From Minisyncoccota bacterium (GTDB lineage: Bacteria; Patescibacteriota; Minisyncoccia; Phycocordibacterales; UBA9973), in assembly GCA_039915165.1 (NCBI GenBank), contig JBDSNU010000018.1:2064-66063 (forward strand): a DNA stretch of 64,000 nucleotides. Direction: 5' to 3'. The translations under genes were made by a program, and so were the position numbers. Shown one piece after another: positions 1 to 64,000 of this stretch. Positions within the stretch are counted from its first letter, which is position 1. Every line of letters begins with the position of its first letter. The notes under the pieces were generated by a model. It was not told where the DNA came from, ran no database searches, and was given only the letters and a program-made list of their open reading frames with translations.

Positions 1-1527
1 TGTGCCGTGCTGCAAAAACGTTGCGTGCACACGACCATCTTCTTTGATATGTCCCAGCAATGCTTCAACATATGTTGTCAGCAATTTCTGAACTTCACGA
101 TATTCCAAAAGCATAGGGATGATAGGATGAGCATCGCGCAACTCCTCTAACTGTTCAGCATTAGTAGTAAATGCTCCACTAGCCTTCTGCTTCCCTTTTG
201 GCGCCAAGCCTAACGTTGTAAATAATAACTCTGAAAGCTGTTTCGGTGAATTAAGATTGATCTTCACCCCTGTTTCTTCAACAACTTTTTTCTCTATGCT
301 TTCAAGTGTTTCTTTCATTCGCACCTGCAGTGTCTGAAAATATTTTTCATCGATCAATATCCCGTAGCGTTCCATTTCTGAGATAATAGGAATCAGTGGT
401 TCTTCAATGTTTTCAAAAATCGGTAACAGATCTTTTTTCTTTAATTCAGCGGTAATCACTTCATCTGCTTGGGCCAGCGTTTTGGTATGAGTTCTTTCAA
501 GAATTACTTCGTAACTAGGGTTAGTATGTTCTGAGGAAATAACCCATAAACCAATAGAGGCTTTGCGTAAAAGATCTGGGTCAACAGCTTCTTTTGGTAC
601 CACTGTTTCAAAATGAAATACTCGTTTCGCGCGAGCGCTCAAACTTGAGAATTCATACTTAGCGATCAAATCCATCACCGCTGATTCATCAACACTTTCT
701 GCAAATGTTTTTTCTGGCAGCTCATAATTTATAGGCGCATCAAGACGAATGGTCGCCAATGTTTTTGAAAAGAATGCATCGTCTTTGTGGTCAATGAGAA
801 TATTGATAATGCGATCAGTTAATCCAGCTTTTTTGCCATTTGCACTATCTTTTTCTAATGCCGTATATAGTTTTTCAATTGAACCAAATTCTTGGATAAT
901 TGTTGTCGCTGTTTTTTCACCAATACCTGGCACGCCTATAATATTGTCAGATGGATCACCTCGCAATCCTTTGTAATCAATAAGCTGCAACGGCTTAAAT
1001 CCATAACGCTCAATCACTCCATCTTCATCATAAAGAATAGTATCAGTGATCCCCTTCTTCAACGTAAATACTTGTACTTTTTTGCCATCAACAAGTTGCA
1101 ACGTATCCATGTCTCCAGACGCAACAATAATCTGCAATTCTTTATTTGTTTTTAGTTGGGCGACTAATGTACCAAGCACGTCATCAGCTTCAAATCCTTC
1201 TGCATCCAACACGGGAATACCGAGCGCAGCAAAAACTTCACGTGAAGTTTTCAATTGTGCAATGAGATCATCTTCTGTTTTTGCACGACCAGCTTTGTAT
1301 TGATCATATGCTTGGTGACGAAATGTTGGCTTGGGTAAATCATATGCAGCAACAATGTAGTCAGGTTTCAATTCTTCGATGATACGAATGATCATTGAGA
1401 ATAATCCGTACAGCGCTCCAGTTGGTACACCAGCACTATTAGCAAAACTCGGTAGCGCGTGATACGCACGATGAATAATCGCATGTGAGTCGAGCAGTAC
1501 TACGGTTTTAATATCTTTCTTAGCCAT
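1..1527 (-). CDS. polA: DNA polymerase I, N-terminal 5'-3' exonuclease domain plus start of polymerase domain; C-terminus runs off the window start
   Basis: Manual translation of the minus strand from the ATG at 1525-1527 gives MAKKDIKTVVLLDSHAIIHRAYHALP...GDPSDNIIGVPGIGEKTA, matching the 5'-3' exonuclease/FEN fold motifs of Pol I. No stop before position 1. Confidence 0.85.
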   Translation of the reverse strand, partial: MAKKDIKTVVLLDSHAIIHRAYHALPSFANSAGVPTGALYGLFSMIIRIIEELKPDYIVAAYDLPKPTFRHQAYDQYKAGRAKTEDDLIAQLKTSREVFAALGIPVLDAEGFEADDVLGTLVAQLKTNKELQIIVASGDMDTLQLVDGKKVQVFTLKKGITDTILYDEDGVIERYGFKPLQLIDYKGLRGDPSDNIIGVPGIGEKTATTIIQEFGSIEKLYTALEKDSANGKKAGLTDRIINILIDHKDDAFFSKTLATIRLDAPINYELPEKTFAESVDESAVMDLIAKYEFSSLSARAKRVFHFETVVPKEAVDPDLLRKASIGLWVISSEHTNPSYEVILERTHTKTLAQADEVITAELKKKDLLPIFENIEEPLIPIISEMERYGILIDEKYFQTLQVRMKETLESIEKKVVEETGVKINLNSPKQLSELLFTTLGLAPKGKQKASGAFTTNAEQLEELRDAHPIIPMLLEYREVQKLLTTYVEALLGHIKEDGRVHATFLQHGT

Positions 1528-1528
1528 A

Positions 1529-1957
1529 TTAGAGTTTTTTGATAGTGCGCTGATCGCGATTATGAGTAATGAGTAAATGTTTTTTATTTGCAGGGAGTGC
1601 TGGTGTGATTTTTTCTGGCCATTCAACGATCACCAACGTCTTTGGTTGTTGAAGAATTTTTTCCCACCCCAATGGCCTCAGCTCATTTAAATCCTCAATG
1701 CGATATGCATCAATATGGACAAGGTGTTCGAAACCTTGTTTTGTTGGGGTGTAAAACTTAGCAATCACAAATGTTGGACTCACTACTGTTTCTGATACCC
1801 CCAGCTGAACTGCTAGTGTTTTGGTCAATGTTGTCTTCCCAGCACCGAGGTCTCCTTGTAGGGCCAACACTGTTGCCTCAACGTCCGAAGGGCTCAACAA
1901 TCCCAATACCTCTTCGGCAATTCCCTCAATATCACTTTCTGAGTACGTTCGTTCCAT
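1529..1957 (-). CDS. tsaE: tRNA threonylcarbamoyladenosine biosynthesis protein TsaE (YjeE-like P-loop ATPase)
   Basis: 142-aa ORF with Walker A motif GDLGAGKTTLTK and a conserved TsaE C-terminus. Confidence 0.8.
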   Translation of the reverse strand: MERTYSESDIEGIAEEVLGLLSPSDVEATVLALQGDLGAGKTTLTKTLAVQLGVSETVVSPTFVIAKFYTPTKQGFEHLVHIDAYRIEDLNELRPLGWEKILQQPKTLVIVEWPEKITPALPANKKHLLITHNRDQRTIKKL

Positions 1958-2000
1958 ACAGGGATTCTATCATATTCCAGGTCCTATAAGGCGGGTACGC

Positions 2001-2031
2001 AAAAACCCTCACGTTAGACGTGAGGGTTTTT
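2001..2031. terminator. Palindromic hairpin with flanking A/T runs (aaaaaccctcacg..cgtgagggttttt), bidirectional intrinsic terminator
   Basis: Perfect inverted repeat flanked by A5 and T6, between the tsaE start and the end of the 680-aa surface protein gene. Confidence 0.6.
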
Positions 2032-2049
2032 GGGAACTCAGTGTGCTAA

Positions 2050-4092
2050 TTAAGCGGTGCGCTGAGATTCGTTTTTCCGATAGAGCATACGAGCGAGAAC
2101 GATAAGAGCAAGGATGATCAAGATGAGGAGTAACCATCCTAACAATGTTGTAGGAAGAAATCCTCCGAAACCGAACACACTAGCACCAAGTACTGCAGGA
2201 CAGTCATTTGAAACTGTGATCAATGAATATGCAATAGCATTTTCTTGAGCGCGAGTAACTGGGTTTGTGTACACGATAGTTGCAGTAATTACTGCGAGCT
2301 TGCCTTGAACTGCTTCGCTGTTCACCTGTGCATGCACTGTTACTGATCCCTGTTCACCAGGCTGAACATCACCGAGGGCGATAGTCAGAGTACGATCTGT
2401 AACTGAGTAGTCACCACGTGAGCCAGAAGCATATGTTAGTTCTCCTGGGAATGTAATTCGAAGGATACTATTTTGCAATTGCTGACCACTGATGTTTTGG
2501 TAAGTCACTGTGTAATCAACTGTACCGCCGATACACATGTGATCAAAACTACTATCTACTTGAAGTTTGAACAATGATGCCTGACTGTTTGCTACGATTC
2601 CAGTGTTAGCTGAACGAACCACTGTTTGTGAGTGAACAACGCGTACTGGTGGAACGTATACACTACTACTTGGAGTACTGAATGGTACTACTGCACCGTA
2701 AGCAATACCTGATTGGTTTTGCACTACAGCACGGTAATAATATGTACGTGATCCTGATAATCCACCAATAGTTGAACTATATGGGGATGTACCTGTACCA
2801 GTTACATTTTGAGCATCTGAACGATTGCCGAGAGCTGTACTTGATCCGTATTCGAACCATGCACTTGCTGTACCATATGTATTATTTGGAACTGCAATAC
2901 CGTTAAGTTGTGCAGAATATGAACTTAATACACTTGCTACAGTTGTAATAGCTTGTGGCTGTTGAACATTATTTGTTGGACCTGGGTTATACACTACTGG
3001 CTGATTTACAGTTACGTAAACAGACTGTGATGTATTGTTACAATTGTTACCACTTAATGAAAGTGAGTAGCTAGTTGAACTATAAGGACTGATTGATAAT
3101 GATCCACTAGACTGACGTGAGCCAAATCCTGAGATGTATACACTATCTGCACCAGAAGTATTCCAGTGAAGTGTTGTAGTCTGCCCCTGTGAAATGCTGT
3201 TACTATCTACATAGAATGAATTGATAGTACAGTTATTAGTATTGCCTCCACAGTTACTAGTACATCCTCCGTCGTTGTTAGTTACAGTAACAGTTCGTGT
3301 TGCTGTAGCTCCGCCAGGGAATGCTGTAAGTGTGTAAGTACGAGTACTGTTAGGAGTAACTACCTTAGTATCAGTAGGATTCAAATTGCTTCCCACAGTA
3401 CTACCAAGCGCAGTAATGTTTACATACTGACAGTTTGTAGTATTCCATGACAGAGTACTTGAGTTACCATTCACAATTGTATTTGGATTTGCATCAAATG
3501 CATTGATAGCACATGTTTGTGCAGGTGGAGTAACAATTGTTTCGCCGTTTACTTTGAAACGAACAACCAATACACCTTGCTGGCCCGCAGAAAGATTTCC
3601 GATTGGAAAACCTCCACCAAACAACTGGTCAGTATTAACAGGCTGTGGAGCACCATTAGCACTTGAGTACCAGTCAGCTTGGTAAGCACCATTCTGAGGC
3701 ATGTTAGTAATAGTAGTGTCTTGTGACAAAGTCACAGTTGCTGTACCAGTTGCTCGAGGAGCATTTGTTGCAGCTACGCCACCGTTGAAGGTTACGTGTG
3801 TTCCACTACGTGAAGGCTGCACACCGAGTTTAACGTCAGTAGCAGTTTGATCACCAGTGTTTTTGAAGTACAAGTGCACAGCGATCATGTCGCCAGGTTG
3901 TGCAGTTGTACTTGATTTCCAACATCCATCGATTGAACCGAAGTTACAAGGCTGGGTTGTTGCGTTAGTTACAGTAACAGTAGACATTTGTCCTGGAGAG
4001 TTCAAGCTAGCAGCAGCAAAAGCCGTAGTGCTAAACAAGGCAACTCCGATGACCAATGTCAGTGTTGATATAATAAATTTTTTCATACTCAT
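2050..4092 (-). CDS. Large cell-surface protein (680 aa) with signal peptide, tandem ~75-aa Ig-like beta-sandwich modules and a C-terminal hydrophobic anchor
   Basis: N-terminal signal MSMKKFIISTLTLVIGVALFSTTAFAAAS. Repeated modules of the form C-x-I-N-x-F...TL-W-T...ISG...YTLT. C-terminal TM LLGWLLLILIILALIVLARMLYRK. Confidence 0.6.
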   Translation of the reverse strand: MSMKKFIISTLTLVIGVALFSTTAFAAASLNSPGQMSTVTVTNATTQPCNFGSIDGCWKSSTTAQPGDMIAVHLYFKNTGDQTATDVKLGVQPSRSGTHVTFNGGVAATNAPRATGTATVTLSQDTTITNMPQNGAYQADWYSSANGAPQPVNTDQLFGGGFPIGNLSAGQQGVLVVRFKVNGETIVTPPAQTCAINAFDANPNTIVNGNSSTLSWNTTNCQYVNITALGSTVGSNLNPTDTKVVTPNSTRTYTLTAFPGGATATRTVTVTNNDGGCTSNCGGNTNNCTINSFYVDSNSISQGQTTTLHWNTSGADSVYISGFGSRQSSGSLSISPYSSTSYSLSLSGNNCNNTSQSVYVTVNQPVVYNPGPTNNVQQPQAITTVASVLSSYSAQLNGIAVPNNTYGTASAWFEYGSSTALGNRSDAQNVTGTGTSPYSSTIGGLSGSRTYYYRAVVQNQSGIAYGAVVPFSTPSSSVYVPPVRVVHSQTVVRSANTGIVANSQASLFKLQVDSSFDHMCIGGTVDYTVTYQNISGQQLQNSILRITFPGELTYASGSRGDYSVTDRTLTIALGDVQPGEQGSVTVHAQVNSEAVQGKLAVITATIVYTNPVTRAQENAIAYSLITVSNDCPAVLGASVFGFGGFLPTTLLGWLLLILIILALIVLARMLYRKNESQRTA

Positions 4093-4157
4093 CTTTTCTC
4101 TTTCTCTTTTAATAAATTACTCTTCGGCACCCTATCCGACGATACGGTGCTCAAGAA

Positions 4158-4195
4158 TAAAGGAAACGACATTCATATAAATGATATCGTTTCCT
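4158..4195 (-). terminator. Hairpin (aggaaacga...tcgtttcct) followed by a U-rich tract on the minus-strand transcript
   Basis: Inverted repeat 30 nt downstream of the end of the 349-aa gene. Confidence 0.4.
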
Positions 4196-4224
4196 GGGTT
4201 TTTTGAAAATAGAACCAACTTAGA

Positions 4225-5274
4225 TCACCACGTTTGTGAACCTCCTGATCCACCACTTGCTCCCGAACCATCTGAGCCGCCCTGGAAACCATTGTTGTAA
4301 CTACCACCACCACCTGCTCCTGATCCATGACCATTGAAGAAGATTAATTTGGTAAGCACTCCTACAACTACAGCAGCGCCAGTCACAATACCTACATTTC
4401 TCAATGTATGGTTAGGTTTTTTAACAACCATACCAGTTGCATTGGGATTCAGTACTGCGATAGTAACTGTAGCTGTTTTACCAGAGCTGGTAGTCAGCGT
4501 GTACGTAGTGGTCTGAGTAGGATTAACAGCTAAGTCACCGCTTCCAGGTTGCACTGATGCAAAACCTGAAATGGTTACAGATTGACAAGAAGTTTTCCAA
4601 CTAAGGATTATTTCCTGACCTGGACCATACGATGTTTGCGGTACAGCAGTAAACAAGAAAATGTCGCAGCCAGCTGGTTGCTGTTGCTGATAGGTTACTT
4701 GTCTCACTGGTTGTTGTTCAACTTGGCGATACCCGGTAGTTTGTGTTACCTGCCTCAATACGTTTCCGCAATTGGCACGGCTTTTTGCAGTAGCTCCTGT
4801 TTGAATGTTTGTAATAGTAGCAATTAGGTACTGCTTGTTGGGATAAGGAAGATTAAGTTTAAATTTCCTCGGATCCCCCCAATGTAACTGGTTGTCCTGG
4901 CCATCTATAAGATAGCTATCTTCCCAGTTGTCCCACCAAGAACCGCTTACTATTTCATACGTAACACTGTACATTTCAGGATGACTAGGATCAAACTGTT
5001 CTCCCATTTGACGAGATATCTCAGCATTGGTAATGCTAATTATTTCGTCACAAGAGATTTGATCTAAGGCTCTGAAGATACGGTGTTTTTGCTCGTAGCT
5101 ACCAAACATACCGTAGTAATAATTGTATTTTACTCTTTCGAGGTTTTCCTCGTGTTGTACGTATGTTATAAACATACCACTTCCCATTGCAGTTTGTGCA
5201 AAAGTGGGCGTAATGTATGTGAAGCTCAATACTATGAGCATCCACACTAAGTTAATTTTCTTTTTCATAGTCAA
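4225..5274 (-). CDS. Secreted/membrane-anchored protein (349 aa) with one Ig-like module shared with the upstream 680-aa protein and a Gly-rich C-terminal tail after a TM helix
   Basis: Signal peptide MTMKKKINLVWMLIVLSFTYITPTFAQ. Module CDIFLFTAVPQTSYGPGQEIILSWKTSCQSVTISGF...YTLT. C-terminal TM plus GGGGS-rich tail. Confidence 0.55.
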   Translation of the reverse strand: MTMKKKINLVWMLIVLSFTYITPTFAQTAMGSGMFITYVQHEENLERVKYNYYYGMFGSYEQKHRIFRALDQISCDEIISITNAEISRQMGEQFDPSHPEMYSVTYEIVSGSWWDNWEDSYLIDGQDNQLHWGDPRKFKLNLPYPNKQYLIATITNIQTGATAKSRANCGNVLRQVTQTTGYRQVEQQPVRQVTYQQQQPAGCDIFLFTAVPQTSYGPGQEIILSWKTSCQSVTISGFASVQPGSGDLAVNPTQTTTYTLTTSSGKTATVTIAVLNPNATGMVVKKPNHTLRNVGIVTGAAVVVGVLTKLIFFNGHGSGAGGGGSYNNGFQGGSDGSGASGGSGGSQTW

Positions 5275-5413
5275 TGAGCAGTTTTTAAAGTGAATTTTTT
5301 CCTTTTTGATTTAGTAGTATCTTAGCATGACTTGACCTATTTGTCAAGCGGTGTTGCTATCTTATTTACATTGTCGCTATTTTTACTTACTTACCATGAC
5401 AAAGGCTTCATTA

Positions 5414-5442
5414 TTGACATTTTGTCAATAATCTGATATAAA
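5414..5442 (+). promoter_or_regulatory. Sigma70-like promoter (TTGACA-17 bp-TATAAA) for the downstream lipoprotein gene, embedded in a 10-bp inverted repeat
   Basis: ttgaca at 5414-5419, 17-bp spacer, tataaa at 5437-5442. The -35 box sits in the perfect palindrome attattgaca-ttt-tgtcaataat. Confidence 0.4.
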
Positions 5443-5481
5443 GCGGTTAAATTACATTCACAAAAAAATAAATTAAAGCTT

Positions 5482-6681
5482 ATGAAAAGAATACTATTTC
5501 TGTGTATCATCACAGTGTGTGTATCATGCACACCAAAGCTCGTAGAACCAGCTTATACTCCCCCTCCAACTCATAAACCAACAGGCAAAGAACCTGTTAT
5601 GGTGATCGAGTCTCAGCTTATCCTTCATCCAGTCAAAGATATTGCCGCTGGTGATAATGGAAAGAATTACAATTTTTTCTATGATTACGGTAAGCGGTAT
5701 CTGCATATGACAGACGAGGACGAGACAGCAGCAGCTATTCGCAAATTTTTGCCTGAGTACATTACGGCTGATTCAATTGGTCGTGGCGTAAACCTGCAAT
5801 CGGCAGCGATATCCCCTTTTTCCAGTTTTACTGATCTAGTGAAAGACAAGATCACAAAAACAAAAGGCGTTGATTTCAGTACCATTAACATGTATCAATT
5901 TGCTAAATCCTTTAACGTTGATCTAGTAAGAAATAACCAGGGGGCAATGGAGGCGTTGTTAAAAATGCTTACTCCGAGTGAAACACGTGGATCATTTGTT
6001 AGTATCACTCCAGGCCGTACACCGATTTATGGGGTGCAAGGATTGTTGCTGAATCATCCGATCAAAAACATGATTAAAGGTGTTGATGGCAAGGAATGGT
6101 ATTTCTTTTTAGACAGAACTAGCCATTGTATTTTTATTACCGATGATGCAACATTGTATCAAAAAATTGTTGCCGTGCTTCCTATCGAAGCTGTGTACAA
6201 AAATGCTGTAGTTATGCAAGGGATTACTATTGAACCATTGGTGTTCTTCAGTGACTCTACACGTACAGCGATGGAAAAGGATCAAGGACTAGAATTAAAC
6301 GGTGGCGGTTCAAACACTGACAACAAAACAATAAATAATTATGACATCGCTGTTATAGAAAATTGTTCAATGGTTATTGATTATCCTGGAGTAATAACTA
6401 CTTTAAGAAAAAAATTGGGAGTAGCGTCACGCGTTACAAATACGACGGCTCCAACTTTTGGACAAAAAAGTTTTACAACTCCTGGATATGTACGGCCACC
6501 CAGTTCAAGTGCTATACCCCTCCCCCCGCCTCCGGCAAAGGTTGATCAGGATACACAGGAATATGAGACTCCTCCTCCAACCAACTCTAACCGGCGCTCT
6601 AAAGGAAATGTACCCGCTCCAAAAAAAACCGGGTATACCCCTCCTACTACTCCGCCGCCTTCATCGAGCGGTCGTCCTTAA
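5482..6681 (+). CDS. Lipoprotein (399 aa) with a Pro/Thr-rich C-terminus
   Basis: Lipobox-type signal MKRILFLCIITVCVSC. C-terminus PLPPPPAKV...TPPTTPPPSSSGRP. Confidence 0.55.
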   Translation: MKRILFLCIITVCVSCTPKLVEPAYTPPPTHKPTGKEPVMVIESQLILHPVKDIAAGDNGKNYNFFYDYGKRYLHMTDEDETAAAIRKFLPEYITADSIGRGVNLQSAAISPFSSFTDLVKDKITKTKGVDFSTINMYQFAKSFNVDLVRNNQGAMEALLKMLTPSETRGSFVSITPGRTPIYGVQGLLLNHPIKNMIKGVDGKEWYFFLDRTSHCIFITDDATLYQKIVAVLPIEAVYKNAVVMQGITIEPLVFFSDSTRTAMEKDQGLELNGGGSNTDNKTINNYDIAVIENCSMVIDYPGVITTLRKKLGVASRVTNTTAPTFGQKSFTTPGYVRPPSSSAIPLPPPPAKVDQDTQEYETPPPTNSNRRSKGNVPAPKKTGYTPPTTPPPSSSGRP

Positions 6682-6699
6682 GTACGCATTACTTAATTT

Positions 6700-6731
6700 A
6701 ACCCCCATATCCCAAAGATACGGGGGTTTTT
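6700..6731 (+). terminator. Rho-independent terminator (aaccccc...gggggttttt)
   Basis: GC stem followed by a T-run immediately after the lipoprotein stop. Confidence 0.6.
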
Positions 6732-6732
6732 C

Positions 6733-8451
6733 ATGTATACTATAGCCATGGTTCAGTTTGACGAAAGTGATCAACTCAAAAGAATAACAAATCTCCGTGA
6801 AGAAGAAGAGGAAGAAGTTGTAGCAATGCTCGCTCAACAACAGTATGGATTGCAATATACCAACCTCATCTCACAATCAATCGACAATGATGCAATTCGC
6901 CTGCTTACCGAAGAACAAGCACGAACATTTGACGTAGGTCCCTACAAATTGATCGACAAAAAACTTTTCTTAGCGGTACGTTCTCCAAATGCCGATGGCG
7001 CGATCAAAGCAAAAGAGTTGATCGAAGGAGAAGGGTATGAAGTACTATTTGTCATGACCAGCGAAAAAAGTATTGAAAAAGTATGGACTCACTACAAAGA
7101 CCTCTCATATGCTACTCGTTCACGCGCAGGGGGTCTCGATGTTTCTCCTGATGTATTACTCAACCTTAGTCAGACAGTGAAAACAATGGAAGACGCCATG
7201 AAAGTAATTACTGATGCGGTGAATGAAAGTAGTACTGTGCACCACCTGTCGCGTATTTTAGAAATTATCCTTGGGGCAGGGATTGGTATTGGCGCATCTG
7301 ATGTACACGTAGAACCAATGCAAGATGAAGTTGAAATCCGTTTTCGTTTAGATGGAGTACTTCATATCATCACAAAGGTAAATTTCGATACATATAAACA
7401 AATCAATACGCGTATTAAATTATTGTCTGGCTTGAAATTAACTATTAATTCAGTTCCCCAGGATGGACGTTTCAGTGCATTTCTTGGGACAGATGAAATT
7501 AGTTTTCGTACATCAATGATCCCAGGAGCATACGGTGAATCCATTGTGCTTCGTATCTTGAATCCAAAATCCATCCGAGTACAACTTGATGCGCTCGGTA
7601 TTTCTGCGCCACTGTTTGATATTTTTATGAAAGGTATTACCAAGCCAAACGGTATGGTACTACTGACTGGCCCGACAGGTTCCGGTAAAACAACAACACT
7701 GTACGCATTTTTGCAAAAAGTATTTAGTCCGGAATTAAAAATTATTACTATTGAAGATCCTATTGAATACCATCTTGCTGGTATCACACAAACACAAGTA
7801 GATCATAAAAAAGGATATACATTCTTGGAAGGCTTGCGTTCAGCGCTTCGTCAGGATCCGGACATTATCATGGTGGGAGAAATCCGTGATTCAGAAACAG
7901 CGAAGATTGCAGTTGAGTCTGCGTTGACGGGCCACATTGTGTTCTCAACACTTCACACCAATAATGCTTCCGGGGTGATTCCACGTTTGATCGACCTCGA
8001 TGTTAATCCAAAGATTTTAGTATCAGCGCTTTCTCTTTCAATTGCACAACGTTTGGTTCGTGTGCTTTGTAAAAACTGTAAGTATGAACGACCAATTACT
8101 CCAGAAGAAAAAGCGACTGTTGATATGGTCTGGAATGATGCCGTAGCGAATGGTAAAAACATGGACCAGTTCGGTGTACATCGAGACGTAACAACAGTGT
8201 GGGCAGCTCAAGGTTGTGAAGTTTGCGGCATGACAGGATATAAAGGACGACTGGGTGTTTTTGAAGTAGTAGAAATGGACGCCAATATCGAACACATTAT
8301 TCTTGCCAACCCTACTGAACGCGACATCAAAGCAATAGCCGACAAACAAGGCACCCTCGACATGCGCGAAGACGGTATCATCAAAATCTTACAAGGAATC
8401 ACCGACTTCGCGGAGCTGGCTTCTGTGGTGGACCTGAGCGAAAGAAAATAA
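6733..8451 (+). CDS. pilB: Type II/IV secretion system ATPase (GspE/PilB family), likely type IV pilus assembly ATPase
   Basis: GspE N-terminal domain. Walker A LLTGPTGSGKTTTL, Asp box, His box. C-terminal tetracysteine motif CKNCKY...CEVCGMTGYKGR. Confidence 0.85.
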   Translation: MYTIAMVQFDESDQLKRITNLREEEEEEVVAMLAQQQYGLQYTNLISQSIDNDAIRLLTEEQARTFDVGPYKLIDKKLFLAVRSPNADGAIKAKELIEGEGYEVLFVMTSEKSIEKVWTHYKDLSYATRSRAGGLDVSPDVLLNLSQTVKTMEDAMKVITDAVNESSTVHHLSRILEIILGAGIGIGASDVHVEPMQDEVEIRFRLDGVLHIITKVNFDTYKQINTRIKLLSGLKLTINSVPQDGRFSAFLGTDEISFRTSMIPGAYGESIVLRILNPKSIRVQLDALGISAPLFDIFMKGITKPNGMVLLTGPTGSGKTTTLYAFLQKVFSPELKIITIEDPIEYHLAGITQTQVDHKKGYTFLEGLRSALRQDPDIIMVGEIRDSETAKIAVESALTGHIVFSTLHTNNASGVIPRLIDLDVNPKILVSALSLSIAQRLVRVLCKNCKYERPITPEEKATVDMVWNDAVANGKNMDQFGVHRDVTTVWAAQGCEVCGMTGYKGRLGVFEVVEMDANIEHIILANPTERDIKAIADKQGTLDMREDGIIKILQGITDFAELASVVDLSERK

Positions 8452-8456
8452 AGATT

Positions 8457-8485
8457 TAATAAATGGGGTCTGACCCTATTTATTT
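8457..8485. repeat. REP-like palindromic element copy 1 (aaatggggtctgaccctattt)
   Basis: Near-perfect palindrome. Two further copies at 9047-9071 and 17401-17429. Read in frame it encodes the spurious N-terminal MGSDP of the ORF called at 8463. Confidence 0.55.
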
Positions 8486-8516
8486 TTTCTTGAACGCCGT
8501 GTGCCAGAATAGATAC

Positions 8517-9080
8517 ATGGCAAGAAAACTAAGAGATAATTCAGGCGATCAATACTATCATATTATCAATCGTGCAAATGCACGTTTTAATATATTTAGA
8601 GATAGTAGTGATTATCAACTTTTTGAAAATGTCTTAATGGAAAGTCTCAGGAGATTTGAAATAAAACTTCTTACTCACAATATTTTATATAATCACTTTC
8701 ATTTTGTTTTGTATGTATATAAAGATGCTGAGATATCACGTTTTATGCACTGGCTTTCAACAGTTTTTATTTTGCGGTGGCACCAAAAACATCAATCTGT
8801 AGGAACAGGTCATCTGTTCCAAGGAAGATATAGATCATTTCCTATTAAAAATGAGCGCCATTTATTACAAGTACTTATCTACGTAGATAGTAATGCGGTA
8901 GCGGCTGGACTTGTTGAAAACGCCCAGGAGTGGCGATGGTCAGCTATCTGGATAAAAATAAATGGTAACTCTGAGCAAAAGAAAATGCTTGCTGAATGGC
9001 CTATAGATGTTCCTTTAGATTATCTCTACTTAGTAAATAAAAATAAAGAAATGGGGTCAGACCCCACTGGTTTAGAATAA
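8517..9080 (+). CDS. REP-associated tyrosine transposase (RAYT) / IS200-like Y1 HUH transposase
   Basis: HUH motif NHFHFVLYV. C-terminal catalytic helix LIYVDSNAVAAGLVENAQEWRWSAI, the Y..NPV.AGLV...W.WSS pattern of IS200/RAYT proteins. Flanked by REP palindromes. Confidence 0.75.
   Translation: MARKLRDNSGDQYYHIINRANARFNIFRDSSDYQLFENVLMESLRRFEIKLLTHNILYNHFHFVLYVYKDAEISRFMHWLSTVFILRWHQKHQSVGTGHLFQGRYRSFPIKNERHLLQVLIYVDSNAVAAGLVENAQEWRWSAIWIKINGNSEQKKMLAEWPIDVPLDYLYLVNKNKEMGSDPTGLE
9047..9071. repeat. REP-like palindromic element copy 2 (aaatggggtcagaccccact)
   Basis: Same core as copies 1 and 3 with the centre flipped (tc/ag). Confidence 0.55.
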
Positions 9081-9109
9081 AAACACCGAGACAGTGTCTC
9101 GGTGTTTTT
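9080..9109 (+). terminator. Intrinsic terminator (aaaacaccgagacagtgtctcggtgttttt)
   Basis: Perfect palindrome with flanking A/T runs directly after the RAYT stop. Confidence 0.6.
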
Positions 9110-9356
9110 ATAGTTTTGCTTATATTGTTTTTAATCAATAACGGTTTTTACAAAAAAATTCACTAATCTCTAAACAGTCCTTATACGTGCGTTGACGTAT
9201 AAGTAAAGCATGATTATAGGATGGCTCCAGTCGGAACCAAAACGTCCTGCGCAAACACTTAGAACCTGTGGCTGACTGCTTAGAGATTAGTACGCTCTTT
9301 TGTAGTAGAATGTAGTTGTTATTGATCTAGTAATAGGATAGCATAGATAACAACTT

Positions 9357-10328
9357 ATGTCAAGTACCCCCCCTGAAGAACAATTTAGCGACTCCCTGCT
9401 CCGCCCAATAACCTTCGTTGACTATGTCGGACAAGAACAGATCAAAAAATCTCTCTCCATACTTATTGGTGCTGCTAAAACACGCGGGCAAGCACCTGAA
9501 CATATTCTTTTTTATGGCCCTCCGGGATTAGGGAAAACAACGTTGGCTCATGTCATTGCAAAAGAAATGAATGCCCAGGTGAAACTTACTTCAGGACCAG
9601 CGATCGAACGTGTTGGCGATCTTGCTGCCATACTTACTAACCTGCAACCAGGCGATATGTTATTTATCGATGAAATTCACCGTCTCAATAAAACAATTGA
9701 GGAGGTACTCTACCCTGTTATGGAAACTGGCAAGATGGATATTATGATTGGCAAAGGTCCTTCAGCGCGTACCGTGCAACTTGATCTTCCTCCGTTTACA
9801 TTAGTTGGGGCAACAACACGCTTCGGTATGCTTTCTGCTCCATTGCGTTCTCGTTTTTCTGGCGGTACTTATCGTTTGGAATTTTATACTGATGAAGAAA
9901 TTGCGCGTATCCTCGGACGATCAGCACAACTACTTGATATTGATCTGCCTGATATTGCCCACCATGCTATTGCGGCACGTAGTCGCAAGACACCTCGTAT
10001 TGCCAACTACCTACTTCGTCGCGTTCGTGATTATGCACAAATGAATAATCAGACTATTGATGAAAAGAATGTGTCTGAAGCATTTAGCCTTCTTGGTCTT
10101 GATGAAAATGGACTTAGTTCTCATGATATCAATTTACTAAAAACTATCCGTGATAAATTTAGCGGCGGACCTGTTGGTGTGAAAAACCTTGCTGCTGCTA
10201 CCGGTGAAGATGACGGCACGATTGAAGACGTAACTGAACCATACCTCATCCAACTTGGACTTCTGGAGCGTACCCCTCGAGGCCGCCAACTAACAGAGAA
10301 AGGTAAAGATTATATTCGTGAAAAGTAA
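9357..10328 (+). CDS. ruvB: Holliday junction branch migration ATPase RuvB
   Basis: Walker A GPPGLGKTTLA, Walker B DEIHRL, sensor/arginine finger motifs; 323 aa. Confidence 0.9.
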   Translation: MSSTPPEEQFSDSLLRPITFVDYVGQEQIKKSLSILIGAAKTRGQAPEHILFYGPPGLGKTTLAHVIAKEMNAQVKLTSGPAIERVGDLAAILTNLQPGDMLFIDEIHRLNKTIEEVLYPVMETGKMDIMIGKGPSARTVQLDLPPFTLVGATTRFGMLSAPLRSRFSGGTYRLEFYTDEEIARILGRSAQLLDIDLPDIAHHAIAARSRKTPRIANYLLRRVRDYAQMNNQTIDEKNVSEAFSLLGLDENGLSSHDINLLKTIRDKFSGGPVGVKNLAAATGEDDGTIEDVTEPYLIQLGLLERTPRGRQLTEKGKDYIREK

Positions 10329-10818
10329 TATCGAACAAACTATCCTTGCTATCGACCCAGGGTACGATCGTTGCGGTGCCGCCATTATTAAAACCGGCAT
10401 TACTTCTACTGTTGAACACTCCTGGTGCATCACTACCAATAAAAAAGAGTCGAATGCCCAGCGCTTGGCTGTTATCTTTAAAAATGTTGAAGAAGCTATT
10501 ACTTTGTATAATCCTGATGCAATAGCCCTGGAAACATTATTCTTTTCAGTAAATAAAAAAACTGTTATGGCTGTTGCTGAATCTCGAGGTGTCATCGTTG
10601 TTCTTGCCGGACTCCATGGTATTCCTTTGATAGAACTATCCCCTCAAGCAGTGAAACTTGGTATGACTGGCAGTGGAAATGCTGACAAAACCTCAGTACA
10701 AAAGATGGTTACGATGACATTGAAGATTGATATATCAAAGAAATTGGACGATGAAGTTGATGCAATTGCTCTTGGTATCGCTGCAGCGGGTACATTACGT
10801 CTGCAAAATTATATATAG
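10318..10818 (+). CDS. ruvC: Crossover junction endodeoxyribonuclease RuvC
   Basis: N-terminal ILAIDPGYDRCGAAI (RuvC catalytic Asp motif). 166 aa. Overlaps the ruvB stop. Confidence 0.8.
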   Translation: MKSNIEQTILAIDPGYDRCGAAIIKTGITSTVEHSWCITTNKKESNAQRLAVIFKNVEEAITLYNPDAIALETLFFSVNKKTVMAVAESRGVIVVLAGLHGIPLIELSPQAVKLGMTGSGNADKTSVQKMVTMTLKIDISKKLDDEVDAIALGIAAAGTLRLQNYI

Positions 10819-10895
10819 TTCATTTTTACTCTTGCAAAGTAAAACAGTATCTGCTACAAATATGCTATAAAAATTAATTTGAATTTAGATAACAC

Positions 10896-11132
10896 ATGAG
10901 TGACTTTGAAGATGCAGCAGGAGAAGCTGGCCTTAACCCTGAAGATACATTAGATATCGCAGAAGTAGTAGAGGACGACGACGTCCTTGCTCCAGAAATT
11001 GATGATGCTCTCCCACTTGCCGATGACGATGGCGCACTAGGCGACACTGACGGTGAAGAAAAAGAAGGCGAAGGAGAGGATGAAGAATTTATGAGCTACA
11101 TGTACGGCGAAGACGTACTTAACGAACGATAA
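10896..11132 (+). CDS. Small hyper-acidic protein (78 aa, about 40% Asp/Glu), function unknown
   Basis: MSDFEDAAGEAGLNPEDTLDIAEVVEDDDVLAPEIDDALPLADDDGALGDTDGEEKEGEGEDEEF... Clean ORF with a terminator directly after it. Confidence 0.5.
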   Translation: MSDFEDAAGEAGLNPEDTLDIAEVVEDDDVLAPEIDDALPLADDDGALGDTDGEEKEGEGEDEEFMSYMYGEDVLNER

Positions 11133-11133
11133 T

Positions 11134-11176
11134 AAAAAAGACCGTCCCGAACATAGTTCAATGACGGTCTTTTTTA
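11134..11176. terminator. Bidirectional terminator hairpin (aaaaaagaccgtc...gacggtctttttt) shared by convergent genes
   Basis: 7-bp GC-rich stem with A-run and T-run on either side, between the acidic ORF stop and the SET-domain gene stop. Confidence 0.6.
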
Positions 11177-11626
11177 TTATTGAGTTAGTACTGCTTTTTC
11201 TCTCTTTAGCGTACATTTTACACAACGACAACCTTTTGGTTTGATGTGTGTATTCCAAAAGTCTTTTCCGTAATCATAAAAGAGTTCTTCGCCTTCTTTT
11301 ATAGCGCGCTTGGCGTATATAAATACTCGGGTTTTATGGATTTCTACTTCACAGTTCGGTGTACAGGCATGATTGATATATCGAGCAGTATTTGAACGAG
11401 TAGTACCATCAATAGTTTTCTTTGATGAAACTTCAAACAAATATTGTCCCCCTCTTTCATTTACTTCGTCTTGTGTAGTGAGAATATCGCCAACGTATTC
11501 AATGATACAGTCACCTTTTTTAATCGATACCGTAGTAAATAGTCCGAGACCATTAATTCCTTTTTTAACTTTTAGATCTCCAGGATAAGAGTATTGTATT
11601 TCGGTTTTTTTAGCAGACATGGTCAA
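11177..11626 (-). CDS. SET-domain protein-lysine methyltransferase-like protein with a post-SET Cys cluster
   Basis: SET signature motifs GLGLF...GDCIIEYVGDIL, ARYINHACTPNCEV, EELFYDYG, and post-SET CRCVKC. Confidence 0.85.
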   Translation of the reverse strand: MTMSAKKTEIQYSYPGDLKVKKGINGLGLFTTVSIKKGDCIIEYVGDILTTQDEVNERGGQYLFEVSSKKTIDGTTRSNTARYINHACTPNCEVEIHKTRVFIYAKRAIKEGEELFYDYGKDFWNTHIKPKGCRCVKCTLKREKAVLTQ

Positions 11627-11644
11627 AAGTATATCACAAGAATA

Positions 11645-12505
11645 TTATCTATCTTGCCATTTGGCGTAGATACCTGTTGTAAGTAAGCGGTCAGATGATT
11701 GCTGTTGAATGCCAATCTCCCCGTATGAAATAGTTCCTTTTGGTAATACATCAAAAAGTAACTCTCCGAACGTTCTTGCGCTAAAACCAGATGCGTAGCC
11801 ATTCATAATGACCAGCTTCGCTTCAACAGAAAGTAGTTCAGGAAGTAATGCCATAAGTTCCAAAATTTTTTCTTCGATCTTCCACACTTCCCCTTTTGGC
11901 CCGCGACCAAATGCTGGGGGGTCCATAACAATTACTTCAAATTGTTCGCCGCGCTGTATTAAACGTTTTGCATATTTGAGAGCATCGTCGGTGATCACCC
12001 GTAGCGCATCGCCCTTAAGGCCAGAAGTTTCTGCATTATCTTTCACTGTTTGTATCGTTTGTTTAGATGCATCAACATGAGTTACTTTCATACCCGCTTG
12101 AGCTGCAGCAACACTTGCCGCACCTGTATACCCAAAAAGATTTAACATGCGAAGTCCTGCATGTTTTTTGCCTAATGATTGTAGTTCTGCCCACTGCTCA
12201 GAATGTTCGGGAAACATTCCTACATGTTTAAACCCTTTAAAAGAAAGGTTTATTTTCATATCATACCAGTCGATTTTCCAATCTTCAGCAATACCTTTAT
12301 TGATACTCCATCGGTCTCCTTTATCAGCCCAAATAAATTGTGCATCTGCTTGTAGCCATTTATCGGCAGCAGTTTTTTTCCATAGTGCTTGTGGGTCAGG
12401 ACGGTCAAGAACTACACCTGCAAAGCGTTCCAATTTTCTTCCTTCTCCAGAATCTAACAGTTCATATGAGTCCCATCCAGTTGTTAGTACATCAATTTTT
12501 TTCAT
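11645..12505 (-). CDS. Class I SAM-dependent RNA methyltransferase (RlmI/YccW-like)
   Basis: Rossmann MTase motifs LNLFGYTGAASVAAA and VIVMDPPAF. Start set at MKKIDVLTTGW to abut the upstream gene. Confidence 0.6.
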   Translation of the reverse strand: MKKIDVLTTGWDSYELLDSGEGRKLERFAGVVLDRPDPQALWKKTAADKWLQADAQFIWADKGDRWSINKGIAEDWKIDWYDMKINLSFKGFKHVGMFPEHSEQWAELQSLGKKHAGLRMLNLFGYTGAASVAAAQAGMKVTHVDASKQTIQTVKDNAETSGLKGDALRVITDDALKYAKRLIQRGEQFEVIVMDPPAFGRGPKGEVWKIEEKILELMALLPELLSVEAKLVIMNGYASGFSARTFGELLFDVLPKGTISYGEIGIQQQSSDRLLTTGIYAKWQDR

Positions 12506-13391
12506 ATGCAGCGAGCGCTGATTCAATTGTTGGATATACAAAATCAAATCCTTTATCTACTAATCTTTTTGGCACCACGCGACTGTCATTAGTCATTTCA
12601 AAATACCCATCATTAAACATTTTCTTGCCGAGCCATTGTGGAATAGTTATTACCAACCGATGTTTCCATATATTTTTTAATGATTGCAAAAATGTACTAT
12701 ACAGTACTGGTTCTGGTGCTGTAGCATTTACCACTCCTTGTAGAGTGTTTGTTTCAAGTGCAAATAAATATGCATTAACAATATCCATTTCTGAAATCCA
12801 TGAAAACCAGAAGTCTTCTTTTTTCAATCTCGGCAAAAATCCCCATCCTGCAGATTTTTTTATTAAGGACATCAATCCACCATGACCAATAACAGGTGAA
12901 GTTCGGATACATACAACACGGACACCGAACTCTGTTGCCTTACGTGCTTCTGCTTCCCACTCCATAACAACGTCTGCCAAAAATCCAGTGCCATTTGGTG
13001 ATTGTTCATCGTGTATTACCTCACCGGTATTACCATAAAAACCAGAGGCTGAGGCACAGATAAATACCGTTGGTCGACTTTTTGACGCAGCGATAGCTTC
13101 AACAATCGAAGCAGTGCTTTTGATACGACTGTCATGAATAGCTTTCTTATTTTTTTCAGTCCACTTCACACTAATAGGAGCCCCTACTAAATTAATAATA
13201 GCGTCTGTCTGCTCCAAAACATTATACGGTAATGGCTGAGTGGCAACATCTGACTGTATAAAAAAGAGGTTTTGATGAGTGAATGATGGTGGAGTAAGCG
13301 CAATAACCACCACTGTGTGTCCTTGTGCTAATAGTCGTTTTGATACTGTTGTACCAATAAAACCGCTCCCGCCCGTAACTACTATAGTCAT
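12492..13391 (-). CDS. NAD-dependent epimerase/dehydratase-family protein with C-terminal DUF1731 (YfcH-like)
   Basis: N-terminal VVTGGSGFIGTTV Rossmann motif; 299 aa typical of the YfcH family. Confidence 0.7.
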   Translation of the reverse strand: MTIVVTGGSGFIGTTVSKRLLAQGHTVVVIALTPPSFTHQNLFFIQSDVATQPLPYNVLEQTDAIINLVGAPISVKWTEKNKKAIHDSRIKSTASIVEAIAASKSRPTVFICASASGFYGNTGEVIHDEQSPNGTGFLADVVMEWEAEARKATEFGVRVVCIRTSPVIGHGGLMSLIKKSAGWGFLPRLKKEDFWFSWISEMDIVNAYLFALETNTLQGVVNATAPEPVLYSTFLQSLKNIWKHRLVITIPQWLGKKMFNDGYFEMTNDSRVVPKRLVDKGFDFVYPTIESALAAYEKN

Positions 13392-13629
13392 ATAAGGTTA
13401 ATAGTAGCACGATATTTTCAACATTTCGCTACACACAATGAAAACGTCTACTTTACAATACGCACCCGTAAGGTAGGATAGCCGATATGGAATACGTCGG
13501 GAAAACACTCATCATGGTAGGCAGAATGCTGCTTTTTTTCCTTTTGACGATTATTTTTGTCCCATCGTTCTTAGTAGTAAATTATCTACAAGAAACCTGG
13601 TCAAAAATGCTTGGTGATTTGTTTAAACT

Positions 13630-14832
13630 TTAAACAATGCGGAGGATGCGACTCTTCCCTACTTTATACACACCGACAACAATTGTTTTCGTCTGTTCAA
13701 TACTAATAATTTCTTTTGTTTCAAAATTAGTTACTGCTTTTGCTTCTATAAGGCGGCGAAGTTCTGTTTTTGATGCAACAATTTTTTCTGTTAGTAACAC
13801 TTCTTCTAGAGTTTGACTATTACCATTAACTTCAGGAATATTTTCAATTACTTCTTTTTTTTGAAAAATTGAAATATATGTTTCTTCAGCTTTTTGCGCA
13901 CTTATGTGGTCAGTACACAATGCAACGATTTCGAATGCGAGTCGCATTTTAATATCACGAGGATTAATACCGGCATCAAGCTCATCTTGAACCGATTGGA
14001 TTTGAGTTGGAGTGTAGTCAGTACAAAGTTCAAAACCAGGAATAATAAGTCCGTCTGTCCAACTCATAATCTTGCCGTACATATCTTCAGGAGTATCAAT
14101 AAGACTAATCATATTACCGGTGGTTTTACCCATCTTTGCGCCGTTGTTATCTTCTAGCAATTTCATGGTAATCACAAATTTCTCTTTATTTTTCAATTGT
14201 TTTAAGAGTGTGCGCCCTGTTAACATATTGAAAAGTTGATCATTGCCTCCAACTTCGCCATCAACATTCATCGCTACACTGTCATACCCCTGCATCAAAG
14301 GATACATAAATTCATGAATATAGATTGGTTTCTCTTCTTCAATACGACGAGCAAACATATCTCGCTTCAACATTTGATCAACTGTCATATTTGATGCGAG
14401 TGATAGAACATCAGCAAATTTCATTTTACCCAACCAGTCATTATTAAATTTAATTACTGCCGCATTTGAACCAGTAAAACGAATAAACTTACTCGCTTGT
14501 TTTTTGTACTGTTTCAAATTAACTTTAATTTCTTTTTCAGTTAATTGTTTACGTGCAGAAGTTTTGTCTGTTGGATCACCGATACGAGCAGTGAAATCAC
14601 CAACTAAGAAAATAATCTTATGGCCAAGATCTTGAAAATGACGAAGTTTGCGCAGACTGATAGTGTGCCCAATGTGTAATGTTGGACCTGTTGGATCAAA
14701 ACCTGCATAAATTGAAAGCGTGCGGCCTGAAGAAAGTTCTTTTGTCAAAAACCCTTTGCTCGGCAAAATGTCTGCCACTCCTTTATGTAGTAAAATATCC
14801 AATAATTCGTCTTTTCCTAGTTTTTTATCCAT
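13630..14832 (-). CDS. tyrS: Tyrosine--tRNA ligase
   Basis: HIGH motif (LHIGHTISL), KMSKS-type motif (KMGKTTGN), C-terminal S4-like domain. Start taken at the internal MDKKLGKDELL to avoid overlapping the divergent PBP gene. Confidence 0.85.
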   Translation of the reverse strand: MDKKLGKDELLDILLHKGVADILPSKGFLTKELSSGRTLSIYAGFDPTGPTLHIGHTISLRKLRHFQDLGHKIIFLVGDFTARIGDPTDKTSARKQLTEKEIKVNLKQYKKQASKFIRFTGSNAAVIKFNNDWLGKMKFADVLSLASNMTVDQMLKRDMFARRIEEEKPIYIHEFMYPLMQGYDSVAMNVDGEVGGNDQLFNMLTGRTLLKQLKNKEKFVITMKLLEDNNGAKMGKTTGNMISLIDTPEDMYGKIMSWTDGLIIPGFELCTDYTPTQIQSVQDELDAGINPRDIKMRLAFEIVALCTDHISAQKAEETYISIFQKKEVIENIPEVNGNSQTLEEVLLTEKIVASKTELRRLIEAKAVTNFETKEIISIEQTKTIVVGVYKVGKSRILRIV

Positions 14833-14868
14833 TCCTGAGATTGTATCATTTTTCTTGATTTTTTTGTT

Positions 14869-17391
14869 ATGATTGATGGTATGAAAGAACATAAACAACA
14901 TAATGGATTTCCTTGGAAAAAGGTTCTATTTGCATTACTTGCACTTGGATTATTAGGGATCGGAGCAGTATTAATTTGGGCTAGTTTTATTAAACTCCCC
15001 GATATCTCCACTTTTGAGGCCAGACAGATTGCCAATTCATCAAAAATCACTGACCGAACTGGGCAAATAGTACTCTATGATGCTCATCAATCAGTAAAAA
15101 GAACGCAAATCCCATTGGCGAGTATGGGTGACCCTATTCAAAAAGCTGTGATCTCTATCGAAGATCAGGACTTCTATCACAATAGTGGTATTCGACCTAC
15201 ATCAATCTTGCGCGCAGTATTTGTAAACATTATCCATGTTGGATATGTACAAGGAGGTTCTACTATCACTCAACAGATTATTAAAAATACACTGCTCAAC
15301 GGTGATAAATCTGTTGCGCGTAAATTGAAAGAATGGGTATTGGCTGTTCGTCTCACTCGCCAATTTAGTAAAGACCAGATTTTGGAAATCTATCTTAATG
15401 ATGCCCCTCTTGGTGGAACAGTATATGGTGTTGAACAAGCATCACAATCATATTTTGGAATTCCTGCTGCTCAACTTGATTTGGCACAAGCTGCTTATAT
15501 TGCTGCTATGCTCCCTGCTCCAACATACTACTCCCCTTTTGGTTCACACAAAAAAGATCTTGATAGTCGAAAAAATCTTGTCCTTTCAAAAATGAAGCAA
15601 TATGGCTATATCACTAGTGATCAAATGGCTGCTGCAAAAACTGAAGTGGTTGCGTTCAACCAAGCAAGCAATACTGGTGTGAAAGCTCCTCACTTTGTTT
15701 TTTATATTCTTGATCAACTTGAACAAAAATATGGTAAAGACGTGTTGGATAATGATGGATATACAATTAAAACTACTCTTGATTATGATCTTCAACAAAA
15801 AGCTGAGCAGATCGTAGCGACTCAAGTAGCCGCAAATGAAAAACAATACAACGCTTCAAACTCTAGTTTAGTTGCTATTGATCCAACTACAGGACAAATC
15901 CTTACCATGGTTGGTTCTCGTAATTATTTCGACAAACAAATTGATGGTGCTTACAATACTGCTACTGCTCAACGTCAACCGGGTTCATCATTTAAACCAT
16001 TCGTCTATGCCACTGCTTTTGCAAAAGGATATACGCCCGAGACAGTAGTGTTTGATGTGCCTACAGAATTCTCTACAAATTGTACGCCTGACCAACAACC
16101 ACTTGCTGGTTTTACCTCGAAAGATTGTTATAACCCTGCTAACTTTGATAATAAATTCAAAGGCCCAATATCTCTTCGCAGTGCTATAGCTGAATCACGA
16201 AACGTGCCTTCAGTGAAACTTCTTTATTTAGTGGGTGTACAAAATGCTGTTGATTTTGCTCATGCATTAGGTATTACTACACTAACTAATCCTGCTGAAA
16301 TTGGTTTATCACTCGTGCTTGGTGGAGGCGAAGTAAAACTACTTGATATGACTAGTGCGTACGGTGTATTTGCAAATAGTGGTGTACGTAATCCAACAAC
16401 AGGTATTCTTGAAGTCGATGATAATAATGGGAATATTCTTGAACAATATCAACCCAATCCAACATCTGTCATGGATAAAAATGTAGCATTAACAATGAAT
16501 AATGTTCTATCTGATGCACAAGCTCGTATTCCTACATTCGGTACAACACTTATCACTATCCCAGGTGTTGCAGTAAAAACTGGTACAACAAACAGTGACC
16601 GTGATGCCTGGACTGTTGGATACACTCCTTCTATCTCAATTGGTGTATGGTCAGGTAACAATGATAATAAACCGATGAAAAGTGGTGGTTCTGCAATCTC
16701 TGGACCAACATGGAAAATGTTCATGCAATATACATTAACTAAATATCCAAATACTGCTTTTGAAGAACCCGTACCTGATCCAGATGCAAATACTTTGAAA
16801 CCGATCTTACGGGGTATCTGGATAGGTAACGAAACAGTTAAAGTTGATAAAGTAACAGGATTACGTGCTACAGATACAACACCTGCTGATGCAACAACTG
16901 AAAAAGTAATAACTGATGTACATGATATCCTTTATTGGGTAAATAAATCTGATCCTCATGGACCAATACCAACCAATCCAAGTAGCGATCCCCAGTTCCA
17001 TCTTTGGGAACCCTCTGTACAAACATGGTGGGCAAACAATGCTGGGAAATATAATAGTGTTAGTAGTGCTGATATTCCTGCATCATATGATACAGCGGGC
17101 ACTGCCGGTACCACCTCACCATTAAGCTTAAGTGGTATTTCAGATACTATGAATCTTAATGACAATGCCGAAATATCTGTAACAACATCTGCACAATACC
17201 CTCTTACTAGTGTTGATGTACTTATCGATAATAGTTACGTTGCTACACTCCCTGCACCATTTCATTTCGTATTTACACCAAGTGATTATAATTTAAAAAT
17301 TGGTCCACATACTATAACGTTCAACGCTACTAATAGTGTGTATGGTAAAAGTACTATCACAAAAAATATAACTTTTGTTCAAGGAACATAA
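14869..17391 (+). CDS. Class A penicillin-binding protein (transglycosylase + transpeptidase) with a ~200-aa C-terminal extension
   Basis: N-terminal TM; GT51 motifs EDQDFYHNSGI and RQFSKDQILEIYLN; transpeptidase SxxK (GSSFKP), SRN, KTGTT. Confidence 0.85.
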   Translation: MIDGMKEHKQHNGFPWKKVLFALLALGLLGIGAVLIWASFIKLPDISTFEARQIANSSKITDRTGQIVLYDAHQSVKRTQIPLASMGDPIQKAVISIEDQDFYHNSGIRPTSILRAVFVNIIHVGYVQGGSTITQQIIKNTLLNGDKSVARKLKEWVLAVRLTRQFSKDQILEIYLNDAPLGGTVYGVEQASQSYFGIPAAQLDLAQAAYIAAMLPAPTYYSPFGSHKKDLDSRKNLVLSKMKQYGYITSDQMAAAKTEVVAFNQASNTGVKAPHFVFYILDQLEQKYGKDVLDNDGYTIKTTLDYDLQQKAEQIVATQVAANEKQYNASNSSLVAIDPTTGQILTMVGSRNYFDKQIDGAYNTATAQRQPGSSFKPFVYATAFAKGYTPETVVFDVPTEFSTNCTPDQQPLAGFTSKDCYNPANFDNKFKGPISLRSAIAESRNVPSVKLLYLVGVQNAVDFAHALGITTLTNPAEIGLSLVLGGGEVKLLDMTSAYGVFANSGVRNPTTGILEVDDNNGNILEQYQPNPTSVMDKNVALTMNNVLSDAQARIPTFGTTLITIPGVAVKTGTTNSDRDAWTVGYTPSISIGVWSGNNDNKPMKSGGSAISGPTWKMFMQYTLTKYPNTAFEEPVPDPDANTLKPILRGIWIGNETVKVDKVTGLRATDTTPADATTEKVITDVHDILYWVNKSDPHGPIPTNPSSDPQFHLWEPSVQTWWANNAGKYNSVSSADIPASYDTAGTAGTTSPLSLSGISDTMNLNDNAEISVTTSAQYPLTSVDVLIDNSYVATLPAPFHFVFTPSDYNLKIGPHTITFNATNSVYGKSTITKNITFVQGT

Positions 17392-17400
17392 ATAAAGAAA

Positions 17401-17429
17401 AAATAAATGGGGTCTGACCCCATTTATTT
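17401..17429. repeat. REP-like palindromic element copy 3 (aaataaatggggtc-t-gaccccatttattt), also a convergent terminator
   Basis: Perfect 14-bp arms around the same core as copies 1 and 2, between the PBP stop (17391) and the convergent 83-aa gene end (17435). Confidence 0.6.
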
Positions 17430-17434
17430 TTTCT

Positions 17435-17686
17435 TTATTGCACTTGGTGGATTTTCACTCCTGAGTCTTGGAGAGCTTTCAGTATTTTTGCATTATTAAG
17501 CATTAGTACCATCTTTACTGTTGGAGAAGCTTTGATTCTTAATATTCCTTTTACAATAGTGACCTGGTCTGGTTGGATAGTTGTTTTCACAATATCACTA
17601 ATGATCTTGGCACTATCTTCAGTTACAGCACCATCTTTTGTAATCTTATCTTTTAATTGAGAGAGGATCGATTGAAAAAGATCCAT
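17435..17686 (-). CDS. Small protein (83 aa) immediately downstream of dnaN; possible DUF721/DciA-like helicase-loading factor
   Basis: Position directly after dnaA-dnaN. Weak DUF721-like C-terminus VKGILRIKASPTVKMVLMLN. Confidence 0.4.
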   Translation of the reverse strand: MDLFQSILSQLKDKITKDGAVTEDSAKIISDIVKTTIQPDQVTIVKGILRIKASPTVKMVLMLNNAKILKALQDSGVKIHQVQ

Positions 17687-17687
17687 A

Positions 17688-18785
17688 TTAACGGTTGGTC
17701 GGCATTAAGAGATAAAGGAATGAATTATCACTAACACTTCTTACAACAATAGGTTTATTTGGTTGAGTGAAGGAGATTGTTAAACTATCACCTGTAAGTG
17801 CCTGAAATACGTCTAGGAAGTACTTTAGATTGAAATCCACCTCGATAGGTTCACCTTCAATTGCAGCACTGACAGTGGACACTGAGGAACCTACATCACT
17901 ATTCTTTGAACTAAGTGTTATTACTTTTTTATCTTCTGGTATAGCAAATGATACTTGGAAAAATTTATCTGCAAAAATAGTAGAGAGACGAAGAGTATTA
18001 AGAAGTTCTTGTTTTAAAAGCACTACTTTTGTTACTGTTTCTTTGGGGATAATTAATTGATATGGTGGAAAACCGCCATCGATCAAACGTGAAGTTAAAT
18101 ATAGACCATTGGCAAAGAAAGCGATCTGATTACGAGTATACATAATACGGATTGTCTCTGGGGCAACATCAAGCACTCGCAGAATATCAGCAATGTTTTT
18201 AAAAGGGATCAAAATCTTGGCAATCTCAGGAATACCTTTTACAGTGATCTTTTTTTCAGCCAATCTAAATGAGTCAGTAGCAACGAAACAAAGTGTATTT
18301 TCTTCACTATAAATAAATATACTAGCGATTTCTGGTTTAATGTCTGTAATTGCTGCACAAAAGTACACAGAACGAATACCTTCTTGAAGTATCGCAGTCT
18401 TAATCTCAACTTGCTCCCCTTCTACAGCAGGAAGGGTAGGAAAATCATCTGCAGGTAATGACTTGATAACTGTAGTGTGTTGAGGTGTTGAAATAGTGAG
18501 ATTGTCATTATTAAGCGTTAAACGAACTTCACTTGCATCACTAAGGTGATTACAAACACTTGCCAGTACTTCCCCTTTGATGAGTACTGTTCCTTCTTGC
18601 TCTACATTAGCAGGGATTTCTATTTCAATACCTAGTGTGAGATTTGTTGATCGAACTTTTATACTCTTCCCTGAAGCAATTAAAAGAATTGCATGTAGTG
18701 TGGGTAATGTTAATGCTTTCCCTGTCATTCTCTCAGCGAGACTAACGGCGTTTTTCAACTTTTCTGTTGTACAAGTTATATTCAT
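17688..18785 (-). CDS. dnaN: DNA polymerase III subunit beta (sliding clamp)
   Basis: 365 aa, three-domain clamp pattern, directly downstream of dnaA. Confidence 0.9.
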   Translation of the reverse strand: MNITCTTEKLKNAVSLAERMTGKALTLPTLHAILLIASGKSIKVRSTNLTLGIEIEIPANVEQEGTVLIKGEVLASVCNHLSDASEVRLTLNNDNLTISTPQHTTVIKSLPADDFPTLPAVEGEQVEIKTAILQEGIRSVYFCAAITDIKPEIASIFIYSEENTLCFVATDSFRLAEKKITVKGIPEIAKILIPFKNIADILRVLDVAPETIRIMYTRNQIAFFANGLYLTSRLIDGGFPPYQLIIPKETVTKVVLLKQELLNTLRLSTIFADKFFQVSFAIPEDKKVITLSSKNSDVGSSVSTVSAAIEGEPIEVDFNLKYFLDVFQALTGDSLTISFTQPNKPIVVRSVSDNSFLYLLMPTNR

Positions 18786-18819
18786 AATTTTTTATATTTT
18801 TCTTTAAGTTAGTCTATAT

Positions 18820-18895
18820 AGAGTGTGGATTGTGGATAAGTCTCTATTATTCTTTATTTCCAATTGATTTTTAAACTCACTGCTGTGGATTATGT
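18820..18895. promoter_or_regulatory. DnaA-box cluster in the dnaA-dnaN spacer (oriC component)
   Basis: tgtggataa (perfect TTATCCACA complement) at 18831-18839 plus tgtggatt and ctgtggatta variants in an AT-rich spacer. Confidence 0.6.
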
Positions 18896-18984
18896 TTACC
18901 GAAAATACAGAGTTTTTATATTTTAGTAAATTGGAAAAAGTTATCATTGAGTTATTCATAGTTTTATCCGAATGTTTTCCCCAA

Positions 18985-20346
18985 TTATTTGAACAGGATT
19001 CTGATATCTTCCAACTCTTTCATTAAATGTGGATCACTAACTAATTCACCTTTAATTTTTTCATACGAGTGAATAACGGTAGTGTGGTCTTTGCCACCAA
19101 GTTTGGCACCGATAGATGGATATGATTCATTGAAGTCTTCACGAAGAACAAACATGATGATCTGACGTGCTCGAACTATTTCTTTCCTACGGGTTTTTTC
19201 ATAAATAACCTGTTCATCGAGATTGTAATAATCTGAAACCATTTTCACTACTGAATCAATAGAGATAACACGCTTCGGTTTAACACTATTTTTGATCAAT
19301 AGTTTGATTTCACTAAGACTAATAGCTTTTTGACGCATACTTGAATGCATAGAGATCAGGTTTAATACTCCTTCTATTTCACGGATACTACCTGTTACTA
19401 CAGAAGCTATATATGCCAATACTTCTGGATCTAAAGGAAATTCTTGTTGAATACTCTTTTCTTTAATGATTGCCATTCGAGACTCAAGATCTGGTTCTTG
19501 AATATCAATAGTCATACCAGCATTGAAACGAGTTTTAAGGCGATCTTCTAAACCAATAATATGGTTAGGGTGTTTATCAGATGAAAAAATAATATTCTTA
19601 TTTTGTTCATATAACACATTGAAGATATGAAAGAGTGCATTTTGTGTTCCCTCTTTACCTGAGATGAATTGAATATCATCCATGATCAGCACATCGAACT
19701 TACAATACTTATCTTGAAATGATTGCTGACGGTTGTTTTGCACTGAAGAAACATATTCATTCATGAATTTTTCTAGACTAGTGTATAGCACTTTTTTATC
19801 TGGATAGAGTTTTTTGATTTCATTGCCTACTGCTTGAATAAGGTGAGTTTTTCCTAGACCACTTGAACCATAAATAAATAATGGGTTATAAGCATTTTGT
19901 AGACGCTTCACTACTCCTTGAGCAGATGCACAGGCTAGTTCATTAAAAGGCCCTACGATGAATGTATCGAATGTATAACGAGGGTTAAGATTGTCATCTC
20001 TATTGATATAAAGGTTTTGCAGAGGGAGTGTTGATGGTTGATCTACTGCTGGGGCAGAAAAAAGATTATTATCAGTAGAAGGTGTAGGAGTTGCGAGGCG
20101 ACTAATGATGAATTCTACTCCCCGTATATGTGAAGCGTTTTCAACAATAGTTTTCAATATAAGCTTTTGGTATTTTGTCATTAACCATTCACGAACGAAT
20201 TCGTTTGGCACACTAACATAAATAATACCCTCTTCTTCTTTGTTAATACCGGTGTTTTTAAACCAAGTCGTAAAAGTAGCCTTGGTAAGCTGTGATTCGA
20301 TCACACCGAGACAGGTATTCCAAAGTTGAGTGAGAGTGGTTTCCAT
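18985..20346 (-). CDS. dnaA: Chromosomal replication initiator protein DnaA
   Basis: AAA+ Walker A GSSGLGKTHL, Walker B LIMDDIQF, C-terminal DNA-binding domain; 453 aa. Confidence 0.95.
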   Translation of the reverse strand: METTLTQLWNTCLGVIESQLTKATFTTWFKNTGINKEEEGIIYVSVPNEFVREWLMTKYQKLILKTIVENASHIRGVEFIISRLATPTPSTDNNLFSAPAVDQPSTLPLQNLYINRDDNLNPRYTFDTFIVGPFNELACASAQGVVKRLQNAYNPLFIYGSSGLGKTHLIQAVGNEIKKLYPDKKVLYTSLEKFMNEYVSSVQNNRQQSFQDKYCKFDVLIMDDIQFISGKEGTQNALFHIFNVLYEQNKNIIFSSDKHPNHIIGLEDRLKTRFNAGMTIDIQEPDLESRMAIIKEKSIQQEFPLDPEVLAYIASVVTGSIREIEGVLNLISMHSSMRQKAISLSEIKLLIKNSVKPKRVISIDSVVKMVSDYYNLDEQVIYEKTRRKEIVRARQIIMFVLREDFNESYPSIGAKLGGKDHTTVIHSYEKIKGELVSDPHLMKELEDIRILFK

Positions 20347-20385
20347 TGATTACATCATACAGACTTTTTCCATTATCTAATAAAA

Positions 20386-20417
20386 GTGGATAAGCTGTGG
20401 ATTGAGTGGATTATAGC
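20386..20417. promoter_or_regulatory. DnaA-box cluster upstream of dnaA (oriC/dnaA autoregulatory region)
   Basis: Three tandem boxes: gtggataag, tgtggattg, gtggattat. Confidence 0.6.
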
Positions 20418-20481
20418 AGATATTGAAGCAATTTTGACTACTTGATTTGTAGGATATTTTTGTGTATAGTGCACCTACTCT

Positions 20482-20619
20482 ATGTCTCAAACATATCAGC
20501 CAAAAAAGAAGAAACGAGCAACAACACACGGATTTCTAGTTCGTAGTGCTAGTGCTACTGGCCGAAAAGTATTGCTTGCTCGTCGCCGTAAAGGTCGCAC
20601 TCAGCTCACTACTGTTTAG
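20482..20619 (+). CDS. rpmH: 50S ribosomal protein L34
   Basis: Manual translation [45 protein letters not shown]. Below the ORF-track length cutoff. Confidence 0.85.
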
Positions 20620-20622
20620 CTT

Positions 20623-20946
20623 ATGCTGCCGTCAGTTAAACGGCTTTCCCGTAATAATGTTAATTCCCTCCTTTTACATTCAGGTTTAAAGGTGGTTTTT
20701 AATCGTCTAGGTACATTAAAGTATGTAAATTCATTAGAAAATGCGGCATTTACAGTAGTAACTGGGGCAAAAAATCAAAAAAAGGCAGTGTTACGCAATA
20801 AAGTCCGCCGTCAGTTGTACACATTATTCAATAAAAATAAGGATATTTCGTTTATTGGTATACTTTATGTATCAAAACAGGTATATGATATGTCTTATAT
20901 GGAACTTAAGACAAATTTAGATGCATTGGTTAAAAAAACTGCCTAA
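20623..20946 (+). CDS. rnpA: Ribonuclease P protein component
   Basis: 107-aa basic protein directly after rpmH. Confidence 0.8.
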   Translation: MLPSVKRLSRNNVNSLLLHSGLKVVFNRLGTLKYVNSLENAAFTVVTGAKNQKKAVLRNKVRRQLYTLFNKNKDISFIGILYVSKQVYDMSYMELKTNLDALVKKTA

Positions 20947-21151
20947 TTACCTTGCTTTAGGGGTTATTTGGCTATATCGGACATTTATTGCTCCTTTTTA
21001 TACAAAACCGCATTGTATTTTTTACCCGACTTGCTCTCAATATGGTCAGGAATGCTTTAAAAAGTACCCTTTTTGGACTGCTTTGCGAAAAACACTACAT
21101 AGAATCAGTCGCTGTCATCCAGGTAATGATCCCCAGGTTGACCTGCCATAA
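20921..21151 (+). CDS. yidD: Membrane protein insertion efficiency factor YidD
   Basis: Conserved YRTFIAPF...CIFYPTCSQY...RISRCHP motifs. Confidence 0.85.
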   Translation: MHWLKKLPNYLALGVIWLYRTFIAPFYTKPHCIFYPTCSQYGQECFKKYPFWTALRKTLHRISRCHPGNDPQVDLP

Positions 21152-21169
21152 TATGCTATAATCATCTCC

Positions 21170-21895
21170 ATGATTACCCTTTGGAATATAGTTATTTATC
21201 AGCCACTTTATAATGCACTTATCTTTATTGCACAGCATATTACCTTCCAAGATGTTGGTTTAGCTGTTATTGTTTTGACGATTATTATTCGCCTAGCACT
21301 CTTCCCTCTTAGTAAGAAGAGTATTGTTGGGCAATATAAAATGCGTGCATTGGAACCAAAACTTCAAGCTGTTAAAGATAAAGGTCTTACAAAAGAAGAA
21401 GAAGCTCAGGCAACGATGGCTATCTATAAAGAAGAAAAGATCAATCCTTTTTCCGGATGTCTTTATTTGATCATTCAACTCCCTATTCTTTTGGCTCTAT
21501 ATCGAACATTTTCAAATGGTATTGTTCAACCGCAACACCTCTATAGTTTTTTAAGCACAGATAATTTGAAGAACATGTTCCTCGGATTGATTGATATTAC
21601 TAAGCCATTCCTCCCTCTTGCTATCTTAGCCGGTATTACACAAGCCATTCAAGCATTCCTTGCTCCAGCCCCTGCTGCACCAGCTCGTAAAGGTGATAAC
21701 AATATGCAAAATCAGCTCGCACAGAGTCTTGCTGTACAAACTAAGTATATCCTCCCTATTATCATTATAGTGATCGCTAGTCGCCTTGCAGCCGCTGTAG
21801 CCCTATACTGGACAGTAGCGAACCTCTTCTCTATCTTGCAAGAATTATATCTACGTAAAACTGTAAGAAATAAACTCGTCCTCGATAATAAATAA
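21170..21895 (+). CDS. yidC: YidC/Oxa1-family membrane insertase (short form)
   Basis: Polytopic membrane protein with the conserved YidC core, in the rpmH-rnpA-yidD-yidC synteny. Confidence 0.85.
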   Translation: MITLWNIVIYQPLYNALIFIAQHITFQDVGLAVIVLTIIIRLALFPLSKKSIVGQYKMRALEPKLQAVKDKGLTKEEEAQATMAIYKEEKINPFSGCLYLIIQLPILLALYRTFSNGIVQPQHLYSFLSTDNLKNMFLGLIDITKPFLPLAILAGITQAIQAFLAPAPAAPARKGDNNMQNQLAQSLAVQTKYILPIIIIVIASRLAAAVALYWTVANLFSILQELYLRKTVRNKLVLDNK

Positions 21896-21898
21896 AAC

Positions 21899-21925
21899 AA
21901 AAAAAGCCGATATCGGCTTTTTTTA
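21899..21925. terminator. Bidirectional terminator (aaaaaagccgatatcggcttttttt)
   Basis: Perfect hairpin with A-run and T-run, between the yidC stop and the end of the T4SS-like cluster. Confidence 0.65.
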
Positions 21926-23176
21926 ATATTTATTACTATATAAAAGACCTGTATTTTTATCGATGAAGAACACTAATTGTTGAGCTTCGTCTACTTGAAT
22001 GTTTATCATATCGTATGTGGGGATTCCGGCGGTATAGATTGTGCTGAATGTATTTGAAGCAGTATTTATTTGATATAAGTTGTCATTGAAGTGATTGATA
22101 CCGGCATACCAACTATCGGGATATACAGCAGGATCAACACTGGTATTTCCTGCACAGATAAGGTTTTCATTTTGCAGCCACGCGCATTTTTCTGGCAAAA
22201 TATTGAGACTGATAGCAGAAATAGTGCTAGTCTTTGAATTATAAATTTTAGTACTAAATCCTGTATCGGAACTTTCAGAATAGAGAACGTATTGACCACT
22301 TGGGCTTACAGAAGTAGTGAGTCCTTTGATATTCCCTACTATTCGTTTGAGGCGTGAACTCGATTGGTCTAATAGATATACATATCCATCAGTCTTGGAT
22401 GCAGCTTTTGTTTGTAGATACACACCAGAAGTAGTCCATTGAGGCAACCATGACATAAAAGTAGAAGTAAAAAGTTTTTTGATTGATGATCCTGTAGTAG
22501 TAGAACTACTTACGGTTGTACCTTTTGCATCACGAGTAATTCTTACAACACTTTTTTGATCAGGAGAAACTGTAAGATTGTAAATATTATCCGAAAGATA
22601 AATCCCTGGAACTTGAGTTCGTGTACCATCGGAGTTTAGGGGCGGTACTGGAATACTATAAGTAGCAATAGTGTTGTTATCATTACGTAAAAATCGCAAA
22701 ATAGCAGTGTTATTACTATCTGCGAACATTGCCTCATAAATATTTGGAATAAAAATATTACTTACCTGTAGAGGGATTTCTTTATTTTTTATTTCATATA
22801 CATACCCATTAACTCTCGATACATACCGTACATAATGGTCAGTAATATATGTAATGATGGGTTTAATTTTTGGATCTGTTGAAGGAATAGAAACAGGCGT
22901 GGTAATACTGTAAATGGTATACCCAGCTATTGGTCGCGGTGAAAGTTGTTTCAATGCTGGTTCAGATGCAGCTGCTCCAGCATTTGCATCAATAGGACTT
23001 CCATCGGGGTTGGTATCTGGACCAAAGTTATTGCCGGTACTTGTCGTTTTTGGAAAAAATGACGTTAAGATATTTGGTACCGGTTGGCCAGTAGTTACAC
23101 GAGGACGAATATAGAAAAAATATACTCCACCGATAACGACTAGAACCACTAATAAAATTATGAGAGCTTTCCGCAT
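21923..23176 (-). CDS. N-terminally anchored extracytoplasmic protein (417 aa), TolB-like beta-propeller-like repeats; last gene of the T4SS-like cluster
   Basis: TM MRKALIILLVVLVVIGGVYFFYI; repeated SPDQKS / SPSGQYVLYSE motifs. Confidence 0.45.
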   Translation of the reverse strand: MRKALIILLVVLVVIGGVYFFYIRPRVTTGQPVPNILTSFFPKTTSTGNNFGPDTNPDGSPIDANAGAAASEPALKQLSPRPIAGYTIYSITTPVSIPSTDPKIKPIITYITDHYVRYVSRVNGYVYEIKNKEIPLQVSNIFIPNIYEAMFADSNNTAILRFLRNDNNTIATYSIPVPPLNSDGTRTQVPGIYLSDNIYNLTVSPDQKSVVRITRDAKGTTVSSSTTTGSSIKKLFTSTFMSWLPQWTTSGVYLQTKAASKTDGYVYLLDQSSSRLKRIVGNIKGLTTSVSPSGQYVLYSESSDTGFSTKIYNSKTSTISAISLNILPEKCAWLQNENLICAGNTSVDPAVYPDSWYAGINHFNDNLYQINTASNTFSTIYTAGIPTYDMINIQVDEAQQLVFFIDKNTGLLYSNKY

Positions 23177-23193
23177 ATGAATATTGTACTATA

Positions 23194-24843
23194 CTATCTC
23201 CCATCAACAGACCAGTGCCATGGTTCCTTCGAGAAGTTTTTAAGACCATAAGAAGGCTGCGAAGCATTATTCTGCAGCCATATAAAGCATTTATTATCAT
23301 GAGTACTAATGGTATCTGTTGCATTACCACAGGTGAAATCAAACGCCAGACCACTTTCATGATTTGAATGTCCAGGTACAGCAGTTGGCGGTTTACAAAT
23401 CGCTTTTGAGTTTGTTGTGTCACCATTACAATGAGCTTTACGCAAAGCAACCTGTTGTGCATTTGTTCTAAAACCTCCACCTTCTAATATTATGCCTTGA
23501 GCATAGGCAGCTGTAAGCATTCTAGTAAGGTTTGGTGCTATTGTTCTACATGCTAAAAATGATGATTTTTGTACAGTTACTCTTGTTATACCAGCAGTAC
23601 ATATTCCTGCAGCTCCCTCAGGTGCGGAAATATTGCCTTGGTTGATCAAAGGATCTGCATCTTCATCAGGTTGGATACCAATTGCCAGTTGTGCCGGGCC
23701 AATATTGTTATTGCTCACCAGTTTGGGGTTTATAGTATTTAAAATAATATAAGAAGTCATCGCAAGTAATAGTCCTCCTAATGCTGCAAAGAATGCGCCT
23801 TTGGAACTTGCTTTCAAAAAGGGCACATCAGTCATCATGTATTGGTAGCCCTCAAACATGAGACGGAATACCAGCATAACGGCAGATAGTCCGATCAAAA
23901 GATTTAATGCGTAGTTAAGTACATCGTTCATATCACAAAATTTCGGCCCAGCAGTTCCTGATGCTGCGGCAGTTGCACGTTGTTGAGCACAGAGATCGGG
24001 GTCGGGTAATACTTTTAGATCAGGGAAACCAGAGAGTAATGTATAACTATGCTGCGTATTGTAAGAGGCTTGGTCGGTAGTGGTAGAAATAATGTTGCCA
24101 GTACTACTATTGAAATGACCAACGGCATCGTTTACAGAATTTCCATTTAAGGTCACTATCTGTTGAATATAATACACAGCACTAGGGCCGAGTGAGTTCA
24201 AGCGCCATTGATAGGTGCCATCCTCATTTATCCCTTCTACACCTTTACTATTTTCACTATGGAGTGGACCACGAGCATCGGTCAGACTTTTTGCACCATC
24301 TGCTTGCGGGGTTTGAGTGTAATATAGCTCCGCCTTAAAACTACCTGGACTGAAACTACTTACTTTATCAATGTTAATTTTACCTGTTACTAAAATACTC
24401 CCACTAGTTTCCAGTGTTGTTACGAGGTGATCAATAGGAATACTAGCAGCAGCTGTTTTTACAGAAACTGTCGGAGTAATATATTTACCATCACCGCCCT
24501 TTGCCGGGAAGTCTACTACGCGTGCATAGTAAACAGTGTTTGCTTTGAATCCAGTGATTGACCAGGTCACAGTGCCTGTAGTTAATGGAGATGCCCCTGT
24601 CGGTCTTTTAATTGTAGGATCTATAGTTGTTACAGCACTCGGCCCTTTACCACTATATGTATCTCCTGCTGGGAAAGCATCTGTTTGTAGTACAAGTTTA
24701 TACGTATCACTGATCAATGCATCGGTCATTGTTGCATTGATCGTAACCTCTTTTGGTTTTTCAATAGTAAGGTTGTATGCAGCGAAACTACGGCCGACGA
24801 TTAGTAGGGTGAAAATAAATGTTAGCCACAGTATTTTTTTCAT
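23194..24843 (-). CDS. Fusion protein: signal peptide + ~300-aa extracellular domain + two TM helices + C-terminal M15 (VanY-like D-Ala-D-Ala carboxypeptidase) peptidase domain; candidate cell-wall hydrolase of the T4SS-like cluster
   Basis: M15 zinc-peptidase motif VPGHSNHESGLAFDF near the C-terminus. Central hydrophobic pair LLIGLSAVMLVFRLMF / FFAALGGLLLAMTSYIIL. Confidence 0.6.
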   Translation of the reverse strand: MKKILWLTFIFTLLIVGRSFAAYNLTIEKPKEVTINATMTDALISDTYKLVLQTDAFPAGDTYSGKGPSAVTTIDPTIKRPTGASPLTTGTVTWSITGFKANTVYYARVVDFPAKGGDGKYITPTVSVKTAAASIPIDHLVTTLETSGSILVTGKINIDKVSSFSPGSFKAELYYTQTPQADGAKSLTDARGPLHSENSKGVEGINEDGTYQWRLNSLGPSAVYYIQQIVTLNGNSVNDAVGHFNSSTGNIISTTTDQASYNTQHSYTLLSGFPDLKVLPDPDLCAQQRATAAASGTAGPKFCDMNDVLNYALNLLIGLSAVMLVFRLMFEGYQYMMTDVPFLKASSKGAFFAALGGLLLAMTSYIILNTINPKLVSNNNIGPAQLAIGIQPDEDADPLINQGNISAPEGAAGICTAGITRVTVQKSSFLACRTIAPNLTRMLTAAYAQGIILEGGGFRTNAQQVALRKAHCNGDTTNSKAICKPPTAVPGHSNHESGLAFDFTCGNATDTISTHDNKCFIWLQNNASQPSYGLKNFSKEPWHWSVDGR

Positions 24844-24864
24844 AGCTTTAGTTTATCACGAAAA

Positions 24865-25836
24865 TTAATTGAAATTCACAGTAAAGCGCTTTGTGATGTT
24901 TTGAAGATTGAACACAATAGTACTTACTGCAGTTTTGAAGTTGGACTGCCCCCCGTTATCAGGACGTGAAAGCGGCAATTCGTTTTTTACACTAGCGGGT
25001 GTGAGGACTGTACCCGCATCATCTTTGTAAGAAAACGCTAAATCATGACTAAGGCTAATAGGTGCAGAGAAATAATAGGGCTCGAAGTGAACAAGAACAC
25101 CAGTGCTATAAGTTGAGAGGGTGCTTGTTGAACCATTGCTATAATCAATGAAGCCATCATTATTGAAATATCCAGCAACTACAGGATCTCCCGGGGTAAT
25201 CGTGATATCTGCATTGCCGGTGAAGCTGCCATTTTTTTCGGTAACAGCAATTTGTTCACTACTATTTAATCCGTCATTTTGAAATAAAATTGTATTTTTG
25301 CCATATCCAGAAGCACGCTGTAATGCATCACCATTTTGAGTCCAGCTGTAACTCATAGATTTGGGGGCGCTGATAGATGGTACTGCCATTACACGAATGA
25401 TTCCCCCAACTGAAGGAAGAGGAAGTCCTTTATAAAAGGGTGGCGTATAACTATCCGCACCTTCCCATAGCATATCTACGCTGGCTGGGCGCAATATTAA
25501 TGTTGCCGCTGATGTCTCAAAACTCCCGCCTGTAACAACAGCAGTAATTGTTCCTGTTACCCCACTCGCTGGCGCGGTAACAGTTATAGTGGTCAACCCC
25601 TTCCCGCCATCAATGGTTTTACTATTATATGTCCAGGTAATATTGGCCTGACTAATATCAGCACTATAGCTTTGTAGACTAATAGTAGTTTGCTGTAGTG
25701 GGAGTGGATTTACCGGCACGCTGGAAATACTAATATCGATCTGTGCACTTTGAGCGTGCACGATACGAACAATAAAAATTGCCGCAATTGCAATGCTTGT
25801 TATCAGGGTGCCTATTATGAGAGAGAAACGTTTCAC
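24865..25836 (-). CDS. Secreted protein (323 aa), unknown function, in the T4SS-like cluster
   Basis: Signal peptide MKRFSLIIGTLITSIAIAAIFIVRIVHA. Confidence 0.45.
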   Translation of the reverse strand: MKRFSLIIGTLITSIAIAAIFIVRIVHAQSAQIDISISSVPVNPLPLQQTTISLQSYSADISQANITWTYNSKTIDGGKGLTTITVTAPASGVTGTITAVVTGGSFETSAATLILRPASVDMLWEGADSYTPPFYKGLPLPSVGGIIRVMAVPSISAPKSMSYSWTQNGDALQRASGYGKNTILFQNDGLNSSEQIAVTEKNGSFTGNADITITPGDPVVAGYFNNDGFIDYSNGSTSTLSTYSTGVLVHFEPYYFSAPISLSHDLAFSYKDDAGTVLTPASVKNELPLSRPDNGGQSNFKTAVSTIVFNLQNITKRFTVNFN

Positions 25837-25863
25837 CTATTTATTATAGCAAAACTACGTACG

Positions 25864-27741
25864 TTATGCTCTTTGTTGAGACTGAGAAAATTCGTGCTTA
25901 GCTTTTTGAATAGAAATAACTTGAGAAGGATCAGAGGTAATGATTTGATCTTCCGTATAGGAAGCGATAATCTTGATTGCCACATGTTTAAGTCCAGCAA
26001 AGAAAATGCCTTCCCCTACCCCTGATTCTAACAATAGATACTTTTCTTCATCAGTAAGATTGAATGTCTTTTGCAGCACATCCATGGTTGATGGAGATTG
26101 TTTTAGCAATAGCTGAATAGAAGAGTTGGTAATAATCGGTACACCATAAGGACTTTTCATGAAATCCCCCACGTCTTGAGTGATAGTACATAGTCCAAGA
26201 TAGTATTTACGTCCACGCTTTGCGATAGAGTATAGGAAAGAAGCAGTATCATCTGACTTCATCATCCACCAGGCCTCATCAACAACAAGTAATCGTTTTT
26301 TGAGCTCTTTGCGTACAGCATTCCAAATAAAGTGCGTAACAATATACATTGCTGCCGGCTTTAAGTCGTCTTCCATGTCACGGACAGAAAACACTACAAA
26401 TTTTTTATTAATATCAACGTTTGTTGGCTGGTTGATGAAGCTTGCCCATGAGCCATGAGTATATTTTGTCAGTCGCTGTAAAATAGAATCAGTCCCCTCC
26501 ATACCAGAGAGCACCATTTCAAAGTCAGAGAGTAGGGGTGGTTCAATCGTAGAAAAGTCAGAGTCAGCGCTAATATCTTTCAATGAATATGTTTCTGTGA
26601 TAGCACGGTCGATAATAGAGTCTTCTTCTGCACTCAACCCTCCCAACATAATACGGAATAGTCCAACCAGGTTAATAATGTTGCTGCGCAATACATCAGC
26701 AGATGATTCATCTTCACGAGGGATTGGTAGATCAAAAGGGTTGATGTGGTGATCAGATGAAAGTGAAATATTGAAATAACGCCCGCCGATTGCTTCAGCC
26801 AAATACTCGTATTCCCTTTCCGGGTCGATCACAATAACATCTGTATCAAACATGAGTGTACGAATGATCTCGAGTTTTGTGGCATAACTTTTACCGGCAC
26901 CAGACTTAGCGAAAATAATTGAGTTATAGTTTTCTAGACTAAAGCGATCAAAGATCACCAAGCTTGAATTGTGACGGTTAACACCATACAAGATACCTGT
27001 TTCACTTGTTAAGTCGAACGAAACGAAAGGAAACATACTAGAAATAGGCTCGGAATTGAGCTTCTGTGTTACCTGTAGTTTGTCTGTACCAAGCGGCGCA
27101 ACTGTTTTGAAGCCATCTTCTTCCTGGAAGAGTGTTGGTTTTATATAAATAAGCTTTGATTCCAAAAGGGATTTGATCTCGCTTTCTGTACGGAAAAGGT
27201 CAGTTTCATTATCGGCATAGATAGTGATATACATACCAAGGTCAAACATTTTCTCCTGGGCTTGTGTGAGGTTGTCACGAAGTTCTTCAAGGTCTTCACG
27301 CGCAGTGTCGAGCATTGGATCACGAACCAACCCTTTTTGCTGACGAACAATGATCTGACTTTCTACTTCAGCGATCTTTTTCTGAAAGTGTTTCAAGAGC
27401 TCAGCCGTTTCGATTGGGTTGATATAAATAGCGATATCAAAAATCTTATCAAGGTTGATGATCGGCGTTAGCCAGTTGTCAGTTAGATAACGAGGGTATG
27501 AAATGATAAAAAACGTACGAACGATTTTATCACCGATACGCATGGATTTGGACGTTATTTCAATAGCAGAAGGAGCAATTTTGTCTGCCAGTTCCATTGT
27601 TTCCCATTCATGAACTTGATTTGATGAAATGGGCAAGAGGCCTCCGTTATCTTTCATGTGTATAGTATAACACCAGTAGTGCCTATCCGTTAGATTGGCT
27701 AGTGCTTTCTCCAGGGTTGAATGTTTTGTAGAGCACCTCAA
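25864..27741 (-). CDS. VirB4/TraC/PrgJ-like T4SS ATPase, major C-terminal portion (625 aa); the N-terminal 200 aa lie in a different frame
   Basis: Walker A FAKSGAGKSYATK, Walker B LLVVDEAWWMM, VirB4-type motif GLCTITQDVGDF. No ATG in frame; preceded by the out-of-frame fragment at 27683-28318. Confidence 0.8.
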   Translation of the reverse strand: MRCSTKHSTLEKALANLTDRHYWCYTIHMKDNGGLLPISSNQVHEWETMELADKIAPSAIEITSKSMRIGDKIVRTFFIISYPRYLTDNWLTPIINLDKIFDIAIYINPIETAELLKHFQKKIAEVESQIIVRQQKGLVRDPMLDTAREDLEELRDNLTQAQEKMFDLGMYITIYADNETDLFRTESEIKSLLESKLIYIKPTLFQEEDGFKTVAPLGTDKLQVTQKLNSEPISSMFPFVSFDLTSETGILYGVNRHNSSLVIFDRFSLENYNSIIFAKSGAGKSYATKLEIIRTLMFDTDVIVIDPEREYEYLAEAIGGRYFNISLSSDHHINPFDLPIPREDESSADVLRSNIINLVGLFRIMLGGLSAEEDSIIDRAITETYSLKDISADSDFSTIEPPLLSDFEMVLSGMEGTDSILQRLTKYTHGSWASFINQPTNVDINKKFVVFSVRDMEDDLKPAAMYIVTHFIWNAVRKELKKRLLVVDEAWWMMKSDDTASFLYSIAKRGRKYYLGLCTITQDVGDFMKSPYGVPIITNSSIQLLLKQSPSTMDVLQKTFNLTDEEKYLLLESGVGEGIFFAGLKHVAIKIIASYTEDQIITSDPSQVISIQKAKHEFSQSQQRA

Positions 27742-28318
27742 TCACCTCTTGTGTACCAAGTTGTACTAAGCGCAGCCCTACTCCTGAAAGTCCTTGTTCA
27801 ACAACACTTACTCGCTGCTCAAGCTGGGTGCGCTCTTCTTCGAAATCACTAATTGCTCCAGTATCTGAAATTGGTTTACTTTTTAAAAATGAGAAAAATC
27901 TCCCAATACCAGAGTTTTGTTTCAACACCGCAGGTATATAAGGAATAACAACGAAAAAGGATTTGCGCATCACATTCACTTGGTCAGTAAATGTTTGAAT
28001 GAATTGTATATACTCGCGTGTTTGGATCTGCAGCAATTGCTCAGTCTGTTCCTTTAGGCGATTTTCAAGGGTCAAAATGTATGGACGAACATCATAACGT
28101 CGAGACTGCACTACGATTTGTACTGGAAAATCAAGAGTATTTAAGAAATTTTGAAACTGTACCAGTGTTGCACGTTGCTCATCATATGACTTAAGACTCA
28201 AGTTGATAGAAGAAACCAGCACAATAGTACACAGTGTGCCGTCTTTCAATACGACGATACCATCGCGTACTTCTTGTACTGGAACGAATTGTTGTGCAGG
28301 TGTTGATGATACGGCCAT
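27683..28318 (-). CDS. VirB4/PrgJ-like ATPase N-terminal fragment (211 aa), split from the main ORF by a frameshift
   Basis: Resembles the N-terminal domain of Gram-positive VirB4 homologues (PVQEVRDGIVVLKDGTLCTIV). Overlaps the downstream frame by 56 nt. Confidence 0.55.
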   Translation of the reverse strand: MAVSSTPAQQFVPVQEVRDGIVVLKDGTLCTIVLVSSINLSLKSYDEQRATLVQFQNFLNTLDFPVQIVVQSRRYDVRPYILTLENRLKEQTEQLLQIQTREYIQFIQTFTDQVNVMRKSFFVVIPYIPAVLKQNSGIGRFFSFLKSKPISDTGAISDFEEERTQLEQRVSVVEQGLSGVGLRLVQLGTQEVIEVLYKTFNPGESTSQSNG

Positions 28319-28326
28319 GAGAATTT

Positions 28327-28731
28327 CTATACTTTATTTTTGGGGTCAATCACGTCGACGCTCCAAGACAATGTCTTGAGCTTACTCTCGCTCATTGTAG
28401 CACGGTCACCTGAAAGAGATGTTGTAGGACGTGCTGTCGCATTGTTTCTATTAGAATCCTTATGCCATAGATACAATCTTGAGTGGCTATAGAAATTAAT
28501 AAATGATTCAACAACGTTGATAAATGGCTTATCATTATATTTCATAAAAGCTAATGCCCCTGCAAAAATAACAACGGCTGGACCAACAACAATTGCGATG
28601 ATGGTCGGCAAGAAATGAAATGCCAAATACCCTAACCCTGCTCCCCCAGCAAGATATGCAAATTGTTTGAAGGTAAGCGGGCCAAACACTTTGTCTTCCA
28701 TATCAATAAATTGTGGAACTTTGAATTGCAT
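28327..28731 (-). CDS. PrgI/VirB3-like small membrane protein
   Basis: VPQFIDMEDKVFGPLTFKQFAYLAGGAGLGYLAF followed by two TM helices, immediately upstream of VirB4. Confidence 0.5.
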   Translation of the reverse strand: MQFKVPQFIDMEDKVFGPLTFKQFAYLAGGAGLGYLAFHFLPTIIAIVVGPAVVIFAGALAFMKYNDKPFINVVESFINFYSHSRLYLWHKDSNRNNATARPTTSLSGDRATMSESKLKTLSWSVDVIDPKNKV

Positions 28732-28732
28732 A

Positions 28733-29368
28733 TTATATATTGTCTATTGATTCATGATACGGGTCAATAGTATGAGTTGGCGCAGTAGCCTCTACAGGTT
28801 TTTGCATAGATACAGGAACTTGCGCAGTATCAGCAGGAGCTGTTACCCCCGGTTCAGTAATAGGAAGATTGTCAGGCACAGTGCCTTTTTGCAGAGTGTA
28901 ATTGCGAGTAGTAGGGCTAGACATTGAGGATTGCTTTAATCTTTCAGCGAGTGAGGTCAGGCTCGATGACGAGGCAAGAGAAGTAGAAAGGGTTTTGGGG
29001 ATGGGGACATCTTCTGTTTTTTGGGATAGATTATGATCAAGATCTTTATAAACATCAATTAATAAAAGGATTTCAGCAATAACTTTTTTATCAATAACCT
29101 CCTTTATTTTTTGCTTATTAACTTCAGGTGTTATCAGTGTAGAGATATAAGAAATCAGTTCATCTTTTGTTCTTGTTCCAAATAAAAATAATAACACTTC
29201 ATTTGGTAAATCAATTTTTTCTGCCTCACTCGCTACTAACATAGAAAGTTCGTTTTTTACCGCCTCAAATTCATCTCCAAAGATAAACTCTTTAACTTCT
29301 TCAGGGATATCTTGAACGTACCCTTCAATATCATTTATTGTATCTTCATCCATATTATTTCGACTCAT
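28733..29368 (-). CDS. Acidic/Ser-rich hypothetical protein (211 aa) in the T4SS-like cluster
   Basis: Clean ORF tightly packed between the VirB3-like and VirB6-like genes. Confidence 0.4.
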   Translation of the reverse strand: MSRNNMDEDTINDIEGYVQDIPEEVKEFIFGDEFEAVKNELSMLVASEAEKIDLPNEVLLFLFGTRTKDELISYISTLITPEVNKQKIKEVIDKKVIAEILLLIDVYKDLDHNLSQKTEDVPIPKTLSTSLASSSSLTSLAERLKQSSMSSPTTRNYTLQKGTVPDNLPITEPGVTAPADTAQVPVSMQKPVEATAPTHTIDPYHESIDNI

Positions 29369-32300
29369 CTTTTAGTTTATTTCGTTGATCTTCCATGTGC
29401 TTATTGATATTTTGCCATGTTTTAAGGTGTGTTTCTGCCTTCTCCTTCTCTTTTAGTTTATCTAAAAAGGCTTGTTTAACATTTACATCATCAGGTGCAT
29501 TTACCCATGCTCTCTTTGCGGCATTTAAATCATTATTAATATCTTTAATATTGTACTTGCTCTGCTCTCTAACTTTAACGAGTTCCTGGTATTGTCTTAG
29601 GTCTTCTTTACGGTCCGCTTCTGCATCTTTGTCTGTTAATGGGGTATTTAGTTTTGTGCGGTGAGCATCAACACTTGTCTTTTCTGCTGCGTCGAGGATA
29701 TCGTACATAGTTTTTCCTTTCTTTGTGCCAGATTGAATACTCCCGTCTCGAATAATATCTTGTTGTTCAGCAAGCGTTAATTGTGTCTTAAAGCTAGGAC
29801 TAGTTTGATACATCTCCAAGCCAATCATATCCTGAAAACCTTTTGTAAGTGTATTTTCAATTTTTTCTAAGTCTGCTGTAATTTTTGATTTCTCTTTAAT
29901 CTTCTTCGCGGCTTTGGCATCACCTGCCGCACGAACCTCAGATCCCATGAGTGCCCCCACTGTTGCACCAAGGAGGTCGGCAATTTGTGCACCGCCTTCG
30001 CCTGTACTTGCTAATGCTGCTAATCCTTGAGTCACATAACCCCCCTTCTGAAGGTTTTTAGCAAAGTCTTCTCTGCGAGCAGAAGTAATTTCAGATGCTT
30101 TTTTCAAAGGCTCTGGTGCAGGCGGTATTGCAGCAATAGCTGTAACCACAGGGGCAGTTGCTGCTACTCGAGTCTTTTCTGTTTCGTAAGCGGTCGGGTT
30201 ATTTTTTTTCCAATCCTTTACATCTTTCATAGAAAGATTATTTGTTTTAGCGATTTCCTTATCGACAATACGATCAACTGTACGCTTTCTATCAGCACTC
30301 TTTCGTTCGTTATATGCCTTGATTTGGTCGTCTGACATTTTTTCTTCCAGCAATGTGTTCTTCTCTTCTTGAGAGGCTTGTCTACGTTTAATATCTGCTT
30401 CTATTCCACCTTTACGTTGATCTGTTCCTAATCCAAGACCTATTCCTGCAAGAGCGTTGAGAGGTTTTTGGTCAGCATTGATACCAAGTCGTGAGAAAAA
30501 TTGTTTACCTACGCCTGTTTGACGAACATCATAGGAACCATTACGTCCTGCATTAAGTCCACGTTGCAATGTTCGTCCGGTAAATCCAGCCAACCCACTT
30601 TTTGCTGCCATGTTACGAATGCCTATACCAACACGTGACTCATCAGTACGCTTAGCAAGTCCTCCTACAACTCGACCCCCGAGTAAGGCTGCACCACCTG
30701 TTGCTAGCCCTGCTGCAAGGCCGATTCCAGACGTTGCTAAGCTTTGTACACTCTTCCCTATTTCACCAGCAAAACTCTCGGCTGCTTTTTGTGCTGCACC
30801 GATCAAGAAGAAAATAATAACCATCGGGATGATGACACCAAGTGCTAGCGCAAAGAAGTTACCTGACGGATCTTCGTAACCAATTTGCTTGGCGAAATCA
30901 CTCGAAAGAAATGTAAATATAATGTATAAGAAAAAGATGAATACCGGGGCCATCATGGCATAGCTTGTCACTTCTTTGAGCCAATCACTCCAACGCAAAC
31001 GAGCAATACCTCCGAGTAATGGTATGTCTCGACTCAAAAATGCAAATGGAGAGAAGATCATACATATATAGAGTCCAACAACACGACCAACGAAAAGGAA
31101 TGTCACCTTGAAGAACATGACGGTAACACCTGCCATGATCAGTGCGGCAACTATACAAATAATACCGAAATAGTTGGCCTGGTCTCGCTCAGAATTACTC
31201 GCTACCGCACCTGTTTTTGTTGCGTCTACTTTTAATGCATTGCCTTCACTGGATGAGTCTGAAGTACTTTGCAATACGCTGGCTTGAAACAATTGTTGAG
31301 GGTTGAAGGCGGAAACTATTTTTTCTGATAGTGGCCAGTACCCTCCTGTTCCTTGTTTTGCATGCGCCGCATCACATTTCCCATCAACAATATTTACTGT
31401 ATCACAAACAATCATCTGACTATAAAACATACGGGCAGTAATATTTGAGATATCGATAATCACATGCGTAGCAAAAAGACTGAAGTTAATCAGTAAAGCA
31501 TTCACGATCAGGTTCGGGATCACTTTCTTCATCACTCCTGATTTGCTTGGGTCAAATACCGCAGAAAATCCAGTAAATACCATAATGATGATGAAAAATA
31601 CATTGGCGATATCGCGCACCAGTTTCCATCCAGTAATAGCAAATGCATAACGATATGATTGATCGCTTAAGGAGTATCCCAAGAAAAAGTCGAAAAGTTT
31701 ACCAAACAATCCTGCAACTGTGGCGACAAGCCAATACAGGCCGTAGGCAATTTGAGCCATACAGCCGTTAATAGTCCCTTTAGATACTGGATCAATACTA
31801 CATCGAGGAAGGTTGTCTGCAACTTCACGCCCGCCCGCAGTAGCTGTTTGGTTATTAGTTTGTGCTTGCACGGCAGCATCGTCTGCAGGAATAGAGATAG
31901 TAGAAGATTGTCCGATTTTGAAGTAGGTGCCGCCTTTACAGAGGGTCCCAAATGTACCAATAGTATCTCCCATACCATCCCCTTGATATAAAGCCGACCC
32001 ATTACCTTCAGCAGCATCGTCGGTTTTATTGCCACAATACCACATTGTAATTTCTACCGTACTTGGTTTAGAAAAAGTAACAGTATCAATATGACTAACT
32101 GTTCCTTCATTTTTTGTCCCAGTTATATTTCTGATAAAAGTATACTTGGCACCGCTTCTTGTACTTTTATCTAATATTGAAAAGTTAGCTAAGGTTGTTG
32201 GGTTTTTATACTCCCCTGTTCCACCTTTACTCTTTTGGTAAAGAGCACCTTGGTTATCAGTGAACTTACCAGAACCTTCAACAAGATAAGGCACAGTATT

Positions 32301-32714
32301 AAGCCAGCACTGCCCGGCACTATTTTTATCACAAACTCTGATTACAAAGGATTCAGGGTCATATATGTTTTCCCAAAAACCAGTTGTATCTTGTACATGA
32401 GCCCACTTTTTCTCAATCTCATCCTTATTCGAAGTTAAAAACCCTAAACTTATGTCTACCTTAAGCCCGACTACACTTTTATTTGAATTGTCTTGAATTA
32501 AAGACCCTGCTTGTGCAGGCGATACGCCGCTTCCAACCCCATCAAAGACAGTAAAATAGTTACCGTATTTGTTCAGTGTATTATCGTCGGGTGGAGCAGC
32601 AAAAGTTTTATGCGGGAAAATAGCTACCGCACATAAAATAGCGATAGTTAAAAAGAATGTTTTACTCAAACGAGAAAAGGGATTTTTTATACGACGAAGG
32701 AGACGTGCGGACAC
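29355..32714 (-). CDS. VirB6/TrbL-like polytopic membrane protein (1119 aa): signal peptide, ~270-aa ectodomain, multi-TM core, ~400-aa Lys/Glu-rich coiled-coil cytoplasmic tail
   Basis: At least 8 hydrophobic helices between aa ~320 and 640. C-terminal third is charged and low in hydrophobics, with heptad-like periodicity. Confidence 0.55.
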   Translation of the reverse strand: MSARLLRRIKNPFSRLSKTFFLTIAILCAVAIFPHKTFAAPPDDNTLNKYGNYFTVFDGVGSGVSPAQAGSLIQDNSNKSVVGLKVDISLGFLTSNKDEIEKKWAHVQDTTGFWENIYDPESFVIRVCDKNSAGQCWLNTVPYLVEGSGKFTDNQGALYQKSKGGTGEYKNPTTLANFSILDKSTRSGAKYTFIRNITGTKNEGTVSHIDTVTFSKPSTVEITMWYCGNKTDDAAEGNGSALYQGDGMGDTIGTFGTLCKGGTYFKIGQSSTISIPADDAAVQAQTNNQTATAGGREVADNLPRCSIDPVSKGTINGCMAQIAYGLYWLVATVAGLFGKLFDFFLGYSLSDQSYRYAFAITGWKLVRDIANVFFIIIMVFTGFSAVFDPSKSGVMKKVIPNLIVNALLINFSLFATHVIIDISNITARMFYSQMIVCDTVNIVDGKCDAAHAKQGTGGYWPLSEKIVSAFNPQQLFQASVLQSTSDSSSEGNALKVDATKTGAVASNSERDQANYFGIICIVAALIMAGVTVMFFKVTFLFVGRVVGLYICMIFSPFAFLSRDIPLLGGIARLRWSDWLKEVTSYAMMAPVFIFFLYIIFTFLSSDFAKQIGYEDPSGNFFALALGVIIPMVIIFFLIGAAQKAAESFAGEIGKSVQSLATSGIGLAAGLATGGAALLGGRVVGGLAKRTDESRVGIGIRNMAAKSGLAGFTGRTLQRGLNAGRNGSYDVRQTGVGKQFFSRLGINADQKPLNALAGIGLGLGTDQRKGGIEADIKRRQASQEEKNTLLEEKMSDDQIKAYNERKSADRKRTVDRIVDKEIAKTNNLSMKDVKDWKKNNPTAYETEKTRVAATAPVVTAIAAIPPAPEPLKKASEITSARREDFAKNLQKGGYVTQGLAALASTGEGGAQIADLLGATVGALMGSEVRAAGDAKAAKKIKEKSKITADLEKIENTLTKGFQDMIGLEMYQTSPSFKTQLTLAEQQDIIRDGSIQSGTKKGKTMYDILDAAEKTSVDAHRTKLNTPLTDKDAEADRKEDLRQYQELVKVREQSKYNIKDINNDLNAAKRAWVNAPDDVNVKQAFLDKLKEKEKAETHLKTWQNINKHMEDQRNKLKDESK

Positions 32715-32744
32715 TCGTATAGTGTATCACGTAAGCGTTATTAT

Positions 32745-33854
32745 TTACCACAAGTTAATGCGCAAAAACTTTTCTGTAACTGGTGCAATAATATCTAAGT
32801 CACCTAATGATGATCCTGTAGTCGGTACGGATTGTGGAGAAGAAAATGTAACCAATCCATATGGTCCACGGATAAGAGAAACACCAGGCAAGAGCTGGTC
32901 AATGCCATGTGCCGGTAATGGAACTTCTGGATTATCATCGTTGTTATCATGCACGGCAGTTGTATGAGCAAGTCCGTATCCAGAGAATGTTAGGAACGAA
33001 AGACTGTCCTGTGCAGGATCAGAAGTAGGGATAGTAACCCCTGTTTTATTCTTAACATAGGCTGCAATTTCAGGGTTATTGTAATATGATCGCCAAAATG
33101 GTGTAGCAATGTGAAGTTTCAAGCGAGGGTCGTTTGCGCCGTTGCTATTAATAGCTGGAAGTTTCGATTCACAGTATGCATAGAGTTCCAATATAGAATC
33201 AGCCTTATTTTTAAAGGCATCATGGTTGGCTAGTTCAGTTTCTACATCAGTATCATTGTGAAGTGTTTGTGCTAGTGTATAAAATCTACTTTGCAAAATA
33301 TTTAATTGAGCAAGCTGGTCTGCAGTAAAAGGAATGGTAATGTCATCATCACTACATACTGAAGCACTGCCGGCATTTGAGTTGCCGGGCGAGTTTGCAT
33401 CTCCTCCTGAATTGTTATTACTACCATTTGCACCAGTACCTGTTGAGCCATTTGCCCCACTGCCATTGCCTGTAATAGGGTTATTTGCTCCAAAACTACC
33501 AGCAAGACTTGTTGTACCATTAGTAAAGTTACTGATATTAACATTTCCTGTACCGCCGATACCAATCCCTCCTAGTCCACTTGTATCAATAGTACCGTCA
33601 CCTCCAAAACCATTTGCCCCTGTTGTTGACCCATTGTTATTTTTTGGAGTGCCATCAGCATTGAATTGAGAAGTGCCTTCACCAGGTAGTATCGCCGCCG
33701 CATCCTTCTTTGTACTCAGTCCAAGAAATTGTCTGAAGGTTAATGGCGCAGCGCCATTTTTAATAGCTTTATTCCGTCCAATAAGCCAGATAATACCTAA
33801 GATAAGGAAAAATACAGCGATAAGAGTAAGGATAATTTTTAGGATGCGATTCAT
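32745..33854 (-). CDS. N-terminally anchored Gly/Asn-rich protein (369 aa)
   Basis: TM MNRILKIILTLIAVFFLILGIIWLI, followed by G/N/S-rich low-complexity region. Confidence 0.4.
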   Translation of the reverse strand: MNRILKIILTLIAVFFLILGIIWLIGRNKAIKNGAAPLTFRQFLGLSTKKDAAAILPGEGTSQFNADGTPKNNNGSTTGANGFGGDGTIDTSGLGGIGIGGTGNVNISNFTNGTTSLAGSFGANNPITGNGSGANGSTGTGANGSNNNSGGDANSPGNSNAGSASVCSDDDITIPFTADQLAQLNILQSRFYTLAQTLHNDTDVETELANHDAFKNKADSILELYAYCESKLPAINSNGANDPRLKLHIATPFWRSYYNNPEIAAYVKNKTGVTIPTSDPAQDSLSFLTFSGYGLAHTTAVHDNNDDNPEVPLPAHGIDQLLPGVSLIRGPYGLVTFSSPQSVPTTGSSLGDLDIIAPVTEKFLRINLW

Positions 33855-33864
33855 ATGATAAATA

Positions 33865-36105
33865 TTATATAGCTATGTTTTTATAGAAGAAATTACTCGA
33901 CTCAGTTGCATGGGCTTCGATAGGGTCTTGCACATCAAGTTGTTCTTGTGGTGCGACGGGCACTATAGGACTATTGTCTATCACATAGGCATTGTTAATA
34001 CATTGTAAGTCAACAGGGTTTCCCTGTGCCGCACGGCTTTTAATATAAGCTGCCTTGGCAGTGCCAACAATATCATTAATTTGCTTCTGAATTACCAACA
34101 TTTGACGAATATTGTTTTCTGTTTGTCCGATATTTGTATCGTACTGTGCATCAATAGCAGAAGCAGCCTTGTTGTATCCCAAAATGCTATAGAGATTGAT
34201 CTTTGTATCAGCCAAGAATCCATCCGCATAGCTCTTGTCGGCATCGTTTTGTCCTGCGATAAGAAATGCATGTTCAACAGGCGTTGCACTATATGGAGTT
34301 GGAGAAACAGCGTCTGTAAAAGGTTGTAGTGTATTCCAATATGAATATTGTTCTGTAACAAGGTTAAAGGCGTTGTGATATCCTGCAGAAATTTTTGCAG
34401 CATTATCGTCGTCGGCATGAGCCCATGTCGTATAAAATACTCGAGGTACCTGAATAGCGGCACCGCTTACTGGATCATTCAAATACCCAGGAGTAGTCCA
34501 TATTGGAGGAGCTTCCCCAGCGTGATCACCAATCCCTAATATTGTGCCAAGAAATGACCCAATAATTGGCAGGCTTTCAACTATTTTGTGCGAAGTAGAT
34601 GTTTTTGTTGGATCATCCTGTACGAGTGGTCCAAACATTGCTTCTAGGTTGGCTGCTGCACCCGCTGACCATGTAGGTGTAGGTCCAGGAATACAATAGT
34701 CCAATGCCCCTAGGTTAGGAATAATACGGTTAATTGCAGTCTGTGCGTCTTTGGTGCGAACAAGAAAGTCATATTGTGTTTGTAGTATAAGGCGGAATTG
34801 TTGCGGTCGTGAAATATCAAAGTTCTGATCAATGCCGTTTCCTCCCTTTGATGCCTGGTATCCAAGCGAAGCGGTGTCGCTGACTGTTGAGTTGAGAGCG
34901 TTGCCGTTACTGTCTAATACAACATTGTCTCCAGAAGAACTAAATCCAAAATCAACAGTGCTTCCCTGACTGCCACTACCACGCAACCCTTTTGATAGAA
35001 GACTATTTACAAAACTATCAAAAAATCCGCCAAGCACCTCGTTGATTTTGTCTGCATACTCTAGTTGTCGAATCGGCGAAGTTGTAATAGCCTGCACTTG
35101 AGCCGCAATGATCGATCCAGGCGTATCAGTTTGCCATTGTATACAAGTTGGATTGGTCGAAAGACCTCCAGAAATTGCTGTACTAGAAGAAGTAAAACTA
35201 TTATCCGCATATTGCACACAGTGTTTCATATCAAGAAATCCATTGTTGCGCTGGATTTCATCTTTTGAAGACTGTTGTTCAGACGCGACTTTTCGGGCGA
35301 GGTTATCAGTAGCAGTAAAGAGTGCACCAATAGAGTTATATTGAGGATTAAGAAAAGAGTCCCACCCCCCATTTGTGAAATTACCTAAAAATGAAGTGTA
35401 GGCTTTTGCTTGGGGGGTATCTGGATATACATTGAGTAATCCATCAGAGCGACCGGTAATGCCCTGACGAATACCTGACTCGAGAGCATTACCAAAAATA
35501 GAGTCAGACTGTGGCAGGTCTGCTAAGTATGACTTTATTTGATTGTTGGCAATTGTTTTTAGGAAAGAGTTACTGTTTTGAACATATAGAGGGTTACCGT
35601 TGAGGCCTGTATTTACCCAGTTCAATGTTTTATTAGTTACTTGTGCCAATGTGTTTTTTGCAACAGCGTATGCGATACCGTTCAAACAGTTTGTTGTTCG
35701 ATTGGCGGAATCAATTTTTGCCTGAGTCTTTTCGTCAGTAGTAGACACTGGATCGCTATCACCCCCATTATTAAAGGCAGATTTAATACTTTTGGCAAAA
35801 CTAGTATTTGAAAGGAAGTCGCTGGCAGTATTTGCTAAAAAACCACCAACATTGGTACAGCTAGCGATCGCGCCACCCACGCCGCTGATAGATATCCCTT
35901 GATATGAATTTCCAGAATTAATTTTGACATTAGGATTAAATTTCTGCAGTGTTGGAGATGCTGCCTTGTTCAAACACTGTGTACGAGCTGTTCCAGTAAG
36001 AGTAGTGCAGTCAGTAGTAACCGCAGCTGCTACTGATTGCGGTAGTGAAAAAGCAATAATACCGATGACTGCGATGCCTATAATACTTTTTTTACTGAAT
36101 GACAT
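33865..36105 (-). CDS. Large secreted protein (746 aa), unknown function
   Basis: Signal peptide MSFSKKSIIGIAVIGIIAFSLPQSVAAA. Confidence 0.45.
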   Translation of the reverse strand: MSFSKKSIIGIAVIGIIAFSLPQSVAAAVTTDCTTLTGTARTQCLNKAASPTLQKFNPNVKINSGNSYQGISISGVGGAIASCTNVGGFLANTASDFLSNTSFAKSIKSAFNNGGDSDPVSTTDEKTQAKIDSANRTTNCLNGIAYAVAKNTLAQVTNKTLNWVNTGLNGNPLYVQNSNSFLKTIANNQIKSYLADLPQSDSIFGNALESGIRQGITGRSDGLLNVYPDTPQAKAYTSFLGNFTNGGWDSFLNPQYNSIGALFTATDNLARKVASEQQSSKDEIQRNNGFLDMKHCVQYADNSFTSSSTAISGGLSTNPTCIQWQTDTPGSIIAAQVQAITTSPIRQLEYADKINEVLGGFFDSFVNSLLSKGLRGSGSQGSTVDFGFSSSGDNVVLDSNGNALNSTVSDTASLGYQASKGGNGIDQNFDISRPQQFRLILQTQYDFLVRTKDAQTAINRIIPNLGALDYCIPGPTPTWSAGAAANLEAMFGPLVQDDPTKTSTSHKIVESLPIIGSFLGTILGIGDHAGEAPPIWTTPGYLNDPVSGAAIQVPRVFYTTWAHADDDNAAKISAGYHNAFNLVTEQYSYWNTLQPFTDAVSPTPYSATPVEHAFLIAGQNDADKSYADGFLADTKINLYSILGYNKAASAIDAQYDTNIGQTENNIRQMLVIQKQINDIVGTAKAAYIKSRAAQGNPVDLQCINNAYVIDNSPIVPVAPQEQLDVQDPIEAHATESSNFFYKNIAI

Positions 36106-36109
36106 ATTG

Positions 36110-37012
36110 TTATGAAGTAAGTATACCGTATTTTGTTAAATAAATATCTAGATCGTACAATGCATTTTGTCCACGAGTGAAATACACTTTATATAAAGCC
36201 ACTCCAACTAGCGCTTGTGTCCCGTTATCTTCCATTTGCTGCAGGTAGCCAAACGATGTTGCGACACCAGTGAAACTATTAATCATATCGAGGTGATATT
36301 GCGCTACCCCAACTGGAACTTTAATAGCCACAAGTTCTTTTGCCATTGCAGTATAGGCATCGCCAATCGGTGTTAGTTGCGGTAATTGGCTATAGTCACC
36401 TGTTTCAGCTGCTTGCACAATAATAGTGATATCACCTTGTTCCAGGTTGTATTTATTGATTATTTTTGCCACAGCAGTACGGTAAGTCTTTAAAGAAGCC
36501 GTAGAGGTTGGCACAGTGTGAATGTTTTTGAGCGAATATTTATTACTAATTGAGTCAACGTTTACTGATGAGCCAAGTTGGTCAGCTACACTTTGTAGTG
36601 CAGTGTCATCAATAGCATCATTTTGACTCAATGCAGTGGTAATACTAAAGAGTTTTTGTGCAATGGCATCTGTTTCATTTTGTGGTGCACCGGTACTTGT
36701 ATCTGTAATCCCTAATGCCAACTTCTTTTCTTTGATGATTTGTTCATTTGTTTTGCCATTTGTATATAAAACCGTCGGATCAAGTCCCCACAGCTTTTCT
36801 TCCCAGTCAGGTATGCCATTTCCGTTAGAGTCTTTTGATGTCAAATCACTAATACTCAGGTTACCGATATCAGCTTTTGTCGCCTTTTTTGTTTTATGAA
36901 AAATATTATAAAACCAGTTTGTTTGCACAACCAAAATAATCGCTATTACTCCAATAGCGATCCCTCCACGGATTAAAAATTGTTTACTAGGACCAGATGT
37001 TGTTGGGGGCAT
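36110..37012 (-). CDS. Bitopic membrane protein (300 aa): N-terminal TM plus extracytoplasmic domain; candidate VirB8-like component
   Basis: TM GIAIGVIAIILVVQT. Position within the cluster. Calcium-binding-like loop DSNGNGIPDWEE. Confidence 0.35.
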   Translation of the reverse strand: MPPTTSGPSKQFLIRGGIAIGVIAIILVVQTNWFYNIFHKTKKATKADIGNLSISDLTSKDSNGNGIPDWEEKLWGLDPTVLYTNGKTNEQIIKEKKLALGITDTSTGAPQNETDAIAQKLFSITTALSQNDAIDDTALQSVADQLGSSVNVDSISNKYSLKNIHTVPTSTASLKTYRTAVAKIINKYNLEQGDITIIVQAAETGDYSQLPQLTPIGDAYTAMAKELVAIKVPVGVAQYHLDMINSFTGVATSFGYLQQMEDNGTQALVGVALYKVYFTRGQNALYDLDIYLTKYGILTS

Positions 37013-37023
37013 AGATTATATGA

Positions 37024-37392
37024 CTAAAAGCCGAAATATGAAGTGGTACCGGAAATGTTGTAATTACTTGTTTTGCGTACAGGAAAAGGAAGTTGTACGC
37101 CGAATGCTGTAATTTGACACGTACTAAAATCGGGAATGATACTTGTCGTGCCCAAAATCCAATCTCCTACTCGCGGAGTTTTTGAAAGGCTATTTGCATA
37201 CAGAGGAATACCGCTAATATTTGAAATGACCACAGGTCCAGTGCCTGCGCCTGTACAAGTAACAAGGGGGACAGTGGTTAATTTAACTTTGCCACCAAAA
37301 GATTTAGTAAGCGGGTTGGATGCATATGTTGCCAAAGGGATAATTATAAGTACTGCAATTATTGCAAGACTGATGATCATATGTTTTTTCAT
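37024..37392 (-). CDS. Small secreted protein (122 aa), first gene of the cluster; possible pilin-like/surface subunit
   Basis: Signal peptide MKKHMIISLAIIAVLIIIPLATYA. Confidence 0.4.
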   Translation of the reverse strand: MKKHMIISLAIIAVLIIIPLATYASNPLTKSFGGKVKLTTVPLVTCTGAGTGPVVISNISGIPLYANSLSKTPRVGDWILGTTSIIPDFSTCQITAFGVQLPFPVRKTSNYNISGTTSYFGF

Positions 37393-37430
37393 TTTTTTAT
37401 TATAGCCTGTTCTAGTTTTTCAACCTAGTG

Positions 37431-38225
37431 CTATTGCAGGGCCTGCGTGAGTTTTTTCCATGTTGCAAGCGAAATGTCTTCTGGGCGTGTCTTACTATCT
37501 ATGCCGCTTTTTTCTAGTGCTGCTGCTGTTTTTTCTTTATCTCCTAATAGTTCAGCCAGGCTACCTCCGATCTGTTTACGCTTTTTGCCAAATACGCCTT
37601 TTAATACCTTGAAAAACAATGCTTCATCAGCGTCAACGAAGAAGTCACGGGTAATCCCCTCTATTAATAGTATTGCTGAATCAACAGTTGGTGGAGGTAC
37701 AAAAGATCCTGGCGGTACCTTTGCGATAATTTTTGGTACCCCATAGGCCTTCACAGCTATAGAAAGAATACTTTCCTTACTGTCACGAGCAATAATCCGC
37801 TCCGCGACCTCTTTTTGAATAAGAATTACAATACATTCTGGTTGAAACGGTGTGCTCAAGAATTTTTCAATGATTGCTCCAGTTATATAGTATGGAATGT
37901 TAGCGATCAATTTATAGTGTGGGGATGCGAACTGACTCGAGAGTAATGAGGGGTCGAACTTAAGAATATCTGCTTCGATAAGTTCAAAACTATTATCAGC
38001 AATGTATTGCGAATACTTCTCTTCAAGTAATGGGATCAGGTCACGATCTTTTTCGATAGCGACAACCTTTTTTGCTTTTCCTACCAGTAAGTCAGTTAAT
38101 GCTCCTGTGCCCGGCCCAATTTCAAGAACACTATCTTCTGAGCCAACCTGTCCAGCTTCTAAAATTTTTCTGAGGGCACTTTCTGATTTTAAGAAATGTT
38201 GCCCGAGATGTTTTTTTGCTTGCAT
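37431..38225 (-). CDS. rsmA: 16S rRNA (adenine1518/1519-N6)-dimethyltransferase
   Basis: LGQHFL motif, SAM-binding LEIGPGTGALT, NIPY motif. Confidence 0.9.
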   Translation of the reverse strand: MQAKKHLGQHFLKSESALRKILEAGQVGSEDSVLEIGPGTGALTDLLVGKAKKVVAIEKDRDLIPLLEEKYSQYIADNSFELIEADILKFDPSLLSSQFASPHYKLIANIPYYITGAIIEKFLSTPFQPECIVILIQKEVAERIIARDSKESILSIAVKAYGVPKIIAKVPPGSFVPPPTVDSAILLIEGITRDFFVDADEALFFKVLKGVFGKKRKQIGGSLAELLGDKEKTAAALEKSGIDSKTRPEDISLATWKKLTQALQ

Positions 38226-38557
38226 TATAATAACTGCTTAAGAATTGTTAGTGTGGTTGATAGGGCTTCAGCTGGACATTTTTCAACAAAAGTCGCATTG
38301 CGCTTCCCCCAGTCCAATGAGCGAATATGGTTCGGTAAAATATATCCAGAAATAGTCTTTGCCTCGAAGTGGACTTCTAATGGGAACGACTTAGATTTGC
38401 TTGTAATTGGACAGCATAGAATCACAGTAGACCGCTTGTTATAACTATTAATTGAAACAACGAGTGCTGGGCGTTTTCCCGACTGCTCATGACCTTTTGT
38501 GGGATCAAAAGAAACCCAAACAATATCTCCTTGTTGCGGGGTTCGCTGAGCTACCAT
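38225..38557 (-). CDS. mazF: MazF/PemK-family toxin endoribonuclease
   Basis: GDIVWVSFDPTKGHEQSGKRPALVVS signature. Start ATG overlaps the antitoxin stop (ATGGTAG). Confidence 0.75.
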   Translation of the reverse strand: MVAQRTPQQGDIVWVSFDPTKGHEQSGKRPALVVSINSYNKRSTVILCCPITSKSKSFPLEVHFEAKTISGYILPNHIRSLDWGKRNATFVEKCPAEALSTTLTILKQLL

Positions 38558-38808
38558 ACTTCTTCTCCTAGTGTGTCTCCCCACTCGATCTCGTCATGGC
38601 TATTTTTTGGAGTAATTTTTTTGAGTAACTTTTCAATATCAATTTTTTTCTGAGGAGCAAGTTCTATGATCATTTTTTGGTGCTGTGTGCTAATCAGCAG
38701 AACCTTTCCTTCCTGTGCTCCAATTGCTTCTGCTACGTCTTTCGGAATTCGGATGCCCAGGCTATTACCCCATTTTTGTACTGTTGTTGTCATGCGGTAA
38801 GTATACAC
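38551..38808 (-). CDS. mazE: MazE/AbrB-type antitoxin (SpoVT/AbrB swapped-hairpin domain)
   Basis: VQKWGNSLGIRIPKDV motif. Confidence 0.65.
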   Translation of the reverse strand: MYTYRMTTTVQKWGNSLGIRIPKDVAEAIGAQEGKVLLISTQHQKMIIELAPQKKIDIEKLLKKITPKNSHDEIEWGDTLGEEVW

Positions 38809-38835
38809 AATGTATATACTTACCGCAATCTATTA

Positions 38836-40809
38836 CTAGAGGAAGACAGTAAAGCCCGACTCTGAACCACTGCGACTTTCTCTCTTGATATATTCATCAG
38901 GAACATCCATCAAAAATTCTGACGGTAGTCGTACATCGCGCATACCAAAAATTGTTCGCATGCTTGCATAGGTCAAATATAATTTTCTGCGAGCACGAGT
39001 AACAGCGACATACATTAGTCGGCGCTCTTCTTCTGCATCGGCACCGGTAAGTTTCGCATCACGTTGGTGTGGAAATAATCCGTGCTCGAGTCCAGTCACA
39101 AACACTGTGCCAAACTCCAACCCTTTTGCTGCGTGAATGGTCATCAACTTCACGCCATTTTTTTCTGCACCTTTTTTATTTTTGTCACTACCACTATCTT
39201 TGTCCAAATTATCCTGATCGCTCATGAGTGTTGCGTCTTCCAATAATTTTTCTAATCCTTCGAATCCATCGTAATGATCATAGCGCAATCCAAGTGTCAC
39301 AAGTTCCTCCAAGTTTTCTAATCGTTCTTCTCCGTCAACTTTGTCTTCTTTGTATGTGCGCTGCATGCCACTCTCAACAATAATGTATTTGATAGTTTCT
39401 GATACAGAATGAATTTCAGAAAAATCTCTCACACGTTCAAGCAATTCAAAAAAAGTTTTTACAGACAATAGTCCCTTTCCAGAAAGTTCACCGTAGGGGT
39501 TTTCAAGAGAGCGAGTGCTGAATAATTTATCAATAGTCACCTTGCCGATACCGCGAGCTGGTGTATTGATAGTGCGTTTGATGTCGACAATACTGTCAGG
39601 ATTTTGCGCTGCACGAATATATGACAAAACATCTTTCACTTCTTTACGTTCGAAGAATTTCACACCCAACACTTGATATGGAACATTGTACGAAAGCAAA
39701 GCCTCTTCAAGTACGCGAGACTGGAAATTTGTACGGAACAAGATTGCAATGTCTTCTGGTTTTTCACCACTATCAATTTTCTCGACGCACTGCTCTGCAA
39801 TAAATTTTGCTTCATCATTTTCGTCGTACGCAGAGTACACAGAGATCAGTTCGCCTTCAGCGTTATTCGTAAATAATTCTTTTGGTGTGCGATATTTATT
39901 TTTGTTTACGATTACATTCGCAGCGGCGATCACTGTTTTTGTTGATCGATAATTTTCTTCAAGCAATACCACCACTGCTTCTGGATAGTCTCGCTCGAAT
40001 TCTAAAATATTTTTGATGTTTGCTCCGCGCCAAGAATAAATACTTTGGTCAGAGTCACCTACTACACACAAATTTTTTTTACTCCCCGCTAATGCTTTTG
40101 CGATACGATACTGCACTTCATTAGTATCTTGGTACTCATCGATGTGAATGTATTGCCATGCATCGTGGCACCATGATCGAACTGTTTCATTGTCTTCTAG
40201 TAGTTTCACTGTTTCTAACAACAAGTCATCGAAGTCCAATGATTTTTGTTCACGCTTCAATGCTGTGTAACGTTTCCACACTTGCCCAGTGATACGGTTA
40301 CGCGGATTACTATCGTTCAATAATTGATCAGGACTTAGCAGCGCATTTGCTGAACGACTTATAAGACTACGTATTGCACGTGGTTCATTTGTTTTTGGAT
40401 CGAGTCCAAAGTATTGCAAAGATTCTTTGATCAAAGACATCGTGTCTGCATCATCAAGAATAGTGAAACGTTTCACCTGCGCGTCGTAGGCACCAAATCT
40501 TCTCAGCAAAAATACTCCTAAGCTATGAAACGTGCTGACGAATGGTATACCCGGTGCGCGGAGTGCAACAGGCATTGTCTCAAGTTGCACGATAACACGC
40601 TCACGCATTTCTTTTGCTGCCTTGTTTGTGAAGGTAACGGCCAGTATTCCACTTGGTGAAACACCTCCTTCTATTAAATTACAAATGCGATGAACAATTG
40701 TTTTTGTTTTTCCTGCCCCTGCCCCAGCCACTATTAATAGCGGTCCTTCTTTTGTCAGTACTGCTTTTTTTTGCGCGTCATTTAGTCCTTCTAGAAATTG
40801 CATGATCAC
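38836..40809 (-). CDS. pcrA: ATP-dependent DNA helicase UvrD/PcrA family
   Basis: Motif I AGAGAGKTKT, motif II DEYQDTN, motifs III-VI. Confidence 0.9.
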   Translation of the reverse strand: MIMQFLEGLNDAQKKAVLTKEGPLLIVAGAGAGKTKTIVHRICNLIEGGVSPSGILAVTFTNKAAKEMRERVIVQLETMPVALRAPGIPFVSTFHSLGVFLLRRFGAYDAQVKRFTILDDADTMSLIKESLQYFGLDPKTNEPRAIRSLISRSANALLSPDQLLNDSNPRNRITGQVWKRYTALKREQKSLDFDDLLLETVKLLEDNETVRSWCHDAWQYIHIDEYQDTNEVQYRIAKALAGSKKNLCVVGDSDQSIYSWRGANIKNILEFERDYPEAVVVLLEENYRSTKTVIAAANVIVNKNKYRTPKELFTNNAEGELISVYSAYDENDEAKFIAEQCVEKIDSGEKPEDIAILFRTNFQSRVLEEALLSYNVPYQVLGVKFFERKEVKDVLSYIRAAQNPDSIVDIKRTINTPARGIGKVTIDKLFSTRSLENPYGELSGKGLLSVKTFFELLERVRDFSEIHSVSETIKYIIVESGMQRTYKEDKVDGEERLENLEELVTLGLRYDHYDGFEGLEKLLEDATLMSDQDNLDKDSGSDKNKKGAEKNGVKLMTIHAAKGLEFGTVFVTGLEHGLFPHQRDAKLTGADAEEERRLMYVAVTRARRKLYLTYASMRTIFGMRDVRLPSEFLMDVPDEYIKRESRSGSESGFTVFL

Positions 40810-41032
40810 AGTGTAACAGACCCGAAAATATAGTGCAGTACAGAAATCGGAATGGAAAATGAGCCTTATTCTATATAGGTGTCAGAGCAATTTTGATTGC
40901 ACGAAATAATGACAAAACTGTCAATGTGTAGCAATATCAACGTATTTTAGGTAAAAATCATTGACTAAACACGTGAAAGATTGTGTTATCCAATACCCTC
41001 GTTATTCCTTGGTATTATTATCAACATAACCT

Positions 41033-42247
41033 ATGGTACCTATCGACACACCGAGGAAACGCATCGCGTTCCTCATTATAACAATCGCATTACTTAGTTT
41101 CACAGCAACTACTGTACATGCCGCAACAAAGCCAGTTTCAAAAAAAACTTCGACTACTCAGGTAAAAACTGCAACTACTACGGCAAAAAAGACTGCAACT
41201 AAGGCCGCTACTAAGGTTGCTACAACAACTACAAAACCAAAGACTATTGTTAAAGGCGAAAAAGTAACAGCCAAGGCCGTGACCGTTGTTGGTAATAATA
41301 GTATTTCTACCTATACCGTTAAGAAGGGTGACACAATCTCAACCATTGCTAAAAAATTTGATATCACGACGAATACTATTCGTTGGTCAAATGGCATTAA
41401 TAGCAAGGCAACAATCAAGGTTGGTGATAAGCTCACTATCCTTCCTACAAGTGGCATTATTTATGAAGTAAAAAACGGCGATACACTCGGTGAGATCGCA
41501 CAAAAATTTGGCGCTGACCAGGATGACATTCTGAATGCTAACGATCTTGATAACGCCAACAGTTTGAAACTCGGTATGAAACTTCACATTCCAAATGTTG
41601 AACCGCTTGATTCTGATTCAGTCGCAACATCCACCCATGACACTGCTACTGTAACTGAAAATATTTCCCCTATCGACATCCCGCAGCCACAAACAACTGT
41701 TTCAGTAATTTCACCTGTTGATCCAGTTGCCGTAATACCTGTGGCAATACTTACTCCTGCTCCCGGTACTACGATGATGGTAACAAATCCTGTAACTGAA
41801 ATTACCTACCCCATCACTGTGAAGCAATCCGCTGCTGCAACTAAGTACACTATCCCCTCAAATGATATTCGTGGATATTATGCTCAACCTGTTTCTGGAA
41901 AATTAAGTCAGGGTATTCATGATGTGAATGCTGTAGACATTTCTGCGCCAGTTGGAACAACAGTACATGCTGCTGCGGCAGGAACAATTATTGTTGCCGG
42001 TGGTGATGGAAAATACAATGGCGGATACGGCAACTACATCGTTGTCTCTCATCCAAATAATACTCAAACTTTGTATGCACACCTTTCAGAAGTTTCTGTC
42101 ACACTAGGTGAAGTAGTATCACAAGGAGAACCAATCGGACTTTCTGGAAAAACTGGAAAAGTTACTGGTGCCCACCTTCACTTCGAAATCCGCGGTGCGA
42201 CAAATCCATGGGGTTCTGATACAAAAGGAACTGCATACTCAATCTAA
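41033..42247 (+). CDS. Secreted peptidoglycan endopeptidase: Thr/Lys-rich linker, two LysM domains, C-terminal M23 peptidase
   Basis: LysM motifs YTVKKGDTISTIAKKF and YEVKNGDTLGEIAQKF. M23 motifs HxxxD-like GIHDVNAVDIS and HLHFEIR. Confidence 0.85.
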   Translation: MVPIDTPRKRIAFLIITIALLSFTATTVHAATKPVSKKTSTTQVKTATTTAKKTATKAATKVATTTTKPKTIVKGEKVTAKAVTVVGNNSISTYTVKKGDTISTIAKKFDITTNTIRWSNGINSKATIKVGDKLTILPTSGIIYEVKNGDTLGEIAQKFGADQDDILNANDLDNANSLKLGMKLHIPNVEPLDSDSVATSTHDTATVTENISPIDIPQPQTTVSVISPVDPVAVIPVAILTPAPGTTMMVTNPVTEITYPITVKQSAAATKYTIPSNDIRGYYAQPVSGKLSQGIHDVNAVDISAPVGTTVHAAAAGTIIVAGGDGKYNGGYGNYIVVSHPNNTQTLYAHLSEVSVTLGEVVSQGEPIGLSGKTGKVTGAHLHFEIRGATNPWGSDTKGTAYSI

Positions 42248-42291
42248 ATAAAAATTGACTCACGAAGAGTCATTTTTTTATCGCAAGCAGT

Positions 42292-42528
42292 TTATAGTAA
42301 TGCAGGAATTGTCAGCTTAATATCAATTGGTTTTTTATTTGCGATCTGCGAACTTGCACGCAAGATTTCAATGCCTAGTAGGGCACCTTCTTTATCTGTA
42401 TCAATCATAATATGATTTTTCATTTTTGAACTATGAGAAACAACCCCCTTTTTAAGGGTAATATAAATCGCATCTGCTTTTTTGTCATATGTAATTTTCA
42501 TAAATAATAACAAGTTATAACTATGCAC
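42292..42528 (-). CDS. DUF2283-family small protein (putative antitoxin partner)
   Basis: KITYDKKADAIYITL...DTDKEGALLGIEIL pattern. Confidence 0.45.
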   Translation of the reverse strand: MHSYNLLLFMKITYDKKADAIYITLKKGVVSHSSKMKNHIMIDTDKEGALLGIEILRASSQIANKKPIDIKLTIPALL

Positions 42529-42719
42529 GTAGTATGGCTTTTCTTACAAATAATTTCAAGCAGCCCTTTTTCGGTACGGTAGTTGATGGTGGTAATTTCT
42601 TCATTGTCAGTAAACTGTATAGTAGGATTTTTAATACCGAGTTGGATTTCATATGCTAAAATATTTCTTTGATTCATTCGGACTAATGCATGTTCCGTAT
42701 AAATGATACGCATACTCAA
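42498..42719 (-). CDS. DUF4258-family small protein (putative toxin partner)
   Basis: IIYTEHALVRMNQRNI signature; overlaps the DUF2283 gene. Confidence 0.45.
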   Translation of the reverse strand: MSMRIIYTEHALVRMNQRNILAYEIQLGIKNPTIQFTDNEEITTINYRTEKGLLEIICKKSHTTCIVITCYYL

Positions 42720-44221
42720 TCTAGTTTCGGGCGATATTGAAGTGCCTCTAAAACATGGCGCTCTTCTATAGTGTCGGAGTTGTCTAGGTCTGCGATAGTG
42801 CGCGAAACTTTTATCGTCCGTAAATATGATCGTGGTGATAGTTTTAGCTTCTCCGCGAATTGTTGTAGTTGCTTCTTTGCCTGCTCATTTAATTTACTTT
42901 TGAGATGAACATCTTGTGAGGACATGTCACTATTTAATGTGCCGGACCGAGCATATTGAATGGTGCGCAGTACCCCTACTCTTTTTTGTATTGAAGCACT
43001 TTCTTTATTGTTCCCTATTTCATGTAATGATTCGTAATCGATATGTTGTACGGGTACCCATAGATCAATGCGATCCATGATCGGCCCCGAAAGTTTTTTA
43101 TTGTATCGTGCCAGTTCTCCACCGAGACAACTACATGCTTTGATCGAGCTTCCTCTATATCCGCAGGGACATGGATTCATTGCTGCTAGTAAAATAAACT
43201 CTGCAGGGAAATGCACACTACCCTTAGCTCTGGCGACAGTAATGCTTCCGTCTTCCATTGGCTCTCTCAATGCCTCGATAACCCTTCTATCGAATTCCGG
43301 AAATTCATCAAGATACAAGACTCCTCTGTGTGAAAGTGTAATATCTCCTGGGCGAATATTAGAACCACCACCAATGATTGCAACATGAGAAGCACTATGG
43401 TGTGGACTGCGAAGCGGTGGATTGCCATCGAGAATACTATCTATCAAGCCTATGCTGGAATAAATTGTTGCTACTTCTAGGAAGTGCTCATTAGATAGTG
43501 ACGGTAGTATTCCATGAAAGGCTTTTGCTAACATGGTCTTGCCTGTGCCTGGTGGTCCATACAATACAATGTTGTGACCACCACTTGCCGCGATAGTCAG
43601 CGCCCGCTTTGCTATTGTTTGCCCTTTCACATCGCCAAAATCAATACCAATATGTTCATGGGTAGCAATACGTATCGAAGGTGAAACTGTTTCTAGACGA
43701 TGTACTCCTAACAAGTGATCAACAAGTGCAGATAATGTTGGTACTAGAAAAAATACTACTCCTTCTACCAGTTGTGCTTCCCGCTTATTACCAATAGGTA
43801 TATAGACTTCGGCAATGCCTTTTTTCTTTGCCCATAGTGCAATAGATAATAATCCTCGTATTGGTCTAACGTCTCCGTTTAGACCTAGTTCACCCACAAA
43901 GATTTTATTAGCACTATCGAAATGCAGTGTTTCACTAGCAGTAAGATATCCTAATGCAATTGCTATATCAAAATACGAACCCTCTTTTTTAATTTCTGCA
44001 GGAGAAAGGCTAACGATAACTTTATTGTTTTCAGATTTCGGATTTTTATGTAAACTATTTCGTAATGCGCTGATCACTCGCTCTCGAGATTCTTCAACAG
44101 CTTTGTCGGGCAGTCCAACTATTTGAAATAAATATAATCCTTTACTGATATCTGTTTCAACGGCAACTCCTGATGCGCCAAGTCCTGTAAGTTGCGCGCT
44201 GTGAATAATAGAAAATGCCAT
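42716..44221 (-). CDS. comM: YifB/ComM-family Mg-chelatase-like AAA+ ATPase
   Basis: Lon-like N-domain, AAA+ Walker A GPPGTGKTMLA, ChlI-type C-terminal domain. Confidence 0.85.
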   Translation of the reverse strand: MAFSIIHSAQLTGLGASGVAVETDISKGLYLFQIVGLPDKAVEESRERVISALRNSLHKNPKSENNKVIVSLSPAEIKKEGSYFDIAIALGYLTASETLHFDSANKIFVGELGLNGDVRPIRGLLSIALWAKKKGIAEVYIPIGNKREAQLVEGVVFFLVPTLSALVDHLLGVHRLETVSPSIRIATHEHIGIDFGDVKGQTIAKRALTIAASGGHNIVLYGPPGTGKTMLAKAFHGILPSLSNEHFLEVATIYSSIGLIDSILDGNPPLRSPHHSASHVAIIGGGSNIRPGDITLSHRGVLYLDEFPEFDRRVIEALREPMEDGSITVARAKGSVHFPAEFILLAAMNPCPCGYRGSSIKACSCLGGELARYNKKLSGPIMDRIDLWVPVQHIDYESLHEIGNNKESASIQKRVGVLRTIQYARSGTLNSDMSSQDVHLKSKLNEQAKKQLQQFAEKLKLSPRSYLRTIKVSRTIADLDNSDTIEERHVLEALQYRPKLD

Positions 44222-44261
44222 ACAGTGAGTATGGCATTTTCGTATTCAAGAAAAACTGAAG

Positions 44262-44615
44262 TTAGTCGTTCATGTGTGCTTTGTCAGTGCGAGCAGCTGG
44301 GTTTGCTCCGAGACGATCAGCTTCGATAGGGTTGTTACATACTTCGCATGTGCCGAATGTATTGTCTTCAATCTTACCAAGAGCAATATTGATATCTCCT
44401 AAGCGAGCCTGAAGAGTAGTTACCATTGCAGAACGTTCTTCAAAGTCTTCAAAACGGTCAGCTGCATCATTGTCATCAATTTCGCCCATCATGTCTTGGT
44501 CTGGAGTAGCATCCCACATGTTGGTTTCTGTATTAAAAATAGCAATTTGGCCGAGTTCTTCTTCCAAACTTTTCTTTTCAATTTCTAGCTTTTCTTTAAA
44601 AGACTGTGTATTCAT
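44262..44615 (-). CDS. DksA/TraR-family regulator, partial zinc-finger variant (only one CxxC pair)
   Basis: Coiled-coil N-half with acidic tip (DDNDAADRFEDFEE); C-terminal CEVCNNPIEADRL. Confidence 0.6.
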   Translation of the reverse strand: MNTQSFKEKLEIEKKSLEEELGQIAIFNTETNMWDATPDQDMMGEIDDNDAADRFEDFEERSAMVTTLQARLGDINIALGKIEDNTFGTCEVCNNPIEADRLGANPAARTDKAHMND

Positions 44616-44664
44616 ACCCCGTATACTAGCATGCTAGGGCAAAAGCACAAGATAGTGGTGTGAA

Positions 44665-45552
44665 TTAACGCTGGGTTATAACTGTGTCATATACTGCCTT
44701 TAAAACTTCAGGTGTAGAGGTAATAACCAGTACATTGTTAGTGGCATATCCATACAAAAAGACGATTTTTTGTTGTTGGGTAGTTGGGTCAACGACATAC
44801 AAGCTGCGAACTGGTAAATTGTAAAAATACTGACTTTTGAAAACTGGTACTGGCTGTTGCGGGATAGTTGAAGTGTCAATATTTAGTGCTAAAGAAAACA
44901 TGTTGAGTAATGTTGGTTCCGCAATAGTAAATTCATTTGATGCTTTTTCAGGATCTGAAATTGAAGTCACGATGAATGGCAAAATATCTTGCCCTGTATT
45001 TACTACACCTAAGCGAGCTGAGGTTATCGATGCTTGTAATGGCTCTGTGGGTGCTGCTCCAATAAATGAATATAGTTGAGTAGTTGAAATCGGTGTTTTT
45101 GTCTGAGCATCAGTAACAAGAGTAACCAATGTCGGCTTCCCTACTACCAATGTGGTTGATGTTTTTAAAGTAGCTAGGACATCTTTGATAGTTGTACCAT
45201 CAATTGCAATTGGGTCTGTACTTTGAAATACCCCAACAGAAACCGCTGGCTGTACGGGCACTGTCAGATGGAAATAATAATACGTACCATACGCCAACAC
45301 CGCAGCTGTTAGTACTATCAAAATAAAACTGCTCGTGGTGTACCATTTCTTCTCTCGGCGCTCAGTTACTTCGATGGCTGCTTCAACTTCTTGTTCGCGA
45401 GCCATGGTGAGCATTTTCTGTACGTCACCCGCTTCAGTAGCATTCATAGCCTTGGCCAAGTCATCTTGATACGTATGTGACATAGCATGTTGCTGTTCTA
45501 CCAAATCAGCTTCAGGTGTTTCTATTGATATTTTTGGTTCAACTGGATCCAT
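44665..45552 (-). CDS. Bitopic membrane protein (295 aa), unknown
   Basis: Single TM FILIVLTAAVLAYGTYYYF. Confidence 0.4.
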   Translation of the reverse strand: MDPVEPKISIETPEADLVEQQHAMSHTYQDDLAKAMNATEAGDVQKMLTMAREQEVEAAIEVTERREKKWYTTSSFILIVLTAAVLAYGTYYYFHLTVPVQPAVSVGVFQSTDPIAIDGTTIKDVLATLKTSTTLVVGKPTLVTLVTDAQTKTPISTTQLYSFIGAAPTEPLQASITSARLGVVNTGQDILPFIVTSISDPEKASNEFTIAEPTLLNMFSLALNIDTSTIPQQPVPVFKSQYFYNLPVRSLYVVDPTTQQQKIVFLYGYATNNVLVITSTPEVLKAVYDTVITQR

Positions 45553-45560
45553 GAAGTATA

Positions 45561-46070
45561 TTAATAACCGATTAGGTATTTTTTGTGATTATCAGAGAGG
45601 TCAATGAATTCATCAACTACTTCTTTAAGCGCAGACGATGCTGACTTACCAAAGGTCGCTGCTTCTACTTGTACTCCATGGTGGTATCGCAAATAGTTAC
45701 AGAGCGGTACAAAATCTCCATCACCTGAAACTATAATTATTGCATCGAGCTTTGGTGCCATTGAAACTGCATCGATTGCGAGTCCGATATCCCAGTCAGC
45801 TTTTTTGCTGCCATCATAAAAAATTTGCAGGTCCTTAGATTTTGTCTCAATCCCCGCCTTAATAAGTGCGCTTAAAAATGCAGTCTCGTCACCGTTCTCG
45901 GTGGTGATAACATATGCAATTGATCTAATAAGTGTTCTGCCTGCTAAGAGGTCTTTTACTACATTACCAAAATTTACTTTTCTTTTATAAAGGTTTTTCG
46001 CTGTGTGGTACAGGTTTTGTGCGTCTATGAAAATTCCCACACGTTGATCCTTTTGTTTTATTACTGCCAT
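45561..46070 (-). CDS. NYN-domain (LabA/DUF88-like) predicted RNase
   Basis: VGIFIDAQNLYH...IIVSGDGDFVPL PIN-like acidic residues. Confidence 0.6.
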   Translation of the reverse strand: MAVIKQKDQRVGIFIDAQNLYHTAKNLYKRKVNFGNVVKDLLAGRTLIRSIAYVITTENGDETAFLSALIKAGIETKSKDLQIFYDGSKKADWDIGLAIDAVSMAPKLDAIIIVSGDGDFVPLCNYLRYHHGVQVEAATFGKSASSALKEVVDEFIDLSDNHKKYLIGY

Positions 46071-46092
46071 AGTATAAGTATACACTGAAAAC

Positions 46093-46125
46093 AAAAACCC
46101 TCTTATGTATATAAGAGGGTTTTTG
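46093..46125 (-). terminator. Intrinsic terminator (aaaaaccctcttatgtatataagagggttttt) after rpsO
   Basis: Perfect hairpin with flanking A/T runs. Confidence 0.6.
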
Positions 46126-46146
46126 TCTCGAGTAATCGAGTGTTTA

Positions 46147-46407
46147 TTATGCCTTGATAATCTTTAGAGCTGTCTTGTGCTTTTCAGGACTAGTCTTTTC
46201 AAGAATCTTTAGGTGTCCGCGACGATCTGCTACCATCTTGATAAGTCCGCGACGAGAGTGGTTGTCCTTCTTGTGCTTCTTCAGGTGATCAGCAAGTGTT
46301 TCGATACGCTGTGTAAGCATAGCTACCTGAACTGTTTTTGATCCAGTGTCAGTAGTATGTTCCTGGTGCTTCTTGATTACTGCTTGTTTTTTCTTGGTCG
46401 TTAACAT
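46147..46407 (-). CDS. rpsO: 30S ribosomal protein S15
   Basis: [39 protein letters not shown]. Start taken at the internal MLTTKKK (ORF track over-extends). Confidence 0.8.
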
Positions 46408-46499
46408 GATGTAAGTATCATAACACAACCAGCTATAAAAAGCAAGCCTGCTGCCATAGTCGTTAGATAGGGCATTATTGGGATATACTATACATATAT

Positions 46500-47405
46500 A
46501 TGACAATCTCAGAGGCAAAAACACAGTTTCTTGAATATATTGAAATCGAAAAAGGTCGCAGCCCTTTGACCAGTCGCAATTACGACCATTATCTCAATAA
46601 ATTCTTTAGTGAAATGAAGATCAATACACCTTCTGACATCACAGAATCAGCTATTCGGCAGTTTCGCGTACAGTTAAATCGTGCCCCAGGTGTGAAAACT
46701 AAGGGCCAGGGTGGTAACACCATGAAGAAAACTACACAAAACTATCACATGATAGCGTTACGTTCTTTTTTGAAATACCTCAAAAAGATCAATATCACCT
46801 CTGTTAGTCCTGATGTGATCGAGCTAGCAAAGGTTGGAGCGCGCGATCTCGACCTTATATCCACAGATGAACTCATTCGTCTACTTAAAGCCCCCGACAC
46901 AAAAGAACTCAAGGGTATGCGCGATAAAGCATTGTTAGAATTATTTTTCTCAACCGGGTTGCGTTTGGCAGAACTATGTTCTCTCAATAGAGACCTCGAC
47001 CTTTCGCGTGATGAGTTTTCTATTCGCGGTAAGGGTGAAAAAGTGCGCGTAGTGTTTTTGTCAGACGAAGCGAAGGATGCAATCAAAGTGTATTTAAAAG
47101 AACGAAAAGATATGGAAGAAGCCATGTTTGTTAATAATTCACGTAATAGTATTGCAGGGAGGCTCACTCCCCGCTCTATCGAACGCATCGTCCGCGAATA
47201 TGCTACCAAGGCCGGCATATCAAAAAAGGTTACACCTCACGTACTACGCCACTCATTTGCAACTGATTTGCTTTCTAATGGTGCTGATATCCGCAGTGTA
47301 CAAATGATGTTAGGTCATGCAAACATTGCTACTACACAGATCTATACGCACATCACTGACAAACAATTGCGCGATGTACACAAGAAGTTTCATAGCAAAA
47401 GATAG
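46500..47405 (+). CDS. Tyrosine site-specific recombinase, XerC/XerD family
   Basis: Catalytic R..H..R..Y region [38 protein letters not shown]. Confidence 0.85.
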
Positions 47406-47778
47406 CTTGCGCTGATGAACTAGAAGAGTTATCCACTCCTCTATGTTTGCATTACTTCTCGCCTAGTCTATACTTGTAGGTAAGAGATCTTTGTTAATAA
47501 AATAATTACTCCCACAAAAGACCTAACGGCCTTTCCCATTCGATACTATTCATATCCTCACAATATTTCTGATTACATACTTGTCGTAATCAACATCCCC
47601 GTGAATAAAAAAAATAACTCAATCCAATCAGTTGTTCTTTTTCAAAACAAAAACTAAAACTCAAAACTAATCTTCTACTATATATAAACCATCCTCTCCA
47701 AGGGTGGTTTTCTTTTTCTTTAGTGCGCCATAGCCATGTCGGACGTGGCGACGGCGACCCCTATGTTACAATACTTTT

Positions 47779-48543
47779 ATGCGAATTATCTCCTGGAACA
47801 CTAACGGCCTGCGTGCAACATACAAGCAAGGCAATTTTGATCCCCTTTTTACCGACTATTCCCCTGATATCCTTTGTTTACAAGAAACTAAAGCTACTCC
47901 TGAACAACTTCCGGAAGGTGCGCGTGATGTGTTTGGATACGAAAGTTACTTTTCTTGGCCAGAAGTCAAGAAAGGATATAGCGGTGTAGCTATTTATTCA
48001 AAAGAGAAACCATTAAATGTTACTCTAGGCATAGGATTAAAGGGGTTAGATGATGAGGGCCGTACTATCACCGCTGAATACAAAGACTTTTATGTCATCA
48101 CTTGCTACTTCCCTAATGGTGGAGGTGGACCAGAGCGTTTGGATTATAAGTTACGCTTTTATGATCAGTTTTTGAAATATATAAATGATTTGAAAAAGCC
48201 CGTTATTTTTTGCGGCGACATAAATACTGCTCATAATGAAATCGACCTCGCTCGACCAAAAGAAAATGCTATGAATACAGGCTTCCTCCCTATTGAACGA
48301 GCGTGGATGGATACACTAGTAAAGAATGGCTGGGTAGATACATTTCGCACCCTCTATCCTGAAAAGAAGGATGTTTATACTTACTGGGATCAGAAAACAG
48401 CTGCACGTGAACGAAATGTGGGGTGGCGTATTGATTACTTCTTTGTTTCAGCTGGTATAGAAAAGAAGGTTACTGATCTTATTACACTGAAAGACTTTTA
48501 CGGCAGCGACCACTGCCCTATTATGCTCGATATCAAGTTATAA
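47779..48543 (+). CDS. xth: Exodeoxyribonuclease III (AP endonuclease)
   Basis: MRIISWNTNGLRA start; catalytic SDHCPI C-terminus. Confidence 0.9.
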   Translation: MRIISWNTNGLRATYKQGNFDPLFTDYSPDILCLQETKATPEQLPEGARDVFGYESYFSWPEVKKGYSGVAIYSKEKPLNVTLGIGLKGLDDEGRTITAEYKDFYVITCYFPNGGGGPERLDYKLRFYDQFLKYINDLKKPVIFCGDINTAHNEIDLARPKENAMNTGFLPIERAWMDTLVKNGWVDTFRTLYPEKKDVYTYWDQKTAARERNVGWRIDYFFVSAGIEKKVTDLITLKDFYGSDHCPIMLDIKL

Positions 48544-48546
48544 AAT

Positions 48547-48578
48547 AAAAAGCCTCACAGTTATGTGAGGACTTTTTG
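48547..48578 (+). terminator. Intrinsic terminator (aaaaagcctcacagttatgtgaggactttttg)
   Basis: Hairpin plus T-run right after the xth stop. Confidence 0.6.
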
Positions 48579-48813
48579 TTTTTGTCGCGGTGATTTTTTA
48601 ATACTGTCGTCGTACGGCCCCTTTGTTGCCTTGCGGTGTTTTACGTGGGCCGAGTTGTTTATCTCGCCTGTCGCCTACTGGAAGATTGCTTGCTGATGCA
48701 TCGGATGCATTTCGATTTAGTCGCTGAGCTCCTTTTTTAGTTCGCATAGTGTATAGGTTTGTTTATTTACCAGTAGATTACAAAAAGTTGGCATGAAACG
48801 CAACTATTCCCTA

Positions 48814-49320
48814 CTACAATCTCCCATATATGACCTTCAACCCTTTCATCATGCTGGCCTTGATAAACTTATTGGCACCTTGGTCTGTGGCCAGGTTTAC
48901 CTTCTTTCCTAGTGCCTCACTTAGGCTTTTTTCTAGAGCTGTCAGACTGCTTATATGAAACGTTCCATTAGGGCTGATCATAATATCGACTTCCCCGTTT
49001 GGATTGGTTTCACCCAGTGCAACGGCACCAAAAATACCAGCATAAATGATAGGATACTTCTTTAGTACGGGTGTTACACGGGCAGTAATATCCTCGATAG
49101 ATAAATCTGTCGGCGGTATCGGCGTAAAGCCTTTAATCGCATAAGTTACACGCGGTGAAACGCCAATCTTCTCTATATCGCCATTTGCGAGCAGTTTCTT
49201 TAATGCCGCATGCACTGATACCCTACTTCTTCCTGTTACACGTGAAAGTTCATTCGGTGAAACCGGATTTTCTGCCTGCAGAATATAATGAAACACCATT
49301 TTGTACGCAACTTCTTCCAT
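48814..49320 (-). CDS. Winged-HTH + minimal nucleotidyltransferase (MNT/Pol-beta superfamily) fusion protein
   Basis: N-terminal wHTH-like region; NTase motif IFGAVALGETNPNGEVDIMIS. Confidence 0.55.
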   Translation of the reverse strand: MEEVAYKMVFHYILQAENPVSPNELSRVTGRSRVSVHAALKKLLANGDIEKIGVSPRVTYAIKGFTPIPPTDLSIEDITARVTPVLKKYPIIYAGIFGAVALGETNPNGEVDIMISPNGTFHISSLTALEKSLSEALGKKVNLATDQGANKFIKASMMKGLKVIYGRL

Positions 49321-49359
49321 ACCTTACACTTTACAGTAAACTGTAAACATAGACAATGC

Positions 49360-50910
49360 TTACTTCACCCGATGCTTCTGCCTCAACCCTTCAACCTCAG
49401 CTTCATTTGCACCCTCCTTTTTATCCTTCGCTTTTTCCCCGAGAATTTTCAAGGCTGAGTCATTTAGGGCCTCAAAAGCAGTTACACGCTCAGTTAATGC
49501 TTCAATTGTGTTAATTTCAGGATTATCGAGCACTTCTTCAAGTAATGCGTGTAAAATCCAGCCCATTCTCGGTCCCGGTTTCATGTGTAACGTTTCCATC
49601 AGATATTTACCATCGATAGCTAGTTGAGAAACACTTATTGGGTCACGAAGCGCTTCCTCGATCATTGCATGGTATTTTCTTAATCTATATGGTGCTTCAG
49701 CCTTTTTCATCCCCACACGGTCACATTCACGAACTTCCATCAGTAACCAAATAGCTTTTTCACGCCGGCCCTGAGTATAGTCGAAGGGTGATACCTTCTG
49801 AATAATGCGCCGAACAGCAGAAAGAGTGATTTGTTCAGTATCTGAGAAAAACATGTGATTTCTGACCAGAGAAACAACTAAACTGCTTGTTTCACGTGAA
49901 AGTTTCATTCTCTCTAAGATCTTCTTAGTCATTCGGGTCCCAACCACTTCATGACCAAAGAATGTGTACTTATCCTTATTTGAGTCATAGCGACGAGTGA
50001 CAGGCTTACCGATATCATGAAATAGGGCAGTAAGGCGTACTTCTAGTGAGAAATGCTTATCAGCAGCATGCTGAAGCGCGTGTAACAGATGATTGTATAC
50101 ATCATAGATATGAGCACCTTTTTGTTCACAACCTATACCTTCCTCGAACTCTGGGGCAATTGTGTGTAACAATCCAGCTTTCTGAAGTAGATCAATACCT
50201 AGGGCCGGATGCTCAGATTGGATGATTTTAAGGAATTCATCGCGGATACGTTCTTGTGAAATCTTAGTTAGAAGCGAGGATTTAGCAGTTAAAGCAGTCC
50301 ATGTTGTTGGTTCAATAGAAAAATTAAGGGTTGTGGAAAACCTCACCGCCCGCATCATGCGCAAGGCATCCTCTTCAAAGCGCGTAGGGGCATCAAGGAC
50401 ACATCTAATTATTTTGTCCTTTATATCAGACTGTCCTTTAAAAATGTCTACAATTTGTCCATTTTGGACGTTATAAGCGATACTGTTTATTGTAAAATCA
50501 CGTCGCTCCAGGTCTTTTGCTAACTGTGTTTCATATGTAACACTATCCGGACGGCGATTATCTGTATAAATACCCTCTGAACGGTATGTTGTTACTTGAA
50601 CTTCCATTGGCGCGACATAGCTATTTATAGCGGAGGCGGGTGAAACATTCCTAAGTGTTTCATCAGCAGCTAGGTCAATTACTGTAACTGTGCCAAATGC
50701 ATTCTCATATACGGTTTTGAGGTCAGGGAAGCAGGCTGCAATCTGGTCAGGATGAGCATTTGTGGTCACGTCCCAGTCTTTCGGTGTTCTCCCTAGTAAT
50801 AAGTCGCGTACGCAGCCACCAACTAAGTAGGCTTCGTAATTGTTATCTTGTAGAGTCTTCGTTACATGTGAAACGAAAGAGGGGATCTTTGAAGCGTCTA
50901 TTGTATCCAT
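49360..50910 (-). CDS. cca: CCA-adding tRNA nucleotidyltransferase with HD domain
   Basis: LVGGCVRDLLLGRTPKDWDVTT head motif; HD motif FHDIGK. Start at MDTIDASK because the longer ORF overlaps tRNA-Arg. Confidence 0.8.
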   Translation of the reverse strand: MDTIDASKIPSFVSHVTKTLQDNNYEAYLVGGCVRDLLLGRTPKDWDVTTNAHPDQIAACFPDLKTVYENAFGTVTVIDLAADETLRNVSPASAINSYVAPMEVQVTTYRSEGIYTDNRRPDSVTYETQLAKDLERRDFTINSIAYNVQNGQIVDIFKGQSDIKDKIIRCVLDAPTRFEEDALRMMRAVRFSTTLNFSIEPTTWTALTAKSSLLTKISQERIRDEFLKIIQSEHPALGIDLLQKAGLLHTIAPEFEEGIGCEQKGAHIYDVYNHLLHALQHAADKHFSLEVRLTALFHDIGKPVTRRYDSNKDKYTFFGHEVVGTRMTKKILERMKLSRETSSLVVSLVRNHMFFSDTEQITLSAVRRIIQKVSPFDYTQGRREKAIWLLMEVRECDRVGMKKAEAPYRLRKYHAMIEEALRDPISVSQLAIDGKYLMETLHMKPGPRMGWILHALLEEVLDNPEINTIEALTERVTAFEALNDSALKILGEKAKDKKEGANEAEVEGLRQKHRVK

Positions 50911-50949
50911 ATTATTGCCCCTTGCTTGAATAAGCGAAGTTTTAAATTG

Positions 50950-51021
50950 TGCACCTACCAGGATTCGAACCCAGAACAACGGTTCCGAAGACCGTTGTGA
51001 TATCCATTTCACCATAGGTGC
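50950..51021 (-). tRNA. tRNA-Arg (anticodon TCG)
   Basis: Hand-folded cloverleaf: acceptor GCACCTA/TAGGTGC, D arm GTGA/TCAC, anticodon stem ACGGT/ACCGT with loop CTTCGGA, T-loop TTCGAAT (T-stem has two G-U pairs). No encoded CCA. Confidence 0.65.
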
Positions 51022-51051
51022 GTACTAATAACAGTTAAACTATAGCATTTG

Positions 51052-51108
51052 CCGCACAAATAGCAAAAACCCTCAGATGTAATCTGAGGGTTTTTGCTAT
51101 TTGTGCGG
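51052..51108. repeat. 57-nt perfect palindrome (26-bp arms, 5-nt loop) between tRNA-Arg and tRNA-Gly; contains a canonical terminator core
   Basis: ccgcacaaatagcaaaaaccctcaga-tgtaa-tctgagggtttttgctatttgtgcgg. The right arm overlaps the last 5 nt of tRNA-Gly(GCC). Confidence 0.75.
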
Positions 51109-51174
51109 CTACAGAGAATCGAACTCTGGTCTCGTCCTTGGCAAGGACGCATTCTACCACTAAACCATAACCGC
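51104..51174 (-). tRNA. tRNA-Gly (anticodon GCC)
   Basis: Cloverleaf: acceptor GCGGTTA/TAGCCGC, anticodon stem CGTCC/GGACG with loop TTGCCAA, T arm CAGAG-TTCGATT-CTCTG. Confidence 0.8.
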
Positions 51175-51489
51175 TATGATCTGCGAACAAAAATAGTATA
51201 ACGGTTTCTGTAAGTTTTGCAATGCCACTTATTATATAGGTGCTTGTCCAATGGTATATGTAATAGGTCAACAGTCTTTTAGACAAAACACGTCCGATAT
51301 TGTCGCAATGACACTGAAAAAGCTCATTAATTGACAAAACTGTGGATAACTGTGTGTGTAAGAGGGATAAAAGACCGGCTTTTATCAAGAGACTTTTATG
51401 TCTTTTTTAAATATCCTTTATTATATATAGGTATAATTGATTTACATGGGGAACAGAGCTATATAGTTTCACGTGAAACATATCTACCG

Positions 51490-51858
51490 TTGATAACTAT
51501 ATTTACTTCAAAAACCCAGCAATTAGGCCAAAGAGGAGAGGATGAGGCCGTAGTGTTTCTCATGAAACATGGTTTTAAGATTGTGGAACGAAATGTGCAC
51601 AGTCGAAATGGGGAGATCGATATAATTGCAAAAAAGAAGCGGATCTATTATTTCTTTGAAGTGAAGGCGGGAAAGCAGGGAAGCTGGTTCAATCCCGCAG
51701 ATAACTTAACTAGAGACAAGCTCAAGAAGTTTCATAAGGCAGTTGAGTACTATCGCTTCAAACATCGGTTCAAAGAGTACAAAGTTCAAGGTATGTTGGT
51801 CTGGTTACACTACGACGAAAAAATACCCCCAGTCATTGAAATAATAGACCTTTCGTAG
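51490..51858 (+). CDS. YraN-family (UPF0102) endonuclease; likely non-ATG (TTG) start
   Basis: LGQRGEDEAVVFLMKHGFKIVERNVHSRNGEIDIIA...FFEVK family signature. The N-terminal 50 aa of the ORF-track call are unsupported. Confidence 0.65.
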   Translation: MITIFTSKTQQLGQRGEDEAVVFLMKHGFKIVERNVHSRNGEIDIIAKKKRIYYFFEVKAGKQGSWFNPADNLTRDKLKKFHKAVEYYRFKHRFKEYKVQGMLVWLHYDEKIPPVIEIIDLS

Positions 51859-51897
51859 TACTATACGTGAGCTAGGCATTTGGCCTGAATAGAATAT

Positions 51898-51970
51898 CGG
51901 GATGTGGTGTAACGGCTAACATGCCTCTTTTGGGAAGAGGTGACTCAGGGTTCGAATCCCTGCATCCCGA
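51898..51970 (+). tRNA. tRNA-Pro (anticodon TGG)
   Basis: C1:G72 acceptor CGGGATG/CATCCCG, anticodon stem CCTCT/AGAGG with loop TTTGGGA, T arm CAGGG-TTCGAAT-CCCTG. Confidence 0.85.
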
Positions 51971-52006
51971 CACTGAGGGAACTACAAAAAAATCAAAAAA
52001 ACCCAT

Positions 52007-52037
52007 ACAAAATAAGGTCTATACGACCTTATTTTGT
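52007..52037 (+). terminator. Hairpin terminator after tRNA-Pro (acaaaataaggtc-tatac-gaccttattttgt)
   Basis: Perfect 13-bp inverted repeat. Confidence 0.55.
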
Positions 52038-52054
52038 ATTCCGCGTCAAAGGGG

Positions 52055-52078
52055 AGATAGGGATTAGAACTGTGTATG
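52055..52078. repeat. Inverted, degenerate copy of the tRNA-Pro 3' end (ggggagatagggattagaactgtg)
   Basis: Reverse complement cacagttctaatccctatctcccc against tRNA-Pro 3' agggttcgaatccctgcatccc. Confidence 0.4.
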
Positions 52079-52124
52079 CACTATAAAAAAAGCGGCCAAT
52101 ATATTGGCCGCTACCTAGTTTTCG

Positions 52125-52532
52125 TTAAACGATTGAATTTATCGCATTTTCATATTCTTGGATCTCTTTATCTACTTCCGTCAAAACACTTTCCTGTACT
52201 TTTTGAAACCTTTTGGTTTTAATTGATCGGAGATCTTTTTTGAGCAGCTTTCGAGCGATTTTCTTCTTCTTCGCAACAGTGCTAAAGATCTTTCCAACGT
52301 TGTACATTACAATCAAGGAATAAATTATTCCCATTGTGTAAAAATAGAGTCCAAAATCTAATCGGCCTATAAATTTATTGAACAGGCACTCTACTAGTAG
52401 GGTGCCAATGGTTCCACCTATGGCCACTGAAATTATTAACTTTATTATTTTTTCAACTTTACTATTTACTTTGATAGAAGCTTTTTTGATTGCGCTATCA
52501 ATTAAGTACTGTGATTCAGGTGTATTTTTCAT
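52125..52532 (-). CDS. Small membrane protein (135 aa), unknown; followed by palindrome agcggccaatatattggccgct
   Basis: Two predicted TM helices and a Lys-rich C-terminus; terminator-like perfect palindrome at 52091-52112. Confidence 0.4.
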   Translation of the reverse strand: MKNTPESQYLIDSAIKKASIKVNSKVEKIIKLIISVAIGGTIGTLLVECLFNKFIGRLDFGLYFYTMGIIYSLIVMYNVGKIFSTVAKKKKIARKLLKKDLRSIKTKRFQKVQESVLTEVDKEIQEYENAINSIV

Positions 52533-52705
52533 ATTGTTATGTTTTAAGGGTTATCTAAAAACCCCTTCATTAGATTCTTAGAAAGCCCTTAAAACAATTT
52601 AAAAGAACATTTAAATAGTATCACGATTTTAGTAAAATGTCAATATCTCATGATACATTACAATATCAAAAAAAGCCCTAAAATGAGCTTGTTGTATAAC
52701 GTTGG

Positions 52706-52880
52706 ACTACATGTCTAAATCTTGGAACGAGTCTGTACTCTCAGGATGTTTGGTGCACAGCCTAACATAGCCCAGCAACAGACTAGCTTTCTCGTATGTT
52801 TCACGATCAGAGAGTTCAATGCCGTAAAGTTTCTTGCATAACTCTTTAAATGTTTGCAGTCGATGAGGTTTGATTTCCAT
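52706..52880 (-). CDS. Mini-gene (57 aa), paralogue of 53761..53958; unknown function
   Basis: Frame chosen by paralogy: MEIKPHRLQTFKELCKKLYGIELSDRETYEKASLLLGYVRLCTK against MQIKPERLKIFKELYKEMHGVELTDAEAYKSASALLGFVSLCIK. The ORF-track frame at 52715-52936 is a different, unsupported frame. Confidence 0.4.
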
Positions 52881-53009
52881 AAGGCATAGATTACAGTTAT
52901 TTGGACTTTTTGCAATGTCACGTCTGTGTTTTTCATTTTGACAACGGACAGCTAAAACTCTCCTGCTAAAAAAGCACCCGGTATTAAGGGGTGCTTTGGG
53001 GTGCGAATC

Positions 53010-53216
53010 TTAGCATTCTCGTAAACCAGTTCTGAAATGTTTGAACACAAGAACTGTTGCCGCAATGAAGGAAATACAACCGAGCGGAATTCCTAATGGG
53101 ATTTCTTTATACGTGCTGTAAACAATAGTGCCGAGTATTCCACCAAGAACTGTACTTGCTGTGCCCATCAATATCATAAGTATTACTGACTGCACATTTG
53201 GAGATAGATATTTCAT
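53010..53216 (-). CDS. Small hydrophobic protein (68 aa, two TM)
   Basis: ORF with hairpin terminator aagcaccc..gggtgctt downstream. Confidence 0.35.
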   Translation of the reverse strand: MKYLSPNVQSVILMILMGTASTVLGGILGTIVYSTYKEIPLGIPLGCISFIAATVLVFKHFRTGLREC

Positions 53217-53525
53217 AGTCGCGGGATTTTATTTATTGCATTGTGCAATATTTTTTTATATAAGTCAATAAATATGCTGCCTCCCGGAGTTGCCTTTCAA
53301 ACCTGCATTGTATATAGTATTCACAGTCAAAAAGAGTGTACTTTAAACTATTCCTTTTTGGGTAAATGTTCGGTAAAAGTTCTAATGTGATCCCTAAGGG
53401 ACGACACTGATCGATTGCGATCATGGTAAAATAAAATAGTAATGTTACGCAGATAAAAGCGGGCATTGTCGCGCCGAAGTTGAAACGAAGTTCGCCTCCG
53501 TTCTCCGAACTTCGGCCCAACGAAG

Positions 53526-53596
53526 GCGGGTATAGTTTAGTGGTAGAATGACACACTTCCAATGTGTAGACCAGGGTTCGATTCCCTGTACCCGCA
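53526..53596 (+). tRNA. tRNA-Gly (anticodon TCC)
   Basis: Acceptor GCGGGTA/TACCCGC, anticodon stem ACACA/TGTGT with loop CTTCCAA, T arm CAGGG-TTCGATT-CCCTG. Confidence 0.85.
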
Positions 53597-53686
53597 CAAT
53601 ATCGAACCGTCTTTTCGGTTCACCGCTTCTTGTAAAATAAAGCCCGTTCGACAATACTCTCATTTTTTCGTCAATGAAAATGACAA

Positions 53687-53706
53687 ACGGGTATAGGGAA
53701 TCGAAC
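53687..53706. repeat. Inverted degenerate copy of the tRNA-Gly(TCC) 3' end (cgggtatagggaatcgaact), ~95 bp after the tRNA
   Basis: Reverse complement agttcgattccctatacccg matches tRNA 3' ggttcgattccctgtacccg at 18 of 20 positions. Confidence 0.5.
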
Positions 53707-53723
53707 TGTATATTCCTTATAAA

Positions 53724-53751
53724 CAAAGCCCTCTCAAACATGAGAGGGCTT
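53724..53751 (-). terminator. Hairpin terminator (aaagccctctca-aaca-tgagagggcttt) for the minus-strand mini-gene
   Basis: Perfect 11-bp stem with flanking A/T. Confidence 0.55.
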
Positions 53752-53760
53752 TGTTGCGAA

Positions 53761-53958
53761 TCACTTTCGTTCGACGACCTGTTTAGTATAGTAAAACTCT
53801 TCTGGCGTTTCCACTGGCTCAAGTGGTTTGATACATAGTGAAACAAATCCTAATAGGGCACTGGCACTTTTATATGCCTCAGCGTCCGTCAGTTCAACGC
53901 CGTGCATCTCTTTGTATAGTTCCTTAAATATCTTAAGGCGCTCGGGCTTGATTTGCAT
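53761..53958 (-). CDS. Mini-gene (65 aa), paralogue of 52706..52880
   Basis: Start at the internal MQIKPERLK, supported by alignment to the paralogue. Confidence 0.4.
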   Translation of the reverse strand: MQIKPERLKIFKELYKEMHGVELTDAEAYKSASALLGFVSLCIKPLEPVETPEEFYYTKQVVERK

Positions 53959-54008
53959 ATCATCGCAGAGTACAGGGTTTTCGGGGTTTTGCAAAGCGCC
54001 GCATTGCC

Positions 54009-54389
54009 TTGGCGGTGTCCGGTTCGGATTCGCCTATTAAGTTAAATATGGATCTGATACTATGTAGGAACTACGGCATGCTTTCAGAAGACCGAACATT
54101 TCAATACAGGGGAGTGCTAACCCTAAGGAAGAGCCGCGTTATCAACGCTCCCGACCGACCAGTGGACGACGTGGTCAACTGGCTCTTTCTTAGGGCGGGC
54201 GACGTGCAGTTCAGCTTCGTGTACAAGATCGAGCGTCCCGACGGTGCAGAATACGGAATTCCCTTTTCTGCGCATGTAGCATTCACGGCAACAGAGCATG
54301 TGCAGGAAATTCTTTTGCTGGACAAGGTGTACGAGGTCTTGAGAGGAGAAGAGCTCATCGGAAAGATTGTACTGGCTGAAAAACTGTAG
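54009..54389 (+). CDS. Hypothetical protein (126 aa) encoded in a GC-enriched (~50% GC) segment
   Basis: Clean ORF. Composition (cgaccgaccagtggacgacgtggtcaactgg...) clearly deviates from the AT-rich surroundings. Confidence 0.45.
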   Translation: MAVSGSDSPIKLNMDLILCRNYGMLSEDRTFQYRGVLTLRKSRVINAPDRPVDDVVNWLFLRAGDVQFSFVYKIERPDGAEYGIPFSAHVAFTATEHVQEILLLDKVYEVLRGEELIGKIVLAEKL

Positions 54390-54403
54390 CGCATGGCGGG
54401 TTC

Positions 54404-54438
54404 AAAAGTTCGCAACGTTATCCCTAAGTCCGCACCAA
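54404..54438 (+). repeat. Direct repeat A1 (aaaagttcgcaacgttatccctaagtccgcaccaa), resembles tRNA-Gly 3' end; second copy at 56711..56745
   Basis: 33 of 35 identical to the copy at 56711. The tail tccctaagtccgcaccaa resembles tRNA-Gly 3' tccctgtacccgcacaa. Confidence 0.55.
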
Positions 54439-54491
54439 CTCGTGCGCTCACGAGAAGCTTAGAAAAGCTCATTTTCTGATATAATTACAAT

Positions 54492-55274
54492 ATGGAAAAA
54501 CCACCCGGACCGATTGAAAACCCTGATCATGCATGGGAAGTGGCGCATGCTGAAAAGCCTCTTCGAGACATTGCTCGGGAAGAATGGGTGAGTGAAGATC
54601 AAAAGGAAGCTCTGGACGCACTTGCTGAGCAACGTGGCGAAGAGACGCTAAGTCAGCTTCTTTCGCAAGAAGTTCCACAAACCGATGCAAAATCAGAAAA
54701 TAACATCGAGTCTCACGAAGCCGTTGAAAAAATGATGGAGTTGGTAAAAAACAATCCGAACATCAATCTTATTATTGACGGTAACGGAAATGTTCTAGCT
54801 GAAGCAGGAGATAGAGATCGAAACGGTCAATCATCTTTTTATTTTGATACAAATAAGCAGCAGATGGTTCCTTCTCCAATAACTCTTGATTATGATATGC
54901 AAAGTTTTTCTAATAGAGATGAAAATTTTATCCCCTACAAGACTTATTGGAAGTTCACTACGCTTAACAAAAGCAGTAACAATCTTATTGTTGCCTGTCT
55001 CCCATTTAACCCTACTGTAAATAATCCCTATACCAAGGAGCATCGTCCTGGAACACACTTATCGTTTGGTTTAGCTTATAAAAACAACATACCTGGCTTT
55101 CTGGATTCACTTGGAAACGAGACATTGAAAGGATACTTACAAAACCCCGATACCGAAGAGTCTAAAAACTTCTTCACGAAAGTCTTTACTGAAGGCGCTA
55201 AAGAATTCACCCCAAAGTATTGGGAAGCTTTTGTTAACGATTACAATAGTTATAAGAATCATACTAGAAAGTAA
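54492..55274 (+). CDS. Hypothetical protein (260 aa)
   Basis: Clean ORF with no recognisable motif. Confidence 0.45.
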   Translation: MEKPPGPIENPDHAWEVAHAEKPLRDIAREEWVSEDQKEALDALAEQRGEETLSQLLSQEVPQTDAKSENNIESHEAVEKMMELVKNNPNINLIIDGNGNVLAEAGDRDRNGQSSFYFDTNKQQMVPSPITLDYDMQSFSNRDENFIPYKTYWKFTTLNKSSNNLIVACLPFNPTVNNPYTKEHRPGTHLSFGLAYKNNIPGFLDSLGNETLKGYLQNPDTEESKNFFTKVFTEGAKEFTPKYWEAFVNDYNSYKNHTRK

Positions 55275-55365
55275 AATTCACTAGCGCACGAGAAGAGTCA
55301 ATCTGATATACTTAAAACATTAAAAATAACCTTGCAGGGCAAGGAACTGTTCGGTTTTATCACGA

Positions 55366-55377
55366 GTACCCGCACAA
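55366..55377 (+). repeat. Exact 12-nt direct repeat of the tRNA-Gly(TCC) 3' end (gtacccgcacaa); attR-like core
   Basis: Identical to 53585-53596. Confidence 0.4.
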
Positions 55378-55463
55378 AATAAAAATGACATCGTCATTTT
55401 TCACTCATGCGAGACAATGCTTCGTTTTCAATACTTTTTCATTCTTGTCAAAAAATAGGCGAA

Positions 55464-55483
55464 CAGGTATAGGGAATCGAACC
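55464..55483. repeat. Inverted tRNA T-arm-like fragment (caggtatagggaatcgaacc) followed by an imperfect hairpin
   Basis: Same motif gtatagggaatcgaac as at 53690. Confidence 0.45.
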
Positions 55484-55526
55484 AAATAAATAAGCCTCTC
55501 ATATATTATGAAAGGCTTATTGGAAT

Positions 55527-55853
55527 TTACGCATATTGTCTAAAAAAAGAATGTTCTGACCTCCAGATCATATTTTTCAATTTCTGGTTTTTTGCGCACG
55601 CAAGTTTTACACTCACTGCTCCAAGCGGTGTAGTTATCACAGATAAAAGCATAAAGCATATCCACGGTAACCAATTCATCTTTCTTGAGTAACTATCCCA
55701 AGCTGTACAGCCCCTGCCTTCTTTATTGAACCCAGGGTAAACGCTCAGGTCATTTTCTATAGTAAGGAACCCGAAGAAAAGAGAAGCAAAAAATGTTATT
55801 GCGATAGAAATCGAAATAATTAAGGAAAGATTGTCTAAAATTAGATTTTTCAT
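55527..55853 (-). CDS. Small membrane protein (108 aa)
   Basis: Two hydrophobic helices. Confidence 0.4.
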   Translation of the reverse strand: MKNLILDNLSLIISISIAITFFASLFFGFLTIENDLSVYPGFNKEGRGCTAWDSYSRKMNWLPWICFMLLSVITTPLGAVSVKLACAKNQKLKNMIWRSEHSFFRQYA

Positions 55854-55972
55854 GATTAAATTTTTAATGTTTTGATTTATAAATATGATAGCATATTATA
55901 TTTATTTTGTCAACATAAACATGATGACAAAATAAAACACGTCAAATCACCTATGTTTGCTATACTTTAATC

Positions 55973-56698
55973 ATGAAATCTACCCTTAAGGATCTTGGGC
56001 TTACGTCGAATGAAATTACTGTCTACGAGGCCTTGGTAAAGTTAAAAGGGTCATCTTCTGCGGGAGACATAATCAAGTTTTCAAACCTTCATCGAAACAT
56101 CGTCTACGATTGCTTGTCTCATTTAGAGAATAAGGGGTTGGTTCAGGAAGTAGAAAAGAACAAGAAGAAATTCTTCAACTTAAAAAGCCCCGATTCATTA
56201 ATTACAGGTTTTGAAAAACAGATAAAAAGCGTTGGCGAACTGTCAAAAATTATCCAAGCGCTCCCATTTGCCAGTGGACACGAAGTTTCTATCTATGAGG
56301 GAAGTATTGCTTGGCAGGAAGCATGGAGTAATGTCATGCAAAATCTCAAACCTAAAAGTACTTTCTATACTATTGGTATGGCGGGAGATCCTTGGGTCAA
56401 ACTAATGGGTGAGACATTCGTTGAGTATGAGCAATGGGCATTGAAAAATAAAGTCACAGACAAGATTATTTCCCAGAAACATCTTCAGAAGGAAATCGAA
56501 GCACACCAAAACAAGCAGTTCTGTGATATCAGGTATATCGATATTGATTTGTCTGCTCACACCAGCATTGAAATTTTTGAAGATAGAGTATTCTTCGAGA
56601 TATATGACAACCCCCAGACTTTGATTGAAATTAGAAGCATGGCCTTAGTCATAACCTTCAAGGCGTATTTTGAACTACTGTGGAAGACCGGCAAGTAA
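55973..56698 (+). CDS. TrmB-like winged-HTH transcriptional regulator (241 aa)
   Basis: N-terminus LGLTSNEITVYEALVKLKGSSSAGDIIKFSNLHRNIVYDCLSHLENKGLV typical of TrmB-family wHTH. Confidence 0.5.
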   Translation: MKSTLKDLGLTSNEITVYEALVKLKGSSSAGDIIKFSNLHRNIVYDCLSHLENKGLVQEVEKNKKKFFNLKSPDSLITGFEKQIKSVGELSKIIQALPFASGHEVSIYEGSIAWQEAWSNVMQNLKPKSTFYTIGMAGDPWVKLMGETFVEYEQWALKNKVTDKIISQKHLQKEIEAHQNKQFCDIRYIDIDLSAHTSIEIFEDRVFFEIYDNPQTLIEIRSMALVITFKAYFELLWKTGK

Positions 56699-56710
56699 TG
56701 ATTGGTGTGT

Positions 56711-56745
56711 AAAAGTTCGCAACGTTGTCCCTAAGCCCGCACCAA
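56711..56745 (+). repeat. Direct repeat A2 (aaaagttcgcaacgttgtccctaagcccgcaccaa)
   Basis: Second copy of repeat A, immediately after the TrmB-like stop. Confidence 0.55.
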
Positions 56746-56782
56746 ATAAAAACACTCATATTTATATGAGTGTTTTTATTTC

Positions 56783-57223
56783 TTATTTTGCACTAACCTC
56801 ATAATAATACCTCCCATGCGTCGAAGATAATGATTTCTTCGCTACGAGTTCGCCCGATGTAATTTTTGATTCAAGAGATTGTTTTGTTGGAACAGGACCG
56901 AATTCTTCTTCGCATGTATGCCATTTTTGCACCTCAACCCATTGGTTGTCAGTGATCACACACTGCTCGGTATTATTGCAATCTTTTTGGCAACCGCCAC
57001 CGGCTCCGTCGAAGAATGTGGCCGCTCCACTTATTAGAATATTGTTTTTGAAAGTATATGTTTCATCTAGTAGGCGCGTGCCACCTGAGCTCGTGAAGTC
57101 AGCATGGGTGGTAATAGTGAAACTGGAAGGTAGGTGGTCAGAATGGAGTTTTACCAATGCTGCACAGGCGATACAAACAATCACAACGATTATTATGGCC
57201 CATATAGTAAATTTATTTTTCAT
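56783..57223 (-). CDS. N-terminally anchored Cys-containing protein (146 aa)
   Basis: TM FTIWAIIIVVIVCIACAALV. Confidence 0.4.
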   Translation of the reverse strand: MKNKFTIWAIIIVVIVCIACAALVKLHSDHLPSSFTITTHADFTSSGGTRLLDETYTFKNNILISGAATFFDGAGGGCQKDCNNTEQCVITDNQWVEVQKWHTCEEEFGPVPTKQSLESKITSGELVAKKSLSSTHGRYYYEVSAK

Positions 57224-57262
57224 AATTCATTTATACAGCAAAATGGTATAATTGCATATTAT

Positions 57263-57799
57263 ATGGTCAAAACATCACCAAAAGAATACTCTTTCAAAAC
57301 AATGAAGTCTCCAGTCGGGGAATTGAAGCTTGTTGCTAGTGATGCTGGCCTCGCTGCTATTTTGTGGGAAAATGAAAAACCGAATCGTGTCGCTATCAAC
57401 AGTGCACACGAAAACAAGAAACACCCGGTTCTTGTTGAAACAGAAAAACAGCTTAAAGAATATTTTGTAGGGAAACGTCAGAAGTTTGATGTGAAGCTGG
57501 ACTTTGCTGGCACAGACTTTCAAAAGAACGTATGGAAGGCATTATTGAATATTCCCTATGGCAAAACTGTTAGTTATGCAGATATTGCTAAGAAAGTAGG
57601 GAGCCCAAACGCTGTACGTGCAGTTGGTTCAGCGAATGGCAAGAACCCGATTTGTATCATCGCCGGTTGTCATCGAGTTGTCGCTTCATCAGGGAAGCTG
57701 GCAGGATATGCAGGTGGTATTGAAAATAAAGTAATACTATTGAAACTAGAAGGAGGGAAGTTTGCAGGAAAAGCCGACAAAAACTCTCGCATGCTATAA
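57263..57799 (+). CDS. ogt: Methylated-DNA--protein-cysteine methyltransferase (Ogt/MGMT)
   Basis: IPYGKTVSYADIAKKVGSPNAVRAVGSANGKNPICIIAGCHRVV (variant of the PCHRV active site). Start at the internal MVKTSPKEY to avoid overlap. Confidence 0.7.
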   Translation: MVKTSPKEYSFKTMKSPVGELKLVASDAGLAAILWENEKPNRVAINSAHENKKHPVLVETEKQLKEYFVGKRQKFDVKLDFAGTDFQKNVWKALLNIPYGKTVSYADIAKKVGSPNAVRAVGSANGKNPICIIAGCHRVVASSGKLAGYAGGIENKVILLKLEGGKFAGKADKNSRML

Positions 57800-57808
57800 T
57801 CCTGGTAT

Positions 57809-58690
57809 ATGGAAGGCTACAAAAATATCGACAATATATCTTCCCAGTCAATTGAGCAGGAGTATGTTATCAGCTCCCAATCAAAATTTTTTGAAGATCA
57901 GAAGCAACGGTATCAACCAAAAGTCGAAGACTTTTTAAATGAACCTGGTTATGATCCTGAGGAAGTGCAAAAAGAAATAGACCTTTCACAGAAATTGAAA
58001 TCTCGATGGGAAGGATCAGGAGATGATTTTGAAAAAGGTAATAAAAAAATCGCAGATATATTTGAAGGAATAATAGTTGACCAGTTTTGCGGTGCATGGA
58101 TGGCAAATAAAGCCGAAGCATTTTTTGCCGCAGATGCAGATGACTATTTGAGAAAGGTAGACTGCGTAATTGAGTTTGCAGGAGAAGGGGACAAAGGACA
58201 GCTTGAATATCTTGGACTCGGTATCGATGTGACATTTTCCTCAGACTATATGACGCTCAAAAATAAACTTGATTCCATATGGGATGAAGAAATAGAAAAA
58301 GCTAAGCAAGTGAAGATTAAATATGTTGATACAGAAAACTACAAAGGATCACTCGATATTTTCCGCGCAGTACTAGCAACAAATAAAGAAACAGTGTTGG
58401 AACTAGCACGTCTCTATAAAAATAAAGAAAGAGATAAGCTAGATGAACATCCGTACCTTGCTAACGCATTATTTCAAATTAAATATCAGCTCGAGTCGTA
58501 TCTCAATTATGCTATTAAAAAGCCCTTACCAGGGCCATACCTTGTTGAGATCGTAAAAACTCTTAAGACTTTCTATACGGTATATACAGAAAAAGAAGAA
58601 TTTTTATTGAAACATGCCGACGATGTACAAAAAACCCACTCTTTTCAAACAATACGCTCATATTGTGATGACAAATTAAATTCAATATAA
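57809..58690 (+). CDS. Hypothetical cytoplasmic protein (293 aa)
   Basis: Clean ORF with no recognisable motifs. Confidence 0.45.
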   Translation: MEGYKNIDNISSQSIEQEYVISSQSKFFEDQKQRYQPKVEDFLNEPGYDPEEVQKEIDLSQKLKSRWEGSGDDFEKGNKKIADIFEGIIVDQFCGAWMANKAEAFFAADADDYLRKVDCVIEFAGEGDKGQLEYLGLGIDVTFSSDYMTLKNKLDSIWDEEIEKAKQVKIKYVDTENYKGSLDIFRAVLATNKETVLELARLYKNKERDKLDEHPYLANALFQIKYQLESYLNYAIKKPLPGPYLVEIVKTLKTFYTVYTEKEEFLLKHADDVQKTHSFQTIRSYCDDKLNSI

Positions 58691-58774
58691 AATAAAACGC
58701 ATTACTCCTAAGTAGTGCGTTTTATTATGGGATTTTTATTATTCCTTTATTCAAAATTGTTATATAATTGAATA

Positions 58775-60766
58775 GTGAAACACCCTATTTTGAAGAAGTT
58801 TTTTATCAGCACATTATTAGTAATTGGTACGTTTATTAGCAGTACGGCTATTGCCGCCTCAACTGGCACTATTGATCCAAACAATGCGGGATTTTATAAA
58901 GCAGCATTCTTGGATTCAAGTGCGGTAAGTGACACAGCGATTAATTTCGGTAAGTTCACTACACAATCTCAATACAACATCACTGTATCTGACACACAGA
59001 TCCGTGGGTATGCATGGGGCGCATCAGTTGGCTATATAGTAACTAACTGTCTGGATACAACTAGTGGGTGTAGTACTGCTAATGGTAACTTCAAAATAGC
59101 AAATGCAAATGGTGTGCTTTCAGGATATGCATGGGGTGAAAATACTGGCTGGATAAACTTTGGCCCTTTTACATCACCAAGTATCTCAACAGTGAAGATC
59201 GACAGTACTGGAAACTTCGGTGGAACACTTGGGGCTGCAGGATACGCATGGAGTCAAAACTACGGTTGGATTATATTTGATTGTACTAACTCAAACACCT
59301 GTGTAAATACTGACTGGCGCGTTGCCGTAACACCTCCTAGTGGAGGAGGAGGTTCTGGTACTGGTACATTGTCTGGCGGCGGATTTCCACCAGGCTACAC
59401 ACCTCCTGGAACTACACCAACAACTCCGACCAATCCTACTACCCCAACCACTCCTACTGGTCCAACAACACCGCCTATCACTCCAGCTACACCAGGTACA
59501 ACTGATAATGGAACACCTGGCAATGGAACCGGCATAGGTAACGGTGTTACACCTGAACAGCCAAATCAGCCACCAGCAGGTGGAAACAGTGGTGGGCCAA
59601 ATCAGTCCCCAACAGGTACTTCAACTCAGCCGACAAGCAATCCTTCACAATCAGGAGGAGGACCAGGATTATTTGATAATGGCATCACACTACCTCCAGC
59701 ATTTGTTGAATCAATCACTACTATTACAAGTTCAATTGGAACAAGTTTGAAAGGTCTTGGTAATGCATTTGCCCCACTCGCAACAGGAGTGATCGGATTT
59801 GCACGTACCCCAATAGGTTCAACAACATCAAAGCTTGCTAGTGCATTTGGTATTATCCTCACATTGATTTCAGCAATTGCTATTGCTCTTATTTCTAGTC
59901 CGTTTACCTGGGCAGACCTATTGATGTTGCCACTCAGTTTATGGAATCTATTGTTGATCATCTTTGGTTTCAAGCGACGTCATCATCCATGGGGAACTGT
60001 ATATGACAGTGTTACAAAGCAACCGATTGATCCAGCATATGTAGTACTAACTGATCTTAATGGTAATGAAGTAGCAACTTCGATTACTGACATCGATGGA
60101 CGATATGGATTCTCTGTTCCGCCTGGATCGTATAAGATTATCGCAAGTAAAACTAACTTCAATTTCCCTTCAATGAAATTGGCTGGTCAAAGCAAAGATG
60201 AACTATATGACCAACTCTACTTCGGTGAAGTGATTGAGATCAAAGAAGATGGCGAAGTAATTACAAAAAACATTCCTATGGATCAATTAAACTTTGACTG
60301 GAATGAGTTCGCAAAGACTGAACAGAAGCGTCTGTCATACTACAAGCGAAGTGATGTAACTATTGCTCGCATCTCAAATTTCTTCTTCGCTATCGGATTC
60401 ATTATTGCAACTATCTCATTGATTTCAGCGCATACCTTATATAACAGTATTATATTTGTCATCTATGTTGTGTTATTTCTTGTTAAACAATATGTTCCCC
60501 AATTTAAATCAAAGGGTTCAATATCAGATGCGATCAGTGATGACCCACTACCGTTCGCTATCCTGCGTGTTCTATCAACAGTAACAGGACAAGAAATCAG
60601 TCATAAGGTTGCTGATCGAATTGGTAGCTATTATTGTCTCGTACCAAATGGTACCTACAATGTTACGATCGACAAGAAAAATGCTGATGCAAGTTATACA
60701 AAAATGGTAGTGCCGTATCCTGTGACAGTGAAAGAAGGATACCTAAGAAAAGACTTTAAGGTGTAA
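58775..60766 (+). CDS. Secreted/polytopic protein (663 aa): N-terminal GYAWG..GWI.F repeats, Pro/Thr-rich linker, TM segments and two carboxypeptidase-regulatory-like beta-sandwich domains
   Basis: Signal peptide. Repeats IRGYAWGASVGYI, LSGYAWGENTGWINFG, AGYAWSQNYGWIIFDC. Domain GTVYDSVTKQPIDPAYVVLTDLNGNEV...DGRYGFSVPPGSYKI. Confidence 0.5.
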   Translation: MKHPILKKFFISTLLVIGTFISSTAIAASTGTIDPNNAGFYKAAFLDSSAVSDTAINFGKFTTQSQYNITVSDTQIRGYAWGASVGYIVTNCLDTTSGCSTANGNFKIANANGVLSGYAWGENTGWINFGPFTSPSISTVKIDSTGNFGGTLGAAGYAWSQNYGWIIFDCTNSNTCVNTDWRVAVTPPSGGGGSGTGTLSGGGFPPGYTPPGTTPTTPTNPTTPTTPTGPTTPPITPATPGTTDNGTPGNGTGIGNGVTPEQPNQPPAGGNSGGPNQSPTGTSTQPTSNPSQSGGGPGLFDNGITLPPAFVESITTITSSIGTSLKGLGNAFAPLATGVIGFARTPIGSTTSKLASAFGIILTLISAIAIALISSPFTWADLLMLPLSLWNLLLIIFGFKRRHHPWGTVYDSVTKQPIDPAYVVLTDLNGNEVATSITDIDGRYGFSVPPGSYKIIASKTNFNFPSMKLAGQSKDELYDQLYFGEVIEIKEDGEVITKNIPMDQLNFDWNEFAKTEQKRLSYYKRSDVTIARISNFFFAIGFIIATISLISAHTLYNSIIFVIYVVLFLVKQYVPQFKSKGSISDAISDDPLPFAILRVLSTVTGQEISHKVADRIGSYYCLVPNGTYNVTIDKKNADASYTKMVVPYPVTVKEGYLRKDFKV

Positions 60767-60790
60767 TCGCGTCAAACCCGACTGACAAAG

Positions 60791-60824
60791 AAAAAAGACT
60801 CCTCGTTATGAGGAGTCTTTTTTC
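60791..60824. terminator. Bidirectional terminator (aaaaaagactcctcgttatgaggagtcttttttc)
   Basis: Perfect hairpin with A-run and T-run, between convergent genes. Confidence 0.65.
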
Positions 60825-60834
60825 TTTGTCTTCA

Positions 60835-61203
60835 CTACTGCCCGATCAATGAATGAATCTTTTCTACGATTTCATCAAGAGTAAAGTTGGACTTGATCAT
60901 AAATGCAGCAGCCCCACCGTCCATCATTTTCTTCATGTCTGCGTCACTTGAAAGGTTTGAGAAAACAATAACTGGGATAGCTTTTGTTTTTTCATCAGCC
61001 TTAAGGTTGAGTAATACATGCTCACCATCAATATCGGGAAGCATCATATCGAGCAATATCAAGTCAGGTGCAAATGTCGTAAGCGCTTGATCGATATCCG
61101 CCTTTGTCATCGCAGTCTTTACATCAAAGCCACTTTTGGTGAACTTTGCGCTTTCGATGTTTTTCAAAAAAGCGTCATCTTCAATTATTAGGATTTTCTT
61201 CAT
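60835..61203 (-). CDS. Stand-alone response-regulator receiver domain (CheY-like)
   Basis: ILIIEDD...DLILLDMMLPDIDG...K motifs; no output domain. Confidence 0.75.
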   Translation of the reverse strand: MKKILIIEDDAFLKNIESAKFTKSGFDVKTAMTKADIDQALTTFAPDLILLDMMLPDIDGEHVLLNLKADEKTKAIPVIVFSNLSSDADMKKMMDGGAAAFMIKSNFTLDEIVEKIHSLIGQ

Positions 61204-61239
61204 ATGCACTAGTATAGCGCTTTTGGGCCAAATGGGGAA

Positions 61240-61962
61240 TTATTGTTGCAAAGGAATTGTGATTGTCACAGTAGTTCCTTCGTGCTCAATACTATCCATA
61301 GTAATAGTACCGCCATGTTGTTCAATAATATGCTTCGTACTATAAAGCCCCAATCCAGTACCTTGTTGAACTGTGTTTTCTGCACGATAAAACTTTTCAA
61401 ACAAATGACCCATTTTGTCAGCGGGAATTCCGGCACCCTGGTCTTGTACGGTAACCAAGGCCTTGTTGTCTTGTCCTGAAAGTGAAATGATAATTTCAGT
61501 ATCTGGATTACTATATTTCAATGAATTTTCAATGATATTATGAAGTGCGATCCGAAGCTTGCTAACGTCGCCGTTGATAGTAATTGTTTCAGCAGGCTGG
61601 TGATAGGTAATAGCAATTTGTTTTTGCGCTGCCTCATTGCTAAATTCTTGCACAATTTCTGCTAATAAATGAGTAAGGTGTACAGGAAGTTTGGCATACG
61701 TAAGCACCTCGTTATTTTTGATAGCAGTCATTGTTGTGTTGAGTAGGTCAACCATGCGCTGGTTTGCTTGTATCGCCTGTGCCATAGCTGCTTGTTGTTC
61801 TGCGGTAAGTGCACCATAGTCTCCGTCATTGAGCATTTTGAAAAGCCATTTCATCGCAGAGAGGGAAGTGCGTAGTTCGTGGGCAGACAAAAGAAAGAAA
61901 TCAATTTTTTCTTGCTGAGAGTTTGCTTGTGTTGAGCTTGTCGAATCAGTCGAAGTTTCCAT
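61240..61962 (-). CDS. Cytoplasmic sensor histidine kinase (HisKA + HATPase_c, no TM)
   Basis: H-box SAHELRTSLSAM; N, G1 and G2 boxes (NIIENSLKY, DQGAGI, GTGLGL). Confidence 0.8.
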   Translation of the reverse strand: METSTDSTSSTQANSQQEKIDFFLLSAHELRTSLSAMKWLFKMLNDGDYGALTAEQQAAMAQAIQANQRMVDLLNTTMTAIKNNEVLTYAKLPVHLTHLLAEIVQEFSNEAAQKQIAITYHQPAETITINGDVSKLRIALHNIIENSLKYSNPDTEIIISLSGQDNKALVTVQDQGAGIPADKMGHLFEKFYRAENTVQQGTGLGLYSTKHIIEQHGGTITMDSIEHEGTTVTITIPLQQ

Positions 61963-62049
61963 ATGTTGTACGATAACTATATCATTTAAACAGAAAATAA
62001 AAAAACAGCCATGTACGTATACATGACTGTTTCACTGTCAGCGGGGGCC

Positions 62050-62436
62050 TTAGGCTTCCACTGCTTCCAAAATTTCCCGATTTTCTTTTACTTTCGGCCA
62101 GGCGTGCATAAGTACATCCGTCACTGTAGTAATGGTTGTTGCGCCGGCAACCTCTTTTCTCATTACATAGAAACTGTACTTATCCAGGTACTGTTTGTTG
62201 ATCAGCTTAATAAAAACCAAAATCTGGTCTTCGGTCGGGCCGTCAAAAATAATTTCCCGGGTGTTGTTTTTGCTGGCTTGTTTCACCAACTCTTTCGGGG
62301 CGGCTATGTTATAGCCAAATGATATTGCATGCCGTGTATCGCTCGCATCGTTAAAAAGTTTAACAACTGCTTGTTGGCTAGACAACTCATCTTTTTTCTT
62401 GATGTTGGTTCTGAAAATAAAGAATTTCCTTTTCAT
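62050..62436 (-). CDS. Hypothetical protein (128 aa) upstream of the HK-RR pair
   Basis: Clean ORF with no motif recognised. Confidence 0.35.
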   Translation of the reverse strand: MKRKFFIFRTNIKKKDELSSQQAVVKLFNDASDTRHAISFGYNIAAPKELVKQASKNNTREIIFDGPTEDQILVFIKLINKQYLDKYSFYVMRKEVAGATTITTVTDVLMHAWPKVKENREILEAVEA

Positions 62437-62621
62437 TTTTAAAGAATTTTGGTTTATGGAATGTATTTGAAATAACTATAGCGTATTCCTTTAAATAGTC
62501 AATGCCACGCTGCATAAATGCTTTGCAACGCAAGGGTTTACAGTATGCAAACAAAAAACCACCCAAAGCAGGCGGTTTTTTTGTAGATTCCTACGTCGTT
62601 CTTGCGAACTACGTGAGAGAG

Positions 62622-62894
62622 CTATTTTACAGCGTCTTTCAATGCCTTTGCAGCACGGAATTTTGGAACGCGAGTAGCTGCAACCTTTACTGGTTCACCA
62701 GTCTTAGGGTTACGAGCTGTGCGAGCTGCACGTAGTTTAACAGAAAAGATTCCAAGTCCAGCAATCGATACTTCGTCGCCTTTCTTTAATGTCTTAACGA
62801 TTTCTTCGAGGATACTCTCCACAATTTCTTCAGCCTGTACCTTTGTACCGCCTACCTTTCCGTGGATAAGTTCAACGAGTGCTTGTTTGTTCAT
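62622..62894 (-). CDS. hup: HU-family DNA-binding protein
   Basis: MNKQALVELI...GLGIFSVKLRAARTARNPKTGEPVKVAATRVPKFRAAKALKDAV. Confidence 0.85.
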   Translation of the reverse strand: MNKQALVELIHGKVGGTKVQAEEIVESILEEIVKTLKKGDEVSIAGLGIFSVKLRAARTARNPKTGEPVKVAATRVPKFRAAKALKDAVK

Positions 62895-63037
62895 AGTATT
62901 TGTATAAGAGAATCTCTGCAATAGTGCAGTGAGATCCCCTGTAGCGCTAGTCTATTAATTCATCAGTGCGCTCAAGCAATATGCTTAAAGCTTATAGACA
63001 TTATATAGTAAGGTATTTTGACTGCAAACATTGACAC

Positions 63038-64000
63038 TTATTTATATCGTGCCATAATTTCTTCCTCAACAATTGCTCGAGGTCGTCCATATTTCAAATA
63101 TGACAATTCTTTTATCTTTTCTGCCGTCTCTGTATTGCCTCGAGGAGGGAATGGAGTGTGAGAATTGAATGCTTTTACAGGTACTCCATCAACAAGCATT
63201 TTGATATAACAGTTTAAATTTTGCTGTTTGATAATATCATCAGGAGTAAATGTAGGAGCAAATTGTTTTGAAAATACTTCAGCGTTTTCTGGACTAACAC
63301 GGTGTACTACCATTGTTCCAACGTTACCAAACACGGCATTTTTAATACCCTCATCGAGTTGTTCAATGTATTGGTGCGCAACAGTAAGAGATAAACGATA
63401 TTTACGCGCCTCAGAAAGAATAGTGTTGATTGAATCTGTAGTAACATTTTGGAATTCATCAATGTACATATAGAAATCATTCACTTCACTTTTGCCAATA
63501 ATATCTACACGAGAGAGCGCTGCCATAGTGATTTTACCAACGAGCAACAATCCAATAAGGTGAGAGTTGATATCACCGAGACGACCTTTTGAAAGATTTA
63601 CCAACAATATTTTTTTCTTGTCCATGATGTCACGGAAGTTCAACACACTTTCTTGTTGTGCGATAACAGGACGCATTACATCGTTTGAAATAAATACATC
63701 AAACTTGTTTGTGATATATGGTACGAAGTTTGCAAGGGATGCTTCACCAGTAGTCTTCTCTGCATTTTCCCAGAACTGTTTGATGATAGGATTTTTACAT
63801 TTAGATAATTTCATATCGCGAAATGCTTTATCAGAAAGTACGCGACCGATTTCAAGCAGGGTAGAGCCAGATGCAGGATCTTCCATTACCAGTCCGGCTG
63901 AGTTACGGAAGTATTGTTCGAAGGCAGGACCGCCAGCAACTTTCATATCAAAGAGTTTATTAAAGATCGCTAGTAGTTCATTGATCACAAAAATCTTTTG
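63038..64000 (-). CDS. VirD4/TraD/TraG-like T4SS coupling ATPase, C-terminal part; N-terminus beyond the window end
   Basis: Walker B/AHQ region YMYIDEFQNV...RKYRLSLTVAHQYIEQL. Frame stays open to position 64000. Confidence 0.55.
   Translation of the reverse strand, partial: QKIFVINELLAIFNKLFDMKVAGGPAFEQYFRNSAGLVMEDPASGSTLLEIGRVLSDKAFRDMKLSKCKNPIIKQFWENAEKTTGEASLANFVPYITNKFDVFISNDVMRPVIAQQESVLNFRDIMDKKKILLVNLSKGRLGDINSHLIGLLLVGKITMAALSRVDIIGKSEVNDFYMYIDEFQNVTTDSINTILSEARKYRLSLTVAHQYIEQLDEGIKNAVFGNVGTMVVHRVSPENAEVFSKQFAPTFTPDDIIKQQNLNCYIKMLVDGVPVKAFNSHTPFPPRGNTETAEKIKELSYLKYGRPRAIVEEEIMARYK

Follow-up and report, generated by a model that had tools for sequence, protein, structure and literature searches.

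Peptidoglycan hydrolases of the VirB1 type in the T4SS of Gram-positive bacteria are two-domain enzymes of SLT and CHAP type that are always membrane-anchored, with the enzyme domains extracellular (PMC12857230). The T4SS of Patescibacteria was found to be essential in the one species tested, a Saccharibacterium, essential VirB2-like pilins included; as this system has neither relaxase nor coupling protein, protein export or another role was proposed (PMC10633639). Elsewhere the role of the Patescibacteria T4SS was termed "completely unknown" (PMC11665869). According to a survey, most genomes with VirB2-like pilins are devoid of VirB1, pilus biogenesis is apparently independent of a VirB1 homologue, and matches to VirB1 profiles in Paceibacteria are associated with virB4 (PMC12102498). 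T4SS and pilins are described in the searchable literature, in which a swappable pilin-hydrolase fusion and the swapping itself were not found. The locus described here belongs to the Paceibacteria, a large lineage of the ultra-small Patescibacteria (CPR), and encodes a pilin-like module and a putative wall enzyme in one polypeptide.

The DNA analyzed, referred to below as the window, is a stretch of 64,000 nucleotides from a Paceibacteria metagenome assembly. A summary of the features is shown in Table 1. The open reading frame was recovered as given in the initial annotation, with 549 aa and the quoted M15 signature HSNHESGLAFDF, and its product is 100% identical to the NCBI entry 'MAG: M15 family metallopeptidase [Candidatus Paceibacterota bacterium]', so that the bare M15 call was already annotated. 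The protein consists of five parts. At the N-terminus, a signal peptide is followed by two FN3-like beta-sandwich domains and then by a two-helix hairpin, from which a disordered linker of about 40 aa leads to the C-terminal M15B peptidase.

Table 1. Features of the fusion gene and of the surrounding T4SS operon
Feature	Position	Strand	Remarks
Whole gene, pilin-hydrolase fusion	23194..24843	-	549 aa; ATG start; stop codon 23194-23196 included
Signal peptide, aa 1-21	24781..24843	-	Cleavage-like site SFA-A between MKKILWLTFIFTLLIVGRSFA and AY; hydrophobic 3-23; K2/K3; helix 3-15 (model)
FN3-like beta-sandwich domain 1, aa 24-130	24454..24774	-	AlphaFold2 strands, pLDDT ~85-90
FN3-like beta-sandwich domain 2, aa 137-245	24109..24435	-	Membrane-proximal; AlphaFold2 and Foldseek
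Conserved pre-hairpin segment, aa 262-304	23932..24060	-	Y-x-LL-x-x-P ... DPDLC ... C-D-x-N-D; conserved C285 and C303; alignments
VirB2-like T4SS_pilin (PF18895-type) two-helix hairpin, aa 305-373	23725..23931	-	Ends in near-invariant ILNTINP; model and profiles
Flexible linker, aa 374-414	23602..23724	-	pLDDT <50 at aa 371-391; cassette 5' boundary ~17-20 residues after LNTINP
M15B (VanY/LdcB-type) zinc peptidase domain, aa 415-549	23197..23601	-	Six conserved cysteines
Zinc-binding motif S493-N-H495-E-S-G498-L-A500-F-D502	23338..23367	-	SxHxxGxAxD; invariant among homologues
E540-P-W-H543 (ExxH), catalytic Glu and third zinc ligand	23215..23226	-	Aligned to EPWH of VanY structures; invariant
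Conserved junction motif TAGTACAAT	23183..23191	-	Between stop codon and next ATG; in nearly all related loci
Downstream conserved partner gene, 417 aa	21923..23176	-	Last in operon; N-terminal TM anchor and beta-propeller; homologue in 79 fetched loci
Bidirectional terminator-like hairpin	21898..21925	.	Closes operon, between 417-aa gene and yidC; consensus scan only
Upstream conserved partner gene, 323 aa	24865..25836	-	N-terminal TM anchor or signal; homologue in 76 fetched loci
VirB4-like ATPase, two genes	25864..28318	-	TraC-like N-part 27683-28318, P-loop part 25864-27741; profile matches
PrgI (VirB3-like) gene	28327..28731	-	Pfam PF12666, E=3.1e-11
Remaining T4SS-like operon, six genes	28733..37392	-	211, 1119, 369, 746, 300 and 122 aa; without family match

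The fusion gene stands last but one in a chromosomal T4SS operon with PrgI and a split VirB4, which adjoins yidC-rnpA-dnaA-dnaN. It is located two genes downstream of VirB4 and separated from both of its neighbors by 17-21 nt. The VirB4-like ATPase matches the NCBIfam model conju_CD1110 (E=1.5e-114, 383.9 bits, cut-off 325) and, by Pfam, P-loop_TraG, while its N-part matches VirB4/TrsD models. A frameshift as the origin of the split was ruled out, the two-gene arrangement being kept in all loci examined (L001-L004, L008, L089 and L090). The six genes upstream of PrgI are matched in length and order in the fully examined related loci, and the 1119-aa protein among them has six hydrophobic segments. 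The remaining 11 genes of the cluster have no recognizable hydrolase domain, in agreement with the initial annotation, which had named the M15 fusion as its sole hydrolase-like gene; a LysM-M23 gene (41033..42247) and a class A PBP gene (14869..17391), also listed there, are present elsewhere in the window. Among 79 species-level genomes, 67 encode VirB4 within 4 kb of the fusion gene, and 66 encode it upstream in the same orientation.

The peptidase domain matches Pfam VanY (PF02557) over aa 434-545, covering profile positions 7-128 of 132 (E=4.9e-12, 46.2 bits, cut-off 25). The metal ligands on which the M15 assignment had been made to depend are all present: S493, H495, G498, A500, D502, E540 and H543 align with VanYG and VanYB, as does G457-F-R459-T with the VanY motif 'GYRT'. 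The SxHxxGxAxD motif is used here as defined for VanX/VanY-domain enzymes (PMC3315420). The zinc-ligand and catalytic residues as well as the GFRT motif are invariant in the 30 homologues bearing a VanY domain. The fold is of the LAS/VanY type, with VanYB, LdcB and VanXY as the nearest folds. Sequence comparison places the domain closest to DD-/LD-carboxypeptidases (VanY, LdcB); by fold, L-Ala-D-Glu endopeptidases score almost equally. The predicted activity is a zinc-dependent cleavage of the peptidoglycan stem peptide, which would either remove the terminal D-Ala or cut the L-Ala-D-Glu bond. VanY/LdcB-like carboxypeptidases trim stem peptides and alone would not open a hole in the wall, and the same holds for YkuD enzymes. 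In contrast to other M15B/M15C peptidases, such as VanY/VanXY, LdcB and the VanY-domain endolysins (Ply500, LysB4, CwlK), the domain is tethered to a pilin-like module, is free of SH3 or other wall-binding domains, and contains the six conserved cysteines, which probably form three disulfides.

Three hydrophobic segments are present in the protein (aa 3-23, 307-326 and 349-369), of which the first constitutes the signal peptide and is probably cleaved. The two transmembrane helices and the ectodomain of 300 aa proposed previously are both recovered; the N-terminal ectodomain measures about 280 aa and consists of two beta-sandwiches, which match tandem FN3 structures in the PDB (Foldseek, E ~4e-7). 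Pfam fn3 or Pur_ac_phosph_N is matched by 10 of 78 homologues. FN3 domain 2 is the most variable part of the protein between near-identical strains: of the 83 upstream mismatches between loci L008 and L009, 56 are located in the equivalent of aa ~185-310. With a signal peptide, an even number (two) of membrane helices and the short loop in the cytoplasm, the FN3 pair and the tethered peptidase are predicted to be outside the cell, and not in the cytoplasm, the location that would have contradicted the initial annotation. All eight cysteines, each invariant or at least 90% conserved, are found in predicted extracytoplasmic segments.

The AlphaFold2 model places the hairpin helices at aa 305-337 and 341-370. 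Residues I367, L368, N369, T370, I371, N372 and P373 at the end of the hairpin are invariant or at least 90% conserved and are followed by K-L-V. What had been noted as a loose resemblance to VirB2/TrbC topology is homology to stand-alone pilins of the family PF18895. An alignment of the core, compared with an alignment of these pilins by hhalign, gave a probability of 99.8% (E=1.2e-29, 102 columns). When the 126-aa core alone was used in a word-indexed search of a database of 5.8 billion sequences, four proteins (P0079-P0082) were obtained from 46 candidates, all of them stand-alone PF18895 T4SS_pilin proteins of about 200 aa with E ~1e-8; P0080 (E=3.4e-8) matches PF18895 itself with 32.4 bits (cut-off 26.6). 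Among the homologues, 16 of 78 match PF18895 at E<1e-3; the match maps exactly onto the hairpin and exceeds the curated cut-off in the three examined. The query gave no direct match to PF18895 or PF04956 (whole protein, E<=0.1; isolated core, E<=10), and the homology is therefore derived from profile and transitive evidence. A sub-threshold match of the hairpin to DUF4199 was regarded as generic two-helix similarity.

The features shared with VirB2/TrbC pilins, PF18895 proteins and the pilin arrays of Patescibacteria (Ca. Southlakia epibionticum ML1, TM7x) are the signal peptide followed by a two-helix hairpin with a short basic loop, both ends being outside by prediction, the motifs Y-x-LLAP-x-PG and ILNTINP, and a T4SS gene cluster near the replication origin. 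Unlike the stand-alone pilins (~100-200 aa), the 549-aa protein carries about 280 aa of FN3 domains between signal peptide and core and a folded enzyme after the core, and in contrast to the arrays the hairpin of the fusion is the sole pilin-like module in the window. The mature protein comprises about 528 aa, as compared to about 70-200 aa for stand-alone pilins, and is therefore called a pilin-domain protein rather than a pilin.

The census of fusions was based on a profile search of a representative library and a genome scan, not on the core-only search. With the pilin-core profile, 27,608 protein clusters were retrieved at E<=1e-3, among which the 159 at E<=1e-30 form a close subfamily. 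Of the 91 single-module proteins first found in this search, 87 have a tail of 120 aa or more, and a relative is encoded in at least 365 species-level genomes. Every Pfam family detected in 84 tails is peptidoglycan-active: NlpC/P60 (11), SLT (8), VanY (6), YkuD (5), SLT_2 (5), Amidase_5 (4), SLT_4 (2), and one each of Amidase_2, M15_4, 3D, Lysozyme_like, Peptidase_M15, SLT_3, Phage_lysozyme2 and ELLD. Tails were clustered after trimming of 35 residues, since untrimmed single-linkage clustering joined VanY to NlpC/P60 via the shared linker.

The M15 domain is one exchangeable cassette among at least ten peptidoglycan-active types at this locus. In orthologues the same syntenic slot is occupied by NlpC/P60, SLT-type, M15_4, YkuD, Amidase_2 and other enzymes; loci syntenic with the window include L001 (NlpC/P60), L002 (YkuD), L003 (SLT_2), L008 (VanY) and L004, in which SLT-like and NlpC/Amidase_5 cassettes stand in tandem. 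The exchange is evident in two pairs of strains. Between L008 and L009 the flanks are 96.1% and 99.65% identical and enclose a non-homologous block of 472 vs 739 bp; between L089 and L090 the flanks are 99.3% and 99.7% identical and the block measures 649 vs 580 bp. In both pairs, one breakpoint falls 17-20 aa past LNTINP and the other coincides with the stop codon or the junction motif, homology resuming at or just before TAGTACAAT, where the cassette has its 3' boundary. Cassette classes are interleaved across the phylogeny of the heads. Some genomes contain two tandem copies, always of two different classes, typically a peptidase paired with an SLT/lysozyme-like (or unclassified) cassette. 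All sequences were assembled from metagenomes, and chimeras can arise in such assemblies where conserved cores are repeated; P0057, which equals a 100% P0062 head joined to a 100% P0051 tail, was not counted as evidence of recombination because the assembly collapse of a tandem pair would give the same sequence.

The protein is probably a wall-active T4SS subunit, equivalent to VirB1 but built on a pilin module, in which the enzyme is supplied by an exchangeable cassette. A Sec-type signal peptide would export the protein and the VirB2-like hairpin would reside in the membrane, its short loop cytoplasmic, so that the M15B peptidase on its flexible tether of about 40 residues could cut peptidoglycan peptide stems beside the secretion machine. 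It would thereby take the functional role of VirB1, PrgK or TraG, with a pilin module as its scaffold in place of a plain membrane anchor. Cassettes would be swapped by recombination between the end of the pilin module (...ILNTINPKLV and about 15 residues) and the junction after the stop codon. A physical association of the fusion protein with the T4SS is presumed. The initial annotation had taken the hydrolases and the PBP together as signs of remodeling of a peptidoglycan cell wall. The peptidoglycan-active domain is supported; the own wall of the producer is only one of two live readings of its target and a plausible one, just short of an even chance, while the wall of a host, as the other, is rated somewhat lower.

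Resemblance to the VirB1-like hydrolases of Gram-positive systems (MPF-FATA/FA), such as PrgK of pCF10, TraG of pIP501, Orf14 of Tn916, TcpG of pCW3 and CwlT of ICEBs1, includes the position in a T4SS operon near VirB4, the membrane anchor with the enzyme outside (predicted here) and the overlap in enzyme classes (SLT, CHAP/NlpC-P60, LytM, muramidase). Loci with two copies combine different classes and recall the pairs of SLT and CHAP. In contrast to these hydrolases, the anchor is a pilin-like hairpin following two FN3 domains and not a simple N-terminal transmembrane helix, and each polypeptide carries a single catalytic domain that is exchanged between close strains. According to the definition of a recent review, a VirB1 protein is a membrane-anchored protein of a T4SS operon with a peptidoglycan-active domain outside (PMC12857230), and the fusion protein has these properties if its predicted topology is correct. 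M15B is absent from the VirB1 classes of this 2025 review and present in the protein of this genome. The M15 protein shows no sequence homology of the VirB1/TrsG/CD419 kind (SLT or CHAP/NlpC-P60), which is found in same-slot orthologues carrying SLT or NlpC/P60, and by analogy it may work like VirB1 without being a member by sequence. The contrast drawn originally, M15 in place of SLT or CHAP types, therefore applies to this gene but not to its slot, which in orthologues holds SLT and NlpC/P60 (CHAP-like) enzymes.

A host-directed function is possible but would be the weaker assumption. The pilin module would then polymerize into or cap a T4SS pilus or sit at the contact between epibiont and host, as the effector arm of the Patescibacteria T4SS: the FN3 domains of a VirB2-type surface filament would serve as an adhesin binding the host, the swapped cassette would weaken the host wall, and cassette turnover would represent adaptation to host wall chemistries or host defenses. 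The replacement of an enzyme class between flanks more than 99% identical is unexpected for a housekeeping assembly factor and looks like diversifying selection on an effector. The layout resembles that of polymorphic toxins, with a conserved N-terminal part, a sharp junction, a variable enzyme and swaps between near-identical strains, and the mismatches between strains are concentrated in the surface-exposed region of FN3 domain 2. The repertoire (NlpC/P60, lysozyme/SLT, M15, YkuD, amidase) is that of antibacterial peptidoglycan effectors and endolysins; T6SS effectors of the Tae, Tge and Tlde1 families served for comparison. That VirB2-like pilins are essential in the Saccharibacterium, whose system has neither relaxase nor coupling protein (PMC10633639), also suits this reading. 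Each subunit of such a putative filament would, however, carry globular domains of about 280 aa and about 135 aa, and a 40-aa tether anchored in the producer membrane is too short to reach a host wall unless the protein polymerizes or is released. Moreover, the survey mentions at least one cultivated member of the Paceibacteria with an archaeal, peptidoglycan-free host (PMC12102498). A classical polymorphic toxin, delivered by the T4SS against competing relatives and accompanied by a cognate immunity protein, is highly improbable. The comparison set for such toxins comprised CdiA-CT, Rhs and the T6SS/T7SS peptidoglycan effectors (Tae/Tge/Tlde1). The fusion shares with them a conserved N-terminal 'delivery' part, a short junction motif, a recombined C-terminal enzyme and a repertoire aimed at peptidoglycan, and T4SS-delivered peptidoglycan hydrolase toxins are mentioned for Xanthomonas and Stenotrophomonas. 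Yet no gene is co-swapped with the cassette: the 3' breakpoint lies at the stop codon or junction motif, no cassette-linked immunity gene was found immediately downstream, and the 417-aa partner is kept in all loci. The carrier, too, is an integral membrane protein of the pilin family with a Sec signal, encoded in a core chromosomal operon, unlike a soluble T4SS substrate.

Cleavage near ...NPKLV in the disordered linker, which would free the wall enzyme in soluble form from a pro-protein and leave a mature pilin, is unlikely, although it would fit either target. TrbC/VirB2 pilins are processed C-terminally, as in the trimming of RP4 TrbC, and the near-invariant ILNTINP and K-L-V, after which a poorly conserved, disordered linker begins, could mark an analogous site; variable C-terminal extensions past the same motif occur in stand-alone PF18895 pilins as well. 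The conservation of the motif equally fits the end of a membrane helix and a recombination anchor, and no protease candidate was found within the operon. A housekeeping DD-/LD-carboxypeptidase of the LdcB/VanY kind that serves the normal maturation of the wall, is encoded near the T4SS by chance and uses the hairpin as an ordinary anchor is highly improbable. Its nearest relatives by sequence and fold are indeed VanY/LdcB carboxypeptidases, and PBP1a and LysM-M23 are encoded in the same window, but the slot in sister genomes holds glycosidase-, NlpC/P60- or YkuD-type enzymes, which are unable to replace a carboxypeptidase, the anchor is homologous to T4SS pilins, and the place downstream of VirB4 on the same strand is conserved in the 66 of 79 genomes given above.

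Irrespective of the target, a swap of enzyme class at strain level is the signature of an interface molecule under selection, and therefore points to peptidoglycan, either its own or that of the host, as the material engaged by this T4SS. VirB1 profiles would miss many of the enzyme types, among them VanY, M15_4, YkuD and Amidase_2, and the fusion locus provides a concrete lead on the function of the poorly understood Patescibacteria T4SS. If the host-directed reading were true, the locus would encode a polymorphic system for wall degradation, displayed on a pilus and devoid of immunity genes, by which an epibiont attaches and takes up material. The M15 domain can be produced on its own, and both defined catalytic residues and natural alleles are available.

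The junction motif TAGTACAAT was rejected as a general promoter word, two exact copies being present in 64 kb as compared to 0.96 expected. The model of the 417-aa partner, built with database homologues, has a pLDDT of 87.7 and matches generic WD40/TolB-like propellers; the length (411-441 aa across loci) and sequence of this protein are conserved regardless of the cassette.

The pilin-hydrolase gene encodes a 549-aa protein in which a conserved N-terminal head and a pilin-like core, ending at the motif LNTINP, carry a swappable C-terminal enzyme cassette. In this copy the cassette is a VanY domain (PF02557, aa 434-545; E=4.9e-12, 46.2 bits, curated Pfam cut-off 25); in NCBIfam, VanXY, LdcB and VanY-B/G are matched weakly and below threshold. 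The top PDB-sequence matches are VanY-G (5hnm), VanY-B (5zhf) and LdcB enzymes, in which 'avpgtSeHqlGlAvDi' and 'EPWHy' align to 'avpgHSNHESGLAFDf' and 'EPWHw' of the protein. The M15 motif residues R459, S493, H495, G498, A500, D502, E540 and H543 do not vary across 30 aligned homologues that carry VanY. The initial annotation had proposed an M15 peptidase C-terminal to two transmembrane helices, and this is confirmed: VanY scores above its cut-off, the hydrophobic segments lie at aa 307-326 and 349-369, and the metal ligands are present and aligned with those of the VanY structures. The domain is probably enzymatically active, judging from its sequence. Since an NCBI entry ('M15 family metallopeptidase [Candidatus Paceibacterota bacterium]') is 100% identical to the protein, the M15 assignment by itself is already in the databases.

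Hydropathy also indicates a signal-like N-terminal segment. An AlphaFold2 model was built on 30 homologues (mean pLDDT 82.7), and its N-terminal half resembles tandem fibronectin-III (FN3) domains (Foldseek against PDB, E about 4e-7). Given the signal peptide, which is presumably cleaved, and the two membrane helices, the FN3 pair and the peptidase are both predicted to lie outside the cytoplasm. Eight cysteines are invariant or at least 90% conserved (C285 and C303 before the hairpin; C415, C432, C472, C483, C505 and C519 in the enzyme), and all fall in segments predicted to be extracytoplasmic.

The 126-aa core, searched alone, retrieved four stand-alone proteins of about 200 aa (E = 1e-8 to 1e-6, 39-50% identity), two of which contain T4SS_pilin (PF18895). 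The motifs Y-x-LLAP-x-PG and YIILNTI-x-P are common to the core and the stand-alone pilins, and profile-profile alignment of the two gave a probability of 99.8% (E=1.2e-29, 102 columns). PF18895 was matched in 16 of 78 homologues and TrbC/VirB2 (PF04956) in one (E<1e-3); P0015, P0030 and P0054 score above the curated PF18895 cut-off, with a match that spans exactly the hairpin and has LNTINP at its end. The pilin-hydrolase protein itself gave no reportable score against PF18895, so membership rests on profile and transitive evidence, by which the hairpin is assigned as a T4SS pilin module. The loose likeness of the anchor to VirB2/TrbC, remarked on in the initial annotation, is thereby borne out and sharpened to a pilin domain. 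Across all reading frames of the 64 kb, the core profile found no second module of this kind.

The 78 database homologues have the N-terminal part and hairpin in common and differ in their C-termini. Every protein has a single tail after LNTINP (about 125-280 aa among those listed). Pfam matches were to VanY (36), NlpC/P60 (16, 9 also Amidase_5), M15_4 (5), SLT_2 (5), SLT (3), YkuD (2) and SLT_4 (1), and clustering of the tails gave about ten unrelated classes. In a neighbour-joining tree built from the 240 conserved residues that precede the junction, these classes are interleaved throughout; unrelated tails occur on heads that are 95-100% identical. Loci L001 (NlpC/P60), L002 (YkuD) and L003 (SLT_2) are syntenic with the window gene for gene, from the roughly 1100-aa protein to PBP1a and a tRNA synthetase, which places the exchange at one orthologous locus. 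The overall interpretation of the initial annotation, wall remodelling by a hydrolase of a T4SS-like cluster, is supported, with the pilin-domain anchor and the swappable enzyme added to it.

In a scan of one genome per species, at least 365 genomes encode a relative. Taxon names among the 79 loci kept are all of Patescibacteria lineage (Nomurabacteria, Paceibacterota, Parcubacteria and others), apart from a few 'uncultured bacterium'. These loci hold 92 pilin-module ORFs, of which 84 have a tail 90 aa or longer. All Pfam families matched in the tails act on peptidoglycan: NlpC/P60 (11), SLT (8), VanY (6), YkuD (5), SLT_2 (5), Amidase_5 (4), SLT_4 (2), and one each of Amidase_2, M15_4, 3D, Lysozyme_like, Peptidase_M15, SLT_3, Phage_lysozyme2 and ELLD. 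In 67 of the 79 loci VirB4 is no more than 4 kb away, and in 66 it is encoded upstream on the same strand. Thirteen loci have two copies, always of different classes (in L004, SLT-like and NlpC/Amidase_5). Tandem pairs at the same slot, such as SLT-like with NlpC/P60 or VanY with SLT-like, occur in L004/L006 (ENA ERZ650244, 405-kb contig), L022-L025, L029, L030, L034, L036 and L040. The core profile, run with HMMER against all of 1.84 billion cluster representatives, matched 27,608 proteins at E<=1e-3 and 159 at E<=1e-30. In 87 of the 91 single-module proteins first found by this search, the tail reached 120 aa or more (median 211 aa). Among the cluster representatives, P0083 (1775 aa), P0105, P0120, P0123, P0163 and P0095 contain 7-17 tandem pilin hairpins within single polypeptides, perhaps representing, in fused form, the pilin arrays known from Patescibacteria.

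Two strain pairs delimit the exchanged block. L008 (VanY) and L009 (SLT-like) are 96.1% identical upstream over 2125 bp and 99.65% downstream over 6006 bp; the non-homologous block (472 vs 739 bp) starts 20 residues past LNTINP and ends at most 5 bp from the stop codon. L089 (SLT_2-type) and L090 (SLT-type) are 99.3% identical upstream over 5885 bp and 99.7% downstream over 3486 bp, with a block of 649 vs 580 bp whose breakpoints lie 17 residues past LNTINP and just 5' of a conserved junction motif. This motif, (TA)TAGTACAAT, directly follows the pilin-hydrolase stop and precedes the ATG of the next gene by 5-10 nt; homology of the swapped pairs restarts at it. It is kept in nearly all related loci, even where the identity of the flanking proteins is only 45-65%; the window holds only two exact copies, against 0.96 expected. 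Candidate roles for it are a -10-like element (on a leaderless mRNA), a coupling element and an anchor for recombination. Between L008 and L009, 56 of 83 upstream mismatches fall in aa ~185-310 (window about 23915-24290), the membrane-proximal FN3-like domain and pre-hairpin segment, which suggests diversifying selection or a recombination tract reaching into the head. All related sequences are metagenome-assembled, and a repeated conserved core can yield chimeras: P0057 is exactly the head of P0062 (first copy) with the tail of P0051 (second copy), the product of a recombinational deletion or of a collapse in assembly. The contigs of both strain pairs, which derive from different samples, are unbroken across the locus, and dozens of species-level genomes repeat the pattern; all of this speaks against an assembly artefact. 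The enzyme is a swappable cassette, a sharper reading than that of a fixed M15 fusion.

The gene is penultimate in a tightly packed minus-strand operon (gaps 17-21 nt), which runs, after ksgA, through proteins of 122, 300, 746, 369, 1119 and 211 aa, PrgI, the two VirB4 parts, the 323-aa protein, the pilin-hydrolase and the 417-aa protein, and ends in a terminator-like hairpin followed by divergent yidC, rnpA, dnaA and dnaN. It is the chromosomal origin-proximal Patescibacteria T4SS covered in the survey of Quinonero-Coronel et al. 2025 (PMC12102498), where VirB2-like pilins and pilin arrays are described. This T4SS has relatives among the monoderm MPF-FATA conjugation systems and usually has no relaxase. 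The T4SS is essential in Ca. Southlakia epibionticum (PMC10633639), and its role in Patescibacteria has been called "completely unknown" (PMC11665869). The VirB4 split is identical in every related locus examined; it is a conserved feature, and a frameshift was rejected as its cause. Translation of the P-loop ORF probably begins at an internal codon, as the TTG start listed first overlaps the upstream gene. The 1119-aa protein, without family match, is by position and topology a likely candidate for the VirB6-like channel subunit. The 417-aa neighbour, with homologues in 79 of the fetched loci, is a TM-anchored beta-propeller (model pLDDT 87.7) matching only generic WD40/TolB-like proteins; the 323-aa neighbour has no family match and has homologues in 76.

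The pilin-hydrolase protein is probably a wall-active subunit of this T4SS, with which it is presumably associated. It would resemble the Gram-positive VirB1-like hydrolases (defined in PMC12857230) in function, being wall-active and membrane-anchored, but is scaffolded on a VirB2-like pilin module; its catalytic domain would be exchanged through recombination between two conserved sites, the end of the pilin core and the junction after the stop codon. A housekeeping carboxypeptidase is disfavoured by the non-equivalent enzymes that hold the same slot in sister genomes, and a classical polymorphic toxin by the absence of a cassette-linked immunity gene; the exchange in the strain pairs takes no downstream gene along.

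As target, the producer's own wall is proposed tentatively. It is favoured by the analogy with PrgK/TraG, including the two different classes in two-copy loci (often an SLT/lysozyme-like cassette with a peptidase), and by the short tether to the producer's membrane. Action on a host wall is judged slightly less likely and would fit the switching of enzyme class between strains more than 99% identical, the surface-exposed FN3 domain with its clustered mismatches, the pilin nature of the carrier, and the VanY-like and YkuD cassettes, which modify the wall and do not open it. VirB1-profile matches were reported to accompany virB4 in Paceibacteria only, and pilus biogenesis to be apparently independent of VirB1, since most VirB2-bearing genomes are without it (PMC12102498). 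In the Paceibacteria lineage studied here, pilin and VirB1-like enzyme form one polypeptide, and VirB1 profiles would miss most types of cassette. No description of the fusion or of cassette exchange was found in the literature searched by text; domain-architecture databases or other papers may record it.

Coordinates of features in the window (nt) and in the pilin-hydrolase protein (aa, AlphaFold2 model)
Feature	Position	Strand	Remarks
DUF11-repeat surface protein	2050-4092	-	
PilB/T2SSE-type ATPase	6733-8451	+	E=3e-114
417-aa protein	21923-23176	-	3' neighbour
Junction motif	23183-23191	-	
Pilin-hydrolase gene	23194-24843	-	549 aa
323-aa protein	24865-25836	-	5' neighbour; N-terminal TM segment or signal
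VirB4 P-loop part	25864-27741	-	about 600 aa
VirB4 N-terminal part, TraC-like	27683-28318	-	211 aa
1119-aa protein	29355-32714	-	six hydrophobic segments
MazF/PemK-type toxin	38225-38584	-	E=1.3e-22
XerC/D-type tyrosine recombinase	46500-47405	+	
CarboxypepD_reg-domain surface protein	58775-60766	+	
ORF matching TraG-D_C (PF12696)	63038-63988	-	E=2.6e-6
Signal helix	aa 3-15		
Two beta-sandwich domains	aa 24-130, 137-245		
Short helices	aa 255-264, 282-295		
Long alpha-hairpin	aa 305-337 / 341-370		
Linker	aa 371-391, extending to about 414		pLDDT <50 at aa 371-391
Compact C-terminal domain	aa 415-549		pLDDT >90

Further genes of the window with links to the envelope or to mobility encode a PilB/T2SSE-type ATPase, a XerC/D-type tyrosine recombinase and two surface proteins. 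The MazF/PemK-type toxin gene borders the T4SS cluster, immediately upstream of ksgA. The ORF matching TraG-D_C may represent a portion of a VirD4-like coupling protein; it lies at the window edge, about 39 kb away from the T4SS operon, and may continue past that edge.

Follow-up and report, generated by a model that had tools for sequence, protein, structure and literature searches.

The CIMEs of Streptococcus thermophilus are cis-mobilizable, att-flanked ICE remnants that lack recombination genes. In islands and tandem arrays of the Islander/TIGER kind, insertion at the 3' end leaves the tRNA gene intact, and copies of the tRNA end form the island boundaries. The pairing of serine integrases with tRNA genes is rare, and unproven, in a large survey: tRNA use was found in 4.9% of serine-integrase elements versus 44.5% for tyrosine integrases, and was called previously unreported for the former (Mageeney et al. 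2020, PMC7192596).

Here we describe an islet of ~3 kb behind tRNA-Gly(TCC) in a genome of the Paceibacterota (CPR), within a window of 64 kb (the whole stretch of DNA that was analysed). We consider it probable, at roughly 0.7, that the islet consists of several degraded mobile elements, integrated one behind another, that no longer have a recombinase gene; the same estimate applies to the fuller reading that 53598-56745 and a sister segment at 51972-53407, behind tRNA-Pro, form an array of decayed large serine recombinase (LSR) elements.

The islet shares with Islander/TIGER islands its position at an intact tRNA 3' end, tRNA-end copies as bounds, tandem units with variable cargo that is absent from the 80 relatives compared, and one gene of foreign composition; it differs from them in having no integrase gene, in fossils that indicate a large serine integrase and in the small size of its units. 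The LSRs to which these fossils are linked resemble phiC31, Bxb1, A118 and the TnpX/Ccr elements, with Resolvase, Recombinase and Zn-ribbon domains, a gene at the element's edge beside the putative att and a short core; unlike those systems, they target the 3' end of a tRNA, a conserved gene of 60-70 aa precedes the LSR and the window no longer contains the enzyme. Because the LSR reading frame crosses the att site, integration would alter the LSR C-terminus, unlike in phiC31-type elements. As in CIMEs, the relic units are integrase-less, bounded by att-like sequences and arranged in tandem at a conserved site, but they would descend from serine-integrase elements, and their mobilization in trans is putative. 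Short one- or two-gene units with a repeated spacer resembling a recombination site, all at one locus, recall integron cassette arrays; unlike integrons, the locus has no IntI, attI or attC-type imperfect palindromes, its repeat is a recombinase-gene tail and its anchor is a tRNA. As a decayed island array the islet is of an ordinary type; what is uncommon is its pairing of recombinase and target.

Layout of the locus

Two tRNA genes and a displaced terminator frame the region:

51898-51971, plus strand: tRNA-Pro(TGG), anchor of the sister relic islet E0 (ARAGORN)
53526-53597, plus strand: tRNA-Gly(TCC), the intact anchor (ARAGORN; Rfam, 75 bits)
56744-56781, plus strand: ancestral terminator of tRNA-Gly(TCC), a perfect 18-bp hairpin 3.15 kb from the tRNA

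The islet is bounded by the intact tRNA-Gly(TCC), the anchor already proposed in a preliminary description of this DNA, on one side and by the ancestral terminator on the other. As expected of a tRNA-anchored island, the insert starts directly past the ..CCGCAC of the tRNA, a 12-mer of the tRNA is exactly repeated, two further repeats (R1 and R2) end in CCGCAC, and the native terminator has been displaced to a position behind R2, where the sequence matches the 3' end and terminator of tRNA-Gly(TCC) in the relative L034 (82% over 56 nt, blastn). We refer to the relics as E1 (module A to R1), E2 (module B to R2) and E0 (the sister segment 51972-53407 at tRNA-Pro); individual units are very small (0.8-1.4 kb). 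The distance from tRNA-Pro to tRNA-Gly(TCC) is 1554 nt here versus ~40-180 nt in most relatives, and with the sister relic the affected region is larger than first described. Rfam at gathering score matched none of the repeats or modules and yielded four tRNAs only in the window, and tRNAs only in seven relatives carrying short elements.

Repeats and recombinase gene tails

Three sequences of one kind occur in the region:

53376-53407, plus strand: R0, LSR-tail fossil, right-hand scar of E0 (minus strand ..SSLRDHIRTF..)
54404-54438, plus strand: R1, 35-nt repeat, LSR-tail fossil, attR-type scar of E1 (minus strand ..WCGLRDNVANF and stop; ends in the core CCGCAC)
56711-56745, plus strand: R2, second copy of the LSR-tail fossil, attR-type scar of E2 (minus strand ..WCGLRDNVANF..)

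R1 and R2, the two 35-nt direct repeats of the preliminary description, are 94% identical, and no shuffle produced a comparable pair. Scanning a metagenome for the R core led to GGTTCGCAACGTTATCCCTAAGCCCGCAC at the 3' end of the gene for a 545-aa protein, P0005, with Resolvase, Recombinase and Zn_ribbon_recom domains. R and the 3' end of this LSR gene, from another metagenome, agree at 27/29 nt, and R1 and R2 both translate on the minus strand to ..CGLRDNVANF, in frame with the P0005 tail ..CGLRDNVANRHRV and its stop. The identity of R1 and R2 is bounded by the LSR stop codon at one end and by the CCGCAC core at the other. Judged by sequence, R1 and R2 are the final 11 codons of an LSR gene. 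The likeness of their tails to the tRNA 3' end, observed earlier, is real; they are LSR gene tails and not displaced tRNA ends, and the likeness would stem from mimicry of the tRNA end by the recombinase tail, the putative attP arm.

The assignment of R as a putative attP arm, with crossover at or beside CCGCAC, is drawn by analogy from more distant LSRs. The junctions are compatible with attL and attR formed from attP and attB, reading R-CCGCAC/AATATC in L086, and tRNA-CCGCAC/AATATC and R-CCGCAC/native flank here, with a shared P' stretch of only 6 A/T-rich nt. On the plus strand, 54439-54491 holds a hairpin (CTCGTG-CGCT-CACGAG) and a promoter-like region of the gene c260; the sequence trailing R1 recurs in L009 at 2361-2415 (84% over 57 nt, blastn), where it likewise comes after a fossil resembling an LSR tail.

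R0 was overlooked in the preliminary description. It terminates in CGACAC, as does the 3' end of tRNA-Pro, contains the motif GTGATCCCTAAG and matches the tail of P0080 at 56% over 18 aa (tblastn).

Small genes linked to the recombinase

Two paralogous genes connect the relics to LSR operons:

52707-52880, minus strand: s57, s77 paralogue upstream of tRNA-Gly, homologue of the small gene preceding the LSR
53761-53994, minus strand: s77, LSR-element accessory gene, 77 aa, probably a 65-aa form at 53761-53958 (NCBI has the 65-aa form)

The product of s77 shares 56% identity with p62 (L087; E 1e-18) and 51% with p69 (L092; E 9e-17); for s57 the values are 59% (E 5e-15) and 51% (E 2e-16). The gene for p62 directly precedes the P0005 LSR, the pairing of an s77-like gene with an LSR recurs in L092 (p69), and a homologue of s77/s57 lies directly upstream of an LSR in three genomes. 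In P0016, a fusion of small gene and LSR, the N-terminus is 50% identical to s57. Homology specific to such elements is found both in R, to the P0005 tail, and in s77/s57, to p62 and p69 (E 1e-15 to 1e-18). Two relics share one geometry, tRNA on the plus strand, s77-like gene on the minus strand and R on the plus strand, which is the arrangement predicted after integration; the nearest intact modules of s77-like gene and LSR (L087, L092) are not adjacent to a tRNA. In this way the recombinase family behind an integrase-less islet can be identified from the gene tail retained as its attR arm, together with the small gene linked to the recombinase, which helps to annotate the many orphan islets of CPR genomes. 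The paralogue s57 had escaped the first reading of this DNA.

A missing recombinase

No integrase ORF lies in 51.9-57.3 kb, in line with the absence noted earlier, and tblastn finds no LSR gene in the 64-kb window, leaving the islet without an integrase of its own. A family HMM against six-frame translations detected no remnant of an LSR body or its domains in the window, where tblastn detects tails only; the last 11 codons alone survive, in three copies. The sole recombinase of the neighbourhood is an Xer-type gene at 46500-47405, ~6 kb off; nearly all 80 relatives have it in synteny, with 55-88% identity in the best tblastn segment, and it is therefore a housekeeping gene. The loss of a recombinase, proposed earlier, holds; the tyrosine type commonly assumed at tRNA genes does not, the LSR-tail fossils pointing to a serine integrase.

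An integron was considered and rejected, as there is no tyrosine recombinase other than the syntenic Xer gene and R is not an attC-like palindrome.

Relatives and a proposed history

The arrangement is not conserved: cargo, s77-like genes and R motif are each absent from all 80 syntenic relatives. As an empty-site comparison, the cargo is missing in 80/80, but the nearest relative is only 83% identical in the CCA enzyme. Two assemblies, identical to each other, carry the locus. What lies behind tRNA-Gly(TCC) varies across every relative looked at; in L024 a homologue of h293 starts 32 nt past the tRNA, and L009 and L043 hold integrase-less islets at the same tRNA, the former with two GNAT genes between near-perfect 70-nt direct repeats that reach 50 nt past the tRNA. 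The tRNA cluster near the CCA-enzyme gene of Nomurabacteria/Paceibacteria is marked out as an insertion and inversion hot spot.

LSR genes end within opposite-strand tRNA genes at three loci, overlapping tRNA-Gly(TCC) by 13 nt in L018 and tRNA-His by 57 nt in L088 and L090, and many members of the LSR family end in ..W..RDSNPR.., the antisense translation of a tRNA T-arm. These loci are further concrete cases of LSRs at tRNA 3' ends with a reading frame across att.

We propose that the elements belong to a family whose LSR would drive insertion into tRNA genes at their very 3' end. Intact members would carry an s77-like gene and an LSR gene transcribed toward the attachment site, the terminal LSR codons serving as an element-side arm that mimics the tRNA T-arm/acceptor. 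Integration beside ..CCGCAC would join the LSR body to the tRNA, whose antisense strand would then encode the LSR tail, and the original tail would stay behind as an attR scar where the element ends on the other side. The LSR genes would later have been deleted, with the tRNA junctions, s77/s57, small cargo and the fossils R0, R1 and R2 persisting. An LSR gene would formerly have lain between the tRNA and s77, and the number and order of the insertion events are tentative. The elements could now move only with the help, in trans, of a related LSR. The earlier suggestion was that elements integrated sequentially at a tRNA att site and the recombinase was then lost; integration and loss find support in the R tails, s77/s57 and the absence of the cargo from relatives, and the sequential part is plausible.

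Copies of the tRNA end and alternative origins

Part of the islet consists of repeated, tRNA-derived sequence:

53598-53760, plus strand: module A trailer (hairpin 53604-53621; inverted T-arm/acceptor fragment 53688-53706; bidirectional terminator 53722-53755)
55353-55377, plus strand: degenerate tRNA-Gly 3' end (GGTTTTATCACGAGTACCCGCACAA), containing the exact 12-mer
55378-55525, plus strand: module B trailer, homologous to module A (hairpin 55381-55401; inverted fragment 55464-55483; terminator 55489-55521)

The 12-nt repeat of the tRNA 3' end reported at 55366-55377 is present and exact (GTACCCGCACAA, also at 53588-53599); with <=1 mismatch the 12-mer occurs 4 times in the window versus 0.2 expected, the other two copies being inexact. 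Each tRNA-3'-end copy is followed ~90 nt on by an inverted copy of the T-arm/acceptor (GGTATAGGGAATCGAAC, 53690-53706 and 55466-55482) and then by a terminator. As these three parts recur together, the repeat is a module of ~170 nt, spanning 53575-53760 and 55353-55525 at ~65% identity. At the module A junction the minus strand retains the codons ..I-L-C-G. The inverted copies were not remarked on in the preliminary description.

An LSR crossover neither duplicates nor inverts a tRNA end, and therefore leaves the copy at 55353-55377 and the inverted fragments unexplained. The ~170-nt homology of A and B is unlikely to have survived two independent LSR deletions; it could alternatively derive from homologous (Campbell-type) insertion or from a family of cassettes that already lacked a recombinase. 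In the latter case E1 and E2 would be non-autonomous, CIME- or MITE-like cassettes that never had their own recombinase, moved in trans by an LSR encoded elsewhere and stacked at tRNAs, with the trailer module and its inverted tRNA fragment as left end and the R arm as right end. E1 and E2 do differ in cargo and share both ends, one and the same 170-nt module is not what two independent deletions should leave, elements of 115-140 nt with like ends lie behind several tRNAs of relatives, and the L009 and L043 islets are integrase-less too. We nevertheless regard this origin, including the ends assigned to it, as unlikely: s77 is an LSR-operon relic, so that at least E1 would come from an autonomous element, the 64-kb window holds no LSR gene, attL/attR is not a normal LSR substrate, which makes stacking hard to account for, and the mobility itself is putative.

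A broader version is a doubtful possibility, namely that Paceibacteria have a cassette system in which tRNA-targeting LSRs move recombinase-less units in trans and stack them behind tRNA genes. Each unit would have as its left end a trailer with an inverted tRNA-end copy and as its right end a tRNA-mimicking arm from the recombinase tail, and ~120-nt 'tRNA-shadow' elements would be either minimal cassettes or tRNA-mimic RNAs of a new class. Such a cassette family may also be common to Sphingobacteriaceae-like genomes, which would hint at exchange between a CPR episymbiont and a possible host lineage.

If instead Campbell-type insertion, or a duplication in situ of the tRNA 3' end and trailer, produced the direct repeats, the LSR pieces would be passengers on the incoming DNA and no site-specific recombination would be involved. 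The repeat is indeed ~170 nt of diverged homology, and the 70-nt repeat of L009 is typical of a single homologous crossover, unlike an LSR event. This origin is improbable, as it accounts neither for the placement of R exactly at the CCGCAC core, with native trailers next, nor for the constant order of tRNA, s77-like gene and R in two relics, and ~65% identity between A and B is too low for recent homologous recombination.

The ~120-nt elements are structured and stand behind tRNA-Gly, tRNA-Pro and tRNA-Arg in relatives, with compensatory changes in 13/32 pairs and ~36 matches at E < 1e-3; a widespread, unannotated structured element is thereby uncovered behind the CCA-enzyme-proximal tRNAs. 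Since these covarying structures have the same kinds of ends, and the window keeps the order of tRNA end, inverted copy and, further on, tRNA-end copy, the repeats might be parts of functional tRNA-mimic RNAs, the inverted fragment as 5' strand and the tRNA-end copy as 3' strand, and no scars at all. We hold this to be very improbable: the covariance model of the element has no match in the window at E <= 1, a distance of 1.2-1.7 kb, occupied by genes in both orientations, would separate the two strands of the structure, and LSR coding sequence accounts for R.

Cargo genes and base composition

On our preferred reading of decayed LSR elements, the remaining genes are cargo:

52125-52532, minus strand: h135, membrane protein, E0 cargo (ORF; weak PADLOC match to LeoBC C-terminal, E 3e-7)
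54078-54389, plus strand: g103, GC-rich cargo, 103 aa, predicted small beta-barrel protein (AlphaFold pLDDT 92)
54492-55274, plus strand: c260, hypothetical, 260 aa, conserved GC-rich N-terminal ~55 aa and variable C-terminus
55527-55853, minus strand: m108, small membrane protein, 108 aa, E2 cargo (ORF)
55973-56698, plus strand: TrmB-like winged-helix regulator, E2 cargo (Pfam TrmB, E 1e-14)

The earlier count of four hypothetical proteins (s77, g103, c260 and m108) and a TrmB-like regulator is correct; the small cargo genes of the relics are g103, m108, the TrmB-like regulator, h135 and m68. The regulator's NCBIfam matches are far under the cutoff, family searches with m108 gave no match, and c260 has just two homologues and a poor structure model (pLDDT 59). 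For g103 there are 51 homologues, aligned from M24 on, and its model has a weak fold match to domains 2/3 of EF-Tu.

The reported rise to about 50% GC at 54000-54700 is present (49.2%), against a window mean of 39.7% rather than the ~38% first given. This is one of two regions exceeding 50% GC in 400-nt windows, and g103 is its main source. With a GC3 of 0.60 versus 0.31 +/- 0.045 in 39 long ORFs, ~6 SD over the local mean, g103 is foreign in composition.

Probably acquired islets in a variable tRNA cluster

The preliminary description of this region had proposed sequential integration at a tRNA attachment (att) site followed by loss of the recombinase. Our analysis supports that proposal, a sequential order being plausible, with corrections, among them that the recombinase was, judging from its fossils, of the serine type. 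Our main explanation, to which we assign a probability of roughly 0.7, is that the segment represents several tRNA-anchored integrative elements from a large serine recombinase (LSR) family, arranged in tandem and now decayed. Arrays of this sort are well known; what is unusual here is the recombinase, a large serine integrase with a reading frame that crosses the att site.

Features of the segment
51972-53407, islet at tRNA-Pro(TGG) (relic E0): h135, s57 and m68, all on the minus strand, then R0
52125-52532, minus strand, E0 cargo gene h135
52707-52880, minus strand, s57, upstream of tRNA-Gly(TCC)
53376-53407, read on the minus strand, R0, a third R-like sequence
53526-53597, plus strand, intact tRNA-Gly(TCC)
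53575-53760, module A, tRNA 3' end plus trailer; opens relic E1, which runs to R1
53588-53599 and 55366-55377, exact 12-mer of the tRNA 3' end
54078-54389, plus strand, g103, cargo gene for a 103-aa protein
54404-54438, R1, 35-nt direct repeat
55353-55525, module B, tRNA 3'-end copy plus trailer; opens relic E2, which runs to R2
56711-56745, R2, 35-nt direct repeat

The intact tRNA, the exact copy of its 3' end, and the 35-nt repeat pair were all present at the positions first given and exceed chance expectation, as do four hypothetical genes and a TrmB-like regulator (a TrmB-type winged helix) in an islet lacking any integrase ORF. The reported GC enrichment was confirmed, at 49% over 54000-54700 against a measured window mean of 39.7% (about 38% had been quoted for the genome); g103, in the GC-rich part, has a GC3 of 0.60 versus 0.31 ± 0.045. 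The sole recombinase gene nearby, a Xer-type gene at 46500-47405, was considered as the island integrase and rejected: nearly all 80 relatives have it in synteny, with 55-88% identity (best segment), so it is a housekeeping gene.

These relatives comprise 80 syntenic loci from Nomurabacteria/Paceibacterota genomes, anchored on the CCA-adding enzyme. Their common order is CCA enzyme, tRNA-Arg, tRNA-Gly(GCC), YraN, tRNA-Pro, and tRNA-Gly(TCC), with 40-180 nt separating the last two tRNA genes in most relatives. The cargo, s77-like genes, and R motif are absent from all 80 loci, which, like the GC3 of g103, supports acquisition over ancestry. The DNA following tRNA-Gly(TCC) is different in each relative examined, and extra copies of the 3' end of this tRNA lie downstream of it in 13 of 52.

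Content following tRNA-Gly(TCC) in relatives
L005, two-component system and glycosyltransferases
L009, GNATs, Fic, APH
L018, LSR
L024, h293 homologue, 32 nt after the tRNA
L043, OLD-family nuclease islet

Two of these loci have integrase-less islets at tRNA-Gly(TCC). The L043 islet (4123-7139) encodes an OLD-family nuclease (AAA_15 plus TOPRIM) and an HTH protein; that of L009 (6262-7451) encodes two GNAT acetyltransferases between near-perfect 70-nt direct repeats. The order and orientation of tRNA-Gly(TCC), tRNA-Pro, tRNA-Gly(GCC), and tRNA-Arg also flip repeatedly among relatives (L005-L084); this cluster is a hot spot for inversions as well as insertions.

The R repeats correspond to recombinase-gene tails

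A scan of public metagenomes with the core of the R repeat returned one meaningful match, GGTTCGCAACGTTATCCCTAAGCCCGCAC, located at the extreme 3' terminus of an oppositely oriented gene. The product of this gene, P0005, is a 545-aa LSR with Resolvase, Recombinase, and Zn-ribbon domains, and its C-terminus reads ..KRILCGLRDNVANRHRV before the stop codon. Reverse complements of R1 and R2 translate to ..WCGLRDNVANF in the same frame as this tail, and the identity between the two repeats extends from the place of the recombinase stop codon to CCGCAC. On the minus strand, R0 encodes ..SSLRDHIRTF.., and its end, CGACAC followed by TGA, matches that of tRNA-Pro.

Tails across the LSR family place these peptides in context. 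Many have the form ..W..R[DE]SNP.., the peptide obtained when CCA, acceptor, and T-loop are translated in antisense, and the remaining members end in ..LR[DE]HIRT.., a degenerate form of the antisense-tRNA tail; R (LRDNVAN) and R0 fall in the latter class. At 53597 and 55378 the junctions retain, on the minus strand, the residues I-L-C-G, a short match to the motif conserved just ahead of the tail in this family. The sequences beyond the repeats can also be traced, the hairpin after R2 being the tRNA-Gly(TCC) terminator in L034 and the R1 flank (CAACTCGTGCGC..ACGAGAAGCTTAGAAA) recurring in L009 after a fossil resembling an LSR tail (CGYEESNRPHHP and a stop codon). Scanned viral contigs contained no match to R or to the R1 flank, a family HMM detected no remnants of the recombinase body in six-frame translations of the window, and looking for quasi-palindromic symmetry at the presumed att cores yielded nothing informative.

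A small gene linked to the recombinase

The minus-strand gene s77 (77 aa), of which s57 is a paralogue, found only itself in a homologue search, and was recovered independently by tblastn with the LSR family as queries because one member, P0016, has an s57-like peptide fused ahead of its LSR. At two intact loci a small gene occupies the corresponding position: in L087, the LSR is immediately preceded by a 62-aa gene that shares 56% identity with s77 and 59% with s57, and in L092 a 69-aa gene in the equivalent position is 51% identical to both. Since R matches an LSR tail and s77 and s57 match an LSR-adjacent gene, two separate pieces of the window match two adjoining parts of one recombinase module. 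These nearest intact modules do not adjoin tRNA genes. Their named relatives belong to Sphingobacteriaceae (Mucilaginibacter, Pedobacter), and a SusC-like receptor gene is present in L092. The family of elements may therefore extend across the CPR/Bacteroidota boundary.

At 16031-18548, L087 additionally has a 496-aa serine recombinase gene, its second, abutting a shortened ComM/Mg-chelatase-like gene of 351 aa; the counterpart in the window (42716-44221) encodes 501 aa, and the arrangement suggests an insertion into comM.

A model for integration at tRNA genes

Intact recombinase genes of the family are found against tRNA genes. The 540-aa LSR of L018 (6459-8081) directly adjoins tRNA-Gly(TCC) and overlaps the tRNA 3' end, on the opposite strand, by its final 13 nt; the old tRNA trailer has been moved to the distal end of the insert. 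P0005 homologues in L088 (8001-9656) and L090 (8001-9641) end 57 nt inside an opposite-strand tRNA-His(GTG), with no distal att site found within 8 kb, and the antisense-tRNA peptide ..RDSNPR.. terminates many LSR family members. Serine integrases at tRNA genes have been put at 4.9% of cases and termed "not reported previously" (Mageeney et al., PMC7192596); the literature we searched contained no description of tRNA-targeting large serine integrases in CPR bacteria.

In the circular element, the recombinase tail would form the arm left of the crossover, mimicking the tRNA end. Insertion next to ..CCGCAC would then bring the recombinase body to abut the tRNA, and the original tail would remain at the distal end, ahead of the native tRNA trailer. 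The order expected from this model is seen twice in the window, as tRNA-Pro, s57 (minus strand), R0 and as tRNA-Gly, s77 (minus strand), g103, R1, with R2 as a third scar.

Duplicated modules and inverted tRNA fragments

Modules A and B align over ~170 nt at a spacing of 1776-1778 nt. In each, a small hairpin follows the tRNA 3'-end copy. Some 90 nt beyond that copy comes GGTATAGGGAATCGAAC, which repeats the T-loop/acceptor strand of the tRNA in inverted orientation (53690-53706 and 55466-55482), and after it the terminator belonging to a gene on the minus strand. Because crossover by a serine recombinase leaves a tRNA end neither duplicated nor inverted, the degenerate end at 55353-55377 and the inverted fragments require another cause. 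The inverted repeat flanking the LSR gene of L087 was rejected as the source of these fragments, as it matches at only 10 of 11 nt and is absent from the repeat-search output.

The homology between the modules argues against two independent LSR deletions. Either E1 and E2 belong to a cassette family with common ends that was already recombinase-less, or the tRNA end and its trailer were duplicated through a homologous single crossover, for which the GNAT islet of L009, with its near-perfect 70-nt direct repeat of this kind, offers a parallel.

Comparable arrangements occur elsewhere. Inverted T-arm/acceptor copies lie ~80-120 nt past the end of tRNA-Gly (window; L009, ~7353-7370) and tRNA-Ser (L003, 368-392). 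At 51051-51109, a perfect 28-nt inverted repeat forms the terminator between tRNA-Arg and tRNA-Gly(GCC) and reaches into the acceptor 3' strand of the latter; this succession of tRNA end, hairpin, and inverted tRNA end is also present behind tRNA-Gly(TCC) in L051, L063, L048, and L049.

Cargo genes

Searches of all cargo ORFs against Pfam, PHROGs, PADLOC, and NCBIfam returned only TrmB, MGMT, and a weak LeoBC match for h135; beyond the latter, no cargo gene matched phage, defence, or plasmid collections, and the islet had no blastn match among plasmids. The h135 protein aligns, at E = 3e-7, with positions 443-554 of the 601-position PADLOC LeoBC profile, near its C-terminus, and the match possibly reflects only a shared membrane segment.

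The g103 protein has 51 homologues, aligned from Met24, and a confident structure model (pLDDT 92) of a small beta-barrel weakly resembling EF-Tu domains 2/3 (E ~3e-3), a generic EF-Tu-type barrel. Given these homologues and the model, the annotated strand is probably the wrong one; the public gene call, a minus-strand 123-aa ORF at 54101-54472, was rejected because of the homologues.

In the 260-aa cargo protein c260, the N-terminal ~55 residues are conserved and GC-rich and the remainder is variable; the whole ORF is identical to a protein from a Candidatus Paceibacterota MAG. Its first ~50 codons and the 15 nt before them (54477-54632) share 72-79% DNA identity with L003 (457-613) and L004 (615-783), yet its only two homologues are otherwise diverged (38% and 57% protein identity, BLAST table), pointing to a conserved N-terminal module joined to variable C-termini. 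A GC-rich hairpin and a promoter resembling TGATATAAT lie ahead of each of the three genes. The c260 structure model (pLDDT 59) was too poor for a fold search.

A structured element behind tRNAs in relatives

In the related loci, tRNA-Gly(TCC), tRNA-Gly(GCC), tRNA-Pro, and tRNA-Arg are followed, after ~30-40 nt, by a structured element 115-140 nt long. Across the 80 loci a covariance model identified ~36 copies at E < 1e-3, and it identified none in the window; Rfam contains no corresponding family. Examples are:

L051, 1077-1202, minus strand
L063, 8550-8683, minus strand
L048, 8262-8378, plus strand
L067, four copies

Lacking D, anticodon, and T arms and too short for a group I intron, the element was rejected as a tRNA pseudogene or intron-containing tRNA. 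Its 5' end repeats the 5' acceptor strand of the neighbouring tRNA, its 3' end reproduces 12-20 nt of the T-loop/acceptor 3' end of that tRNA, and its conserved interior includes CGUAAGG and a 9-bp hairpin capped by a CUGC loop; compensatory changes occur in 13 of 32 base pairs. The element may be a minimal form of the islet elements or a tRNA-mimic RNA.
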